From Lepidodermella squamata (Eukaryota > Animalia > Gastrotricha): 64,000 nucleotides of DNA. Numbering within the stretch: position 1 is the first letter of the stretch; each line of letters opens with the position of its first letter. The notes beneath the pieces are model-generated. The model ran no database searches, was not told where the DNA came from, and saw only the letters and a list, made by a program, of their open reading frames with translations. Where the stretch lies: assembly GCA_047495785.1 (NCBI GenBank), contig JBLDXI010000007.1, forward strand, positions 2,542,001 to 2,606,000, given 5' to 3'. This document shows positions 1-64,000 of the stretch, in pieces. Both the position numbers and the translations under genes were made by a program.

Positions 1-903
1 TACGGGACCTCTACTAATCTGGGACAATTAAAGGTTTGTTGAAATGTCTATCGTTTTTGTAAATCGCATTTAGATGAGGCAGGTGTCAATAGCTGCGTGG
101 TGTTGTACTAGACACTGCAAGTAAACACGGAATATGTCGCGCTGTTAAAAAGGGGCGCAGATTGCGAGGGAGGTGGGTGTCAAATACTTGCGAGAACTTG
201 AGGCAATGCTTCAATTAAGAACTTGCAGACTGTTTAGTGGATGCGGGCTAATGAGAAGGTTACAACGCCAAAGGCAACGGCAACTACCTTAGGACAAATG
301 TTAGGTCGTTTGTTGGGTCGCAGCGTGATCGGCCCCTTTACTTTTTGTTACTCCTCTGCCTATCATGATAATGCACAATGCACCATGTTATTTTGGTACC
401 AAAGAAATCTCGTGAAATTCTGCATCGATCCTATTGGTACTATTCTGGACATTTTTCATGATACAGTTTTAAAGCGAAAAAGGTACACTATATTGTGAAA
501 CGTCACATCACGAAAATTGACATCGTAACGACAACACAAAGTGAGTGTGCAGATTTCGGCAGTATTATATAAGCGTGAGTGTCCAGTCTCTAATTGTTTA
601 TCTATGGTGCGATAAAAGTGCGCTAATATTTACGCGCATTTTTTGAGAAGATCCGGCTTGAAGAAAACCCCTTTGAATTAACGTTTCAAGTTTCCAGCGC
701 GAGATTCCTCTCTTGTTTTTTTCTGTTCTGAATTCTTTATCCTTCTGCGAGATAAAATTAGGAAAATTGTAGATGACTGGTGTGGCTAAAGTACAAGTGT
801 AAACTGTCAACAAATCCTTAGGACTACTAGCAGTATGGACTCGAAACTAGCGGAAAAATCCTTGGATTATCAACTGAATGAAAAACTCACTTTTTAAGCG
901 CGC

Positions 904-1410
904 ACACTTTAACTGCCAAAAATAGACTGCGAGGTCCGATATTTGGGTCTAATTCCTGGGTCTGTCAAAAAGTCTTTTTTTTCTGGTCAACGATGCGTCG
1001 AAGGGCAAAATGCCTGACGGCAAAGTGTAGGCCGTGACCTGGCGGTTCTTTTGACACCGAATTTGGGGCCAAAGACTTCAAGGAACGCACAGAAATCAAA
1101 CTTACAAAAACAGTGAAATTTCGATTGTTGCGCCATAATCTGGGTCTAATAATTAGGTCCAATTCTTGGGTCTGATTTTTGGCTCTAATCCAAAATTTCG
1201 ACGTTATTTCACTGTCATTTTCAATGACCTGCTCAGACCTTGTGGCCCCGAATTCGGTGTCAAAAGAACCGCCAGGTCATGGCCTACACTTTGCCGTTAG
1301 GCATTTTGCCCCTCGACGCATCGTTGACCCGAAAAGAATGACTTTTTGACAGACCCAGGAATTAGACCCAAATATCGGACCTCGCAGTCTATTTTTCGCA
1401 GTTAAAGTGT
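904..1410. mobile_element. Non-autonomous inverted-repeat element (MITE), possibly piggyBac-like
   Basis: Arms of about 167 bp (904-1070 and 1244-1410) are reverse complements with a few mismatches (acactttaactgc...ggggcc / ggcccc...gcagttaaagtgt). TTAA overlaps/follows the right end, but no matching TTAA abuts the left end. Confidence 0.75.
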
Positions 1411-1655
1411 TAAATGACCATATTTCGCTCTTATTTCTCGCATTGAAGCCCATAATCTCTGCAAACCTGATGAATATCAATCTATTTTTGATACTGTTCG
1501 ACACCACGCTAATTGACCTCGAAAGCGGCATCAAAATTTCATACTGAGAAAATTTTGCAAAACTCCTATTTTCAATTGTTACAATTGTTACTTTTGTTCA
1601 ATTAATATAATTTCAAAGTCATGGAGTTTCTAATTAGGTTTTACTCCATAAATTT

Positions 1656-4025
1656 TCAAAAAATAGTTCCAGTTTGATCAACCGCAACGTTTGAGGGCAG
1701 AATATGTGGTATCAACTGCAATAAAGCTGTCGTATTCGAATAAAACAAGACGCCGAATGCTAGAATCGAAGTCCGCAACACAACTCGATCCAGTGGTAAC
1801 AGAACCATTAAACTTAACACAACGCCCATGATTGTGAGACTGTTGACAGTTGCAAGTTTCATTGCGGTATATTCCCTACCATTACCCAGTGCTTTAAGCT
1901 CATACGCGAAAATAGATCCAACTATGAGAAGTGCAACGTGAACAACAGCAAGTATGGGCCCCCAGGTTGATAGGAATCTTGAGCTACATACTTGTTGCAA
2001 AATCGCTGTGTAAGAGTCTATTACAGGATTATATTGAACTGGGCTGATTCTTGCTATCATCGTCACTTGATCACCAGCTAAGAAGCCAGCCATAACAGCC
2101 AGATGCAGAATAATAAACACCAAGCTATCAATCACACTGCTCTTGTAGATCTCCCATGGTTTCTGAATGACGCGATGTGTAGTATCGCCATGATGCTGTT
2201 GATGACTGTTGTTGCTAGAATGCATGGAATGAAGTGACGTCTCTGTTCTACTTTTGAACAGGCTTCTGGCAGATATCCGAGCGTGAGCTGGTCTCGTAGA
2301 TCTTGTATACGTGCGAAACCAAATAAAGAGAGAAGCGAGCCGGGAAAAGAACGATCCATTGATTACTGCCATCCCAGTAACGACTAAAATTACCTGGGAT
2401 CGGCATAACTCAGTTGATAACGCACTATTGAAGGTACTAACTAAGCTTAGGGCGGCGGCATCGGATAAGATACATCCAAACAGTGACAGAAAGCCTAATA
2501 TCGCATCAGCTTGTTTGGGCAGTTTCTTTGAAAAATGATAATAAACAAACAACTTAGAGACGACAGCAATACTAATAAAGGCAACTAAAATTCCGAAAAC
2601 AGCTGTTGGAACGCTATCAAGATTGTAAGAAACCTCAGAGAGATCTTTCGGGGTTAAACCATCTGCAGTGAGCCAGATCGGTTCGTTTAACTTTTCGACG
2701 TTGTAGTTCTTTAATTCGAAAATTGAACTGGTACTATTACCAGAAAACGTTAATCGAAATATGATTCTCATGCCTTCTTTCGGGGTCCATTGGGTAAGAT
2801 AAAGAGGTTCGTAATCGAGCTCGAGCCTAGGCGTATACTTGATTCGTCCTATCCTCAACCCAACAAAATCGGACGCAGCTGCACTTTCGTTCACTGCCTT
2901 CCAAACTAAATCTGGCTCATTGGCGAAATCCTTCAACGTTTTGTTCCTGGCTATCAGATTTTTCTCTCCTCCATCCAAGGAAAGAACAGCCTGGATCATC
3001 GAGTCGAAACATCTGTGGCGCCGAACGTAATCCGCTGATCTAGATTTGTTCGTCAAATTGTCCAAAAGTAGGTCGAAACCTCGTTGGTCGTAGCCGAAAC
3101 TCGTATTGCCGTGATCTTCAATTGCGAAATCAAACGGACCACTCCAAAATGTGTGCTGCACTTGCTCACTCAAAATTTGCCTCGTGCAATTACCAGGAAG
3201 CTTCAGATCACCAGCTGTTGGATCGACGAAGCTCGCAGATGTGACGAGAAATACGAATAACGGGGGTCTTACTCCAGCATGCCACGCTAGACACAAAAAC
3301 TGGGTACTCTGTGCCACAGCGCCAGTATTTATATTAATAACTCTGGCATCACTTCTTCGAATTTCCCACATCATCCCATCATTCACAATATCAGAGCTAA
3401 TTGCGAAAACTAATCGTTTACCGAATTCACGAGCATTGCGAGATAAGTAATCGTTTGCGAAGTTGTCAGATGCAGATGAGAAACCAACCGCGCCATATTG
3501 CTTCCATCGAGTTGTCAGCGCTATGAAAGCAGTCTGGGGCATGCCTTGAGTGTCAGAGGGGATTCGGTTCCGGTATAGGTGTGGATAAACCGTGCGAAGT
3601 GCCGTAAATTGAGGACCACTACAACCCGGTGTGAACTGCAGCTGCCTCATGAATCGAGAAATTCCAGTGATGGTGTTGCAGATCTGTGCTGTTCCTACGA
3701 TGACCGGGGCGAGAAAAGTTTGTTTCTTTGGGTCTTTAGATATTGCTACTTCAGCATCGCGTAGGAAATTGACGTAGGTTCTAGGGGCTAGTGAAGCCTG
3801 ACTGCCTTCATCTCGAAAGTCAGTTATCAGTTCGTAGTCGGGGAGCAGGTCTTTCCTCGAGTTTGCAGTGTTCACAGCAACTTGCATCGCAGCTTGACAA
3901 ACACGGCCATCTCGAGGTTCATAGCCAGTGTAAGTCGCAGCAGCGTAGACAAGAAGCTTGTAAGGCTTCTGTGCAGATGTCTCTTCAGCTAGTAGCAGCA
4001 AGATTAGAACAAATTGGATCATCAT
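1656..4025 (-). CDS. Class C GPCR, GABA-B-receptor-like (paralog 1), intronless, 789 aa
   Basis: Signal peptide; Venus-flytrap-type N-terminus (AMQVAVNTANSRKDLLPDYEL, YPHLYRNRIP); no cysteine-rich linker; seven hydrophobic helices from VPTAVFGILV to LLQLIP with Cys at the top of TM3 and in ECL2. Confidence 0.88.
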   Translation of the reverse strand: MMIQFVLILLLLAEETSAQKPYKLLVYAAATYTGYEPRDGRVCQAAMQVAVNTANSRKDLLPDYELITDFRDEGSQASLAPRTYVNFLRDAEVAISKDPKKQTFLAPVIVGTAQICNTITGISRFMRQLQFTPGCSGPQFTALRTVYPHLYRNRIPSDTQGMPQTAFIALTTRWKQYGAVGFSSASDNFANDYLSRNAREFGKRLVFAISSDIVNDGMMWEIRRSDARVININTGAVAQSTQFLCLAWHAGVRPPLFVFLVTSASFVDPTAGDLKLPGNCTRQILSEQVQHTFWSGPFDFAIEDHGNTSFGYDQRGFDLLLDNLTNKSRSADYVRRHRCFDSMIQAVLSLDGGEKNLIARNKTLKDFANEPDLVWKAVNESAAASDFVGLRIGRIKYTPRLELDYEPLYLTQWTPKEGMRIIFRLTFSGNSTSSIFELKNYNVEKLNEPIWLTADGLTPKDLSEVSYNLDSVPTAVFGILVAFISIAVVSKLFVYYHFSKKLPKQADAILGFLSLFGCILSDAAALSLVSTFNSALSTELCRSQVILVVTGMAVINGSFFSRLASLFIWFRTYTRSTRPAHARISARSLFKSRTETSLHSMHSSNNSHQQHHGDTTHRVIQKPWEIYKSSVIDSLVFIILHLAVMAGFLAGDQVTMIARISPVQYNPVIDSYTAILQQVCSSRFLSTWGPILAVVHVALLIVGSIFAYELKALGNGREYTAMKLATVNSLTIMGVVLSLMVLLPLDRVVLRTSILAFGVLFYSNTTALLQLIPHILPSNVAVDQTGTIF

Positions 4026-4567
4026 TTTTTTTACGAATGTTCACACTAAGATATATTAAGAGACGAACTATATATTTTTGGAGAAACCTATCCTAGTGCG
4101 TAGCTAAGAATTCAGGGGTGAGCTTGCCTAATCAAGCACGCCTGATGAGTTGATCCTAACCGAGCGAAATGACGATTTTGCAGCATCGTAGGTGAAACAC
4201 TAACCAAGACAAATACCCGACATATTCTTTTCATTCGCCTGGCAACACCGCGTGATTCATCCACCCACGCCTGCAGAGCCTCGCTTACTAATCAAAAAGC
4301 GTATAATGCTTAATGAGCAGTTATAATAATTCGATAAAACTTTCGATTGTGATATTTCAAAATCCGTAGTCGCTAGCCCTATTATACCTTGTACGCATGC
4401 TACTTGCTAAGAAGTTCATCGCGATCGCACCATCTCGTGTTTCTTATTGCCTTTAAGTAGTATTCTCATCAAGTTGGCAAACAAGTTATCCTAAATGGAA
4501 CAACCTTTCTTATCAATTGCTTTTATTCAAAAGAACACGTCCATATCAGCTGAAGAGAGTGATGAAA

Positions 4568-6931
4568 CTAACTAATAACGATGGTAGCATGTTCAGCAAC
4601 AACTCTACGGTGCAGAATATCCGGGATCAATTGCAAACATGCAGTAGTATTCGAGTAAAACAACACGCCAAACGATAAAATCGATGTCCGCAGCACAACG
4701 CGATTCACCGGCAGCAAAACCATCATGGCCAACACTACAGCCATGATAGTAAGAGCATTTACAGTTGCTACTTTGGTAGTGAAGAAATCTCTGGAATTCT
4801 TGAGCAGCTTTAGCTCATAGGCGAAAATCGCCCCAACAATCAAAAATCCGACGTGAATTACTGCTAGCATGGGCGCCCATGTTGCTAAGTATTGAGAACT
4901 GCAAACTTGCTGAACATTCGCTGTATAAGAATCCACGGTTGGATCATATTGAATTGGACCGTATTTCGCTAAGGTTACGATCGGATCTCCGCCAACGAAT
5001 CCAATCATGACTGATACATTGATGAATATGAATATGATAGCTTCGAAGACACTGCTTTTGTCTATTTCCCAGGGGTTTTGAACACCGCGCTGATTGGAGG
5101 ATTCGTTATTAAGCTGATGACTGCTGTTATTGGAGCGAATCGACGATGTTGTTTTCACTTTGAATAAACTCCTCGTAGATTTAAGGTTTACATGAGATAA
5201 GCGAGCTGGTTTAGTTTGAGATCGGAACCAGATGAAAAGTGACGCAAGCCAGGCGAAAAACGACCCATTAACCATAGCTATGCTAATAACGACTAGGACT
5301 ACCTGGAACTGACAAATTTCGTTTGATAAAACAGTATTAAAGCTCGCAACTAGTGCCAGAGAAGCAGCATCTGCTGCGAAACATCCGACGATGGTTAAGG
5401 AAGTTAAGAATGAGTATGCCATCTTTGAGGGAAGTTTAACAAAACGATACGTTAGATAAAGTTTAGCTATTACGGCAACTATTGTGAGAGCAGCAACGCT
5501 TCCAAAAACAGCTGTCGGGACATTATCGTAATTATAGGAAATCTCGGAGAGGTCTTTCGGGGTTAAACCATCTGCAGTGAGCCATATTGGCTCGTTTAGT
5601 TGTTCAATTTTATAGTTCTTCAATTCTAGAATCGAAATGGTGTTATTGCCAGTAAATGTTGTACGCAATATAATGCGCATGCCCTTTTTAGGGGTCCATT
5701 GGGTCAAATACATTGGTTCGTAATCAAGCTCGAGCCGAGGGGTGTACTTGATTCGTCCGATTCGCAGTCCGATGAAATCTGAAGCGGCTGCACTCTCGTT
5801 TACTGCTTTCCATACCAAATCTGGTTCATTTGCGAAATCCATCAAAGTTTTGTTCTTGGCTCTAAGAATCTTCTCGCCGCCATCAAGCGAAAGAACTGCC
5901 TGCATCATTGAGTCGAAACACCTGTGACGACGAACATAATCAGCTGATCGAGAGTTGTTCGTCAAATTGTCCAGAAGTAGGTCAAAACCCCGTTGGTCGT
6001 AGCCGAAACTTGTGTTGCCATGATCTTCGATGGCAAAGTCGAACGGGCCGCTCCATAATGTATGTTGAACTTGTTGCGATATGATTTCACGAGTGCAGTT
6101 GCCTGGGAGTCTGAGATCGCTCGCTGTAGGGTCGATGAAGCTCGCGGATGTGACGAAAAATGAGAATAACGGAGGTCTCACACCGGCATGCCAAGCCAGG
6201 CATAAAAACTGCGTGCTCTGCGCCACTGCCCCGGTATTCACTACAATTACTCTGGCGTCACTTCTTCGAATCTCCCACATCATGCCGTCATTTACACCAT
6301 CAGAGCTGACGCGAAATATGAGACTCTTTCCGAACAGCCTCGCGTTCTCAGCCACATAATCGTTTGCAAAGTTGTCTGTCGCGGCTGAAAAGCCAGCAGC
6401 TCCGTACTGCTTCCATCGAGAATTGAAAGCTATGAAAGCAGCTTGCGGAATGTATTGCGATTCCGCTGGGATTCGATTTCGGTACAAGTGCGGGTAAACC
6501 GTCCGAAGTGCCGTAAATTGAGGACCGCTACAGCCCGGCGTGAACTGAATCTGCCTCATGAATCGGGAAATCCCAGTGATTGTGTTGCAGATCTGGGCTG
6601 TCCCTACGATGACCGGGGCAAGAAAGGTTTGTTTCTTCGGGTCCTTTGAAATTGCTACTTCAGCATCGCGTAGGAAATTGACGTACGTCCTTGGGGCGAG
6701 TGATGCCTGACTTCCTTCATCTCGGAAGTCAGTCACTAGTTCGTAGTCGGGTAGCAGATCTTTCCTCGAGTTTGCAGTGTTCACAGCAACCTGCATTGCA
6801 GCTTGACAAACCCGGCCGTCTCTGGGCTCATAGCCAGTGTAAGTCGCAGCAGCGTAGATGAGGAGTTTGTGATGCTTTTGAGCTGCGATTTGTTGAAGAA
6901 GGAGTAGCAAAATACCTACAACTTTAAACAT
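4568..6931 (-). CDS. Class C GPCR, GABA-B-receptor-like (paralog 2), intronless
   Basis: Same architecture as paralog 1. Likely ATG at 6931 (MFKVVGILLLLLQQIAAQ signal peptide) rather than the non-ATG ORF-track start at 6976. Confidence 0.88.
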   Translation of the reverse strand: MFKVVGILLLLLQQIAAQKHHKLLIYAAATYTGYEPRDGRVCQAAMQVAVNTANSRKDLLPDYELVTDFRDEGSQASLAPRTYVNFLRDAEVAISKDPKKQTFLAPVIVGTAQICNTITGISRFMRQIQFTPGCSGPQFTALRTVYPHLYRNRIPAESQYIPQAAFIAFNSRWKQYGAAGFSAATDNFANDYVAENARLFGKSLIFRVSSDGVNDGMMWEIRRSDARVIVVNTGAVAQSTQFLCLAWHAGVRPPLFSFFVTSASFIDPTASDLRLPGNCTREIISQQVQHTLWSGPFDFAIEDHGNTSFGYDQRGFDLLLDNLTNNSRSADYVRRHRCFDSMMQAVLSLDGGEKILRAKNKTLMDFANEPDLVWKAVNESAAASDFIGLRIGRIKYTPRLELDYEPMYLTQWTPKKGMRIILRTTFTGNNTISILELKNYKIEQLNEPIWLTADGLTPKDLSEISYNYDNVPTAVFGSVAALTIVAVIAKLYLTYRFVKLPSKMAYSFLTSLTIVGCFAADAASLALVASFNTVLSNEICQFQVVLVVISIAMVNGSFFAWLASLFIWFRSQTKPARLSHVNLKSTRSLFKVKTTSSIRSNNSSHQLNNESSNQRGVQNPWEIDKSSVFEAIIFIFINVSVMIGFVGGDPIVTLAKYGPIQYDPTVDSYTANVQQVCSSQYLATWAPMLAVIHVGFLIVGAIFAYELKLLKNSRDFFTTKVATVNALTIMAVVLAMMVLLPVNRVVLRTSILSFGVLFYSNTTACLQLIPDILHRRVVAEHATIVIS

Positions 6932-7606
6932 CTTTCGCGAATGTTCTAGAAGTCGAAAAAACGAAAATGATTTCACTCAAGTTCAAATGTAATACGTGAA
7001 TACGGAGGAGGTATAATCCTGCTAATCTGACGCGTTTGTACCGGCTTCTTAGACAGCAATTAAGTACTCTCCGTAAAGAACTTGAGACAATTCGATATAA
7101 AATTAGATATTGACTTCGTTAGATCAAACTTAACACAGATATTTGTGCTGAAAATTTTTTATTAACAGACTCGTGAGACAACCACGTGAGATCATTCAGA
7201 AGATTAAAATTCCCCTCGTCATTTCGGCGCATTAAGGTAATAAACGTGACGATCCTAACTTTCCATCTAACGGTCGTGATTTGATCTTGAAAATGAAGGA
7301 TTTATGAATCTCACAGCTTAATCAGTTTAATCAGTTTAATCAATCTGCGCGGCAAAACGTGCTTGCTGAAATAAACTGTCCATTTCTGATAAAACTCTGG
7401 CAGCTATTTTCGGGTAAGCCACTGTTGCTTGAATGTGGGTTGGATACCCCTCACTTATTTTATCCGCTCTCTAATCAAAAGATGGGCTGCACAATTTGCG
7501 GAGGTTCGAGAAAGTGCAGTTTTATTTTTATTTTTTTATCTGATTGATGTTTGCTTATTGCTTAGACCTTACGAGTCGTATGGAACGTGGTATGTTGCGC
7601 CTAGGA

Positions 7607-9877
7607 TTAAAGCGCATGAAAAAGTAGCATTGCCCCAGTTCCAGTGCCGAGGAAGCAACTGCAGAAACTCACCACCAGTAGCCTGATAACATTCCTATTC
7701 GGCGGCAGAACCATTACTAACATCAATGCCACTGTAATGACGGTGATGGTATTCATTGCTGCTAAACGAATGGGGGTGAAGCGAATCTGAGCTTGAACAA
7801 GGTAAACCGCTCGTAGTTCAAGCGAAATAATGACGCAAAATACCGTAAAGCACACATTGCAAGCCAGAACTATGGGTACCCACAGCGAAACATAGTTTGA
7901 GACGCAAAATGTTCGATAAGTCGCGAAGTACGAGTCATTTTCAGAATCGTATTGCACCAGGTCTTGATTTCTAACAAGTTTGAATGGATCACCAACTGCG
8001 AAGCCAAAGAAAAGCAGCAAATGAACGGCGAGATAAGCCATGAGGACTTTCAAATAACGACCAGCTTTACTCACCCAAGGTCGTTGTAGTCCAATTGACA
8101 AGGAGCTATGGAGCTTGCTTTTGCTGTTCCTCGTTATGAAAACGCGCCTGCGATACCATGAAACGATCTCGATTATTCTGAACGTAACCGAACCCGTGAG
8201 TAAAGGGATGCCTAGCGACATGACCCAAAATTGGGCATAGCATATTGCGGGCGAAATTGTCGGGCTTATAAGGAAAATAACCGCGCCTATGTTGCAAAAC
8301 AGGGCCCCAACCGCTGTTGTAGTGTTGTATACATTGTTTTGCGAAGAGATTGCTCGATTGAAACTTGTATAGGTCAAATACATGATCAATCCAGAGCCCA
8401 GCAAAGCCAGACATATCACAACCCCCGCAGCTGCGACTGGGACGTCGTCAGAAATGAAAATCGTCGAGGACAGATCATTAGGCCTCTTCCGGTCCGGGGT
8501 GAGCCATATAGGGTCGGCTAATTTTTCGATGACATAGTCCGTGATGTTGTAAATTGACCCATTGCGTCGGCTTGTGTTGAAAGTAACACGATATAGGATT
8601 CGCATACCCTCCCGAGGCGTCCATTGCGTCAAATACTGCGGTTCGCTGTCTAGCTCCAGACGCGGCGTATATTTAATCCGCCCGATTCGTAAGCCGACGA
8701 AATCTGACGCTGCAGCACTGTCGTTAACTGCCTGAAGAACCAGCTTAGGGTTTGACGCGAAATCTCTGAGGGATTTGTTGTAATTAGCCTTTAATGATGC
8801 GTCCCCAGAATCCATGGCTAGAATCGCCTGCTCCATAGCGTCGAAACACCTGTGGCGACGCACGTAATCCGCCGATCGGGAGTTATTTGTCAAATTATCC
8901 AAAAGCAGGTCAAACCCCCTTTGATCATAACCGAAAGTCGTATTGCCGTGATTTTCGATCGCGAAATCGAAAGGGCCACTCCAGAAAGTGTGCTGAATCT
9001 GTTCAATCATGATTTGCCGGGTACAGTTACCGGGAAGCTTCAAATCACTTGCTGTAGGATCTATAAAGTTTGAAGAACCCGCGAAAAACACGTATTGAGG
9101 CGGTTTGATGCCTGCGTGAAAAGCCAAACATAAAAATTGAACTGTCTGAGCTACGGCGCCTGTTTGAACTCTCAGAAGCCTAGCGTCACTACGCTTTATT
9201 GACCAGATAACATCGTCTGTCAAAGTATCGAAGGCTATGTTGAAAACAACCTCCCTCCCTCGCTCCAGCATGTTCATTTTATAGAAATCGTTGTTGTTGT
9301 TGAAGGTACTTGCCGCGAACTGAATGTCGCCGTATTGCAGCCAGTTTTCTTGGTCGAGGAAAAACGCAGCATTAGGCATGTTCTGAGTATCTGCCGGGAT
9401 GCGATTTCGGTATAAATTCGGGTATAACTTGCGTTGAGCTGTAAATTGAAGCCCGCTACAGCCTGGCGTGAACTGAACTTGGTTCATAACCTGGGCGATT
9501 CGGGAAATCGTATTGCAGTTTTGTTGAGTCCCAATGATTACCGGAGCTAGGAAGGTTGATTTAGTGGAATCTCTCGCTATAATAATTTCAGCATTCATTA
9601 GGAAGTTGACATAGTTCCGTGGAGCTATTGTCGCCAGGAAACCTTCATCGCCAAATGAGGTTACGATTTCGTAGTCCGGGAGAAGATCTTTACGAGAATT
9701 TGCCGTGTTAACCGCCAGTTGCATAGCAGCCTGGCAAATTTTCCCATCTCGAGGTTCGTAACCTGTGTAAGTCGCTGTTGAGAATAGAAGCATTTTGAAC
9801 GGTTTGGCTGTCACGGAAAAGGTGAACAACAGCCATGTTGTGAACCTGAGTATCATCGAATTGTTGAGATGAGACAT
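7607..9877 (-). CDS. Class C GPCR, GABA-B-receptor-like (paralog 3, most divergent), intronless, 756 aa
   Basis: Flytrap domain aligns with the other copies (TYTGYEPRDG, DYVRRHRCFD, GRIKYTPRLEL). The 7TM region is divergent and the ORF ends immediately after TM7. Confidence 0.85.
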   Translation of the reverse strand: MSHLNNSMILRFTTWLLFTFSVTAKPFKMLLFSTATYTGYEPRDGKICQAAMQLAVNTANSRKDLLPDYEIVTSFGDEGFLATIAPRNYVNFLMNAEIIIARDSTKSTFLAPVIIGTQQNCNTISRIAQVMNQVQFTPGCSGLQFTAQRKLYPNLYRNRIPADTQNMPNAAFFLDQENWLQYGDIQFAASTFNNNNDFYKMNMLERGREVVFNIAFDTLTDDVIWSIKRSDARLLRVQTGAVAQTVQFLCLAFHAGIKPPQYVFFAGSSNFIDPTASDLKLPGNCTRQIMIEQIQHTFWSGPFDFAIENHGNTTFGYDQRGFDLLLDNLTNNSRSADYVRRHRCFDAMEQAILAMDSGDASLKANYNKSLRDFASNPKLVLQAVNDSAAASDFVGLRIGRIKYTPRLELDSEPQYLTQWTPREGMRILYRVTFNTSRRNGSIYNITDYVIEKLADPIWLTPDRKRPNDLSSTIFISDDVPVAAAGVVICLALLGSGLIMYLTYTSFNRAISSQNNVYNTTTAVGALFCNIGAVIFLISPTISPAICYAQFWVMSLGIPLLTGSVTFRIIEIVSWYRRRVFITRNSKSKLHSSLSIGLQRPWVSKAGRYLKVLMAYLAVHLLLFFGFAVGDPFKLVRNQDLVQYDSENDSYFATYRTFCVSNYVSLWVPIVLACNVCFTVFCVIISLELRAVYLVQAQIRFTPIRLAAMNTITVITVALMLVMVLPPNRNVIRLLVVSFCSCFLGTGTGAMLLFHAL

Positions 9878-11144
9878 GGTGTGGATATAATGTTTCTTTT
9901 AAAACGCATAAATCAGCTATGCGGAATGCAAAATTTTCTCGATAATTAGTTTCTACACGGTCGAAAATGGAAATAGCTCATCAATCCCCGCCTTTTAAAT
10001 TAGTAATATCAAAAGCCATGCTGAACAATTAGGTACAATGTAATTATGTATTGTATAACACATGGGCCTCCGTGAATTATTCGAGACATGGCAAATTCCA
10101 CCATGGGTTTTTTTATATAGACCACCGATTCCGCCAGACAGGGTTGACAGGTGCGCAATAGAATTGAACCAGAGAGCGAAGTACCGCTGGGGATGGTAGG
10201 GATCATCCCTACCAGTTCCGGCAGTCCGTACGGTGGGCTCATTCACCATTCACAGACCAAAGGGGGACCCTTATGTTGATTTGTGTAATCCCTACCAGTC
10301 CCAAAGTCCCACTTCGCTCTATGAATTGAACATTCTGAATTTTATTGGGGTGCAATAAAAACGTAGAAAAGTTAACGAATTTTGAATATGTTGGGAAATT
10401 TTTGCATGAGAACCCCATATTCAACCGATATCTTCTGAAATTTATTTTGGTACTAATGCCGCCAAATTATTCTAAAGTAGCCCTTTGACATCAGCGCGTG
10501 CGGTCCAAAATTTGTTTAAAACTTAGACTTCTCTAGTGCGTGCGCGATGACGGCCATAAATGAGGAGCGCGCATTTTCGTTAACTGCCTTTTCTCTTTTT
10601 ATTGCGTATAATTTAATGATGGGTCCACGCATTTAAAGTCGGATCTTATTAATTAAAGGGGAGTTGATTATATAATGCATTTGTCATGATAATCCGCTCA
10701 GATAACACATCCTTGGTGTTTTATAGTTTCCAAGTCTACAACCTCCTCATTGCCTTACAGCCAGCATCCACCGTGTTCAACGATTTTCAATCAAACTCAG
10801 TACATGCCCAGGTTAATTATCCACGAATCGAGAGAAAAACCAAAAGTAAGATGCAAAACGGATTATCTTGATAAATAATTCTATAGGTGTTAGTAGCCAA
10901 TCGATCAAAATACTAGCTAGATAGTCTGAAGCGAGAAACTTCAGTTTGATTTTCTGGAAATCGACGAACTAAAACCAAAGAAGGTCACGTTGCGTGGAGC
11001 GCGCAATTTTTTGTTCGTGTACTAGATCTTTGCGGCAACAGGAAAAAAATGCTGTCAATCAAAAAGTGTTAATAAAGGCCAAATGCAAACTCAGCTGAAA
11101 GAAACACTTTGATTTAAATTCGTAGGAAAGATTGATCTCTGAAA

Positions 11145-14100
11145 ATGGAAGATTTCTTCATTGGTAAGGCTATTCTTATTCTTATTCTTAGCTTTCATCA
11201 GCATTGCAATAGGTTCCGACGATACCTGGGAAGCCGCCGATTATCTGGTCAATGTTTTGCCAATGGGAACAACGCCATATGTGGATACGAAAAGCAATTC
11301 AAAGGGCGATTGCATTATGAAATGTTGCAAGAATGACGCATATCAGGAATGCGATTCTTTCGCCTACAGTGAAGCCAAACAGGCATGCAAGTTGTATGCC
11401 CACCCAAGTTCGCAAAATATGCCAGTTCCGGGCAACGGCAGCTGGAAATCAGACACGGATAATGGTCATCAAGTTTTTTACAAGGTTGAAATCATTGATG
11501 AAGCCGCTCCCATTTCTTATGACTGATTACAGAGCCAATTTTGCCCACCTGGATGGTTTGCTGATAAAATCAACTCACAATGTTACTTCATAGATACGAC
11601 GCCCGTCAACCGTCGTGATGCTTGGGCAGTCTGCGAGAAGCGTTTCATGGCAAGGCTTGCTACGTTTGATTCCCGAGAGCAGCGCGATAGTTTTTACAAG
11701 ATTCTGGATAGCAATTATGCTACAGTTAGTCCGCAAATCTTCTGGACAGGTTACAACCGGTTTACGAGATATCATTGGTCCCGGCCAGTTGAGGAGATTC
11801 CTGGATACATCAAGGGCCATGGTTTCAACTCCGAAGCGAACTATCCCGGCGTTTTCATAAACAAAGCAGGCTTCTATCCTTACCAAAATGCTAAGGAACC
11901 ACAAGTCTGCGCGAGGATTTGCTCCGGTAGCCTCAAAGATAGATGCACAGGGTTCCTGTGGGAAGTTGCAACTGGCCGATGTTGGTTCCAGCGGGCAATG
12001 CCGCGTTATAATTTCGACAACAGAGGAATGATGACAAATTGGACTTACTACCGAATAGGTAACCTCGTCTATCTGCCGCTGTGGGATTTGTATTACTGCT
12101 CTGGTTTTAGTTGGAAGGCCGAAAATGACCATCTACCCCCGATTTACTTTCCCAATAACCGGAAGTGGATTGACCCTAACTCAAGTGCCAATTACATCCA
12201 TCTACCAGTGCCAGCAGATATGCCTTGAGTATGAGTCACACACAATTTCCGCTCTAATCGTTCTCACGTTCGGTTTGACACAGGTACCCGAATTGCGTAA
12301 CCAGCGAGGTAATGAACGGCGGCGTGAATTGTTGGCCAAAGTTTGCAGTCGGCGCAATTGGCACTGGAGTGGGAAGCGCCGAATCGTTGGTTTTGAACGG
12401 TAGGAACTCCTTAACCACTATTGGTCGCCATTCAGCTGCATTGGCGATCTAGATATTATTTCTAATAGCCCGTGTATGGACACCTTTCGTTACCGCGATG
12501 TCTGCCTACGCGCTTCTCTCACTCCAAGGGGGTTCTCTCACTCCTATCGCGGGGACTTTCGATGCAGCCCATGGGGTTTGTCGCAACATCGGTGGCCGAG
12601 TTCCAATGTGATTTAGAATTCAAATATACTAATTCCTATAAGATCTCTGTCCCACAGACCGGAGGATGGTTTCCGCAAGACTACAGCTTGGGGTGCATTG
12701 ATAACCAGCTACAATATAGGTTGGGGATGGCACAACTGCGTTTACAACGGCTCTGCATACGTGACGAGCGACGGCATACCAATGAACGAAACTTCCACAC
12801 TATTTAATTCGTAACTAGATGACTCCAAATAGTTTCAACTATTATACGTCACTTCTAGACCACCGACAAATTTAATTGGCAGCGTGACAGTCAGTAAGGC
12901 AGATTTCAGCGCCACAAGCGAGGGTCTGGGCCATAGATAAAGGTTAAGATGTGAAACTGTCTATCCTCTAATGTTGTCAAAATCTCGCGGTGCAAAGGTC
13001 ACCATCTGCTAAGTAAACAAAAACGTGCTTTTATTAAAGCAACGCGTGGCTAGACCAAAGCATTAAAAAAAAGGTCATTTTTCCTCTCATTTCTACGAAA
13101 ACTGTCTCCTCCAAAATGAATGAAAATGATACGACTGATAGCAATTTTTGCTGGCTTTCAAATGAATCCAAGCTCGTCGCGCCCCAAAATAGAGAAGCCG
13201 CGCTATTGTTAGACAAAAGCGGTCGCAAAATTTCGAAATTGACATTTTTTGACATTTGCCGGGACGGTAAATTTCAAAATTATGAATACAAAAATTCCAA
13301 GAAAATATGCATAATTCACGTCTCATTGAGATCTATCTCCAGATGTAATTTTTAAGAAAATCCGAACCGGCTATCAATTTCTGGAAAAAATTCTGGAGAA
13401 AGCTAGATTTAAGCACACTTACATTAAATATTTTGCAATTGCGCTATGTGACAGGCGTAGTCAACCATGACCAATTTAGCCTAATTCGCCGTAGTCACTA
13501 CTCAGACTGCCATTATCTCCTCGTATTTCTGCCAAATTTAATGGAAATTGGATAAATAGTTCATTCAATGTAAGGGAATTATATGGGGATATCGTCGATC
13601 GTCGAGATTCGAAGCGTGATCCACAAACCCGAAAATTAAATTGTGTATCGAATTTAGCGTAGCAAATATCTTTGCCTGTTCAACTAGGGCTGATTTTTGA
13701 AATTAGAAGATCGCGTGATGCGGTTTGCCTTTGTAAATGGTCAATTCTATAGACTGGAAAGTAATTTGTACGTAAATCAAAAAAATTAATAAGCAGTGTT
13801 ACGTCATTTTTTCAACATGTGTATCGCGGATAAAAGCTGTACACTTTTAATGAATCTACCGTACCGCCCGAAAAGTTACTCAACCTCGTACAGCCATACA
13901 TTTCGGGCAATAGGGTATTAAAAAATCCTATTAAACCCTTTGCTATAACTCGAATTTAAGGAAAACCGCCGTGTCAATATGAGTCGAAATCGGTTAATTT
14001 TTCTAACAAATTGTTACTTGGCAACTTTACCCGCGATTCCAACGAAATGAAACGTTTCATCCACTTATTTAATTCAATATCGAAACTTAATTTAGTTTAA

Positions 14101-16072
14101 TATCGATTGCTTCGATTGCTTCGAAACTGCCAGTTGGTATTTATGGTAATTCGAAGCAATGCTAAGTGTGCACACTAGGCCCGCCTGCTCGTCGCATCGA
14201 TAATATCGTCAGCGTTGTTGAAGAAGTCGGATTCAGGCTTGTATGCGAGTCACTTTTCGAGTTAAACATGTCGGTAACAGCCAGTACTTGAATAATGTAA
14301 CCTTATAGCGGGCAATGTTTTACCGCCCAATAACATGTAAACAACGTTCTAAATGCGATTTTGTCAACGACGGCATCACGGTCACGGCGGCGGCGTTCTC
14401 TTAAAATCTGAAATTACATCAATGTTAGAGGTAACTTGAGTGCCGAAGAGTATAGCCTTATCCAAGCAAGTCAATCTCCTTCCAAGTTAAAATCTCACCT
14501 TTCAGACGTCGCAAACAGATCGAGCAACCTTGAATCGCAATACCTCTACATTACTGTATTGCCTATTTCCAGAAATTGATAGCCGGTTCGGATTTTCTTA
14601 AAAATTACACCTGGAGATAGATCTCAATGAGACGTGAATTATGCATATTTTCTTGGAATTTTTGTATTCATAATTTTGAAATTTACCGTCCCGGCAAATG
14701 TCAAAAAATGTCAATTTCGAAATTTTGCGACCGCTTTTGTCTAACAATAGCGCGGCTTCTCTATTTTGGGGCGCGACGAGCTTGGATTCATTTGAAAGCC
14801 AGCAAAAATTGCTATCAGTCGTATCATTTTCATTCATTTTGGAGGAGACAGTTTTCGTAGAAATGAGAGGAAAAATGACCTTTTTTTTAATGCTTTGGTC
14901 TAGCCACGCGTTGCTTTAATAAAAGCACGTTTTTGTTTACTTAGCAGATGGTGACCTTTGCACCGCGAGATTTTGACAACATTAGAGGATAGACAGTTTC
15001 ACATCTTAACCTTTATCTATGGTCTGGGCCTTCTATATTATGAATACAGCAAGACTGATACCACTGTGTCTAATCATTGCGAGCATCGTAAGAGTGTTAG
15101 CTCGTTTTTGTCTAAGGTATGGCATGTTCTTTCATCGATATAGCTACCTCGAACAACTGGCCGATCAACTGCCGATTCACTCCGTTTGGTCGCGAATACA
15201 TGGGCTTCGCCTCGGTAACAATCAGCGGCAATCTGTGCAAAAGTTGGTCATCAACTCCATACGCTTCAAGCAACGCTCTTTTCGTGGACTACACGGCTTC
15301 GCACAACTACTGCCGCAATCCTGATGCTTCGGTTTTTCCCGAGCCGTGGTGCTACGACTCGGTTTCTAATGTACCAGCTTTATGCATGCCGATTCCGATG
15401 TGTCGTAAGAATTTATCGAAAATATCGCGATTTTCGTTTGTAAAGAATTCTCACCCAGCCGAATCTGACTGGGATCCGATTAATGCGAAGTTGATGGAAG
15501 ATTTGTTCATGGGCTATGCTGTGATGGTTCCGAACCCTGTAACACCCAGCGACTACAACTGGCTGCCGTATAGCAAGCGGTGGAATGCCCTACCCGTCTG
15601 CAGACTACCGATGAATGAATGGTGCGAGATTACGTTCCAGTCAAGCTGTTACAAGTACTTTACAGTGCCGTCAACCTATGATGAAGCGAAGGCCGTTTGC
15701 CAGATGAATGGCTGGCAATTGTTGGAAATCAACTCCCTGGTTGAGCAGTATTTCATACTAACCCACCTTGGATCAATTGCCAGTAAGCGAATCGAAAAGA
15801 TGGAAGCTTTTCACAGATATGAACCATCTTTTGCAGGAATGCGCCAGAAAAGCTACGACGAAAATACGTGGCTTGGCTTGAGCAATGCTGGCGGGAATTG
15901 GGCTTGGGAGTCAGGCCGGCCTGTGACCTATGTGAATTGGGCGAATTCTACAAATACGAGTCTAGGCAATAAGCGTGGCGCAATCAACGTGGCGCAACAG
16001 CTGTTATGGTTCGCAACTACACCAACGACAAAGAAATGGTTCTTTTGCGAACTCGATATGAATAGAATGTGA
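11145..16072 (+). pseudogene. Secreted PAN/C-type lectin/kringle mosaic gene, copy 1, disrupted by a transposon in a coding exon
   Basis: Exons can be spliced in frame via short GT-AG introns (e.g. 11485-11532) and match copies 2-4. The exon encoding ...ATSEGLG/LLYYEYSKTD... is interrupted by the 12932-15021 element. The kringle (NYCRNPD, PWCY) and terminal CTL exons follow. Confidence 0.8.
12932..15021. mobile_element. Non-autonomous DNA transposon, 2090 bp, with 456-bp TIRs and an 8-bp TSD (P-superfamily-like; hAT not excluded)
   Basis: TIRs 12932-13387 and 14566-15021 are almost perfectly complementary (one mismatch seen). Termini are CATAG...CTATG. Direct repeat GTCTGGGC at 12924-12931 and 15022-15029. 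No transposase ORF inside. Confidence 0.95.
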
Positions 16073-16417
16073 TTCATAGTAATATTATCGGAAATTCTGC
16101 CGGGGTTAATGTTGTCGAGAATTTATAAGACTGATGTCTACTCCATTAACAAAACTTTGATGATACACAAAACAGCGAACGCGACAATTTGTGAAAATTT
16201 GCAGAAAATTTGTCAACATAAGAAGAAACAGCAGAAGCACGATGCATCTTATACGTAGTGACCTTTCGTTTTGTTGCAAAATGAAATGTAGAACTTGTAG
16301 CTGTTGAACTTGTAAATCAACCTTTCTCATCCGTTATTTTTATTCAAGACAACACATGTCGTATATTAACAAGAAATCTTTCAAACATCCATATATCAGC
16401 TAAGGATAGCGGTGAAA

Positions 16418-18790
16418 CTAACTAATAACGATGCTAGCAGGTTCAGCAATAACTCTTCGGTGCAGAATATCCGGGATCAATTGCAAAAATGCCGTGGAAT
16501 TCGAATAAAACAACACGCCAAACGATAGAATCGACGTCCGCAGGACAACCCGATTCACCGGCAACAAAACCATCAAGGCCAACACTACAGCCATGATAGT
16601 CAGAGCATTTACAGTTGCTACTTTGGTAGTGAAGAAATCTCTGGAATTCTTGAGTAGCTTGAGCTCATTGGCGAAAATCGCCCCGACAATCAAAAGTCCG
16701 ACGTGAAATACAGCAAGCAGGGGCGCCCATATTGCTAGATATTGAGAACTGCAAACTTGCTGAACATTCGCTGTATAAGAATCTAATGTTGGATCATATT
16801 GAACAGGACCGTATTTCGTTACGGTTGCGATCGGATCTCCGCCAACGAATCCAATCATGACTGTTACATTGATGAATATGAATATGATGGCTTCGAAGAC
16901 ACTGCTTTTGTCTATTTCCCAGGGGTTTTGAGCAGTCCGCTGATGAGAAGATTCGTTATTAAGCTGATGATTGCTGTTGCTGGAGCGAATGGACGATCTA
17001 GTTTTGACTTTGAATAGACTTCGCGCAGATTTGACAGATTTCAGCTTCGCATGAGATGTACGCGTTGGTTTAGTTTGAGATCGGAACCAGATGAAAAGTG
17101 AGGCGAGCCGGGAGAAAAACGACCCGTTAACCATAGATATGCCGAGAACGACTAGAACTACCAGGGACTGACAGATTTCGTTTGATAAAACACTATTAAA
17201 GCTCGCAACTAGAACGAGAGATGCAGCATCCGCTACGAAGCAGCCGATGACGGTGAAAGAACTTAAGAATGAGTATGCCATCTTTGAGGGACGTTTAACT
17301 AAACGATATGAATAAAAGAGTTTGACAATTACAGCGACTACAGTGAGAGCAGCAACGCTTCCAAATACAGCTGTCGGGACATTATCGTAATTATAAGTAA
17401 TCTCAGAGAGGTCTTTCGGGGTTAAACCATCCGCAGTAAGCCAGATTGGTTCGTTCAACCTTTCGATTTTGTAGTTTTTCAACTCCAGTATCGAGCTGGT
17501 GTTATTACCAATAAATGTTGTACGCAATATAATGCGCATGCCCTTTTTGGGGGTCCATTGGGTCAAATACATTGGTTCGTAGTCGAGCTCGAGCCGAGGG
17601 GTGTACTTGATGCGCCCTATTCTCAGCCCAACGAAATCTGACGAAGCTGCACTCTCGTTCACTGCTTTCCATACCAAATCTGGCTCATTTGCGAAATCCT
17701 TCAAAGTTTTGTTCCTTGCTCTCAGAATCTTTTCCCCACCATCCAATGAAAGAACCGCCTGCATCATTGAGTCGAAACACCTGTGACGACGAACATAATC
17801 GGCTGATCGAGAGTTGTTCGTCAAATTGTCCAGAAGGAGGTCAAAACCCCGTTGGTCGTAGCCGAAACTTGTGTTGCCATGATCTTCGATGGCAAAGTCG
17901 AACGGGCCGCTCCATAATGTATGTTGAACTTGTTGCGTAATGATTTCGCGTGTGCAGTTGCCTGGGAGTCTGAGATCGCTCGCTGCAGGATCGATGAAGC
18001 TAGCGGATATGACGAAAAATGAGAATAATGGAGGTCTTACCCCAGCATGCCATGCCAGGCATAAAAACTGCGTGCTCTGCGCCACTGCACCGGTATTCAC
18101 AACAATTACTCTGGCATCACTCCTTCGAATTTCCCACATCATACCGTCATTTACACCATCAGAGCTAACACCGAATATGAGACTCTTTCCAAACAACCTT
18201 GCATTATCGGCCACGTAGTCGTTTGCGAAGTTGTCAGTCGCGGCTGAAAAACCAGCAGCTCCGTACTGCTTCCATCGAGAATTGAAAGCTATGAAAGCAG
18301 CTTGCGGAATGTATTGCGATTCCGCTGGGATTCGATTTCGGTACAAGTGCGGGTAAACCGTCCGAAGTGCCGTAAATTGAGGACCGCTACAGCCCGGCGT
18401 GAACTGTATCTGCCTCATGAATCGAGAAATTCCAGTGATTGTGTTGCAGATCTGTGCTGTTCCTACGATGACCGGGGCAAGAAAGGTTTGTTTCTTCGGG
18501 TCCCTGGAAATTGTTACCTCGGCATCGCGTAGGAAATTGACGTACGTCCTTGGGGCGAGTGATGCCTGGCTTCCTTCGTCTCGAAAGTCAGGTACCAATT
18601 CGTAGTCGGGTAGCAGATCTTTCCTGGAGTTTGCAGTGTTCACAGCCACTTGCATTGCAGCTTGACAAACCCGGCCATCTCTTGGCTCATAGCCAGTGTA
18701 AGTCGCAGCAGCGTAGATGAGGAGTTTGTACGGCTTTTGAGCTTCGATTTGTTGGAGAACGAGTAGCATAATACCTAAAGCTTTCACCAT
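16418..18790 (-). CDS. Class C GPCR, GABA-B-receptor-like (paralog 4, closest to paralog 2), intronless
   Basis: Nearly colinear with paralog 2, including the C-terminus (LQLIPDILHRRV) and flanking non-coding DNA. Likely ATG at 18790. Confidence 0.88.
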   Translation of the reverse strand: MVKALGIMLLVLQQIEAQKPYKLLIYAAATYTGYEPRDGRVCQAAMQVAVNTANSRKDLLPDYELVPDFRDEGSQASLAPRTYVNFLRDAEVTISRDPKKQTFLAPVIVGTAQICNTITGISRFMRQIQFTPGCSGPQFTALRTVYPHLYRNRIPAESQYIPQAAFIAFNSRWKQYGAAGFSAATDNFANDYVADNARLFGKSLIFGVSSDGVNDGMMWEIRRSDARVIVVNTGAVAQSTQFLCLAWHAGVRPPLFSFFVISASFIDPAASDLRLPGNCTREIITQQVQHTLWSGPFDFAIEDHGNTSFGYDQRGFDLLLDNLTNNSRSADYVRRHRCFDSMMQAVLSLDGGEKILRARNKTLKDFANEPDLVWKAVNESAASSDFVGLRIGRIKYTPRLELDYEPMYLTQWTPKKGMRIILRTTFIGNNTSSILELKNYKIERLNEPIWLTADGLTPKDLSEITYNYDNVPTAVFGSVAALTVVAVIVKLFYSYRLVKRPSKMAYSFLSSFTVIGCFVADAASLVLVASFNSVLSNEICQSLVVLVVLGISMVNGSFFSRLASLFIWFRSQTKPTRTSHAKLKSVKSARSLFKVKTRSSIRSSNSNHQLNNESSHQRTAQNPWEIDKSSVFEAIIFIFINVTVMIGFVGGDPIATVTKYGPVQYDPTLDSYTANVQQVCSSQYLAIWAPLLAVFHVGLLIVGAIFANELKLLKNSRDFFTTKVATVNALTIMAVVLALMVLLPVNRVVLRTSILSFGVLFYSNSTAFLQLIPDILHRRVIAEPASIVIS

Positions 18791-19479
18791 GTTTCGCGAA
18801 TGTTCTGGAAGCAAAGGATCTTTTTAATGACAATTGCCATGTTGAAATGTAATAATTGAGTACAGAGGAGGTATAATTCAACTAATCTGACGCTTACCTG
18901 ATGTACCAGCTTCTTAGGCAGCAATGAAGTATTTTTCGTCAACAACTTGAGCAATTTAATATAATAAACGCGACGGATATATGTCGACTTTGTATTCGAT
19001 ATATTCGAAAACCAAATATATGTTTGACTGAAATACCTATGTTGACTTCGTTAGATCAAGCTTAACACAGAAACTGCAATGAAAATGTTTATTAAAAGAC
19101 TCGTGAGAACCCCGCAAGATTATTAGGAAGATTATCATTAAAACACCCCGCATCAAGTTCGCTCTTCAAGGTAATGAACTTGTAGATTGTACAAGTCCGT
19201 TAAATTAGGCAAGATTAGATCAGATGGATTGTCCGTCAGTTGGCAAGTACGTACTTGACGGACGGAATCTGATCTTAGGCGGCTCAAGGAAACCGTAAGA
19301 AAAGGATTTTTGATTCGCACATGTTTAAATTTAATCAATCTGCGCGGTAAAACGTGCTTTTTGAAAACTGTCCGTTTTTGTGATAAAACTCGGGCAGATA
19401 TTTATGGTTAAGCCGCCTTTTCTTAGATTTCGGGTAGGTAAGTTCCCCTCATTTCTTTCATTCGCTCTCATGATAAGGT

Positions 19480-19820
19480 GGGCTGTTGCAAAAGGTTCCG
19501 ACGTCACCAGGGAAAGCACCGACTACTTGGTAAATGTTTTACCAATATGGGGAAAACGCCTTATTTGGAAACGAAAGGGAGAATGCATAATGAATTGTTA
19601 CAAGAAAGAATGCGATTCTTTCGCCTAGAGTGCCAAACAGGCATTCAAGTTGAATACCCACCCAAGCACGCAAGATATGCCAATTCGGGCAACTGCAGCT
19701 GGAAATCAGACACATATAATGCTTATCAAGTTGTTTTCAATGTTAGAATTGTGATGAAGCTGTACCATTTCGTTTTATGATTAATTACAGAGCCAATTTT
19801 GCCCGCCTGGATGGTTTTCT
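19480..19820 (+). pseudogene. Degenerate 5' fragment of the PAN/CTL/kringle gene family
   Basis: DYLVNVLP, KGECIM, ECDSFA and SWKSDT lie in shifting frames with a stop. The first intron and the start of exon 2 (agccaattttgcccgcctggatgg) are retained, then similarity ends. Confidence 0.85.
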
Positions 19821-20065
19821 TGGTCAATATTTCAATTTTTCAATTTTTTTTTTAATTTTATTATTTTGAAAACAAAAGCACGGGTTCAGGTAAATATGAT
19901 AATTTCAACAAACCGGTTACTTCTTTTTTATCACATATCACACGAAAAGTTTCAAAAAATTTAAGCTTTTTGATATACAAAAAGGAGAAGAACTAAACAA
20001 ATTTTTTCAGATTTTTCCTCAATGCAACAAATTTGGATAGACATGTTTTTTGCATTTTTTTCGAG

Positions 20066-22066
20066 TCAATTGGCTCCTGCTGTTGATGCGCTTGAATGCA
20101 GTTTGTTTTCAATGTCTTTGAAAGGATATTCAGGGTGTTCAGCGAGGCCGGGAACAACAGCGGCCATGAGGCGCCGATTCGAGTTCATCGACCCAATAGC
20201 AGCCACGTCATTTTCGTCGAGTTCAAAGTCCCAAATTTGAAAATTGTCAACGATGCGCGACGGCGTTGCGCTTTTAGCGACGACTGAAATGCGACGCTGG
20301 ACTAGCCAACGCAGCACGACTTGCGCCGTGCTTTTGTTGTGTTTCATAGCGATTTGTTTCAGCACCGGGTTGTCGAGGATGTTAATGTAGTTGCCCATCG
20401 GTTGGCCTGTTGCGGGTGACGGCGTGCCAGGGCTGCCGAAGGGTGAGTAAGCCGTCACCATGACGTCCTGTTTTCGGCAGAATTCGGTCAGTTCGTGGTT
20501 TTGAAACACCGGGTGTAGCTCGATTTGATTAACAGCTGGCGGAACGACAGCAGATGCTCGAACTCTAGCTACCTGGAAAACAAATAGACATCAGTTCGAT
20601 TGAAATTATATAAAATTTGGGAATTTAGAATTTATTCGCAGCACTTCCAGCGTGAAATTCGAGTTTTAATTTTAAATTAAAATAATCATTGAAGAATTTT
20701 CCATCATTAATTATTAATTCTCATAGCGACGACATCAGCGATGAATATTGTAAAAAGTGACATTTTTTCGGTATAATTGGATTAATTGATTGCGCCGCAT
20801 AAAGAGGTCGCCAAGGCCAGACATGGTGACCTAGATTCACGTCATTGGTCGAGCAAACTAATGTAGGTCAGCCTTCTCTACAAATTTAGGTCAAACTCGA
20901 AAAGAAAAGCCTGAATTATTTCTCGAAGCTTCGAAATATTTTTCTGCAATATGCCAATGAGCGTCCAAAATAAAGTGCTACGTGTCCCAAAGGTTTCGCA
21001 AGAATTTTTAATTTTTGCAATTTTTTATGAAAGTTTCATAAAAATTCTTTGAAGTGTAACCTATGGAGAGAATCTTCCATTCTTTATCCTCGGTTTTACC
21101 GAGGAAAACCTGGAAACCCCCGATGGTAATTGTTTCGGTAATTTTCGGTATTTATCCGGCTGGGTCGAAATTACCCGGTTTTTCAAATCCCATTCACAAA
21201 ATTTACATAACTGATAATTGATAGAACTTCGCTTCTCATTTTAGAATTTCTGATCCCATTCCTTCGAATTGTCATCATATCTGGTAAAAATATGGAGATT
21301 TTGAAACAGTGAAACGTCAGAAATCATCTTGCCCGTTTTAAAATAAATTTGAGAAAAATATTCAAAAATCTCAAGAAAAAATTAGAAAAACTGAGGACAA
21401 TTTTTGAAAAATTCGAGAATTTGGGAATTTGGGAATTATGAAAAAATTTTGAAAAAATAAATTTTAAAAATTTTGGAATTTGAGAAAAATCTATTTTTCT
21501 AATTTTGAAAATAATTGGAGTGCTTTAATATTGCATACCTGATCAGCATTGCAGTTTGACAAGCCAATAGATCTGGCAAGGCCGGCTTTGACACAATCCT
21601 CCATGCCTTTCCACGTATCCTCCAACGTAACGCCAGGGTCAGTCATCACACGGCCCTGCCTGTCGACGTAAACCAGTCGCTTATCGCCGGCCATGTGTAG
21701 AAAAGGAATCGGGAAGTGTATTAGGTACATGTCGACGTATTTCAAATGCAACGCCTTCAACTGCGCCTTCAAAGCGTCGATAACGCGATGGCGCCGGTGG
21801 AACGACGAAAACAGCTTTGTTGTAATAAATATGTCGTCACGCGACACAATGCGCTTACTGAATATTTCCGTCTGCAACGCGTGGCCGATGATTTGCTCGT
21901 TTTCGTACGCGAACGCCGTGTCGATGTGACGGTAGCCGGCGGCTATTGCGGTGCGCAACGCGACACGCAGTTGATCGGGTTCTTTCATTTGAAATGTTCC
22001 GAAACCAAGCAGCGGCATGTGGCTACCATTGGCTAGTTTGATGAACAGCTGCGATGATTTCGACAT
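20066..22066 (-). CDS. Aldo-keto reductase (AKR1-like); exons 22066-21539 and 20572-20066
   Basis: GYRHIDTAFAYENE, FITTKL and YLIHFP carry the D/Y/K/H catalytic tetrad; also RSIGLSN, NQIELHP, AYSPFGS and AQVVLRW. A phase-0 GT-AG intron joins the exons in frame. Confidence 0.93.
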
Positions 22067-22553
22067 TTTTAATTTGTTAAACAGAATTTTTTAATTTCAC
22101 ATGACTAAACAAAATGGAAACAATTATTAGCGACTACTCGTTTTTTCAAGAAATTTTACAAGCCAACGGTGTTACTTGGCCGAGACACCTAGTATACTTC
22201 AGAAGCTATTATTTTTGAATTATTTATATTGGATTAAAAGGGCAAAAATTGAAAAATGTTGGAGAATTCGAAAAAATTGGCATGAGCGGCCTAATTTTTG
22301 CGGTTTTTGCTTTGTTGCGCAAGTGAGACAATAATTACGCAACAATACAAATTCTGGAAAGTGAAAAAATGAACGAATTCGGATTAAATTCGGAAAAAGT
22401 GGTTGAGACAAAAATTTGAAAAATTTGATAAAATTTGATAAAATAAAAAAATATCTATTAAAGAAGGACGAGAGGAAGGAATAGGGTGGCCAGGAAAAGA
22501 TGCTGTTAGGCCTTAATGGGTAAATTAATAAGTAAATTAAAAGGGTCTTCCTA

Positions 22554-22922
22554 TTAGCAGAACCAAATTTACGGTGAGCGGAACCTAATTTACAGTAGCG
22601 GAACCAAATATATGCTGTACCGAAACCAGATTTGCCTGTCAGAGGAGCCAAATTTGGAATTTTCTAGTGGCCTAAAATCACTTTTCGGATATTTCTTGCG
22701 GGTCAAGATCGACCACAATAATTCTAATAAAAACCCCAGTATATTCAGCGTGAAATTCTCTATAAGGCAGAGTGTTCAACTCAGAACTCATGCTTCGCCT
22801 CGAATTCGTAGAATTCTTCAAAAAGTGACTCCTGGCATATTTCGAGTTAGGTTTCGCAAAAAGCTTATTTAGTTCCGCTACTGTAAAATAGGTTCCGCTT
22901 ACCGTAAATTTAATTCTGCTAA
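22554..22922. repeat. Imperfect ~50-bp inverted repeat pair, probable MITE relic
   Basis: ttagcagaaccaaatttacggtgagcggaacc...gtagcggaac is mirrored by gttccgctactgtaaaataggttccgcttaccgtaaatttaattctgctaa. Confidence 0.6.
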
Positions 22923-23068
22923 AAATATTCTGAAATTAAAAGGTATTGATAAAACCTTTGCTACCGGGGAAGAGAATAACTAAACCGGCCTTTCTATTAT
23001 TGTAGAAAATTTCCTTCCCTGGACTTTCGAGGTTAGCATGCTTTGATTTTTCGATAATCACTGATCTA

Positions 23069-23200
23069 CAGGGTGGCCAAAAAGCCGCAGTGGGGCGAAT
23101 TCGATGCGCCTCAAGAGATGAGGAGTTTTAAGAAATTAAAACCGCTCATTAAATTGGTGCGCATCGAATTCGCTCCTCTGCGGCTTTTTTGGCCACCCTG
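23069..23200. mobile_element. Tc1/mariner-type MITE, 132 bp
   Basis: TA-CAGGGTGGCCAAAAAGCCGCAG...CTGCGGCTTTTTTGGCCACCCTG-TA; TA target duplication with ~45-bp imperfect TIRs. Confidence 0.85.
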
Positions 23201-24254
23201 TATCGTATTCGATGTCTATAATCGTTTATTCGGGGATTTTTTGAACTGCTTTTACGATTTATATCGGTATAGAATTAGGAGTGAAAAAAATTGCAAGGGG
23301 GAAACTTTTGCGCCTAAATGCTCTACTCTGAAAAAATTTGATCTCTTCTTACATAGAAATATAGGATAGAATATATTCAAAAATTGCGGTTTAATACCTC
23401 GAAATGTGCTGTTGCTGGGAACGTGACTTGGAATTCTCGCGATCCCAGTAGACAGCCATGCGCGTATATACAAGGTAAAATAACGTAAAAATTCCCTAGT
23501 TCTGTATACATGAAGCTCAACTGCAGATAAGAGCTTTCAATGGTTGCAGATATTATTTTAGCATTTGTTATTCACGTTATTAATATTTAAGCTAGCAGCA
23601 GAGTGATAACAACACTTTAATTGAACATCTAGCGGTCTACGTACCTATTGGTTGAGCTAAATTTATTAAAATATTGAAAATACCTTATTAAAAATCAGAC
23701 AAAAATGTTGAGGAATTGAGCTTCGAGAGAACAATCATCCGGCTCGAGTTGATATAATAATTTTTAAGAATTAAATACCGGCAAATTATATTTGAATTTC
23801 CATCTCGTAGTAGTTTTTTTCATTTTTTGTCGCGCATTTTCTCGTTGTTGATTTGCACCGATGGTAGAGAAATGTTATAGCCGGCGTAGTAGAGTAATGC
23901 ATAATAATATAATATCTGCCGCTTGTTGTGTCTGGCAGGCTTTATAACATGCCTGCCACGTGACGTTCCAGAATTGCCGGCGCGCTATAAACACGGCCAC
24001 GTGACTCTCTCATGTGCGATTTTTTATCACAAAAAAACAACTGCGCGCTATGCCAAAAAAGCCGCAATAACAAAAAAATATATAGCATTGCGCAGTCGAT
24101 TTTTTCACCTCAAAACTATTTTTTGCTATTCATCAGCTATTTTTAGCTGCAATTTCCGGAGCAAAAATAAAAAACAAACACATTTTTTATTGAATGCGTA
24201 AGTAAATTCGCAAAAAATCCTGTTTAAAAAATAGAATAATTCATGAGCACAAAT

Positions 24255-24289
24255 CATAGAGAATAGAATAGGTAACTCTATTCTCTATG
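24255..24289. mobile_element. 35-bp CATAG...CTATG mini-element, probable excision footprint with 8-bp TSD
   Basis: GCACAAAT (24247-24254) + CATAGAGAATAGA...TCTATTCTCTATG + GCACAAAT (24290-24297). Confidence 0.8.
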
Positions 24290-24348
24290 GCACAAATTTA
24301 AAATAAAAATACTCATTACTCTGGGTAATTCAAAATTTCAAATTTTAT

Positions 24349-24777
24349 TCATAATTTCGGTTCGCATTCACCTGTCACAAATTCGCGTGATTGAAACAGG
24401 TAGTAATAAAATTCGCACGTGTAAGAAATAGCCAAAATCAGCCAAAAAGCCACTGCGAAAACGATCCCGAGCGATGCCAGGCCTATCGTTGACAAGTAGT
24501 ATCGGCGTTGTTGCCTCGCGTCGATTTTAGCCGGATCCTTTAAAGAGTAAATTATCGACGGTACAGCGCAGCAAAATGCGCCTAGAACCGCTGATGTGAT
24601 CGATAGAATTAAGGCGGATTTTCGCAATTTTCGCTGCGTTTCTTCGTCGAGTTCGTCTTCCAATTCCAACTCTTGCCGTTCGGCTATGTCAAGATCTTCG
24701 AGCTTTTTGCCGACTATTGCAACTTGGGAGGATGCATAAGACATTTCATCATCATTCGCTGATTGTTGCAATTCCAT
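24349..24777 (-). CDS. Small membrane protein, dispanin/CD225 (IFITM/PRRT)-like
   Basis: Acidic N-terminus, a hydrophobic segment with a CC pair (AFCCAVPSIIYSLK), a short basic loop and a second TM. The family call is tentative and an upstream exon is possible. Confidence 0.55.
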   Translation of the reverse strand: MELQQSANDDEMSYASSQVAIVGKKLEDLDIAERQELELEDELDEETQRKLRKSALILSITSAVLGAFCCAVPSIIYSLKDPAKIDARQQRRYYLSTIGLASLGIVFAVAFWLILAISYTCEFYYYLFQSREFVTGECEPKL

Positions 24778-25251
24778 GCCACTGAAATTTTCGATTTAAA
24801 TCGAAATATTTCTAAAAAATGCGAGAAAATGTTGAATCCCTAACGCATTGAAACTTTGAATTCTCGAAATTCCCAATAATGACCTTATGGTATGCAAATG
24901 GGAATCCAAAATTTGTCCGAATCTCCAACAGCTTTTAAAGCTGAAAATCAGAAAAAATACAGAAATTTCCCAAAATTCGCGGAAAAATTAGGAATAAAAT
25001 TGCAGAATCCTTCGAGCAGAAACATCACGGTTTAAAGCTTTTTTCTAAGATTCCAGCAAAATGATGACCAAATAAGCTGAGAAATCTAACAATTAAACGT
25101 ATAATACTCAGGAGATTATCCTAATTTTTGAAAACTCGTTCAACTTCAAAATTTGTGTAATTTTATTCAAAAATTCAACGAAGCGTGGAAGCTATTTACA
25201 AACAAAAAGAGCATGTCGATGTTGTTTATTTTCATCCCAAAATTCGCATTT

Positions 25252-26198
25252 TTATTTTCGCTGGAAAACATTCCGCATATTATCAATTTTGACCCTCTGA
25301 ATTTGCTCGTCCAAGGTTAGCTGCTTTGAATGGCCAGTTGCACTAGGCCGAGATTCAGCCGCCTGTTTCTGCTCCGCCTCTTCCTCGCTCAGTTTAACCG
25401 CCCGCTCGTGGATGAGGCGACACGCGGTGAACACCTGTTGGCTCTCAGCCAAGTTCAACGCCCGGTCATGGACGGCTAAACACGCCATAGCGCTGTCATT
25501 TTGAAAATTCGTATGACCATCGTAGCAACTGAAACCAGCCAACAAGCCGCTTTCAAACCGCTGAGTTTGCGCGATTTGAGGCTCGTAAGGACTGTAAGCC
25601 AGCATTGAGTCTCGCCCGAGAACGACCAATTGATTGGTAATCGCATCGTAGGTCACGGTCAAAAAATTCCACGTGTGCTTCTTGATAACTGCGAATTTCG
25701 CTATTAATTGAGCTGGATAGCTAGATTTTGATAGAATTAAGGAGGCTGGCTCTACGGCTGAATAATGAAAGCTGAGTCCGTTGCACGTAGTAGCCGTAGT
25801 AAGTAGTCCCGAGTCTTTTTCGCCGGCGTAGAGGGCGAATGAGACTGAAAATGAGGGTGAAGGGGCGCGGAATCGGCTTTCGAACAAGTAACCCTGGCCT
25901 CGAGTTGTGTTGACAGTCAGCGAGGTTTCGTTAAATGAAAATGGCCCCGGGAAGGCTGAATTGATGGCGCCGCGGTGGCGAGAGGCCGGGCGGTGAAGAC
26001 CGCCTAGATCGGCTAGTCCTGTTCGGGAGTCAAGCGGCCAGAAAGCTACGATGCTTGCCGGGTCTGGCATGTAGACAGCCGATGCAGTAATACATGCTTG
26101 AAAAAATATTATAATGAAAATTGAAAAAATAGTTCATAATTATTTAATTTACCGGCTTGAATGACTAGCGAGGCAAAAAATTCCGGTAGAACTCGCAT
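25252..26198 (-). CDS. Secreted concanavalin-A-like/LamG-like domain protein; exons 26198-26153 and 26096-25252
   Basis: Motifs VAFWPLD, SFSVS, WNFLTVTYD and MACLAVHDRALN. A 56-nt GT-AG intron joins an upstream ATG and gives the signal-peptide-like MRVLPEFFASLVIQAACITASA. Confidence 0.75.
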
Positions 26199-26662
26199 TT
26201 TTTCAGCTGAAAAATCTCAGTAAAAAACTACAATACATTTGGTTAAGAACAATTATTATATTATTGAAGGCTTATCATTCCGGTCTTATCAGCAACCTCT
26301 CTCCTGCTGTTATTGATGATTCACCCCATAACTGAGGCGAAAATATTTTCCGCGCTGAGTCTCGCCTTGTCTGCAATATATTTTTTCTTTTATCTGTAAA
26401 CACCTTGTGGTCATTTTTTACGAAGATTGATGGGTTTCGGGTACTTCACAGCTGAGCTCAGTGGCCTTGTTTACTGTTTACGACACGCATGATTGATTAT
26501 ATAAATGGAGCGCGGAAAAAATACCGCAGCGGAAGTTTTACCGTGATAATTCATACCGAAACGGAAGCTCGCTACCATTTCAATTAGGAAATGTAGAAAA
26601 GGCAGAGAAGTCTTCAGTTTTATTTGAAAATTTAAAAAAATTATGAAAATATGCAAAAAACT

Positions 26663-26985
26663 AATACCGCCATTTGAGGCCATTTGATGATAATTTCAGG
26701 CTATTCGGTGAAAAATATTTTCTTGGGCAAAATAAAAATAAATTATTTCAATGACCCCTGAACCCCGCTGTATCGTGGGACTTGCATAAAAATTAACAAA
26801 TTTGCATAAAAGTGCGCAGAAAATATTTTGTGGCCCGCACTCGAACCCTCGCCTCGCACATTATTGGTATCATAAAACGGCATAGCGAACCCTTAAATTA
26901 TAGCCCCACACCTGAGAGCCATTCGCCTCAGGGAAATAACCATTATTTTTTTACCTTTTGCCAAATAGCCTCAAATGACGGTATT
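26663..26985. repeat. 24-bp imperfect inverted repeat pair, possible old TA-target MITE
   Basis: aataccgccatttgaggccatttg versus caaatagcctcaaatgacggtatt (2 mismatches). Confidence 0.5.
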
Positions 26986-26996
26986 TTATATTATGC

Positions 26997-29900
26997 TCAT
27001 AGATGAGCGCAAATCGAGCATCCCGTACAATTTTCGTTGTGATGAATAGATATCACATTTTCATAACAAATATTTTCCTTATTCTCATCATCATCGTTAT
27101 CATCTTCACGTCGGAAAATCGTAGCCACAGCTCTAGGCGATTGCGATAGATCCCGTGTTTTTTGATCGCTTTCGATGCTGAAATGGCGAATTCCTCGCAT
27201 TCGAACTGAATCATCTGAGCTGGGCTGGAAAACAGTGAATGATAACACGTCTTCCTCGGAATAAACTCCAACGCTGGAAGATAAGGAAGAAGCGCTATGA
27301 GGCCGTTTTCTCCTTAAAACCGCCTTGATAGAACTGGGCGTTTGCTCCTCTGCCAGGCCGTAATTCGCTCGATCCGGAGGAGGAATGCCGGCATTTGATG
27401 GCCCGAAAAGTGACAAGAAAGCTGGGACGAAAATTAGGGCGTGTAATATCGATAGGAAAACCGATAGAAACATCATCCGGAAAAACGTTGAGAAAATATA
27501 AGCATCACTCGTGCTCATAGCGATGACGGAAAGAGTCGTTCCTATACAGGCTGGAATGGCGGCTAGAGCGACTTCTTCGATCAAAGCCCTGGTTTTCACC
27601 AGCCGAGCTTGCGGCGGGCTCAGATCGGCGTGATTCGGCACTTCACTGACGAGAAAGACGTAAATAGGATGGGCGATTAAATCCGAACAAAAGCTGATAG
27701 CGATGAGGAGATTGATCAGAGTTATTGAGTCGAGATCCATGTCCCATAGTTGCATCATACCGACGATACCCAGCAGGACTGATGTCACGAAAACAGTTAC
27801 CCAGAATAGGCAAGCGGGATGAGGAATGAAGAAAATCGCAACTGCGACTGTCGCACCTAAAAAAAGACGAAAAATACCCTTATTACTTGACAACTCATCA
27901 AAAAGTGCGCGCTATCAAATAAAAACGGGTAATTATGTCGAAATGCGCCCAAAAATTCAAAAATGATTGAAAAATGAAATAAAAATGACTCATGATGAGC
28001 AATTTGAGTAAAAGCGTGACCTAGAAACGTTTGAACTATAATTACCCATTATTGCTTGACAATTTTGCAAATGCGCGCGTATTAAAATATGTAATAAATG
28101 TCGCGCACAATCAAATGAAAAGGGGCAATTTACCCAGCGTCATTCCGCAGTAATACAGCGTTGTTGGAACAGCAGTTAGGTAGTTATCATAGAGCAGAAA
28201 ATTGTCGCCATACGCGTAAATATCAAGTTCAGGTCTGTAAGATTCGATGACCTTACGAAGTGACGTCATCATTCCGATTTGCCGATCAGCAGACGTTAAT
28301 TCCCTGGCCCGAAATTTGAATCGAACTTTGACTATTTTTGTCGCATTTGGGTTGATCCTTATATCGCCGCCGTGGCTGCGGTATGATTTCATTGTTTTCA
28401 AATCATAACTATCAAGAAATCCGCCGGGATATTGACGAATTTCGTAGATAAGACTCTCGCTTGAATTTACGTTCACTCCAGTAAAATTCAGCCATTTTTC
28501 GAAATCTGTCAGCCAGCATTTGGTTTGTTTCGGCCAGAAATACCCAGTTCGATGGATTTTATCCACAAAATCAAGAACTCGTGATCGAATTTTTGGTCGG
28601 CTGTAATCCAGCTCGTTATTGATAACCACCTTAACCTCATCAGCGTAATCCGAAAACAACAGCCGTTGTTGTTTCGTGTAGTCGAACATGTTCGAACTTG
28701 ATCGATAGACTCGTTCTGGCTTCAAGCCAATTTCCAGTTGAGTCACAGACCAAGCACATAGAGCTACGTAGCCGAAGAACAGGGCGATTGAAACACCTCG
28801 AACTGGAGCTTTTATCATAAAATCGACGACTTTTGTAACTAAAGGACTTCTTCCACTTGATTTTTTAGGAAAATTTGAGCACAAAATTCCGCCCTGGTTT
28901 TTCGGGACTTTGAAGCAACAACAACAGGAATGAAGCTGATTTTGTTCCATGTAGCCGCAAATTGCGAGAAAAGGCGCGAAAATCGTCATTTGTCCCACAA
29001 AATCGAAGACCATAGCCGCGATCGCGTAAATCGATAATTTGTTAATCAAAGGAAACGGCGTGTAATTCCCCACCACAAAATCGATTAAATTGATCAAAAA
29101 CGTGATAAAAATCGTCGTGCCGCCTATATGCATTGAAACCATCATCCGTTCCTCTACTGGAAGGTTAGGATCAGTTCTAGACCAGGCTTCTAACGCGATG
29201 AACATATCGTCTAGGCCGATGGCTAGGACTAAAAGTGGGACAGCCATTAGAATCGGGTTGAAATCAGGCTCGACCCATAAACAAAGACCGAAACCGGTCG
29301 AACAGGCGAAAAGCGTGGCCAGGACCCCAACCACCCCAGCCCAGGGTTTCGAGGTAACTGAATCCCTACCCAAAGCTCCAACACAGCACCATAGCATTAG
29401 GGCGATGAAGGTTAGGCCAATTTTAGGCACCATCACCAAAATCAACGACTCTTGCTCACCGGACCGTTGCGTCTCAGTCATCCACGTGTAGCCGAAATAG
29501 GGTGACTCAAACTTGTTGCTGCGTAAAAACCTGTCCAGGGCATCTTCCCATTTCAGCCAAATTGAATTCAAGAGTTTAACCTTATCGAATGGCATCGTGT
29601 TCATGCAATAAACTAGCCGGACAGCTTCGAAAGATTTGACCTGGTCAGAATCGCGGCTGATTGTCTCAACCTTTGACACGTATTTACTGAAGTCATTATG
29701 TAGGAATTGAGGGTATGTAAGGCCAACGCCGGGTATTTGGCTGAATAGCAGATTTAGCGGATCGGTTTCAGTTTCATCCGAGTCGAAATCTGATCCTAAC
29801 AACTGCCGGACGACTCTCAGCGAGAATCCGGCACATTCGCCAGTGCCTTGTCTCGTGCATAGACTATCGTCGATATCAGGATAGTCATAACTAGATTCGT

Positions 29901-30872
29901 ACCGGTAATTAACCATTTTCCCATTTGCCATCACAGGAACGGAGATGTTTCGAATCATTCGTTCGAATCGGTCAATTTCAGCGAAGGCTTGCTTTGAGAA
30001 TAAATTGTAATTTCGACCGCTGGATTCGTTGTGTTTCGCGATTAGAATGATGGAACTTGGCCGACAAGCTTGGGCGTAGGCATCGGGTACAATGAATCGA
30101 TCGCTTATGTCCCGTTTCTTACGACTCACTTCGTAGTCCGAATAATAATCGGATTCGTTCAAATGGTGTTCCAAATTTTCTGAAAAATATTTGAAACATC
30201 AAATTTGGAAAATATAAATTTTGTGGAAAAATTTAAACAAATTTGAATTTTTTATTTTTTTCCAAATTGTCTGAAAAATTGAAATTATTTGAAAAAATCA
30301 CATTTGAAATTTGAAATTTTAATTTTGTGAAAGAATTAAAAAAATTGAATTTCAATAAAATCGAGAACATTTTTATTATTTTAATTTGTGGTACCTGATG
30401 TGATATTTTGAGTCGAATTCGGGGCGTTCATTTGTGGCTCTGGGGTCGAAAAAGGATCCTGCGGCCATTCCCGATTGAAATCGATGAAATCAAGCGATTC
30501 AGTAGTAGTCATACGATTTCGACTCGGGCTGTTGTACAAAATAGTCGGGAAACGACTCGGCCTCTCCGGCTCGTCTACGTCGAACAAAATCGTGACCTTC
30601 CTTTCGTTAATCGACGGGCTATCAGTCGGTAAATAGTCTTCATTTGTCACCTGCTGCAGTTTGACTCGATAAATTCCGGCTGAAAATACAAGCCCGATGC
30701 CGATTGATGCGCATAAGATTTGGGCCGGGAATTTTCCGACGAATATGCCGTACCATGCTGTGACATAGGCGAGTAAATTAGGCAGGATCATCCAGGTGAG
30801 CTTGGGGAAAACTGGCCGCAGTTTTTTCCTACGACTCGGATCATCGCTTCTCCGCTTACAACACGATATCAT
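26997..30872 (-). CDS. Patched-related (PTR/PTCHD) SSD-RND protein A; exons 30872-30395, 30179-28134, 27856-26997
   Basis: Sterol-sensing domain with AIGLDDMFI, two large extracellular loops and a second TM block (DLDSITLINLLIAISFCSD, ILHALIFVPAFL). GT-AG junctions keep frame. Confidence 0.9.
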
Positions 30873-31508
30873 TTTAACCGTTTAATTTCAGCCTCCATTT
30901 TTCGCTTGATGGGGTCAAGAATCGAACTACAGAGAAAGTATAAAATTTAATGAATTTTCTAGAAAATTAGGATGAACTTTAAATTGCATTAATTTTAGAA
31001 GAAAATGATTTGTCGATGATTTCATTTAGGAAAAATATTTATGTCATTCTGAACGTGAGATTATTCTAAAGCAGAATTTGCTCAAGCATAGCAATATTAA
31101 TGCTATTATTTAGCGTAATAATACTGCTATGCAGGGGCACGTGTGTGCAATTGCCGGCCTCGTGCACATTTTTATTGATTTTTTTACGCGCACACACACT
31201 GCGTACCGGGTCGTATAAAGAAAAAGAGGCGTGTCACCAGGTGATATATACCTAATAATCACAATAACCCGTGTCAAATAAATGGCCGCCAAAACACACA
31301 CATCACTGCGAGTCATAGCGACTGGCCTTGCTTGCACTGCTGCTTAATCCATATTATATATAAAAAAAGCGGCACGAGAGACAAACACGCGTGGGTGCTT
31401 AGATAAATAACAACATTTTTATTATAATAAAGGAGTAAAAAAGCCATCATTAGCTGAGTGCGCACGCGAACGTGCCATTAATTCATTGCGAAAAAATTAA
31501 AAAACATT

Positions 31509-34500
31509 TTACGCCGTAATTTCAGATTTTTTGAAAGACTTTTTCGAAGATTTAGTCCCACTTTCGGATATTTGCTCCATATTACTATTTCCAGCCGCGA
31601 CTTGAAGCTTTGAATTTGACGGTCCAATGAAGCTGAGAAATGCTGGTATGAAGATCATGGCGTGAAGTATTGACAAAGCAACGGATAGGAACATGACTCG
31701 GAAAAATGTGATGAAAATGTAGGCGTCGCTGTTACTCATCGCCAAAACTGATAGAGTAGTCCCAATACAAGCTGGGAGCGCGGCGCCTAATACTTCGGCA
31801 ATTACAGCTCTCGCCTTGTCGATGCGAGCTTTTTGCCCAGTTTCCAGACTTGGGCTGATCATGAATATGTAGATTGGATGGGCGATGAGGTCAGAGCAAA
31901 AGCTGATAGCGATGAGGAGGTTGATTAGGGAGATGGAGTCGAGGTCAATGTCCCACCTTCGCATCATTCCGACGATTCCGGCTAGGACGCTGGTGACAAA
32001 GACGGCGACCCAAAATAAACAGGCTGGGTGCGGAATCATGAATAGAGACACACCAATTGTAACACCTTGGATGAAAAAAAAATCAACAGTTTCAACTTAT
32101 CGCAGGTTAAAAAACTGTGAAAAGTATTTGAAATTTGACATTTTGAAATTAAAAAATTTCAAATTTTAATTAAAATTTCAAAAATTAAAAAATATGAATT
32201 AATACCTAAGGTCATGCCGCAATAGTAGAGTGTAGTTGGCACAGCCGTCAAAAATTGGTCGTAAAGCTGAAATTCGTTCATAAAGGGTGAAAATTGAAGC
32301 TCCGGCGAGTACATCGACAGAATCTCCCTCACTTTCACCATCATGCCAACCTGTCTCGTAGGATCCGTGAGGTTCTTCGCTCGGAAACTGAATCTCGACT
32401 TTGTTATCGTTGTTCCAGCGAAATTCATTCGAATATCGTTTTGATACTCGCCGAGATAGCGACGAGTCGAAGAGCTGTAACTATCGAAAAATCCACCGTG
32501 ATCTCTACGCATGAAGCTGAGAATGTCCCGATTGGAAGTAATTTCATCCATACTTCGGCCCCTCTCGGTCAGCCAAATTTCGAAATCTCTCAGCCAGTTT
32601 TTCGTTTCTTTAACATCGCCCCAAAAATAGCCGCTATTCTCAATCTTGTAGGTAATATCTTGAATTTTATCTCTAATCCTGTGATCGCCGTAATTGACCT
32701 CGTTAACCAGGGTGACTACAACCTCAGAGCCGTAACCTGAGAAAGATTTCCGGGAAATGAACGTGTATCGATTGAGGGGCGAACTTGTTCGATAAACTCT
32801 TTCTGGCTTCAGGCCAACTTCAATCTGGGTAACTGACCAAATCGAAACGCCCAGGTAAGCGCAAAATAGGACTAGGGCTGATATTCGAAATGGCAAGGTT
32901 GTGAAAAGCTTCGAAATCCTATCTTTGATAGATTCCTTTCCTAATTCTGAAGCAGATTTTCTAACCGTTGAGCAACAGATGAGGTAGAGGATAGACCTTT
33001 TCCTTAATAGTTTAGGATTTCGCCTCGGGACATTGATACAACAACAACAAGAATGCGCCCTTTTGCTTTCCTTACCTCCAAATAGGACTAAACAAGGGGC
33101 GAATACCATCATTTGAAAGAAAAAGTCTAAAACCATTGTAGCAATCGCGTATTCAGATAAGGACTGAATTATAGGAAATGGGGTCAGATTTCCTATAACA
33201 AAATCCAACAAATTGATTAGGAATGTTATGACAATCGAAGTCCCGCCAACTTTCATAGTCATCATCATCCTAACTTCAACCGGCAGGTCAGGACTAGTAT
33301 TGGACCAAGCTTCTAATAGGATGAACATATCATCTAACCCAATGGCTAGGGTGAGTAAAGGAACTGCGAGTAAAATAGGAGGGAGTATAGGATCTTTCCA
33401 TAGCTGGATTCCGAACCCAGCGCAACAAGCTAGGGTTGTGGAAAGGACCCCGACAAAACCGACCCAGGGTTTCGACCTAACAGCATCATTCATCAAAGCC
33501 CCGACAGTGCACCACAGCATTAAAGCGGCGAAAGTTGCGACTAATTTCGGCAACATATCTTCAACTAACGCATCCTGTTCCGTCCTTTTCAATTCGTCGG
33601 TCGATAGGAAAACGTTGAAATAATTGTTTTTATATTTCGATAGCTTTTGGGCTAGTTTCCGCTCCCAAATTTCCCATGGCCTTATTTGCATTAGGATGGA
33701 TTGTCCTAATTCGGCGTGGTAATACATGTTTAGGACAAAAATTAGCCGAATCGCCCCGATTTTCGTGACAAACCCCTGGCTATCGGTCTCAACATCGCCG
33801 AAAACTTGGGTAACATCCTCGCCATTATGATAAGGCCATTGAAGTCCCAAACTTGGCGCTTTGATGAAAAGAACCGACAAAGGATCTTCCTTATCGGGTA
33901 AAATATCGAGAATAGCCTGGCGAAATTTGTGAAAATTCATCCCGGCACATCGACCTACAGGATCTTTAAGGCAAAGGCTTAATTTCCGAGGATTCTCAGG
34001 CTCGATGTACCTAATAGGATCCGGCCATTTCGGTCTAAGGTCCAGGTTCAAATTAAAGACAATTTCCTCTTCGAACTTCAAAATTTCGGAGAACATTTCC
34101 TTAGTGAAAAGGTTCCCCTTTTTCGCTACGACCATAATACTAAGTTCCCTAGGAATTTGGGGTAAATTCCATGGTGCGGGTTTTTGAGGTTTAACCTGGC
34201 TATTTAGGTCTGGGCTGTAGGACTGGTTGAAATATTCGAAGGACGTATTAGCTGGTATCAATCCTTGCTCGATTTCTCGTTGAATCGCTTGCCATTTCAG
34301 TTCCATAGCCGTTAGATCCCGTTTGGACCTTCGCGGTAGGTTCGAAACATTCCTCACCGTATCGACATACATGTCCTTTCGACTCATATAAAAATCTCGA
34401 AATTGCTCCCTGGATTTTACCGTCGGGCTGTCTGTTGGTAAAAAGTCCTCAGTTTGCATTTGAACAACCTTGATCCGCGAAAGTCCTGACGCGAAAACCA

Positions 34501-34672
34501 GCCCCATTCCAAGGATGATACTCATAGCTTGAAGCGGATATTTGCCGATGAATAGGCCGTACCATGACATTAGATAGGCGAGTAGATTCGGGCAAATCAT
34601 CCAATCAAAGCGGGGAAATACCGGCTTTTGAATTTTGTCACTACTACTCATCATTATTAGCGAAAAACACAT
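31509..34672 (-). CDS. Patched-related protein B; exons 34672-32206 and 32065-31509
   Basis: Same motifs as PTR-A with a short C-terminal tail; a phase-1 intron keeps frame. Confidence 0.9.
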
Positions 34673-34822
34673 TAAAAATTAGTCGAGTAACGTAGGAATA
34701 ACAACGTGTTTACGTTAATATATATATACGAGCATGCCTTTATTCATCATATTGTGTTGAAAAAAATTATAATACCACAAAAATTAATATGAGTCAAATA
34801 TAAAAAATTGCAATAATTTTTT

Positions 34823-35473
34823 TCACAGATTAAAATGCGGCTTAGCCGGTAACATTGTTATACCAGTTCTTGGGCCGAGTAATAGCACGATTTCGACATT
34901 ATCAAGCGGATTTGGATGATAAATTTGTTGCACATAGCCTGAGTCATTTGTCCAAGTCGCTGAATTCATCTCGATTTTCGGCTCTTCTTTAATAGAAGGG
35001 AAAATTCTAGCGGTATTCTGCTGTTTTGTCGCCGGCTTTTCCTGCCTCCGAGGTTCCCTTCGCCGAGGTTCAGATGTGGTTTTCTGGGCAGTCTGAGGGT
35101 AGTTTTGATAGTCGTGTCTTGACGAGTAGGATGAAGACAAGTAGGACGGGCTGACTGATCTTGACCGAAGTGAATGGGGAGGATTTGCGTAGGAAAACAT
35201 GGTTGAAGGCGCCTGTTTTCGAGGCGAAATTGCGTCGAATTTGAAAATACTCGAGGCTGAGTCGAATAATTTCGGTCGCGTTTTTATCCGATCAGCGTCC
35301 AATTTTTCGTAATTATTCACCGAAAACGAGACAGTCGACGCTGCGGATGTGTTGCGCGACGTTTTTTTATTGCCTAAATTGTTATAGGCGTAAGACGGGT
35401 TGCGCAACCGGTCGTTGTAGTAACCGCTGTTATTTGGTGACAAAAGTGACAGGTGGGTCGAAGTCGCCTGCAT
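34823..35473 (-). CDS. Ser/Arg/Pro-rich low-complexity protein (216 aa) sharing its C-terminal motif with PTR-C and PTR-D
   Basis: ATG-initiated open frame ending PRTGITMLPAKPHFNL, compared with PRMSGAQMLPARPKFNI and PRIGELMLPARQRFNV. Confidence 0.6.
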   Translation of the reverse strand: MQATSTHLSLLSPNNSGYYNDRLRNPSYAYNNLGNKKTSRNTSAASTVSFSVNNYEKLDADRIKTRPKLFDSASSIFKFDAISPRKQAPSTMFSYANPPHSLRSRSVSPSYLSSSYSSRHDYQNYPQTAQKTTSEPRRREPRRQEKPATKQQNTARIFPSIKEEPKIEMNSATWTNDSGYVQQIYHPNPLDNVEIVLLLGPRTGITMLPAKPHFNL

Positions 35474-36421
35474 AGTAATTATTATGTGCAGGTATGCGAA
35501 TAATAAACAGTGTATATGTATGTGTTGTAAGCTGAGCGACTTTTTATTAACAGGTGTTTCAAAACAGTAGCAGTGATGCCTGATGTGTAAAGCCGTGACA
35601 TATAAACGTACTCAATAGTGTTACACATTACATACGGCGGCATTTAACCCTTTGCACGCGGCTGCACTTTTTTTTTGCTTTCAACTTTTTCTTTTGGCTG
35701 GATGGCGCGACTGATACAAAGGATCTTCAATGTACTGAGATGTTGATTCCACTTTAAACTTGAATTTTTAGCAAAAATTGCTCAATTGAAGCCAAAATTG
35801 AAGAATATTTATTGGAAAATGCTGAAAGCTGATTGCTGACTACGGCAATTTATCCGGGATATTTTCTTTCAAATATTCGTTCATTCAGAGAAAATAATTG
35901 GTTTGAGTAGCGCGTGGGTCTGAGTGGGTGGCGTGGGTCAAATGGAAGCCAAGTTTTTGCCCCTGTCTGAGGACGGCACAAGACAGCACAGTAAAACCTT
36001 GCCAAATAAAAAATATGAATTTTTTGCATTTAATTGAAGATGAAGCCAAACTCGAGAGAATATATCAGAATATTTCAGAATTTTCCATTAAATCTCGGTA
36101 ATACTTTTTGCCGGATATTCTTAGGTTCTACGACATTTGCGACAATTGCAAGGTGTTCAGACATACAACGACACAAGAGCAACGACGTTAAAGCAAAAAA
36201 TAAAAGAGAACATGTAATCAGGGTTGTTTTAAACAAACGACTCGTTGTTACAAACGATTTTTTGATAGTTTTTGATAGTTGATAGTAAAATGAAAATTTT
36301 AGTGCTGCATTAGTGTTGGTGAAAATGAAATATAATTTAAACAAATAATACGAGAAAATCGAGGACATTTTGAGGATATTCCGCTAGAAAAGGCTCCGAA
36401 ACTTCTAAAAATGAGTATATA

Positions 36422-36880
36422 TACAGTGCACCTTTTTATAACGAACCGGTCTTATAGCGAACTTCGACTATAGTGGCACGAGCCAAACTACGCACTTTTA
36501 CAAGTTGCCAACCTCGTTTTTAACGAACTTTTTATAGCGAACTTTGGGCTATAACGAACGATTCTGGGTGGCTCGGCGGCAGCTTGAAGCGTGATATTTA
36601 CATTGTTTTATAGCGAACTTGGGTCTCGCGCGCGCTCATTCTCGCAAATTTCATGTATTTCATCAATTTTGGGGATTCAATTATATGATCCATTACGACT
36701 TAATCACGCTCGACGAGCACTTGTGTCAGCATTTATACTCTACTTCTGACCCTTCTTAAGCCAAATCATCCTGAAAATTGGGGTCTACCAATTTTTTTTA
36801 AATTTCTCTACTTCGTTTGTAACGAACTTTGCTTATAGCGAACTTTTTTAAGTGGCACCGTAGTGGTTCGTTATTAGTAG
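36422..36880. mobile_element. Degenerate pogo/Tigger-like non-autonomous element
   Basis: Starts TA-CAGTG; many direct copies of tata(a/g)cgaac(t) near both ends; the right end has gttcgttat but is degraded. Confidence 0.55.
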
Positions 36881-37449
36881 TAGTTTTTTCCAGACGTTAC
36901 TTCGATTTTGGTTGTTACATTGTAACATGTGTAAACATGCTTAAAAACACTGATTTAATTGTAAAGGTAAATATTTTCTGCAGGAACATTACGCAGTGAA
37001 ATTCGCAAAAAGTCCTACGATAAACGGCAAACTAATCAAAATGAGAACTTTTATCTATCTATTAACCGTTAATTGGCGGTTGTCAAGAACAAACACGGAC
37101 AAGGGACTTTTCTGTTGTTAATTACCAAAATAAATACTTTGCATTATTGTCGCTGCGCTAATTTTGTGACAATTTTTGTGGGAACCGGCATCATCATTTC
37201 GCATTTTCTTAATAATTCTTCATATGTCGCTGCAAAGTTTTAACTCATTTTTTTTCAGAAATTTTAATAACGTCAAACTTTAGTAAGATGTTACAAGTCA
37301 GGAATATTGTTTACCGTTATAAAGTATAAGGCTTGAGCTCCAATTCCAGGTAAGAATGATATGAAATAAAACACCTCTGGAACTTTTCTTATTACAACAA
37401 GCCTCCTCTAAAATCATCACTTTTATTAAAAAATCTTTTAATTTTTCCG

Positions 37450-40400
37450 CTAAATGTTGAACTTTGGCCTGGCAGGCAGCATTTGAGCGCCACTCATTCG
37501 AGGATTGCTCATGAGAAAATTGTGATCTTTCGATATATTTATGAACCTCCCGCCACTACTTTCCGTCAATCTCCGAGATGGCGGTGCCGGTATCGATGAG
37601 CCAATTCCAGAAGATTCCCTTGATAATTGATCAATCCTAGGAACTGTCAAAGAGTTGGTTTGCTGCCTCTGAGGCGGCGTCCATTTCCTGAGCTTCTCCG
37701 ACACGATTCCTACACCACGAGGCGCCAATTTTGCCTCGCTTTTCCGCGTGTAATTCGACTTGTCGTAACTCCTCGACCGCAACCTAGCCGCATCTCGTTC
37801 GTACAGCTCCCGGCTTCGCTTTTTCACCTCATCCCTAACCTCAGCTATCACCTCTTCACTCGGCGTCTCGAGAGACGATGTCGTCGATTTCTGGGTCAAA
37901 ATAACCGGCGGAACTTCCTGCCGTTCGATGGTCATCGGCAGGCCAGTCGGCTTTTTCCCGCCATTGGCGATCAACGCGAATTCCCTCAAACTGCTCCAAC
38001 CATGCGGCCGAACAGATGATCGTTTCGATTTGGCCTGGTAATACGTGTACTGAGAGCTGTGAATTGTCGGAGGCTTATTGACCTCCTTTTTCACGACAGT
38101 AACCGGCTCGTAGACGTAGTAGTAAGTTTTTTCAGTTTTCGCCTTCTCAGAGGGAACCGATTCAAAATCATCATCGCCGTCCTTTCTAATTTTAGCAGCA
38201 ACCTGAATCCTAGATTCAGAAGGTCCAATGAATGATAGGAAGGCTGGGATGAAAATCATGGCGTGAAGAATTGATAGGACGACTGATAGGAACATGACTC
38301 GGAAGAATGTGATGAAAATATAGGCATCACTGGTACTCATTGAAATTACTGATAGAGTGGTCCCAACACAGGCTGGAATAGCAGCTCCTATCACCTCGCG
38401 AACTACGGCTCTAGCCTTTTCAAGACGAGCCTTTTTGCCAGTCATCGGGGTTCCGTCTTCGTTATCAGCTGGGCTGATCATGAAAATGTAGATAGGGTGA
38501 GCAATAAGATCCGAGCAGAAACTGATGGCGATGAGGAGGTTGATTAAGGACACTGAGTCCAAATCCATGTCCCACAGCCGCATTAGGCCGATAATTCCGG
38601 CGAGGACTGAGGTGACGAAAATAGCGACCCAGAACAAGCAGGTAGGATGAGGAATCATCAACAGAGCAACTCCAATTGTAACAGCCAAAGTGATTCCCTA
38701 GTATTTGAAAAATTTCAATATATTTCTTTCAAAAATTTCAATTAAAAAATGGAAAATAAAAAAAATAATTTAAATAAAAATCTTTGAAAAATTGGTTATT
38801 AGTCGTATTCCTATATTCCTAATCATAATAAAATTTGAAAATTGATAATTCCGAAATTATTTATTCATTTTTTGTTTCAAATTTTGCAATTTTTGAAAAT
38901 TTGCATTTTCATCGAATTCATTAAATTATTTTTGAATTTTTCCAATTTCGATTAAATTAATTTTTCTCGCTTACACTGTAGTAAAGAGTTGTCGGTACTG
39001 CTGATAAAAACTGATCATAGAGCTGAAACTCGTCCATATAGGCGTACATCTCAATTTCATCCTGGTACAACGCCAGAACTTTTCGTATCGCCTGCATCAT
39101 CGCCATTTGCCTGGCCGGCCCTGTCATGGCCTTGGCGCGAAATTTAAACCTCGACATAGTTATCTGTTTCCCATCCACCGTCATGCGAATCGACGAGCCG
39201 TACTTATCTCTAGATCCGTACAGGTAAAAATTGCTGTCTGTACTACTGAAAAAGCCATTTTCGCGCCGGATTTCGTATAGGAGGTCAGTGTTATTCTTCA
39301 GTTTGGTCAAGTCGACCCCAGATTTTTCGGCCCAGCTGTAGAAATCCCCGAGCCAAAATGACGTGCCGTAGCCAGCCCAAAAATAGCCCGAGTCTTCGAC
39401 TTTTTTCGCAACGTCGTACAATTGCCGCTTGATTTTAGGCGAGGTGTAATCTATTTCCTCGGCTATAGTCACTCGGACCTCTTTACCATACCTGGAAAAA
39501 ATAAATAAGAATTGAAATAAGTTTAATTAAAAAGTATAATTCGAATTATCAAAAGTTAGGGTTCCCACGATTAATCCGAGGTTCCGGCGCTAAATCATTA
39601 TCAATTTTTGCTAAATTTAGGATTAAGGCAATTCAAAGAATTGAAATAACAATTTTTGAAATTTTAAAATTCAAAGTTGAAGCCGAAATTTTTGAATTTT
39701 TGAAAATTGAAAATTGAAATTGAATTTTAAAATTAAATTCTGAAATTTTGAATTTTAGGAAGAGTGATTCGCCCAGCTTAAGTTCCAGAAAAATGGAGAT
39801 TCTAGGATATATACATATTTTTTCAAATGTATAGAAAATATAAAAATATTGCTCGGTAGCCTAACAAATTGCTCACCCCGTGAAAAGCAATCGCTGTTGT
39901 TGGAAGTAGGCGTAAATGTTAGATCTCGCCGGGTAAATTCTCTCAGCTTTCAGCCCAACGCTCATCTCAGTTATCGACCAGCAAGAAACACCAACGTAAA
40001 CCGCGAATAGCACCATAGCACAGATTCGAAACGGCAGTGAAACAATTAAATTGATGAGAAATTTCGCAATAACACTATCCTCCTCTTCTTCAGGCTGCAA
40101 TTGTTTAGCAGCCTCAGGCTTTTTCTCATCCAAAAGAGGCTCGAAAAATCCTCCGCCAGCACAACATGTCACATAACATGCGTTAGATTTCCTCAAAGTT
40201 TCACCCCGGCTTTTGACTGTAGCGCAGCAACAGCAAGAATGGCGGTTTTTCTCCTCCAGCCTTCCGATCAGAACCAGGCAAGGCGCGAAAATTGTTAATT
40301 GGAAGAAAAAGTCCAAAACCATAGTTGCGATTGCGTATTCCGACAAATTTTGAATGATAGGAAACGGCGTGTAATTTCCTATGACAAAATCTAATAAATT

Positions 40401-41816
40401 GATGAAAAAAGTCACGACAATCGATGTCCCGCCAACATTCATCGCCAACATCATTCGCTCTTCGATAGGTAAGGACGGGTCGGTATGGGACCAGGCCTCT
40501 AGTAGGATGAACATATCATCCAACCCAATAGCCAGGGTGAGTAGAGGAACAGCGAGTAGAATAAGTTTAAACGGCTCATCTAGCCAGTTTTGAATTCCGA
40601 AACCTGCAGCACATGCAATGAATGTTGAAAAAATTCCGATGACCCCTAGCCAAGGTTTTGACCTAACTGCATCGCCCATCAAAGCTCCGACAGCGCACCA
40701 GGCCATAAGAGCGACAAAGGTGAGGAGCAATTTCGGCACCATGTTGATAGCAAGAGAGTTCTGAGTGCCCTGTTTCTGCGCATCACTCATCCAATACACG
40801 GTGAAGTAAGGATTTCCTTTGTATTTAGTCATAGTCTCAGCAAATTTCCTCTCCCATCGATCCCAGACTTTGATAGCCATCATGAAGTAGTCGCTGTAGT
40901 ACTCGTTGATGCAATACACCTGCCGCATAGCTCCGATTGATTTGACATTCGAATTAGGCCGGCCGTCGACGGTTTCAACCTGCCCGAAGAACATGCTCAT
41001 GTCGTAGCCGTTGTACTGCGGCCAGGTTAGGCCGATGCCGGGCAGGCGGGAGAAGACCAAGTTCAGCGGGTCAATGTTCGCGTTTTGAGAGTCCCGGAAT
41101 AGGTACCGCATGACTTTGAGGTTAAACCCGCCGCACTCTCCAGTTCGCTGCTTCGTGCAAACCCCGCTTCCGGGTACGTCCTTATCTTCATATGAAAACG
41201 AGCCGGAGATTCCTGTTGTAGTTTGAACCTCGACTGTAATGCCGAAAATGAGGTTCTCAAACGCTTCAATCTCCTTAAGCATTGACTTTTCGAATAGGTT
41301 GTATGGCTTCTTATTCGGGTCGGATGTGTTGGTTTTCGCGACAAGGAGTAAGGTACTAACCCTGCAGGATTGCTCAGTCATACCATCCGGCCCGACCAAA
41401 GCCTCCCTTTTCCGCCGCCTTTCCGGATTAGTCGTTGGCTTAGGGTTAGTCCTTGGGGGTCTTACTGTAGGCGGTAGAGACGGCGGGAAGGGAGAGACGT
41501 AAACAGTCGGGTGGCTCCTATCTGAGATTTCAAACTCGAAATCCTTAATCCTCTCCGTTTTCGATGGGCTGTCAGTAGGCAGGAAGTCCTCAGTTTTCAT
41601 TTCGGTGATAGTCAGCCGGGAGAGGCCTGCGACCATTACAGCAGCAAGTCCCAGCGTTAGGCACATAATTTGGACAGGAAACTTCCCGATGAGAAGACCA
41701 TACCATGACATGAGATACGCCAGGGTGTTAGGGCAGATCATCCAGTCGACGCGGGGGAAGACAGGGCGAAGTCGTACCGCCCTTCGTCGGTACTTGAGCG
41801 GAGTTTCCGACTTCAT
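37450..41816 (-). CDS. Patched-related protein C; exons 41816-39877, 39491-38975, 38697-37450
   Basis: SSD motif AIGLDDMFI, second TM block and a long disordered C-tail; in-frame GT-AG junctions. Confidence 0.9.
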
Positions 41817-42004
41817 AAATAACAGCTTAATATCTTAGTCATGAAGCTTAAGCACTGCTATGTATGCATGTAATGACGTGCAGTCGTGTACGCGCACTAA
41901 ACGTAGGTGTAACTAAGTATATACCAAATGTCAACTCCAAAACACGAGACGCATCTTCATTAGTCAAACATAAATCTTTATTGAAAAAAACTAGATGGAA
42001 AGAT

Positions 42005-45000
42005 TCACACGTTGAACCGTTGTCTTGCGGGTAGCATCAATTCGCCGATTCTAGGAACGTTGAGTAAGGCTGATGTTTTATTCGAAGAGCCGGAAGTCGG
42101 CATGTTTCCGGTCGTTGACATTCCTATCCCGGATGAAGAAAGAGATCGGGAACGTAGCGGCTTTTTAGACACCCTGGGGGTCGGGGCGGCTGGTCGAGGT
42201 GGTAACGGTGGTGGTATCGGTTTCAAAGCGGTTGGGGGAGGGGCCCAACTCCTGACCTTCTCCGTGAACATCCCGCCAGAATCTCGAGGGATGAATTTCA
42301 ACTTGTTTTCGATACTTCTTGACCTTTCCTGACTCGCAGATCTCATTCGACGTTGCACTTGTTGTTCCAGCCTTTGAATCTCTATGCTGCGTTTCCTTAC
42401 CTCAGCTTGAACCTTTCGCACTTGATCTTTGCTCGGGTAAGTTTGACGGGTTATAGTCGGAGGTAGGCGGCCGTTCCTTTCGTAGGTTAATCCGGCCAAA
42501 TCCCTTAAGCGACCTCCTCTTCGATGTACGAAGGATCGAGTAGACTCCTCATCGTCCTTTACCCGGCGCCTTGTAACAACATTTTCGTTCCGGATAGGAG
42601 CAGGAGGGGTGATTTTGGGTGCTGGTTGCTCAGGAACCGGAAGGCTTTCAACCACAGACTCAACTTCTGTTGCAGTAGATTCGGCCTTATTGCCAGTCTT
42701 AATCGCAATTTGAATACGGGAATCCGATGGTCCGATGAATGAAAGGAAGGCCGGGACGAAAATCAAAGCATGAAGAATTGACAGGACGCAGGCTAGGAAG
42801 AGGATTCGGAAGAATGTGATGAAGATGTAAGCGTCACTTGTGCTCATCGCAACAACTGATAAAGTTGTTCCAACACAAGCTGGAATCGCGGAGCCGAGTA
42901 CCTCCCTAACTACGGCTCTAGCCTTTTCGAGACGAGCCTTCTTACCAGTCATCGGGGTTCCGTCTTCGTTATCAGCTGGGCTGATCATGAAGATGTAGAT
43001 AGGATGAGCAATAAGATCAGAGCAGAAGCTGATCGCGATGAGGAGGTTGATTAAGGAGACTGAGTCCAAATCAATGTCCCATAGCCTCATTTGACCGATG
43101 ATTCCTGTTAGAACTGATGTGACGAAAACTGCGACCCAGAAGAGGCAAGCAGGATGCGGAATCATAATGACTGCAACCAGAACAGTTACACCCAAAGTGA
43201 TGCCCTGTAAAAGTAGAAAAGAAAATTTGTAATTGCAATAGTCGAGTCCGAGTATGCAAAGTTAATACTTACGCAGTAATAGAGGGTAGTCGGAACTGCT
43301 GTGAGGAATTGATCGTAGAGTGGGAAATCATCCATGAAAGCATAGGCCTCGAAGTCATCAGCATAAATGTCTAAAATCTTTCGAATGGTCTGCATCATCG
43401 CAATTTGCCGACGCGGCCCCGTCATGTCCTTCGCCCTGAACTTGAATTTCGTCTTCAAGATACGGATACCATCCTGGCTCATCCTTATCATTCGGCCATA
43501 CTTATCTGAAGCTCCGTAAAGTTCGTATTTATCATTAGAGGCCGAGTAGAATCCTCCAGGCCATCTTCTGACTTGATACAAAATATCAGCATTATTGCGG
43601 AGAGATGTGATGTTTACTCCATCTCGCTTTGCCCAATTGAAAAATTCCCGTGGCCAGAATAGCGATTCTTCAGCGGCCCAGAAGTAGCCGGAATTTTCAA
43701 TTTTATCAGCCATATCGAATAATTTCCGTTGAATAACAGGATTTGCGTAATTTATGTCAGACGTGATCACTACTGATACTTCCTTTCCGTATCCAGTGAA
43801 CAGTATTCGATGCTGCTGGACGTAGGCATAGATATTAGACCGAGCCCGGTAAACTCGCTCAGCTTTCAGCCCCAGCTCCATCTGAGTAATCGACCAAACT
43901 GACGCCGCGAGGTAGCCAGCGAATAGACCGATTGCGATAATTCTGAATGGCAAAGACGTGATTCCTTTGAGTAGAAGTTGAGCAACCTTGCTATCCTCTT
44001 CTTCATTTTCGATAGCCGTGGCTGAGCCCACAAGGCTAGTTTTATCATCGAATTCACTTGAAAAACCACCTCCAGCACAGCAGACCAAGAAACAACCGCC
44101 TGATTTTTTACTCCTCTGCTCTCGAGTTGGTACCGTCGCGCAACAGCAGCAAGAATGAGCGTTTTTCTCCTCAATCTTGCCGAATAGGACTAAACATGGA
44201 GCGAAGACCGTTAATTGAAAGAAAAAGTCTAAAACCATGGTTGCAATGGCATAACTTGACAATAGCTGAATTACTGGAAACGGGGTGTAGTTTCCAATAA
44301 CGAAATCTAACAGATTTATCAGAAAGGTAACGACAATTGAAGTACCACCGGTGTTCATTGCTAGCATCATCCTTTCCTCGACGGGGAGTTTCGGGTTAGT
44401 ACAAGACCAAGCTTCCAGCAGAATGAACATATCATCCAACCCGATCGCTAGGGTGAGGAGAGGTACCGCGATTAGGATGATTTGAAACTTCGGATCCATC
44501 CAGAGTTGAATACCAAAACCTGCCGCACAGGCTATAAGGGTGGAAAACACTCCGATAACCCCTGTCCAAGGTTTGGACCGAACAGCATCTCCCATCAAAG
44601 CTCCAACCGCGCACCAGAACATAAGGGCGGCGAATGTTGCTCCTAATTTGGGGGCCATGTCGATAGCTAGAGTATTTTGCTCCGCTTGTTTCTGGGCGTC
44701 ACTTAGCCAGTAAACATTAAAGTAAGGATTTCCTTTGTATTTACGCAGAGTTTCGTCGAATTTGTTCTCCCAACGCGTCCAAACTTCAATGGCTCGCATG
44801 AAGTAGTCGTAGTAGTACTCGTTAACACAAAATACCTCCCTCATCGCCCCGATCCTCGTGACTTGGTTATTCGGCTTATTGTCAACCGTCTCAACTTGTC
44901 CGAAGAATTGGCTCAAATCATACGTGAAATAGTAGGGCCACGTTAGACTCCCAGGAAGTTTCGAGAAAACTAGATTCAAAGGATCCCGGCCATCGGGTTG

Positions 45001-45822
45001 TCGGAATAAACTTCGCATGACCCGCAGGGTGAATCCACCACATTCGCCGTTTGGGTGTTTCGTGCAAACCCCCGACCCAGGTACGTCCATGTCTTCATAG
45101 TGAAACCGGCCAGTCATTCCACTCGTAGTCTTCACCTCAACAGTGATGTTGTAAATGATGTTCTCTAGAGTTTCGATCTCTTTTAGCATAGCCTTTTCAA
45201 ACAAGTTGTAAGGACGTTTTAGCGGGTCGGAGTTGTTAATTTTTGCGACGATCAACATCGCACTGACTCGGCAGTTTTGGTTGACGCCATCCGGCCCAGA
45301 TAAGCCTTGCCTCTTCTTTCGAACTTTGAAAGTCGGGACGAGGTCGTTCAACGGGGTTTTACCTTGTGGAATGACTGCCCCGGAGACATCTTCCGGCGTT
45401 GTAGTTCTCGGCCCTCGAAGGGGCGGAGCATCCGTTGCGTCGACTCTCAACATGCTAGGGTAGTCACTCGGGTCGCTTTTCTCGCTGAAATCGAACATGA
45501 TAGATTGAGACCGCTCTTCGATAGATCTACTGTCTGTTTGCAAGAAGTCCTCAGTTTTCAGTTCGACAATGGTAATTCGGGATAGCCCAGCTGCGAACAT
45601 AGCACCCATTCCAAGGGTGACGCACATGACTTGAACCGGGAATTTTCCGATGAGGAGACCGTACCAGGACATGCAGTAGGCCAGCGTGTTTGGACATATC
45701 ATCCAGTCGAAGCGTGGGAAAATCGGGCGTAGTCTTGACCGCCTTCGCTGGTATTTTTGAGGTATCTCCGTGGGACTGGGTTCATCACTTGTTGCTGCAA
45801 TATTGCCATTTCGAGAGACCAT
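42005..45822 (-). CDS. Patched-related protein D; exons 45822-43273 and 43204-42005
   Basis: As PTR-C, with a 68-nt phase-0 intron and a Pro-rich C-tail. Confidence 0.9.
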
Positions 45823-46942
45823 TTCGTAAAATTCTATTGACTAAAAATGCGAAATTTAACTAGGTCTAAAAAAACGTAAAAAATTGTGAATTGCTTTGCA
45901 TGGTTTGCTTAGCCTTGATGACCCGAGTTACCCATTACAGCCCTGGTCTGAATAAACATAATAGTTATCACGATATCCAGTTGTTTTTCACTAGTAACTG
46001 CACACTATCATAGACAGTCTCAGGCGGGAAGAAATTTCAAGTTTATTTGTAAAAATTAGGTACCATGACATGTGTCGTGATGAATATATCCATGTTGCTT
46101 CGTGCAATATTTTTACAGCATATTTCTTTTATTATTATTATTTTAAGCCTTCAACTTTTTTTTGCGCCAGCTTACAAATCCCGTCACTACGTGGGATTTA
46201 TGCGCAGCCAGTGACAATCGTCGTCGGTCGCACAGGTTGAATGAATGTAAAAACAACAGACGCGCGCTTATAGTAATACGTCTGTGCTTTTTTTGTTACA
46301 CGCGTATTGTAACAAAAGCGCGTGAATCATGTTGCTTTCTCATCATCGTGAGCCAATTACATGTGTACATTTTCATTTATTAGTTGTGTTCTCGAGTTAA
46401 GGCGCCGGAGCAGTGTGAAAATTTGCACGTTACAACACTGCGTGGGTTGTTTGCCTAGCCACGCCACAAATTCATCACACCGAATTTTGCAGATTGAGGT
46501 TTCACTTTTTGAGCTCAAGATAAGACAGATTTGAACCTAAAAACCTGTGGCATTGATTTAATTTATGACCCTTGGGTAGTCTGCACTGACGACGATTCCA
46601 AGGCACCACCACAGTTTGATAGACATGAAAAAGGTGTAAGTAGCCAATCAATAAATGAGCAGCATACAAGCCTGTGTGACGAGGCATCCCCCAGTAATTC
46701 GAAGTTCCAAGCACGCACAGGTGTGCGAGTATCAGAGGGGATGGGAAGATAATCTCTGTAGCTCGGTCAGAGCAGAAAGGAGAATGAAAATTCTGCACGC
46801 TGCTTCTTGAAGATCAGAGGTTTTTGAGCATGATTTAGAGGAGAATTTGCGGAATTTTCACGATCGCATTTTCCGTCATAATTGCATGTACGAATTTAAT
46901 TAAAATAATATAATTTAAAATTGGAAAGCGGTCGATCCGAGT

Positions 46943-47311
46943 TGGTGCCGTGTTGGTAAACCGCCAACCCGCTGGACCGATAGCTTGAAAAGAAGCCTTC
47001 TTAAAATTGGTTTGTTCGAAATTCATGTGAAATATATTAAAATCCCAAACGAGCCAGTTAGACGCGGGAGACCTCGTAAGCCGACCCTGTTAATGCTACG
47101 CACTGAAATTCACAAAATTGCGGATCTAGAATTACCGGAAATAACTGCCAGAGATCAGGATGAATGGCAACTAGAGTGTAATAGCATCGAAAATTATGAA
47201 TTTTTGGGCAAAAGCAGGATGTTCGCGACCGATCTGTCGGCCCCTGAAGCCGATCGCTTGTCGTCAGCCGTCCCCTTTACCCTCACGGGTAAGGCTTTTT
47301 CTATCCTTTAA
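46943..47311 (+). mobile_element. Possible degraded LTR-retrotransposon 5' remnant (PBS and gag-like fragment)
   Basis: TGGTGCCGTG (46943-46952) matches the complement of a tRNA-His 3' end. A downstream short ORF contains RRGRPRK and gag-like LSSAVPFTLTGKAF. No LTR pair was seen. Confidence 0.3.
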
Positions 47312-47633
47312 CATTACATAGCCATGCCTTAAGGAGGACGCAAAATAAACAAATTCATTTTGATCATTTTGGTCAATATAATTAAAAAAATCCAGGCAGC
47401 TCCAAGATCCATGATCGTACCCCGATCGAATGTCGAATGTCGAAGTGACAGGCCTATGCCGCCGGGGTCCAAAATTCTTTGGTAGTTTCAAAGCGTCTGG
47501 GCGCGGCGTGTAAACCACGTGGATAGGTGGCAGACAGATCAATAATGTGTCAACCGACGATGTTGGGTTTCAGCATAACGATAGCTCGCATTATTTAAAT
47601 TTTCGCAAATAAATCTGGGGGATCGTAGAAACA

Positions 47634-50600
47634 ATGATAATTTCGTTGTTTGTCGTAACTCTAACTATCAGCAAATTTGCACTGAGTTCAGATGATACGT
47701 GGAAAACTGCAGATTTTCTGGTCAATGTTTTGCCCGTGAGTATATCGCCTTTTGTCGAAGCAAAAACCAATACAAGAGGCGACTGCATCATGATGTGTTA
47801 CAAAAACGACGCGCTCCAAGAATGCAATTCGTTCGCCTACAGCGAAGTTAAAAAATCCTGCAAATTGTACGCGCATCCCAGCACGAAGGTTATGCCCGTA
47901 CCAGGTAATGGCAGCTGGAAATCAGACACTGATAATGGGCATCAAGTATTTTACAAGGTATTTAAATTCGATTTCAATGTTTGCCTCAATTTAAGACCTT
48001 TTCCAGGGCAAATTTTGCCCAGCTGGCTGGTTTGCTGATTTGGACTCATCGCAGTGTTATTATGTCGATTCAACTCCCGTTAACCGTGATGGGGCTTGGT
48101 CTGTTTGTGAGAAACGTCACATGTCCCGTCTGGCTACCTTTGAAACGCCTGAGCAACGCGATAATCTGTACAAAATTCTTGACAGCAATTTTGCCGCCTC
48201 CAGTCCGCAATTCTTCTGGACAGGCTACAATCGTTTCACGAGGTACCACTGGTCTCGCCCGGTCGAAGAAATTCCTGGTTACGTCAAGGGCTATGGTTTC
48301 AACTCAGAAGCGGCTTTCATAAATAAAGCAGGCTTCTATCCTTATCAAAACGCCAAGGAACCCCAAATCTGCGCGAGGATTTGCTCTGGCAGCCTTAAGG
48401 ATAGATGCACTGGTTTCGTCTGGGGAGTCACAACTGGCCGATGTTGGTTCCAGCGGGCAACGCCCCGTTTCAATTTTGACACCAGAGGGATGATGACGAA
48501 TTGGACCTATTACAGAATAGGTGATACAAGCAACAGCTTTGATTGTATTGTTTTATTAATTATCGAATTTTGCTCAGCTGGCAGGCCAAAAATAACTATT
48601 TTTCCCCAAACTGCCTTCGCCGGCGGCGATATATTGGGGCTGTGGCCAGCGAATTCTTTCAGCATATGTAGGCAGTTTTGTCTCAAGTAAGGCCGCCTGT
48701 AAACAATCTAAACATCTCTGTGCCATTTTATTACCGAAACAGGTTTCCCAATTGCGTGGCGGCTGAGTTTGGTGAAGCAGAGCAAGTCTGTTATGCCAAG
48801 TTTCTCTCTGAAGTAAATGGCCCCACACCTGCCCGTGAAGTCTTGTTGATTAATGGTATGTGATTCAAAATAAGTAGTTGAGCCGAATAATTTTAGCGAA
48901 TTTAATTATTTCCCTAAGGTATTATTCCGAACAGCCCATGTTTCGACACTGTTCGCTACCGTGATGTATGCTTGCGCGGTCCTCTCACCCCATACGGAAA
49001 TTATATTGCAGCTCATGGCGTATGCCGTGATATCGGCGGCCGCTTACCAATGTGAAGTTCTACCCATTCTATGAACGTGTGCTTTCAATTGCGTATTTAC
49101 AGTCCCGAGGATGGTTACCGGAAGGGCGGAGCTTGGCACGCCATATTATTCAATGGCGGTGGTGTGACAGGTTGGTTTGACGCAATTTACAACGGAACGG
49201 CTTACGTAGCAAATGATGGTATTCCGATGAACGACACCGAATTTAAACAACCTCTTTTAAAAAAGTAATTAATTTTAAAATCTCAGCTATGCTGTTCAAT
49301 TTTCTGGCTTAGTAATCCGACTAATGTAACTGGCAACGTATGGACGTTCAAAGGTGACATTCATTGGTCCGATCAATACGGGGCCATGATCGTCTATACC
49401 GAGGCAGCGAAGACTGATAACCTAACCAATTTTTGCGAACATCGTGAGAAAATGATCGAATAATGAAAGAAAAATCATTCCCTATAATTTATACTCCAAA
49501 GCTACGTCGAATAACTGGCCGCTTAACTGCCGCTTCACTCCAGCTGGCAGGGAATACATGGGCTTCGCATCGGTGACGATCAATGGCAATACTTGCAAAA
49601 GCTGGGCAACAACTCCTTTCACTTCTAGCAACAGCCTCTTCGTAGACTACACGACTTCGCACAACTATTGTCGCAATCCTGATTCTTCGGTATTACCCGA
49701 GCCGTGGTGCTACGACGCGGTTACAAACGTCCCAACTTTATGCATGCCGCTTCCCATGTGCCGTAAGTTTCTATGAAAGTCATTATTGAATCCGAATTTT
49801 CTAGAATCTAATAGTCCTTATACGCGTTTGAAGGTTCCATTCCGCTTCCCCTAAAAGATAATAACTTAATTTAATAATGTATTCTCGCCACCAATTCAAT
49901 ACTGAATCGAATATTATAGAAGCCTCCGAAGTCAAGCATCGTTGTTCGCTTATCGGTGGACATACATCTTACTCTTTACTCATTACTATTTTCCTCCGCA
50001 ATTTCAACAGCTGAATCGGACTGGGACCCTTTGACTTCGAAACTAATGGAGGATTTGTTCATGAGGTACGCTGTCATGGCTCCGAACCCGGCAGTACAGG
50101 GTGACTACAACTGGCAGCCGTATAGTGAATGGTGGAATGCTCTGCCCGTTTGCAAGCTTCCAATGAATGAATGGTGCGAACTTTCGTTCCGATCAAGCTG
50201 TTACAAGCACTTTCCTCTGTATCAAACGTATGCCGAAGCTAAAGCCTCCTGCCAGGCGAATAACTGGCAGCTGATAGAGATAAATTCTCTCGCTGAGCAG
50301 TACTTCATTAATTCACACATCAATTCCATCGCAAGTAAGTTTTCACTACCAAACATCTGAACTTACCCAATGCCACATTATGAAAAATGTCGAGAAAATT
50401 CTCCATCGAGACAGAAGGAGAACTTTGAAAGCCTGATTCAAGATATTTATTTTTCTCAATCATATAGGGAAACGCCAGAGAGGATTTAATGAATACACAT
50501 GGATTGCGTTGTCGAATGCTAACGGTACCTGGGCTTGGGAATCAGGGACGCCTGTCACCTACACTAGTTGGCAAGGGGATGCTAACATCAATGCAAATAA

Positions 50601-50700
50601 CGCGCGGGCTTCGTTCAACTCATTGACGGGTGCTTGGTGGGTTTTGTCGCCGACGTCAAAAAGATGGTTCTTCTGTGAGCTCGATATGAACAAGTCCTGA
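47634..50700 (+). CDS. Secreted PAN/C-type lectin/kringle mosaic protein, copy 2 (multi-exon)
   Basis: Signal peptide, PAN (CIMMC...CNSFAY...CKLY), CTL start (CPAGW...CY), kringle (NYCRNPD) and terminal CTL (WFFCEL); intron positions shared with paralogs. Confidence 0.85.
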
Positions 50701-51838
50701 AAGACTTTGAAAATGCAAGCCGTGGCAAAATTCGTCCATTTATAACTCGTCTCTCAATATTCCTCAACATAAGTTATTATCAATTCGTGATTTTATTCAA
50801 CTTGTTGAGGTACATACAATCTTTTTGCTGTCATCTTTTGTTAGTGGAGGATGAAGGAGCTGACAAGAGCGTTATTCTAACAACAAAACCAACGTACATT
50901 CTAACAAGAGCGTTATCCATAGATTGCAACGCTTGCGGATTCAAGCTTGTTCCTATTATTTCAATCAATGTAACACATATTGCTGTAAATAAAATTAGAA
51001 GGATCCATGACCAATAATTACGTCCCCAACATAGAGTTGAATAAAAAAATATCTGAATTTCAAAATATAATTGGGCTTCCAGGTCGAAGCCGGGTGGCAA
51101 AAAATGGAACTCTGATTTGGCTTCGAACAAATATTCATTTTACTGGCCTTATTAGCTACAGGTGTGCTTATCTGTCGTTCCTCACGGCATTTTCGCTTTC
51201 AATACTCGAAATAGAGTTGCTTTTATCATATCATCATCTCAATCCTCGTTTTATAACCTCAAAAACGATATCACTATGGGAAAGCATTTTATAGGCGGAA
51301 TGTGCACAGTTGATTCTAACAATTTATTATCGTATGTTCCCAAACGTGGAAGATGGAGGCGATATAGTAGCCAATCGATATATTTGCAGTGCGTTAACTT
51401 GTCACTCCAACTGGAGATTTCCAGTCTTCGCTGATCAGAGCAGCCGATCTATACGATACGATTTGACGTCGAGCATCGATTGTGAAATGAGAAAGAGAAT
51501 GAACCCGAATAAACGGTAGCTCGATGTGATAGTAGCCAATCAATACATCATTGCTGTAGCTTGTGTGCCTCGGTCACGAATACAGGGTGATCTGAAATCT
51601 GAATGGAAGTTTGTTGCTATAACGATGCGGTTTGAGTGGGGATGACACCTGAGACAATCATGCCTCATACTTAACGTTATCGGCAAATTCCTAACCGGGT
51701 GAGCACTATGCAACAACGCCTTTCTAAACACGGAATTGCAATAGAAAATTGCATGCAGGATGAAATCTGCGAACCATAGGTGAGAGTAATCGATAGTTCT
51801 AGTTTTAACAAAATGCTTTCATTGTTGCTAGTATAGAT

Positions 51839-54689
51839 ATGTCTTTTATAGGCAAAAGGATGAATCTACTCTGTATAAACTTGACTATCCTTATTTCATT
51901 CCCAACTATCACTTTAGTGAGATCGGATGATGCGTGGAGTACAGCCGATTACTTGGTCAATGTTTTGCCCATGGGGACAACACCATATGTTGAAACGAGC
52001 GCCACTTCAAAGGGAGAGTGCATTCTGAGCTGTTACCAAAACGACGCGAAACAAGAATGCGATTCGTTCGCCTACAGCCAAGCCAAGAAATCCTGCAAAT
52101 TGTACGCCCATCCCATCACGCAGGTAATGCCAGTTCCAGGTAATGGCAGCTGGATATCAGACACTGATAATGGCCACCAAATATTTTACAAGGTAAGTAC
52201 ATTCGATTTCGCTCTTTCCTGCAGTTCAGGGCATTTTCCAGGGCAAATTTTGTCCACCTGGATGGTTTGCCGACTACGCAACTTCTCAATGTTATTTTGT
52301 TGATTTGACGCCTGTTAATCGGGGTGGTGCCTGGTCCATTTGCGAGAAACGTTTCATGTCACGACTGGCTACCTTTGAAACGCGAGAGCAAAGAAACTAT
52401 CTATACAAAATTCTTGACAATAATTTCGCTGCAGTCAGTCAGCAAATCTTTTGGACCGGATACAACCGCTTCACGAGATACCACTGGTCTCGCCCGGTCG
52501 AAGAAATCCCTGGATACATCAAGGGCTATGGTTTCAACTCCGAGACGAACTATCCCGGCGTGTTCATAAACAAAGCAGGCTTCTATCCTTACCTAAATGC
52601 TAAAGAACCCCAAGCCTGCGCAAAGATCTGTTCAGGAAGTCTCAAAGACAGATGCACTGGTTTCGTTTGGGGAGTCTCAACTAACAGATGTTGGTTCCAG
52701 AGAGCAATGCCTCGTTTTAATTTTGATAACAGAGGGATGATGACAAATTGGACGTACTATCGTATAGGTGATGCGAATTTACGAATCCTAAAAGACAAGT
52801 TTTCTAACAAAGATGTTTTGTATGCAGTCGGGAGGCCAAAAATGACCATATATCCACAATTCGTGTTTCCTGGCAACGATCTAGCATCATCAGCAGTGCC
52901 TGTTACATCGGTTTACCAATGCCAGCAGCTATGTCTGAAGTAAGATCAGCTTGAAGATTAGCATTCTCGATATTTCTGTGATGTAGCTTTCCCAATTGCG
53001 TTGCGGCCGAGTTGATTAACGGCGGTACATCTTGCTACCCCAAGTTTGCAGCTGGCGTATTTGGCAATTCACAACCTGTCCGTGAATCATTAGTATTGAA
53101 CGGTAAGAATAAGACCTATTTCTATTATCTAGTACTTACTCAATGACTTAACATTTCTTAGATGTGATTCCGAACAGCCCGTGCTTCGACACTGTTCGAT
53201 ATCGAGATGTTTGCTTACGGAACACTATTACTCAAAACGGCGATTTTGACGCCGCTCAAAGGGTCTGTCGCGATATTGGAGGTCGCGTGCCTATGTAATC
53301 GAAGGTTTCGAAAAATGAAGTTTAAAATTAGTCGATCTTTCTTAGCCCGGAGGATGGAATTCAAAAGTCTATTGCATGGGGTTCCTACGCCTCCTACGCT
53401 ATCGGTAGGGGTTGGCATAATGGTATTTACAACGGTTCTGCTTATGTTACCACTGACGGCATACCTGTTAACGATACATCTATCGCATTCTCGAAGTAAT
53501 TTTATGAACAAAAAATCTTGGATAAATATTTTCTTTCAGAAATGCCACCAACGTGACAGGGAACGTTATGACATTCATGGGAGCTCTTTCATACACTTCG
53601 CAATTCGGAGGATATGCTTTGATGTATGACGAAGTCGCCAGGGCAAATAACACCATCCCTGTACATTGCGAACATCGTAAGACTTTCTTCTCTTTAAGAA
53701 ACTGTGGGGATTTCTGTGTGATTTTGCAGCTACTGCTAACAACTGGCCGATAGATTGCCGCTTCACTCCGGCAGGTCGAGAGTATATGGGCTTCTCCTCG
53801 GTAACAATCAACGGCAATTTGTGCAAATCTTGGTCAACTACGCCATTCGCTTCTAGCAACACCCTCTTCGTGGACTACACGACTTCGCACAACTATTGCC
53901 GGAACCCTGATTCTTCGGTATTTCCCGAGCCGTGGTGCTACGACTCGATTACAAATATTCCGGCGCAGTGCATGCCTATTCCAATGTGCCGTAAGAAAGG
54001 ATTGAATTCTACGAATTGTCGATTTTCGAAATTTTTCCAGCTGAATCTGACTGGGATCCGGTTAACGCAAAATTAATGGAAGATTTGTACATGGGCTACG
54101 CTGCGATGGTTCCAAACGCTGTCTCTACCGGCGACTACAACTGGCAACCTTACAGCAAGTGGTGGACAGCTCTGCCCGTCTGCAGACTGCCGATGAATGA
54201 GTGGTGTGAGATTTCATTTAAATCAAGCTGCTACAAGGCCTATCCATTTTCTTCTACTTACGACGAGGCGAAAGCGATTTGTCAAATGAACGGTTGGCAG
54301 CTGATAGAAATAAACTCCCTCGCGGAGCAAAACTTCATACAAACAATTTTCGGCTCGATCATAAGTGAGTTCTACCGATAAGATAATGTTATCTTCAGTG
54401 TAACCCAACAAATAAGGAGAAACGGTCTGAGAATACTACAACCTTGTGTTTTGTTTCAGGACTGCGCCAGCAAAGTCTGGGTGACAACAACTGGATCGGA
54501 CTGACAAATTTGGGCGGCAACTGGGCGTGGGAATCTGGCAAGCCTATAACTTATTTGAAGTGGGACGCAACAGCTGCCATTACTGCCGGTAACAGGCGCG
54601 GAGCCTTCCACTCAGGTTCTATGACTTGGTTTGCATATGATGGAACATCCAGAAGAAGGTTCCTTTGTGAACTAGACATGAACAAGTGA
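51839..54689 (+). CDS. Secreted PAN/C-type lectin/kringle mosaic protein, copy 3 (multi-exon)
   Basis: Same exon order and motifs as copy 2. Confidence 0.85.
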
Positions 54690-54754
54690 AAGCCTTGCTC
54701 CATTTGTTAGAACAATTCTCTCCATGCATTCTATGTTCTCAAGATTAGCATTTC

Positions 54755-55055
54755 CATTGTGTTTGAGGTTGTAAGTTGAAAAAAATCCGCACGCTGATTG
54801 GTCAGTTGGCTCGTATCCATGACTCCGCCTTGCTACTTGATCGTGCGATCTATATAATTTGTGGCTTTTATTATTTTTATGAAGGCCGTATCGTAGCACG
54901 CGTTTCCAACAAATGCGTAAAACCATTCATAAAAAGATATTTTTTGCAAACATTTTATGGATCGCACGATCAAGTAGCAAGGCGGAGTCATGGATACGAG
55001 CCAACTGACCAATCAGCGTGCGGATTTTTTTCAACTTACAACCTCAAACACAATG
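54755..55055. mobile_element. MITE, 301 bp, with ~96-bp near-perfect TIRs
   Basis: CATTGTGTTTGAGG...CCTCAAACACAATG; TC on both sides is a possible 2-bp TSD. Confidence 0.85.
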
Positions 55056-55785
55056 TCATATAAACTCATTACGGCATAGGACATGTATAATAGTTTATAA
55101 TCCACCCTCGCTTGTGTGATGATAGGCGCACAGTCTTTGAGTCTGTCAGCCAAAAAATGGAATAAAACTCTTATAATACTGAAAGTACTAATAATACTGA
55201 GGCACACAATCAGAGAAGTGTTCCGGCAACGCTTGAAATGCGAATAGCCTCATTTTAACCACTTTCCTTATATTATTGCCTTATTTTAATATCCCACTTC
55301 CACATTGACATTAGCACCAAACTTGCCGAATAAAATAAAATTCACATAACATCACATAACGTCAATAAAGCAATGGCTGAATTTATCTCGCCAAGTAGAC
55401 GAAATTGGTCCGGCTTTGCCATAATGTCGCTAGGTATTTTCCAGTTTCGCAATTTCGGCTCAACCATCTTTATAATGTTACTGTGATTCGAAATCGCACG
55501 AAAATGGCCCAAAACAAAATGATAAATGATACGCTCAACCTGTATGGATTTTTATCAACCTCTCAGTTACTTTAAATAGCGGAATTTCAAAAGAGTTTGA
55601 GAATTAAAAATCAGATAAAATAATTGAGCATTATATTTGGCGTTGCGTAATTCAAGGAAATCCAAGCCGATTTACACTGGCAAAGGCCCTCATTGATCTG
55701 TCAGTCAACAAAATGGCATCAACGGTACCCCTGCATTCAGACGAACAACAGAAACGAATTTTCTAACGGTTAACTTATTTGCTAG

Positions 55786-55818
55786 GAGTGGCAAACAGGG
55801 TGTTAGTAGCCAATCGAT
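55786..55818 (+). promoter_or_regulatory. Conserved upstream motif (CCAAT box overlapping ATCGAT), shared with lectin-gene upstream regions
   Basis: 30/33 identity to 57614-57646. The last 20 nt are identical to 10886-10905. Related copies at 46633-46652, 51365-51379 and 51530-51544. Confidence 0.6.
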
Positions 55819-56095
55819 AGGAAATACCGAGGCTGGAGAAGGCATGTATAGTTTCACTGGAAACAAATCGAAGAACAAAAGACTCATAGGCATTTCTCCA
55901 CTCTTGTGCTACTTGTTCAAAATTCAAATCTCAAACATATTTCTATGCTGCTGCTAGATAAGACGGGTATGACTGGTTGTCCAGAAGACAGCTCCGAGTA
56001 TTAGGCTTATGCAATCCTACTTTGCATGCGCCATCTTCGCTTATTCTGATGTTTCCATTCGATAATTTGGTGCTTAGTAACATAATAGGTTCAGC

Positions 56096-57301
56096 ATGAA
56101 GATAAAATTTGCTTACTTTCTCATTAATTTGTTGCCACTGGTGATTCACAGCGAGGAAGAGGCAAGCAATACCCTATTTGATCGACTCAAGAGCAGTTTC
56201 TTCGAACACTGCCCAGCCGCTCAATCAAAATATTTGCCTCTAGAGACGATTCGCTGGAACAGATTGACGGGAGAAAACAATGACAACTTCATCACTGTGC
56301 AGGTATCTTTGTCTTTATTTCGTTTTCTCGAGATCAACGACGTCGACCGACGGCTTTCGGTTTTGGGGGAAATAGAATATTTTTGGAATTACCCCTGTCC
56401 GAACATCACCTGCCAGAATCTTTTGGACGGCGACGATTTAGCTGTTTGCAACAGTACAGCGCTACACTTTACGGCTTCAACGCAGGACTATTGGTACCCC
56501 ATTTTGACGCATGTAAATGCATTCGAAAGAGCTCGTCTATCGGCTGATGATCTTACAGCTTTGCCAATGCGGATATTTCCCCTAATGCCAACGGGTTACC
56601 TTTCGCACTTTGCGCGTTTTGACTCAACCTGTAAATCATTTCAATTCAACCAATTCCCCTTTGACTCGTTGAATTGCTCGATTATGCTGGACACGGATGA
56701 TCACTTCGTAGTTTACGACCCGATTTCGCTGGCTATCGACAGTGGTTCGATATCGTCTTTCATAAGAGACGTAGAGCTATGGGAACTCAAAAATCTAGCT
56801 CCTCGGCGGGTTATGATAAAATATGTCGATAGCGACATCCCAACAGCCTACAGCCGAGTTTATTTTTCGATGCTTTACAAGAGGAAGCCGTTCTTCTACA
56901 TCTGCAACACGTTCCTTCCAACAATGCTGCTTTCTGTAGTGCAAATAGCGTCACTTATCGTGCAGCCTGATTCAGGAGAAAGGGCAAACTTATGTGTCAC
57001 GATTATGCTGGCTTACACAGTAATTCTAACTATGATATATGACCAGATACCGCGAACCTCAGAACCTGTCTATTTGGTTTACATGGTTGTTACCAAGTTC
57101 GTGATCGGTGGATTCATCACAGTATACATGATTTTCATCTGGCAGCTTGGTATCAAACCCAAGACGGGCAAAAAGAAGCTCAAAGACACATTTGGTAATT
57201 TGCCGGCCGCGCGAATCGCTGACCTAGCGATAGCTGGCATATCAACGATATCCGTCATAGTTTCCGACGTAATGTATTTCAGTTATATGATGGCTGGGTG
57301 A
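56096..57301 (+). CDS. Divergent pentameric (Cys-loop) ligand-gated ion channel subunit, nAChR/5-HT3-like, intronless, 401 aa
   Basis: Signal peptide, WYP motif, Cys-loop C..FPFD..C, W-E-L, pre-M1 KRKPFFY, DSGER before M2, M2-M3 IPRTS and four TMs. Confidence 0.9.
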   Translation: MKIKFAYFLINLLPLVIHSEEEASNTLFDRLKSSFFEHCPAAQSKYLPLETIRWNRLTGENNDNFITVQVSLSLFRFLEINDVDRRLSVLGEIEYFWNYPCPNITCQNLLDGDDLAVCNSTALHFTASTQDYWYPILTHVNAFERARLSADDLTALPMRIFPLMPTGYLSHFARFDSTCKSFQFNQFPFDSLNCSIMLDTDDHFVVYDPISLAIDSGSISSFIRDVELWELKNLAPRRVMIKYVDSDIPTAYSRVYFSMLYKRKPFFYICNTFLPTMLLSVVQIASLIVQPDSGERANLCVTIMLAYTVILTMIYDQIPRTSEPVYLVYMVVTKFVIGGFITVYMIFIWQLGIKPKTGKKKLKDTFGNLPAARIADLAIAGISTISVIVSDVMYFSYMMAG

Positions 57302-57933
57302 TTTTCTCTCGATCGCTGTCCTCTTATGATTTCCTATCTTTCCCCCTTGAAGCTTCATTGAATATTTAAAAAACAAATAAAGAAAAAGAAATGAACAATA
57401 TGCTCCATATAACAGGCTGCAATTTCGGATCTCGGAAGTTCGCTGTTTTGAGCTTTCGAATGACGAGAAATAAGCTTTTTATTGCCGTTTATTGTTTAAT
57501 ATCACCGCATTTGGTCATCATTCATCATCTACCAAGCCGATTAGTAAATGCTGTAAATGTTTCAAGTCCATCTCCTTCCTAAGCTACTTGTTCAGTTTAC
57601 GATGATGAGCTATGAGTGGCACACAGGGTGTAACTAGCCAATCGATTAAGATTACCGCAGTTGAAGTAAGACTAATACATTAAAAACACAACAAACTTGG
57701 GAGATTTTTCGTGATGAAAATATACGTCCTATGAAGGCGAGGTTTCCAAGAGTAGACAGACAGAAAATCGTTGCTCGATCAACAATTTTGAGAGTCATCA
57801 ATTCAATAAAAAGATTCACGCTGGTAGTGACACTCACGCAAGAAAATTGAAGCATCGCTCACATCGATTGAAGCAAAAAATTAGCAGGAAGCAACGATTT
57901 AGTCTTGCGTTCTTGTTTTACCAACTTTCGACA

Positions 57934-60796
57934 ATGATTAAGCTTTCCGTAATTGGGAAAACCATCATTGTATCAATACTCAGCAACGTAGCAATGAATT
58001 CCAACGATACGTGGACAACAGCAGATTATCTTATGAATGTCCTACCCATGGGCATATCGCCTTTTGTCGAAACGAAAACCAAGTCAAAGGGCGAATGTAT
58101 CATGAAGTGTTACAAAAACGATGCAAAAGAAGAATGCGATTCTTTCGCCTACAGCGAAATTAAACAGTCCTGCAAATTGTACACGCATCCGAGTACGCAA
58201 AATATGCCAGTTCCAGGTAATGGCAGCTGGCTGTCGGACACTGATAATGGCCATCAAGTGTTTTACAAGGTGCAAGGTTTTGCAAATCTCATTATATCAT
58301 TCTATCAATTTTGAACTTAGAGCAAATTTTGCCCGCCTGGCTGGTTCGCTGATTTCAATACTTCTCAATGCTACTTCATAGATACGACGCCCGTTAACCG
58401 CAGAGATGCCTGGGCGGTTTGTGAGAGACGTTTCATGTCGCGTCTGGCTACCTTCGAATCGGCGGAGCAACGTGACAATTTTTACGCAATTCTTGACAGC
58501 AACTTTGCGGCAGTCAGTCCTCAAATTTTCTGGACGGGGTACAACCGTTTTACAAGGTTCCATTGGTCACGGCCAGTCGAAGAAATCCCTGGATACGTCA
58601 AGGGCTACGGCTTTAATAGCGAATCGTCTTACCCTGGTGTTTTTATCAATAAAGCAGGCTTCTATCCTTATCCGAATGCTAAGGACCCTCAAGTCTGCGC
58701 AAGGATTTGCTCTGGCAGCCTCAAAGATAGATGCACGGGTTTCCTGTGGGAAGTCATAAATGGTAGATGTTGGTTTCAGCGAGCAGTGCCCCAATACAAC
58801 TTTGACATTGGAGTCAGAGGAATGATGACTAATTGGACTTATTACAGGCTAGGTAACTTGGTAATAATATTGAGCCCGATTTTTAACGGTTAATGCCCTT
58901 TACAGCCGGAAGGCCGCAAATGACAATATATCCACGATATACTTTTCCTAACAACGGTATAACTGCGGCGAAAATTCCGATAACATCTACATATCAGTGC
59001 CAGCAGATATGCCTCAGGTAAAATTGAACTAAAAAAGAATTTAACTTAAGCCTGTTTATCAGTTACCCTAATTGTGTAACCAGCGAGATTATGGACGGCG
59101 GGGCGAATTGTTGGCCGAAGTTTTTAATGGCTAATATAGCAGGTACTATAGTTGCTAATGCCGAATCCTTAGTATTGAACGGTAGGGTTTAATTTCATGG
59201 TTAATTCATAATGTTTCTTGCACGCTTCTTCCTTGACAGATATCCTTCCGAATAGTCCGTGCTTTGACACCGTTAGATATCGCGATGTCTGCTTGCGAGC
59301 AGCTCTCACCCCGAATGGAAATTACGACTCGTCTCATGGCACATGTCGCGATATCGGCGGCCGCGTACCAATGTGAGGCTCTATATTCTCTCGTGTGATT
59401 TTTGTGATTGATTATCATGCCAGCCCGGAGGATGGTTATAGGAAAGCTGCGGCTTGGACCGCCATTATGGATAGCTACAATACTGGAACGGGTTGGCACG
59501 ACGGAATATACAACGGAACAATGTACGTAACAAATGATGGTTTCCCAGTGAACGACACCAACATGAACACTTGGCCTGTTATGAAAAAGTAATTTGAGTG
59601 TGATATATTGAATCAGTTTTACATGTGACCCGCACAGTACCACGACTACTAACATAACTGGTAATGTTCTAACGAATAAGGGGGATAAAGCTCTGTCTGG
59701 CACCGCTGGTTTTACGCTTCAGTATACTGAGACAGCCAAGACAGACACAACTTTGTCAACTCAATGTGAACATCGTGAGAGAATATTACAGCTTCACGAT
59801 TGAAGACTTGATTTCTTCACTTTCTACAAAGCTACGTCGAACAGCTGGCCGCTCAACTGCCGATTCACTCCAGCAGGCCGAGAATACATGGGTTCCGCAT
59901 CGACAACCATCAACGGCAATGCCTGCAAAACATGGTCATCTACGCCATTCACAGCAAAACGCTTGTTCGTGGACTACACGATTTCTCACAATTACTGCCG
60001 AAATCCTGATGCTTCTGTACTACCGGAGCCCTGGTGTTACGACTCGGCCACGAATCTGCCTACTCTGTGCTATCCGATTCCAATGTGCCGTAAGATTGAG
60101 ATTTTCAACATCTGCATTTCGAGAACAATTTATTTCCAGCGGAATCTGACTGGGATCCGAATACTGCGAAGCTGATGGAAGACCTGTTCATGGGCTATGC
60201 TGTAGTGACTCCGAACCCGGCAGTACAGGGTGACTACAACTGGCAGCCGTATAGTAAGTGGTGGAATGCTCTGCCCGTCTGCCGCCTACCGATGAATGAA
60301 TGGTGCGAGATTTCGTTCCGATCAAGCTGTTACAAACACTTCCCACTGTATCAAACGTATGACGAGGCAAAAGTCACCTGCCAGATGAATGGCTGGCAGC
60401 TGCTGGAGATAAATTCCCTCGCTGAGCAATATTTCATCCATACCCACGTTAATTCGATCGCAAGTGAGTATATTTTGATTGCTTATTCTAGTGACAGCGG
60501 TAAAATTGTGTTATTATGCAAAATTACGAAAGGCTTCAAATAATGATTTATATTTCCTTAAAGGAAGGCGTCAGAAAGGACCTAATGAGCATACAATGCT
60601 TGGGCTCACCAATGCCAACGGTACCTGGGTGTGGGAATCGGGCAGGCCTGCTACGTACACTAACTGGGATGTGAACGCTGGTCAAGCTAATCCCAACAGA
60701 CGAGCGTACGTTAATGCGTTTTCAAGCGCTTGGTTTACCATGGACCCGACTATAAAGAGATGGTTTTTTTGCGAGCTTGAGATGTTCAGATCATAA
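57934..60796 (+). CDS. Secreted PAN/C-type lectin/kringle mosaic protein, copy 4 (multi-exon)
   Basis: ATG at 57934 (MIKLSVIGKTIIVSIL); same exon order and motifs as copies 2 and 3. Confidence 0.85.
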
Positions 60797-61122
60797 AATT
60801 GTCATTATTCGCTAAACTCTGTCAATTTGGTAATCTCCTTTCGCGTGATTTTTCCGCTTTGTTTATGCGTGAACTCATGGGTGTATCAGTGGGTGACTCG
60901 TCAACCTTCAACACTTGACCCCGAAACGATCTTATTATATGAGTTAATTCTTAATAAATGTTAATCACGCTTATTATTTAAATCAACATTTTGAATACCA
61001 TCTTCATTTTCAACGGGTGACATTTTGTAATTACAGTCAAATAAAATTAACTAATGATAAAAAAGTTGTTATCGAATAGTGTCAAATAACTGTTCACCGG
61101 TCGATTCGCTCGCATTCACAGT

Positions 61123-61476
61123 TCACCGGCGTCCATATCCGAGAATAGGCAGGACGAACTCGCGATGGTTCGGATTGTACGGTTGGACCCAAACATTGCT
61201 CAGCGATTTCTGCTCAGCTGCAGGTTCGACAACAATGTCACCGTCGGACAGGTCGTCATCCATAATCAGGTCATTGATCGCCTCAATATTGTTGAATATA
61301 TCGTTATTCAATTGGTTCTGTTATGAAAAGGAAGGCTTGGGACAGATACGAATTACTGAAACTCGACTAACGTAATATTGTTTCGCCGGTGCCATCGGAC
61401 CGCCATAGACTGTTACAACCAAAATGGAAGCCATCGAATACAGGATGAGACATTTAAAAAACTTCGAATTTGCCAT
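61123..61476 (-). CDS. Putative amidated-peptide precursor 1; exons 61476-61372 and 61317-61123
   Basis: Signal peptide MANSKFFKCLILYSMASILVVTVYG, a 54-nt in-frame GT-AG intron and an acidic spacer; ends R-EFVLPILGY-GRR-stop. Confidence 0.75.
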
Positions 61477-62200
61477 GTCTTTGAATAATATTTTTAAGTT
61501 TACAGGAAATGCGTCTCTTCGCCGCATTTATAGCTTGAAAATAACGATGCTAATTCTTGTAAACAGTAACGCTCGTTTTAACACGTCCCTGTAGGGTTCG
61601 AAAAGGTTGTAAGCAACGCGATAATCAAATGATAATGGATTTTCAGTCCTTGGCTAGACATATTTTCATAAAATCACTTCAGAATGAAAATCCATTCAGC
61701 ATTCAGTAGACAAAAATACCCCATTTTTTTATTTTCGAACTTTGGACGCTACGTTATTGGGAAATGCTGTAATTTTGGGGTATTCAACGCCCAATAGAAG
61801 CACTAAACTGTTGCCATAAGGATGTTATAAATTTTTAAACGAATGAATCAATTGATAGTCCATGGGGAATTAGCTGCAGAATTGTCTTCAAATGTAGTTA
61901 TTCGTAGCGGTGAAAGCGGGGGTTTAGGGGCTGCATTCTTGCTAGAAGACACATCTTTCGCTGATGAACCTGTGGTGCAATAAAATTTTTCAATGAGTCC
62001 TAAGTCTCAGAACTGCACTCAAAAAAGCAACCCAATAAGCAGGTTTCATGAAAAATATTTATTTTGTAAATCTTTTGAACGGCATGCCAGAGCCAATATC
62101 AACATCAACTGATTGCTGAGTGTCATTTTACATTTTACATCGAAATATCTAATTTCGTGATATTTACCAATGATTATTTCCTAATAGAGGGTAATACGAT

Positions 62201-62612
62201 TTAACGACGACCCAAGCCAACGATAGCTGGCTCAAATTGGCGGTAGGAGTCGTCGTAATCTGATGCGATTTTGTTATAGTCATCTTCATCGTCATTTTCA
62301 GCATCGTTCATACTGCTGCCGTAAGGATTGTAGGGTGCTGCATTCATACTGTCTCCAGATTTCAGTGATGGGTGGTTCCCTTGTAAGCCCATTCGAGGAT
62401 CGTATCGACGCTTGATAAAATTTCACAAAAACTTAAAAAATGGAAAAAATGAAAGAAGTACGAAAAATAATTTCCCACAGAGCTAGGCTCCGTCATAATT
62501 AATTTTAGGAATTTTCCTTAGAAGCCTCTTTTACCTGGAGAATAAGTCCATATGCTGCATCGTGGGCCATCAAATAAATGACAGCAAATACGAAGCACAG
62601 TTTGATAAACAT
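62201..62612 (-). CDS. Putative amidated-peptide precursor 2; exons 62612-62535 and 62410-62201
   Basis: Signal peptide MFIKLCFVFAVIYLMAHDAAYG, a phase-0 GT-AG intron and an acidic spacer; ends R-QFEPAIVGL-GRR-stop. Confidence 0.75.
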
Positions 62613-63050
62613 GTTGACGAAGGAGTTTGATATATTCGAAAATATTTTGAAAATAGAATTATGTGGAATCAGGCTTTATTCCGGTCAAAGCGTTAAAACG
62701 TGGGATTGTCAAATGTGGGCGGCAGTTGTGACCAGTACAGCTGATTGCTGAGTGCTAACACGAGCTAATTAAGAGACCGCTATTCAATTCTCTTCGGAGT
62801 TTTCGCCATCAATAATTCATAGGCTTCCACACTTCCACGCTCCTCTGAGAGCGGCCCATCGCATGATACTCAGTTATATGACGTCACACGACACATTTCA
62901 AGGTGGAAAGTTATTTTAATAGAAAAAATGTATAACCTGACAGATCTAAGTGGTCAAAGTCGCAGGAAAATTCAGAAAATATTAAGCGGAACATTTTGTT
63001 GAGTTATGGTGATTTTAAGTCTGAAATAATATAGGTTTATCATTGGACAT

Positions 63051-63311
63051 CTAGCGGCGGCCTTGGCCAGCGAGCATAGCCCAAACGTCGCCGTTGAAAT
63101 TCACACCATCGATTTGACGATCGCCAAAGTCCTGTTGGTGGAATCCATCGTCAAATGCGAAATCGCTCAGAAGGCTCGATCGTTTGGAAGCTCTTGCCGC
63201 TTTCGAAAATTTCGATAGCTTCTTGTTGTAGCCTCCCAACGCCTCGGTGAAATCCAGCAGGGCGAGCACAACCAAGAAGACGGCCAAGTAGAGCATGATT
63301 TTTCCTGCCAT
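63051..63311 (-). CDS. Putative amidated-peptide precursor 3 (single coding exon)
   Basis: Signal peptide MAGKIMLYLAVFLVVLALLDFTEA, internal KK and KR sites and an acidic spacer; ends R-QIDGVNFNGDVWAMLAGQ-GRR-stop. Confidence 0.78.
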   Translation of the reverse strand: MAGKIMLYLAVFLVVLALLDFTEALGGYNKKLSKFSKAARASKRSSLLSDFAFDDGFHQQDFGDRQIDGVNFNGDVWAMLAGQGRR

Positions 63312-64000
63312 TTTGTGTTGATAAAATCTCGTAAATAAAACTAGAAATGAAAAGTGTAAATTTGTAGGACTAAACATTCGTTTGTATACACTGCTACTCA
63401 AGCTGAATAATTGGGGTAAAATGAATTATCGTTTGCAGACAGTTTGAGAGTAGAGGGCGGCTATAGTTCAAGTGAGATAGAAATGTCGCGGTTTGTTGCA
63501 GCGTAAAAAATTGCCGCGTATATATAGTTGCGCGCTTTTAATTAAATTGCGCACTCTAATCCGCGACCAGGGCTGCTTGCGCCCAGACAAAAAAATACGC
63601 AAGTAATCAGCTGATAATCGGATGCTGCGGCTCATTATCATTATCATCGTGGCTTGTTTTTTTGCAAATTATTGACATGGCTTAGGCTCAATTACTACGG
63701 CTGCCGGACGTAGAATGTCACTTCCTGCGCTGTTATTATAAGCAATTTCCTGCGCATTGTGTGGGTTAATACTTTTTGATGAACTCCCCTGCACTTTTAG
63801 GAAGACCGCTTGTCGCGTGGAATGATAATACCGTCGGACGCAGTTGATTAAGCGCGGCGGGGCTCATCGAAATCTTAACCAGGTCAAGTGGTTCGTTTTT
63901 AGATGTTCGATCTAGAATGTAGCTCTAAGTCTTCGTACGTCAGACAAATGATGAAAAAACTGTCACTTGAACTTCGACTTGTGCAGATAGGAATTCGTAA

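Follow-up and report, generated by a model that had tools for sequence, protein, structure and literature searches.

A tandemly expanded gene family of the gastrotrich Lepidodermella squamata encodes mosaic proteins in which one C-type lectin domain (CTLD) is probably discontinuous. Its N-terminal half (the N-half) is parted from a short segment behind the kringle (the tail) by a cassette of four domains, about 390 residues long, and the split domain would act as a clasp within a secreted chain. Four independent lines of evidence agree that the N-half and the post-kringle segment make up one CTLD, and we regard this conclusion as supported.

Four paralogs lie in tandem on the plus strand of the window, which is the whole 64-kb stretch of DNA that was analysed. 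The first-pass annotation had placed the family at 47634-60796; the three genes of this range stand, whereas the paralog count in the window is four, with an extra copy outside it at 11143-16069. All the motifs quoted in that annotation were found in stop-free plus-strand frames of the window. Gene 1 is predicted as 10 exons, with GT-AG introns of 48-63 nt and a single 248-nt intron, and the junction of exons 9 and 10 is ambiguous, with three possible GT-AG pairs. The exons of gene 1, according to the splice model, and the other three genes, located by tblastn with the gene 1 exons and, for genes 2 and 3, also by their frames, are the following:

47634-47957, plus strand, gene 1 exon 1
48007-48520, plus strand, gene 1 exon 2
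48578-48686, plus strand, gene 1 exon 3
48743-48855, plus strand, gene 1 exon 4
48919-49051, plus strand, gene 1 exon 5
49103-49264, plus strand, gene 1 exon 6
49313-49443, plus strand, gene 1 exon 7
49502-49762, plus strand, gene 1 exon 8
50011-50334, plus strand, gene 1 exon 9
50468-50700, plus strand, gene 1 exon 10, with the stop codon at its end
51839-54689, plus strand, gene 2, exon series as in gene 1; N-half 52242-52532, tail 54043-54204
57934-60796, plus strand, gene 3, exon series as in gene 1; N-half 58321-58611, tail 60142-60303
11143-16069, plus strand, gene 4; N-half 11536-11823, tail 15461-15622

Gene 4 may be decaying: an in-frame ATG is missing from exon 1, exon 5 is matched in two frames, and exons 6 and 7 are about 2.2 kb apart. 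Its open frame at 15116-16069 comprises the kringle, the tail, and a CTLD, with Pfam matches to Kringle and Lectin_C.

Searches with the window genes were run exon by exon, on individual exon translations. The parts of gene 1, with the number of cysteines in each and the evidence by which it was recognized, are listed below:

47634..47957, plus strand, signal peptide and PAN/apple domain 1, 4 Cys (Pfam PAN_1, E 1.5e-6, 28.4 bits against a cut-off of 21.4)
48007..48297, plus strand, N-half of the putative split CTLD, with b0, b1, a1, a2, b2, and the WTGY motif, 3 Cys (profile A3, hhalign, snaclec matches)
48298..48520, plus strand, inserted domain 1, PAN 2, 4 Cys, second half of exon 2 (Pfam PAN_1, E 6e-4)
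48578..48855, plus strand, inserted domain 2, PAN 3, 4 Cys, exons 3 and 4 (its counterpart is the third PAN_1 stretch of an intronless paralog)
48919..49443, plus strand, inserted domain 3, a complete divergent CTLD, 4 Cys, exons 5-7, EPN and WND absent (counterpart on contig L004, Cys counts)
49502..49762, plus strand, inserted domain 4, kringle, 6 Cys, exon 8 (Pfam Kringle, E 1.9e-12, 47.7 bits against a cut-off of 34.3)
50011..50174, plus strand, tail, proposed C-half b3-b4-b5, 1 Cys, which is invariant, as is one Trp (alignment A2, paralog model)
50175..50700, plus strand, C-terminal complete CTLD, 4 Cys, in the end of exon 9 (to 50334) and exon 10 (from 50468) (Pfam Lectin_C in both pieces)

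The order proposed from the sequence alone (signal peptide, PAN, CTL half, two PANs, CTL, kringle, tail, CTL) is thus borne out by the Pfam matches of the individual exons, the splice model, and intronless open reading frames (ORFs). The exon-by-exon Pfam scan of gene 1 detected Lectin_C in exon 9 (E 2.8e-3) and exon 10 (E 1.4e-5), and gave no match for the N-half or the middle CTLD; the counterpart of the latter at positions 5114-5521 of contig L004 matches the full Lectin_C profile of Pfam with an E of 1.2e-7. In an intronless paralog, three PAN_1 stretches were recognized (60.7 bits in total). Foldseek searches with a model of an intronless paralog, described below, matched its PAN structure to factor XI apple domains and its kringle to solved kringles with a TM of 0.7.

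It is worth noting that two intronless paralogs carry the whole series in one ORF (L001:3644-5989, minus strand, 781 aa; L002:2094-4424, plus strand, 776 aa), with the same kringle-to-tail junction, PMC-PE, as predicted for gene 1. The same domain order was found on four metagenome contigs, each of a different sample, all relatives examined have the tail after the kringle, and this genome holds at least 36 tail-type and at least 76 N-half-type matches. These ORFs bear on the reading that the series is an artefact of the gene models, in which separate genes or alternative transcripts were joined and the N-half and the tail never occur in one protein. In its favour, the database ORFs of relatives end just past the kringle, but these ends are the read-through of a conserved intron, because an RK, as a GTAAG donor would give, follows the PMC and the tail and the last CTLD lie just downstream. 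Moreover, a signal peptide is present in exon 1 alone, and the intronless paralogs hold everything in one ORF of 776-781 residues. A splicing artefact was accordingly rejected as the source of the order, and we consider this reading extremely improbable.

The absence of a protease domain and of a transmembrane segment had also been noted beforehand, and the exon translations of the four window genes agree with both points. No protease family appeared in any Pfam scan, the ORFs end with a CTLD, and no transmembrane segment was seen on reading the exon translations. A protease-type relative of plasminogen was rejected, since the protease domain is absent. The same reading of the four window genes agreed with the reported lack of calcium and sugar motifs: neither EPN, QPD, or WND nor the C2-C3 disulfide was seen in the split domain or in the two complete CTLDs, and a classical sugar-binding lectin was rejected for the absence of the EPN, QPD, and WND motifs. 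The last CTLD of the relatives on contig 24 retains EPN or QPD and C2-C3.

The first lectin piece is a true N-terminal half of a CTLD and nothing more. Its profile (A3, 16 sequences) matches 86 solved CTLDs and in each of them covers only the first 75 residues or so, with a best E of 6.9e-6. The hhalign comparison with the CTLD profile gave a probability of 95.8% and an E of 7.6e-9 over the N-half of that profile only, and a search with a single N-half sequence found snaclecs with E values down to 0.018. The piece possesses the cysteine pair of the long-form hairpin, the helix-1 Cys, two helices, and a WIGL-type strand b2.

The tail, which is 52-54 residues long, gave no comparable signal. Its profile (A2, 28 sequences) had zero matches to solved structures at E values up to 10, and the comparisons with the C-half of the CTLD profile and with CTLD proteins (hhalign, hmmsearch) returned only spurious matches to helix 1. 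The likeness to a CTLD is found at the level of pattern only: a hydrophobic strand, an aromatic-x-Trp motif, and a Cys 13 residues past the Trp. Hence the earlier proposal that the post-kringle segment resembles the missing CTL strands has two outcomes, being sustained by the predicted fold of the paralog model while the sequence similarity is undetectable. The cysteine parity is consistent with the pairing of the two pieces. The three N-half cysteines of gene 1 and the single one of its tail add up to the four that each complete CTLD of the same protein contains, and we infer from these counts a putative disulfide of the C1-C4 type that links the tail Cys to the one in helix 1.

The missing similarity would also suit a relic, that is, a truncated CTLD, in which case the tail would be a linker unrelated to it or would cap the last CTLD, and the joint fold would be an artefact of the network. 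Unpaired alignment rows behind the structural model and a mean pLDDT of only 48.8 in a full-length AlphaFold2 model point the same way. The conservation pattern argues otherwise. Among the four window paralogs, PAN 2 is the most conserved part (mean pN/pS 0.13), followed by the N-half (0.16), the tail (0.19), and the kringle (0.22); the complete CTLDs are less conserved than either the N-half or the tail, and the variable exons reach 0.35-0.60. No aligned copy departs from the helix-1 Cys, the Trp and Gly of WTGY, or the Trp and Cys of the tail, so that an unpaired Cys has been kept on either side, and both pieces remain together in distant relatives. Furthermore, half a CTLD, its hydrophobic core being incomplete, would probably not be stable by itself. 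We therefore judge a relic to be quite improbable.

The structure of the two pieces was predicted with AlphaFold2 for the intronless paralog L001, which is about 35% identical to the window proteins, over residues 1-639, with the last CTLD dropped. The input alignment comprised 72 correctly placed rows; those fragments that MAFFT had set on the wrong copy of the repeated PAN or CTLD domains were left out. Because the rows are unpaired fragments, the pairing of the two pieces in the model rests on the fold knowledge of the network and not on covariation. The N-half was modelled as b0-b1-a1-a2-b2 with block-mean pLDDT values of 76-92 (blocks 101-180), and the tail as three strands (607-612, 617-622, and 627-635) with block means of 63-80 (blocks 601-639). 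The junctions are weakly modelled, with a pLDDT below 50 at residues 182-194 and, on the tail side, residues 590-604 in blocks with means of 45 and 63. As for the earlier model of the full 780-residue translation mentioned above, its low mean pLDDT is due to the C-terminal part being covered by only three near-identical rows.

In this paralog, the N-half and the tail are predicted to come together in three dimensions as a complete CTLD fold. All 50 of the top 50 entries listed by VIA-align are solved CTLDs, superposed on residues 109..638 of the model with 99-138 aligned residues and Z values of 13.5-15.1; 47 of them are single-domain chains, while in 6inn, 5ao5, and 5ao6 the matching CTLD is part of a larger chain. 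The chains that consist of a complete CTLD are aligned over almost their entire length to the N-half plus the tail. Examples are 5f2q_B, with 128 of 135 residues at 2.9 A, and 1ukm_B, with 103 of 124 at 1.9 A. Since the N-half has at most about 92 residues, at least 30 aligned residues must come from beyond it, and the alignment ends at the tail. The structure prediction proposed as a check of the split CTL thus came out in its favour, the paralog model joining both pieces as one CTLD over 109..638.

A CTLD could also be completed between chains, the tail of one molecule pairing with the N-half of another to give disulfide-linked dimers or head-to-tail chains, in an extreme form of the loop swapping of snaclecs. 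These loop-swapping proteins are the best, or among the best, matches of the N-half in sequence and structure, the 390-residue insert is compatible with both geometries, and with 35 cysteines, an odd number, the mature chain of the intronless subfamily would be suited to an interchain bond. On the other hand, the monomer model closes the domain in a single chain with fair confidence, and the cysteine count of the window genes is even. Completion between chains therefore appears unlikely to us. A self-assembly built on it, in which the tail of another chain completes each N-half and yields disulfide-linked rings or fibres bearing arrays of variable PAN and lectin modules, is a speculative option to which we likewise give a low probability; to our knowledge, polymerisation via a split lectin fold is known for no lectin.

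According to the preferred reading, in which the domain closes within its own chain, each gene would encode a mosaic protein that is secreted and about 770 residues long. The cassette of PAN, PAN, complete CTLD, and kringle would occupy the position of the long loop region of the split CTLD, and the tail would supply strands b3-b5 and the partner of the helix-1 Cys. The long loop region is the usual calcium and sugar site of a CTLD; with the cassette in its place, the split domain would no longer be a classical lectin. Most likely, it would serve as a disulfide-locked clasp that holds the ends of the cassette together and fixes the next complete CTLD nearby. Recognition would then fall to the fast-evolving parts, namely PAN 3 and the loop halves of both complete CTLDs; the exons of PAN 3 vary among the paralogs, with amino-acid identities of 46-56% and pN/pS values of 0.38-0.60.

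The closest known systems share single traits with this architecture. Snaclecs (echicetin, convulxin, rhodocetin, EMS16) match the N-half best in sequence and head the structural matches of the reassembled domain. Like the split CTLD, they are long-form CTLDs with an extra N-terminal hairpin disulfide, whose long loop region leaves the core and which have no sugar site. The snaclec loop of about 20-30 residues swaps into the partner subunit, whereas the split CTLD has about 390 residues and four domains at this place and misses the C2-C3 core disulfide. The plasminogen/hepatocyte growth factor family, which together with the apple domains of factor XI and prekallikrein provides the top Foldseek matches of the paralog model, likewise combines PAN and kringle in one secreted chain. 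Its members have no CTLD; in contrast to them, the proteins described here have no serine protease and a single kringle, and their PAN and kringle are non-adjacent and both lie inside a CTLD. The mannose-receptor family (MRC1, Endo180, PLA2R, DEC-205), also among the sequence and structure matches, likewise consists of mosaics, secreted or at the surface, that have several CTLDs and a kringle-like FNII, but these are membrane proteins with domains in series and every CTLD continuous.

The C-type lectin fold is known to tolerate insertions between its core strands in Mtd and TvpA, which are proteins of diversity-generating retroelements, and in formylglycine-generating enzymes. What is inserted in these bacterial or phage proteins is a loop or a small subdomain rather than four autonomous domains. 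By language-model features, the nearest clusters of the ESM Atlas (0.92-0.93) are secreted PAN_1 and Lectin_C proteins of molluscs and other invertebrates, which differ in their length of 230-270 residues, lack a kringle, and have no evident split domain. The ESM Atlas contained no model of the protein, a word-based protein search for the intronless paralog, queried as its 780-residue translation minus the Met, returned no match, and literature searches produced nothing relevant on a CTLD split by four domains. The first-pass annotation had named no described protein with this architecture; this has held up in these searches, in which we found a CTLD cut by four whole domains described nowhere for this fold.

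Discontinuous domains usually hold one inserted domain, and a lectin fold of about 130 residues would be an extreme example if it still folds around four autonomous domains. The insertion exactly at the calcium and sugar loop suggests how a binding domain may turn into a structural clasp. There are also consequences for annotation: ORF callers truncate the genes of this family after the kringle, and Pfam detects only one of its three CTLDs, so that domain-based pipelines will mislabel them. Finally, since the family is large, tandemly expanded, and equipped with fast-evolving modules, it is a candidate for a recognition repertoire in an animal group that has been little studied; by analogy, and as a guess, its varied targets might be microbes, food, or mates.

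Short open segments carrying the motifs quoted in the first-pass annotation were found in three runs on the plus strand, at 47.6-60.8 kb of the window, whose G+C content is about 42%. For gene 1, enumeration of the frame-keeping GT-AG pairs gave a model of ten exons, separated by introns that span 48-63 nt, apart from one of 248 nt. Each of these exons was then compared with the window by tblastn, which located the remaining copies; they are listed here together with an intervening gene.

11143-16069, plus strand: gene 4, a fourth copy, absent from the first-pass annotation
51839-54689, plus strand: gene 2, same exon series as gene 1
56096-57301, plus strand: single-exon Cys-loop channel gene, between genes 2 and 3
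57934-60796, plus strand: gene 3, same exon series as gene 1

Gene 4 looks damaged: its exon 1 lacks an in-frame ATG, matches to exon 5 fall in two frames, and exons 6 and 7 are about 2.2 kb apart; its kringle-tail-CTLD part is a single open frame of 318 codons, including two in-frame introns. A further PAN-like exon, 42% identical to gene 1 exon 1, lies outside all four genes at 19488-19738 (plus strand). On an unrelated metagenome contig, a Cys-loop channel gene (L004:6631-7479, minus strand) also directly adjoins a family member, and the association of this channel gene with the lectin-kringle family may be a conserved neighbourhood.

The window genes were searched by single exons or stop-free stretches. 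In exon-wise Pfam scans of gene 1, PAN_1 is matched by exon 1 and again by the second half of exon 2, Kringle by exon 8, and Lectin_C by both exon 9 and exon 10; the N-half (the opening 97 codons of exon 2) and the middle CTLD (exons 5-7) have no match. The exon order is settled by two intronless paralogs, L001:3644-5989 (minus strand, 781 aa) and L002:2094-4424 (plus strand, 776 aa), because they carry the complete domain series within one open reading frame; Pfam finds in them three PAN stretches, one kringle and a C-terminal Lectin_C, and their kringle-to-tail junction, PMC-PE, is identical to the one predicted for gene 1. The domain order previously obtained by manual splicing is thus borne out. 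In a metagenome relative, the middle CTLD (L004:5114-5521) covers the full length of the Lectin_C profile (E 1.2e-7), so the inserted lectin domain is a complete CTLD.

The first lectin piece is half a CTLD, as had been proposed. As a single sequence, the gene 1 N-half has a weak match in the N-terminal halves of snaclecs (E 0.018). With a profile built from 16 family members, 86 solved CTLDs were matched at E values up to 1 (best E 6.9e-6), and in every case profile positions 2-80 align with the chain's first ~75 residues. Comparison with a small CTLD profile by hhalign yields a probability of 95.8%, confined to the N-half. Beyond strand b2 the piece continues through a conserved W-x-R-P-V-E-E-I-P-G-Y stretch and then stops, at the point where a normal CTLD would enter its long loop region.

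The segment after the kringle (the tail) had been read as the missing strands of this domain and as the source of its partner Cys. In a profile of 28 tail sequences, Trp, Ala and Cys are invariant and the ESDW start is nearly so; this profile gave no match to solved structures, and the tail had no match at the right place in CTLD profiles, so that sequence alone cannot say whether it is the other CTLD half. The per-exon Cys counts of gene 1 (PAN 4, N-half 3, PAN 4, PAN 4, CTLD 4, kringle 6, tail 1, CTLD 4) are odd only in the N-half and the tail, with four in each complete CTLD, a parity consistent with the proposed partner Cys. Among the four window paralogs, mean pN/pS (Nei-Gojobori proportions, 3-6 pairs, synonymous sites near saturation) marks four parts as conserved, namely the N-half (0.16), PAN 2 (0.13), the kringle (0.22) and the tail (0.19), and others as variable (0.35-0.60), namely PAN 3 and, in both complete CTLDs, the half that bears the loop. 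The N-half and tail co-occur in every relative examined.

An AlphaFold2 model of a 780-residue intronless translation, built with three near-identical alignment rows, had a mean pLDDT of 48.8, with nearly all residues past 354 below 50. MAFFT repeatedly assigned fragments to an incorrect copy of the repeated domains; a second target, residues 1-639 (last CTLD left out), was modelled with 72 rows of tblastn-consistent placement and reached a mean of 67.8. Here the N-half forms b0 (117-119), b1 (124-134), a1 (135-144), a2 (156-169) and b2 (177-182), with block means of 76-92 (blocks 101-180), and three strands are modelled in the tail (607-612, 617-622, 627-635; block means 63-80, blocks 601-639); these strands include Trp 619 and Cys 632, both invariant. 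The middle CTLD is poorly modelled (mostly <50), as are residues 182-194, past strand b2 (<50); for the blocks that contain the tail-side junction, the means are 45 and 63. Foldseek, which aligns linearly, ranks factor XI apple domains, plasminogen, HGF fragments and kringles, matches that confirm the modelled PAN and kringle folds.

The top 50 VIA-align entries among solved structures are all CTLDs, 47 of them single-domain chains; in the other three, a single CTLD within a larger chain gives the match. Each aligns 99-138 residues, which covers the CTLD fully or almost fully, over model range 109..638 (Z 13.5-15.1). The alignments extend to 120-130 residues (2.6-3.2 A) and end at the tail; since the N-half offers at most ~92, the remaining 30-40 come from beyond it. 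The structure prediction suggested in the first-pass annotation therefore places N-half and tail in one CTLD, and the tail, unmatched in sequence, supplies three strands of this model; the paralog modelled shares about 35% identity with the window proteins. Because the N-half and tail alignment rows are unpaired, the modelled pairing draws on knowledge of folds rather than on covariation. A CTLD completed between chains would be compatible with a monomer model; we consider this arrangement improbable. Pairing of N-half and tail is supported by Cys parity, selection, co-occurrence and predicted structure.

The family is large, with at least 36 matches to exon 9 and at least 76 to exon 2 in the 121-Mb assembly. 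When the exon 2 profile was run over 1.84 billion representative proteins, just 15 matches reached E 1e-3; seven are family members (P0001-P0007), all without a name and from metagenome contigs of four samples. Three of them end a few residues past the kringle, where RK after PMC is what read-in to a GTAAG donor would give, and the tail and last CTLD lie just downstream on 4/4 metagenome contigs examined; the architecture and the kringle-tail intron are therefore conserved beyond this genome. In several paralogs, at L056:2874-3314 (minus), L063:2674-3132 (minus) and L064:3836-4294 (plus), this intron is in frame and stop-free, leaving kringle and tail in one open stretch, which may mislead ORF-based annotation. 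On the contig of P0006 (L070:1888-2140) the tail shifts frame just ahead of its Cys, through a genuine frameshift or a mistake in the assembly. The intronless subfamily, with paired copies ~92% identical on contigs 7 (L001) and 32 (L002), has a possible retrocopy origin; a truncated copy starts ~90 bp downstream of a 170-codon ORF (L003:2889-3401).

The individual domains are ordinary, and their nesting is the new feature. The earlier remark that no described protein was known to have this architecture agrees with our searches: full-text literature searches turned up no account of whole domains interrupting a CTLD, and we found no cluster of this architecture in the ESM Atlas, and no named relative in protein collections.

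In the proposed arrangement, the four-domain cassette would take the place of the sugar-binding loop. No EPN, QPD or WND motifs were seen on reading the exon translations of the window genes, as reported earlier, and the loop replacement together with this result suggests that the split domain is probably a structural clasp, which would join the two cassette ends, PAN 2 and the kringle, with binding left to the variable modules. Unlike the window genes, the contig 24 subfamily (L044:3600-4193 and L045:7618-8214, both plus strand) has a last CTLD in which EPN or QPD and the paired C2-C3 cysteines persist; judging from these retained EPN/QPD motifs, some branches of the family may still bind sugars.

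Follow-up and report, generated by a model that had tools for sequence, protein, structure and literature searches.

Three neighbouring, independently transcribed genes of probable prohormone type, predicted to encode amidated peptides

The window, by which we mean the whole 64-kb stretch of DNA analysed here, contains three adjacent genes on the minus strand, g1 (61007-61504), g2 (~62040-62664) and g3 (62896-63340), so that all three small genes placed there by the first-pass annotation are present in the sequence. Each protein has the same layout, in which a signal peptide is followed by a spacer, a lone Arg with Gln or Glu directly after it, a terminal peptide and Gly-Arg-Arg-stop. A prohormone-like architecture with an amidation signal had been proposed for them, and the GRR-stop end and signal-peptide features were indeed recovered in all three. 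The signal peptides were called heuristically from a Kyte-Doolittle core and small residues at −3/−1: the 12-residue hydrophobicity mean reaches 2.5-3.1 at the N-terminus compared to at most 0.7 in the rest of each protein, and small residues after this core place the likely cleavage after VYG in g1 (residue 25), AYG in g2 (residue 22) and TEA in g3 (residue 24). Because both strands of the window hold only three frames of at least 60 aa with a G-[KR]-[KR]-stop end, all of them belonging to these genes, and 200 mononucleotide shuffles of the window yielded a mean of 0.135 such frames (maximum 2), their occurrence is beyond chance.

Transcription was followed in RNA-derived contigs from two studies. 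The contigs of X1 and X3 are confined to exons and bear poly(A) tails and a spliced leader, and so behave as RNA; those of X2 cover everything evenly and thus behave as DNA. The g1 transcription unit (61007..61504, minus strand) is represented by an X1 contig in which 61504-61372 is joined to 61317-61007. Sequence and contig together place its 5′ end at ~61504, ~25 nt below a TATAAAT box (61532-61526), and the 5′ end of the RNA contig bears no spliced leader; a non-genomic A19 tail on the X1 contig marks the poly(A) site at 61007. The first coding exon (61372..61476, 35 codons) encodes the signal peptide and 10 further residues and is followed by a phase-0 GT..AG intron of 54 nt (61318..61371), whose predicted junction 61317/61372 is present in the RNA contigs of both X1 (depth 60.8) and X3. 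Exon 2 (61123..61317 including the stop codon) encodes an acidic spacer and the predicted peptide, with the lone Arg at 61164-61162, the 9-mer EFVLPILGY at 61161-61135 and Gly-Arg-Arg at 61134-61126, giving a protein of 99 aa (CDS 61476-61372 + 61317-61123).

The g2 protein comprises 95 aa (CDS 62612-62535 + 62410-62201, minus strand), and its RNA contig extends up to 62664. Its first coding exon (62535..62612, 26 codons) carries the signal peptide and is separated by a 124-nt GT..AG intron of phase 0 (62411..62534) from exon 2 (62201..62410 including the stop codon), which encodes an Arg-Arg pair, an acidic Tyr-rich spacer and the predicted peptide. The anticipated junction 62410/62535 is spanned by a contig of X3; in X1, contigs break off at 62412 and 62535, and the loose end on each side reads into the other exon. 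The lone Arg lies at 62242-62240, the predicted 9-mer QFEPAIVGL at 62239-62213 and Gly-Arg-Arg at 62212-62204; a polyadenylation hexamer AATAAA (62063-62058) in the 3′ UTR precedes the predicted 3′ end at ~62040. A 17-nt motif containing an E-box, CACTCAGCAATCAGCTG, is located on the minus strand at 62738..62754, ~75-90 nt above the 5′ contig end of g2, and a second copy, CACTCAGCAATCAGTTG, lies at 62106..62122 (minus strand) within the g2 3′ UTR and ~600 nt above the g1 start; this motif, of which the genome holds 15 copies, may be a shared cis element.

The body of the g3 mRNA (62896..63340, minus strand) follows a trans-splice acceptor AG (63342-63341), has a 29-nt 5′ UTR and an ATTAAA signal, and ends at a poly(A) site at 62896 that is marked by T-run loose ends of contigs. 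Contigs of both X1 and X3 have a loose end at 63342, a 23-mer with 33 copies in the genome, which where inspected lie in tandem arrays and are followed by AG/GT. Thus, the g3 mRNA carries a trans-spliced leader, and the host invertebrate uses spliced-leader trans-splicing. For this 23-mer no match was found in the published literature, and the spliced leader described for rotifers (PMC3795323, Table 1) was not found in the genome at up to 3 mismatches. Searches for nematode cuticle collagen, arthropod cuticle protein and GH6, the last taken to mark tunicate cellulose synthase, had no match in the genome, but they gave none in the control genomes either, and look-ups by exact sequence retrieved nothing. 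The intron-free CDS (63051..63311, minus strand) encodes 86 aa with a basic spacer that contains Lys-Lys and Lys-Arg (63185-63180); 39 residues follow (63179-63063), the last 18 of them after the lone Arg (63119-63117), and Gly-Arg-Arg (63062-63054) completes the end. An operon in the order g3 > g2 > g1 is ruled out by the TATA box and unleadered 5′ end of g1 and by the poly(A) site of g3 itself.

The polymorphism pattern shows coding constraint. All 7 of the g3 variants listed, spread over codons 8-71, are synonymous (P ~1.4e-4 given 5 transitions and 2 transversions), and those listed for g2 comprise 10 synonymous and 8 non-synonymous changes. Both of the listed variants that fall in the segment of g2 made up of Arg and the 9-mer are synonymous, and no listed variant falls in the predicted peptide of g1, such that none of the variants listed alters a predicted peptide in any of the three genes. 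The non-synonymous polymorphisms among those listed are borne by the spacers of g1 and g2, which have also diverged from each other. Purifying rather than diversifying selection acts on g3 and, in g1 and g2, on the peptide ends.

It had further been suggested that the three genes form one family, and this is borne out for g1 and g2 only. The C-termini of g1 and g2 are similar (end-anchored p ~2e-4; local alignment z 3.5), the similarity being centred on Y-x4-R-[EQ]-F-x3-I-[LV]-G-x-GRR and confined to the Arg, which is conserved between both, and the last 9 residues; the two genes also have in common the phase-0 intron shortly after the signal peptide. In contrast, the comparison of g3 with g1 or g2 gave p-values of 0.05-0.17, which are not significant, and the g3 CDS lacks an intron. 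Judged by sequence and gene structure, g1 and g2 are tandem paralogues, and g3 next to them is either unrelated or has diverged beyond recognition. In a six-frame genome search at E<=10, each protein retrieved only itself and none retrieved another. The genome has 9 matches to the pattern Ile-hydrophobic-Gly-x-Gly-Arg-Arg-stop and the control has 5; of the frames matched, just those of g1 and g2 resemble a precursor.

The view that these peptides belong to no known neuropeptide family agrees with our searches, which matched no precursor family described so far. Pfam profiles gave no match for the three proteins at E<=0.01 or at E<=10, 5.8 billion protein clusters contained no homologue of g3 or of the second exons of g1 and g2, and two metagenome scans found no relatives; no atlas features were found for exon 2 of g2. 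A phmmer search with g3 alone against 1.84 billion representatives returned no credible homologue, and its two matches (E 9.5e-7 and 4.3e-5) were judged spurious, since the proteins concerned (1478 and 1662 aa) are of repeat or low-complexity type and align with the g3 spacer. In the literature, the peptide strings and C-terminal motifs matched no relevant publication. In a language-model comparison, g3 lies closest to neuropeptide precursors (PDH, DH31, NPF, GnRH and galanin; 0.86-0.89), which we treat as a lead only.

The genome encodes the amidating enzyme and the convertases that such precursors would call for. A PHM exon matches rat PHM at 1e-19 compared to 1e-4 for DBH, and the adjoining 393-aa frame matches rat PAL (3fvz) at 3.5e-44, by which the genome encodes a predicted bifunctional PAM (PHM plus PAL). 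There are at least 10 proprotein convertase-type loci with a P domain (P_proprotein) and 19 Peptidase_M28 loci, among which a glutaminyl cyclase is not distinguished. By way of its signal peptide, which would be cleaved off, each precursor would enter the secretory pathway, a convertase would cut after the C-terminal Arg-Arg, a carboxypeptidase would then trim both Arg, and PAM would turn the Gly bared in this way into the C-terminal amide. Between the lone Arg and the Gly-Arg-Arg end, none of the three proteins has another basic residue, and the residue behind this Arg is Gln or Glu, either of which can form pyroglutamate at an N-terminus. A cut after this Arg would release EFVLPILGY-NH2 from g1, pyroGlu-FEPAIVGL-NH2 from g2 and pyroGlu-IDGVNFNGDVWAMLAGQ-NH2 from g3; alternatively, a 39-residue amide could be released from g3 at Lys-Arg, and from the sequence we consider this product and the 18-mer equally plausible. 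The predicted peptides are acidic to neutral and hydrophobic (pI ~4) and resemble no receptor-matched family, which is a point against their acting as signals.

These exact mature peptides, which the first-pass annotation had named, remain predictions: the GRR amidation end is there in all three, but the context of the N-terminal cut is non-canonical and g3 has Lys-Arg upstream. We infer that cut, like all processing steps and the N-termini of the peptides, from sequence. Convertases canonically cut at a dibasic site, or at a single basic residue that has a further one at P4, P6 or P8. Because no Lys or Arg occupies P4, P6 or P8 of the lone Arg in any of the three proteins, the only basic residues nearby being His at P2 (g1) and P8 (g3), a cut there is not predicted by the usual monobasic rule. 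If convertases used dibasic sites only, the products would instead be amides of 39 residues (g3, from the KR), 67 residues (g2, from the RR) and 71 residues (g1, the whole propeptide), the canonical KR of g3 and RR of g2 lying upstream of the proposed cut. The synonymous g3 variants span codons 8-71, so the spacer of g3 is constrained too, and constraint over the full length fits a longer product. However, the g1/g2 similarity stops at the Arg and last 9 residues, next to spacers that have diverged and bear the non-synonymous polymorphisms, Gln or Glu stands right after the Arg in all three, and long, acidic, Cys-free, low-complexity spacers are typical of pro-regions and not of hormones. We regard exclusive use of dibasic sites, with longer mature products from all three genes, as a credible but rather unlikely outcome.

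With homologues and Pfam families lacking and each protein below 100 aa, the frames could in principle have arisen by chance in small non-coding or untranslated transcripts. This is very improbable: three GRR-stop frames occur where 0.135 are expected, all three begin with a signal peptide, the listed variants show a synonymous excess, and in each mRNA the frame opens at the first AUG and is kept across the introns where these occur. In our assessment, g1, g2 and g3 are probably three independently transcribed prohormone-type genes whose amidated products most likely serve as extracellular signals, as neuropeptide or hormone, although this role is deduced from the sequence. The same processing chemistry could also supply secreted amides of non-neural use from exocrine or epidermal cells, such as a pheromone, a defensive or glandular secretion, or an egg or mucus component. 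The contig depth of g3 is ~50x that of g1 in X1 and ~12x in X3, although contig depth is a poor measure of abundance; both RNA runs show g3 at far greater depth than g1 and g2, more than one would expect of a neuropeptide when RNA comes from whole animals, and this counts against the signalling reading. The restriction to the lineage, as far as searches reach, and the tandem duplication with fast-evolving spacers in g1 and g2 would also suit a non-neural role. On the other hand, peptides of pI ~4 are neither cationic nor amphipathic, unlike typical antimicrobial amides, and the selection on g3 and on the peptide ends is purifying, not diversifying. We rate a non-neural role as unlikely and retain extracellular signalling as the preferred reading.

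The receptor genes nearby encode class C GPCR-like proteins and a Cys-loop channel; to our knowledge, neither is a usual peptide-receptor class, and we rejected them as cognate receptors, their proximity being no evidence for such a pairing. A more far-reaching version of the signalling reading, which we advance tentatively, would see two undescribed pyroGlu/amide peptide families (g1/g2 and g3) with non-canonical single-Arg release, g3 as one of the animal's most abundant peptide messages and the 17-nt element as the mark of a wider, so far unannotated set of single-peptide precursors in this genome. If the peptides are made, two orphan ligand families would be added to a lineage with essentially uncharted peptide signalling, and concrete masses and synthetic ligands would be at hand for receptor de-orphanisation. 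As these genes show, precursor genes of less than 100 codons, spliced or trans-spliced and lacking homologues, can be picked out of raw sequence through nothing but their processing grammar and then confirmed with public RNA data.

Among known systems, PDH/PDF precursors are small (~80 aa) and lead from a signal peptide through an associated spacer peptide to a single amidated peptide of 18 residues at the C-terminus, with Gly and basic residues behind it. The g3 precursor shares this layout and the 18-residue peptide length, and the PDH cluster is its second nearest language-model neighbour (0.89); however, PDH is freed at a dibasic site whereas the 18-mer of g3 follows a lone Arg, Pfam PF06324 gave no match at E<=10 and phmmer found no PDH-like protein. 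With neither a profile nor a sequence match, membership of g3 in PDH/PDF is not supported. Allatostatin-A/buccalin peptides have FGL-amide or GGL-amide ends and occur in many copies with dibasic flanks and a Y/F-x-F-G-L motif. The predicted end of g2, Val-Gly-Leu-amide, is likewise hydrophobic-Gly-Leu-NH2, but g2 has a single copy (AIVGL) without motif or repeats, and g1 would end in PILGY, a Gly-Tyr-amide, with no homology signal. We rejected membership in this group, the multi-copy, dibasic-flanked motif being absent from both g1 and g2.

A further comparison is with the short pyroGlu-amide peptides of cnidarians and placozoans and with the orphan precursors of lophotrochozoan and xenacoelomorph neuropeptidome surveys (e.g. 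PMC8557429, PMC6188537). These peptides are likewise short, hydrophobic and doubly protected, are N-terminally processed off the dibasic rule, and come from lineage-restricted precursors recognised only via signal peptide and Gly-dibasic motifs. Their precursors usually hold several copies, whereas g1, g2 and g3 each encode just one, at the very C-terminus, and searches of the literature turned up no common motif. The amide precursors of the amphibian skin and insect venom type also resemble g1-g3 in their signal peptide, acidic spacer, single C-terminal peptide and Gly-basic end. In those precursors a cationic, amphipathic peptide comes after Lys-Arg, whereas in g1-g3 the predicted peptide is acidic to neutral and stands behind a lone Arg, and neither the taxa nor the sequences are related. 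Hormone-like precursors confined to one lineage are familiar genes, and g1, g2 and g3 are orphan members of this well-known kind, the amidated-peptide prohormones, whose value lies in annotation rather than in new biology.

We read the minus strand of 60900-63600 and translated the proposed exons, which gave three adjacent small genes: g1 (99 aa; 61476-61372 and 61317-61123, interrupted after codon 35 by a GT..AG intron of 54 nt), g2 (95 aa; 62612-62535 and 62410-62201, interrupted after codon 26 by a GT..AG intron of 124 nt) and g3 (86 aa; 63311-63051, with no intron in its coding part). Their N-termini consist of 1-2 basic residues and then a hydrophobic core of 12-15 residues, where the 12-residue Kyte-Doolittle mean is 2.5-3.1 versus at most 0.7 in the rest of the proteins, and small residues follow at -3/-1 (VYG/G, AYG/L and TEA/L in g1, g2 and g3, respectively). 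All three end alike in Gly-Arg-Arg-stop. The basic residue nearest upstream of this end is in each a lone Arg, which stands directly before Glu (g1) or Gln (g2 and g3) and is separated from the Gly by 9, 9 and 18 residues, respectively. The g1 and g2 spacers lack Cys and are acidic (10 and 12 Asp/Glu per ~60 residues), and that of g3 is basic first (KK, KR) and acidic afterwards. Counting both strands, the 64-kb window has just 10 G-[KR]-[KR]-stop sites, and the only three that end an open frame of at least 60 codons are g1, g2 and g3, on one strand and within 2.2 kb. Mononucleotide shuffles of the window (n = 200) yielded 0.135 such frames on average and at most 2, versus the 3 observed, so that the GRR-stop frames exceed chance. 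Translation, the Kyte-Doolittle core and the shuffles confirm the observation of the first-pass annotation, namely three small minus-strand genes with signal peptides and GRR-stop ends, and its interpretation is partly supported.

Three public sequencing runs contain this stretch, and we aligned their contigs to 60800-63700. One run (X2) has a depth of ~90-130 in every bin and behaves as DNA; the other two (X1 and X3, from two different studies) cover exons only, with intergenic bins at zero depth, and behave as RNA. Both junctions for which an RNA-seq check had been proposed (61372/61317 and 62535/62410) were recovered in RNA-like contigs: the joint 61317/61372 (skip of 54; plus-strand CT..AC, i.e. 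minus-strand GT..AG) in X1 and X3, and the joint 62410/62535 (skip of 124) in X3, in agreement with loose ends of X1 at 62412 and 62535 that read the opposite g2 exon. Non-genomic T-runs, which correspond to minus-strand A-tails, are located at 61007 (g1) and 62896 (g3), and the g1 contig starts at 61504, ~25 nt downstream of a TATAAAT at 61532-61526. An operon of g1-g3 was rejected because these are separate transcription units, g1 having its own TATAAAT and an unleadered 5′ end and g3 its own poly(A) site. Contig depth, a weak measure of expression, was ~3000 for g3 versus ~60 for g1 in X1 and 110 versus ~9.5 in X3. An imperfect 35-nt palindrome at 62019-62078 overlaps the g2 polyadenylation signal, and the X1 and X2 contigs both break at 62077, near the g2 3′ end.

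The g3 contigs end at 63342, directly past an AG (minus-strand acceptor at 63341-63342), and continue into 23 letters that were not found in the window. This 23-mer occurs 33 times in the genome versus 0 times for the reversed control, in clusters (spacing ~0.6-0.8 kb in the array on contig C17) and followed by AG/GT in the two copies read; the g3 leader terminates in ...TCTGCGAATTTGATTTGTGTCTAAG, after which the leader genes continue with GT. Arrays matched by the 23-mer include C17:1137309-1142026, C19:1472966-1476087 and C54:2837689-2839197 as well as positions 1400-2400 of the locus L009. These copies represent a spliced-leader RNA gene family; the g3 mRNA is thus trans-spliced at 63341/63340, and the first AUG in it is the proposed start codon. 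No match was obtained in Rfam at the gathering score, the leader sequence was not found in the literature searched, and the published rotifer leader is absent from the genome at up to 3 mismatches. Searches for marker families of nematodes (cuticle collagen), arthropods (cuticle protein) and tunicates (GH6) returned no match, in this genome as in the control genomes. The assembly (121 Mb in 151 contigs; ~42% G+C in the window) has compact genes with long frames free of introns, and leader trans-splicing is in use.

The claim of a three-gene family held for g1 and g2. Their C-termini align as Y-x4-R-[EQ]-F-x3-I-[LV]-G-x-G-R-R, with an end-anchored score of p ~2e-4 versus shuffles with GRR fixed and a local alignment z of 3.5 (13 of 2000 shuffles as high), and the phase-0 intron noted earlier for both, just behind the signal peptide, is borne out by the splice structures. 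g1 and g2 are tandem paralogues. The similarity of g3 to either is not significant (p 0.05-0.17), its CDS lacks the intron, and the hydrophobic-hydrophobic-Gly-x-amide end previously taken as shared is too short a resemblance to carry weight as evidence of kinship. Six-frame genome searches at E<=10 retrieved none of the three with another, and no further copies were found elsewhere in the genome.

A 17-nt element, CACTCAGCAATCAG[C/T]TG, which holds an E-box, lies twice in the cluster (62738-62754 and 62106-62122) and has 15 genome copies at <=1 mismatch versus 0 for the reversed control, for example at C20:2150212 and C48:1117188/1118852/1120522. A further copy at locus L032 (C20:2148712-2151728, minus strand) is flanked by tandem predicted genes for two small, acidic secreted proteins, each with a C-terminal Cys pair past a single basic residue (...YTR/TACLSCDS..., ...ATK/SACHFKCES-RKVRK); these genes seem like g1 and g2 in style. 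Separately, three identical 24-mers encoding IFGS-GRR-stop (C36:814637, C42:429494 and C42:436651), with just 8 open codons upstream, could represent either a repeat element or the very small last exon of a gene present in several copies.

The runs contain a second haplotype, with 16 substitutions and 6 gap positions over 252 nt in the spacer region between g1 and g2. We mapped the listed differences to codons; 33 further differences lie outside these counts. In g3, all seven listed variants, over codons 8-71, are synonymous, which has a chance of ~1.4e-4 for the listed variants only, if 0.34 of transitions and 0.17 of transversions are taken to be synonymous. g2 has 10 synonymous and 8 non-synonymous listed variants, the latter in the signal peptide and spacer, and the two in its Arg-plus-9-mer segment are both synonymous; g1 has two of each and none in the last 19 codons. 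Within 61789-62040 and 62077-62318, two X2 haplotypes differ in non-coding sequence by ~6% plus indels. The same two forms occur in X1, a run labelled as a different organism, which points either to very high heterozygosity or to labels that span one species complex.

The analysis shows g1-g3 to be transcribed and correctly spliced genes for small secreted-type precursors, subject to purifying selection, and the animal encodes both peptidylglycine alpha-amidating monooxygenase (PAM) and convertases. A bifunctional PAM is found on contig C20, where one exon, for a signal peptide plus PHM, matches rat PHM (1e-19) better than dopamine beta-hydroxylase (DBH; 1e-4), and a 393-aa frame that lies ~0.5 kb downstream in the same orientation matches rat PAL (3fvz; 3.5e-44). 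The proprotein convertase P-domain was found at 10 genome loci and M28 peptidases at 19, a count of M28 overall rather than of glutaminyl cyclases. A large array of ~30 Cu2_monooxygen (DBH-like) matches, several with in-frame stops, lies at C13:1992822-2363499; the top Cu2_monooxygen match, a 585-aa frame at C12:759231, seems on translation to have additional N-terminal sequence ahead of the catalytic domain, a feature of DBH rather than of PHM.

By established prohormone chemistry, the precursors would be cut after Arg-Arg, both Arg would be trimmed off and the exposed Gly would be turned into a C-terminal amide; cleavage at the lone Arg upstream of the end peptide, and cyclisation of the new N-terminal Gln/Glu, may follow with less certainty. 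Cleavage at the lone Arg is favoured by the segment common to g1 and g2, which is this Arg and the next 9 residues and is spared by the listed polymorphisms, and by Gln or Glu at P1' in all three precursors; against it, P4/P6/P8 are without Lys/Arg, and in g3 the canonical Lys-Arg would yield a 39-residue amide and the entire length is constrained. Because of these points, we give about equal weight to an 18-mer and a 39-mer as the g3 product and prefer the 9-mers for g1 and g2. The window also contains, in 1656-18814, 26997-45822 and 56096-57301, arrays of class C GPCR-like genes without introns (four copies, ANF_receptor plus 7tm_3-like), Patched/sterol-sensing-domain genes and one divergent Cys-loop channel, none of which is, to our knowledge, a usual peptide receptor class.

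The first-pass annotation had recognised no known family, and this stands: g1-g3 match no Pfam family even at E<=10, 5.8 billion protein clusters hold no homologue of g3 or of the second exons of g1 and g2, metagenome scans returned no relatives, and the peptide sequences and end motifs are absent from the literature searched. Against 1.84 billion representatives, g3 had two repeat-protein matches only, which we judged spurious. g1/g2 and g3 constitute two new orphan precursor families, a solid conclusion that concerns a known kind of gene; lineage-specific amidated-peptide precursors are common finds. The language-model neighbours of g3, a lead only, are the neuropeptide precursors PDH, DH31, NPF, spexin, GnRH and galanin (scores 0.86-0.89). 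g3 fails the PDH sequence test, although it has in common with the PDH precursor the layout with a single C-terminal 18-residue amide (a predicted product in g3), and g2, although it has neither the motif nor the multi-copy structure of allatostatin-A/buccalin, resembles them in its predicted Gly-Leu-amide end.
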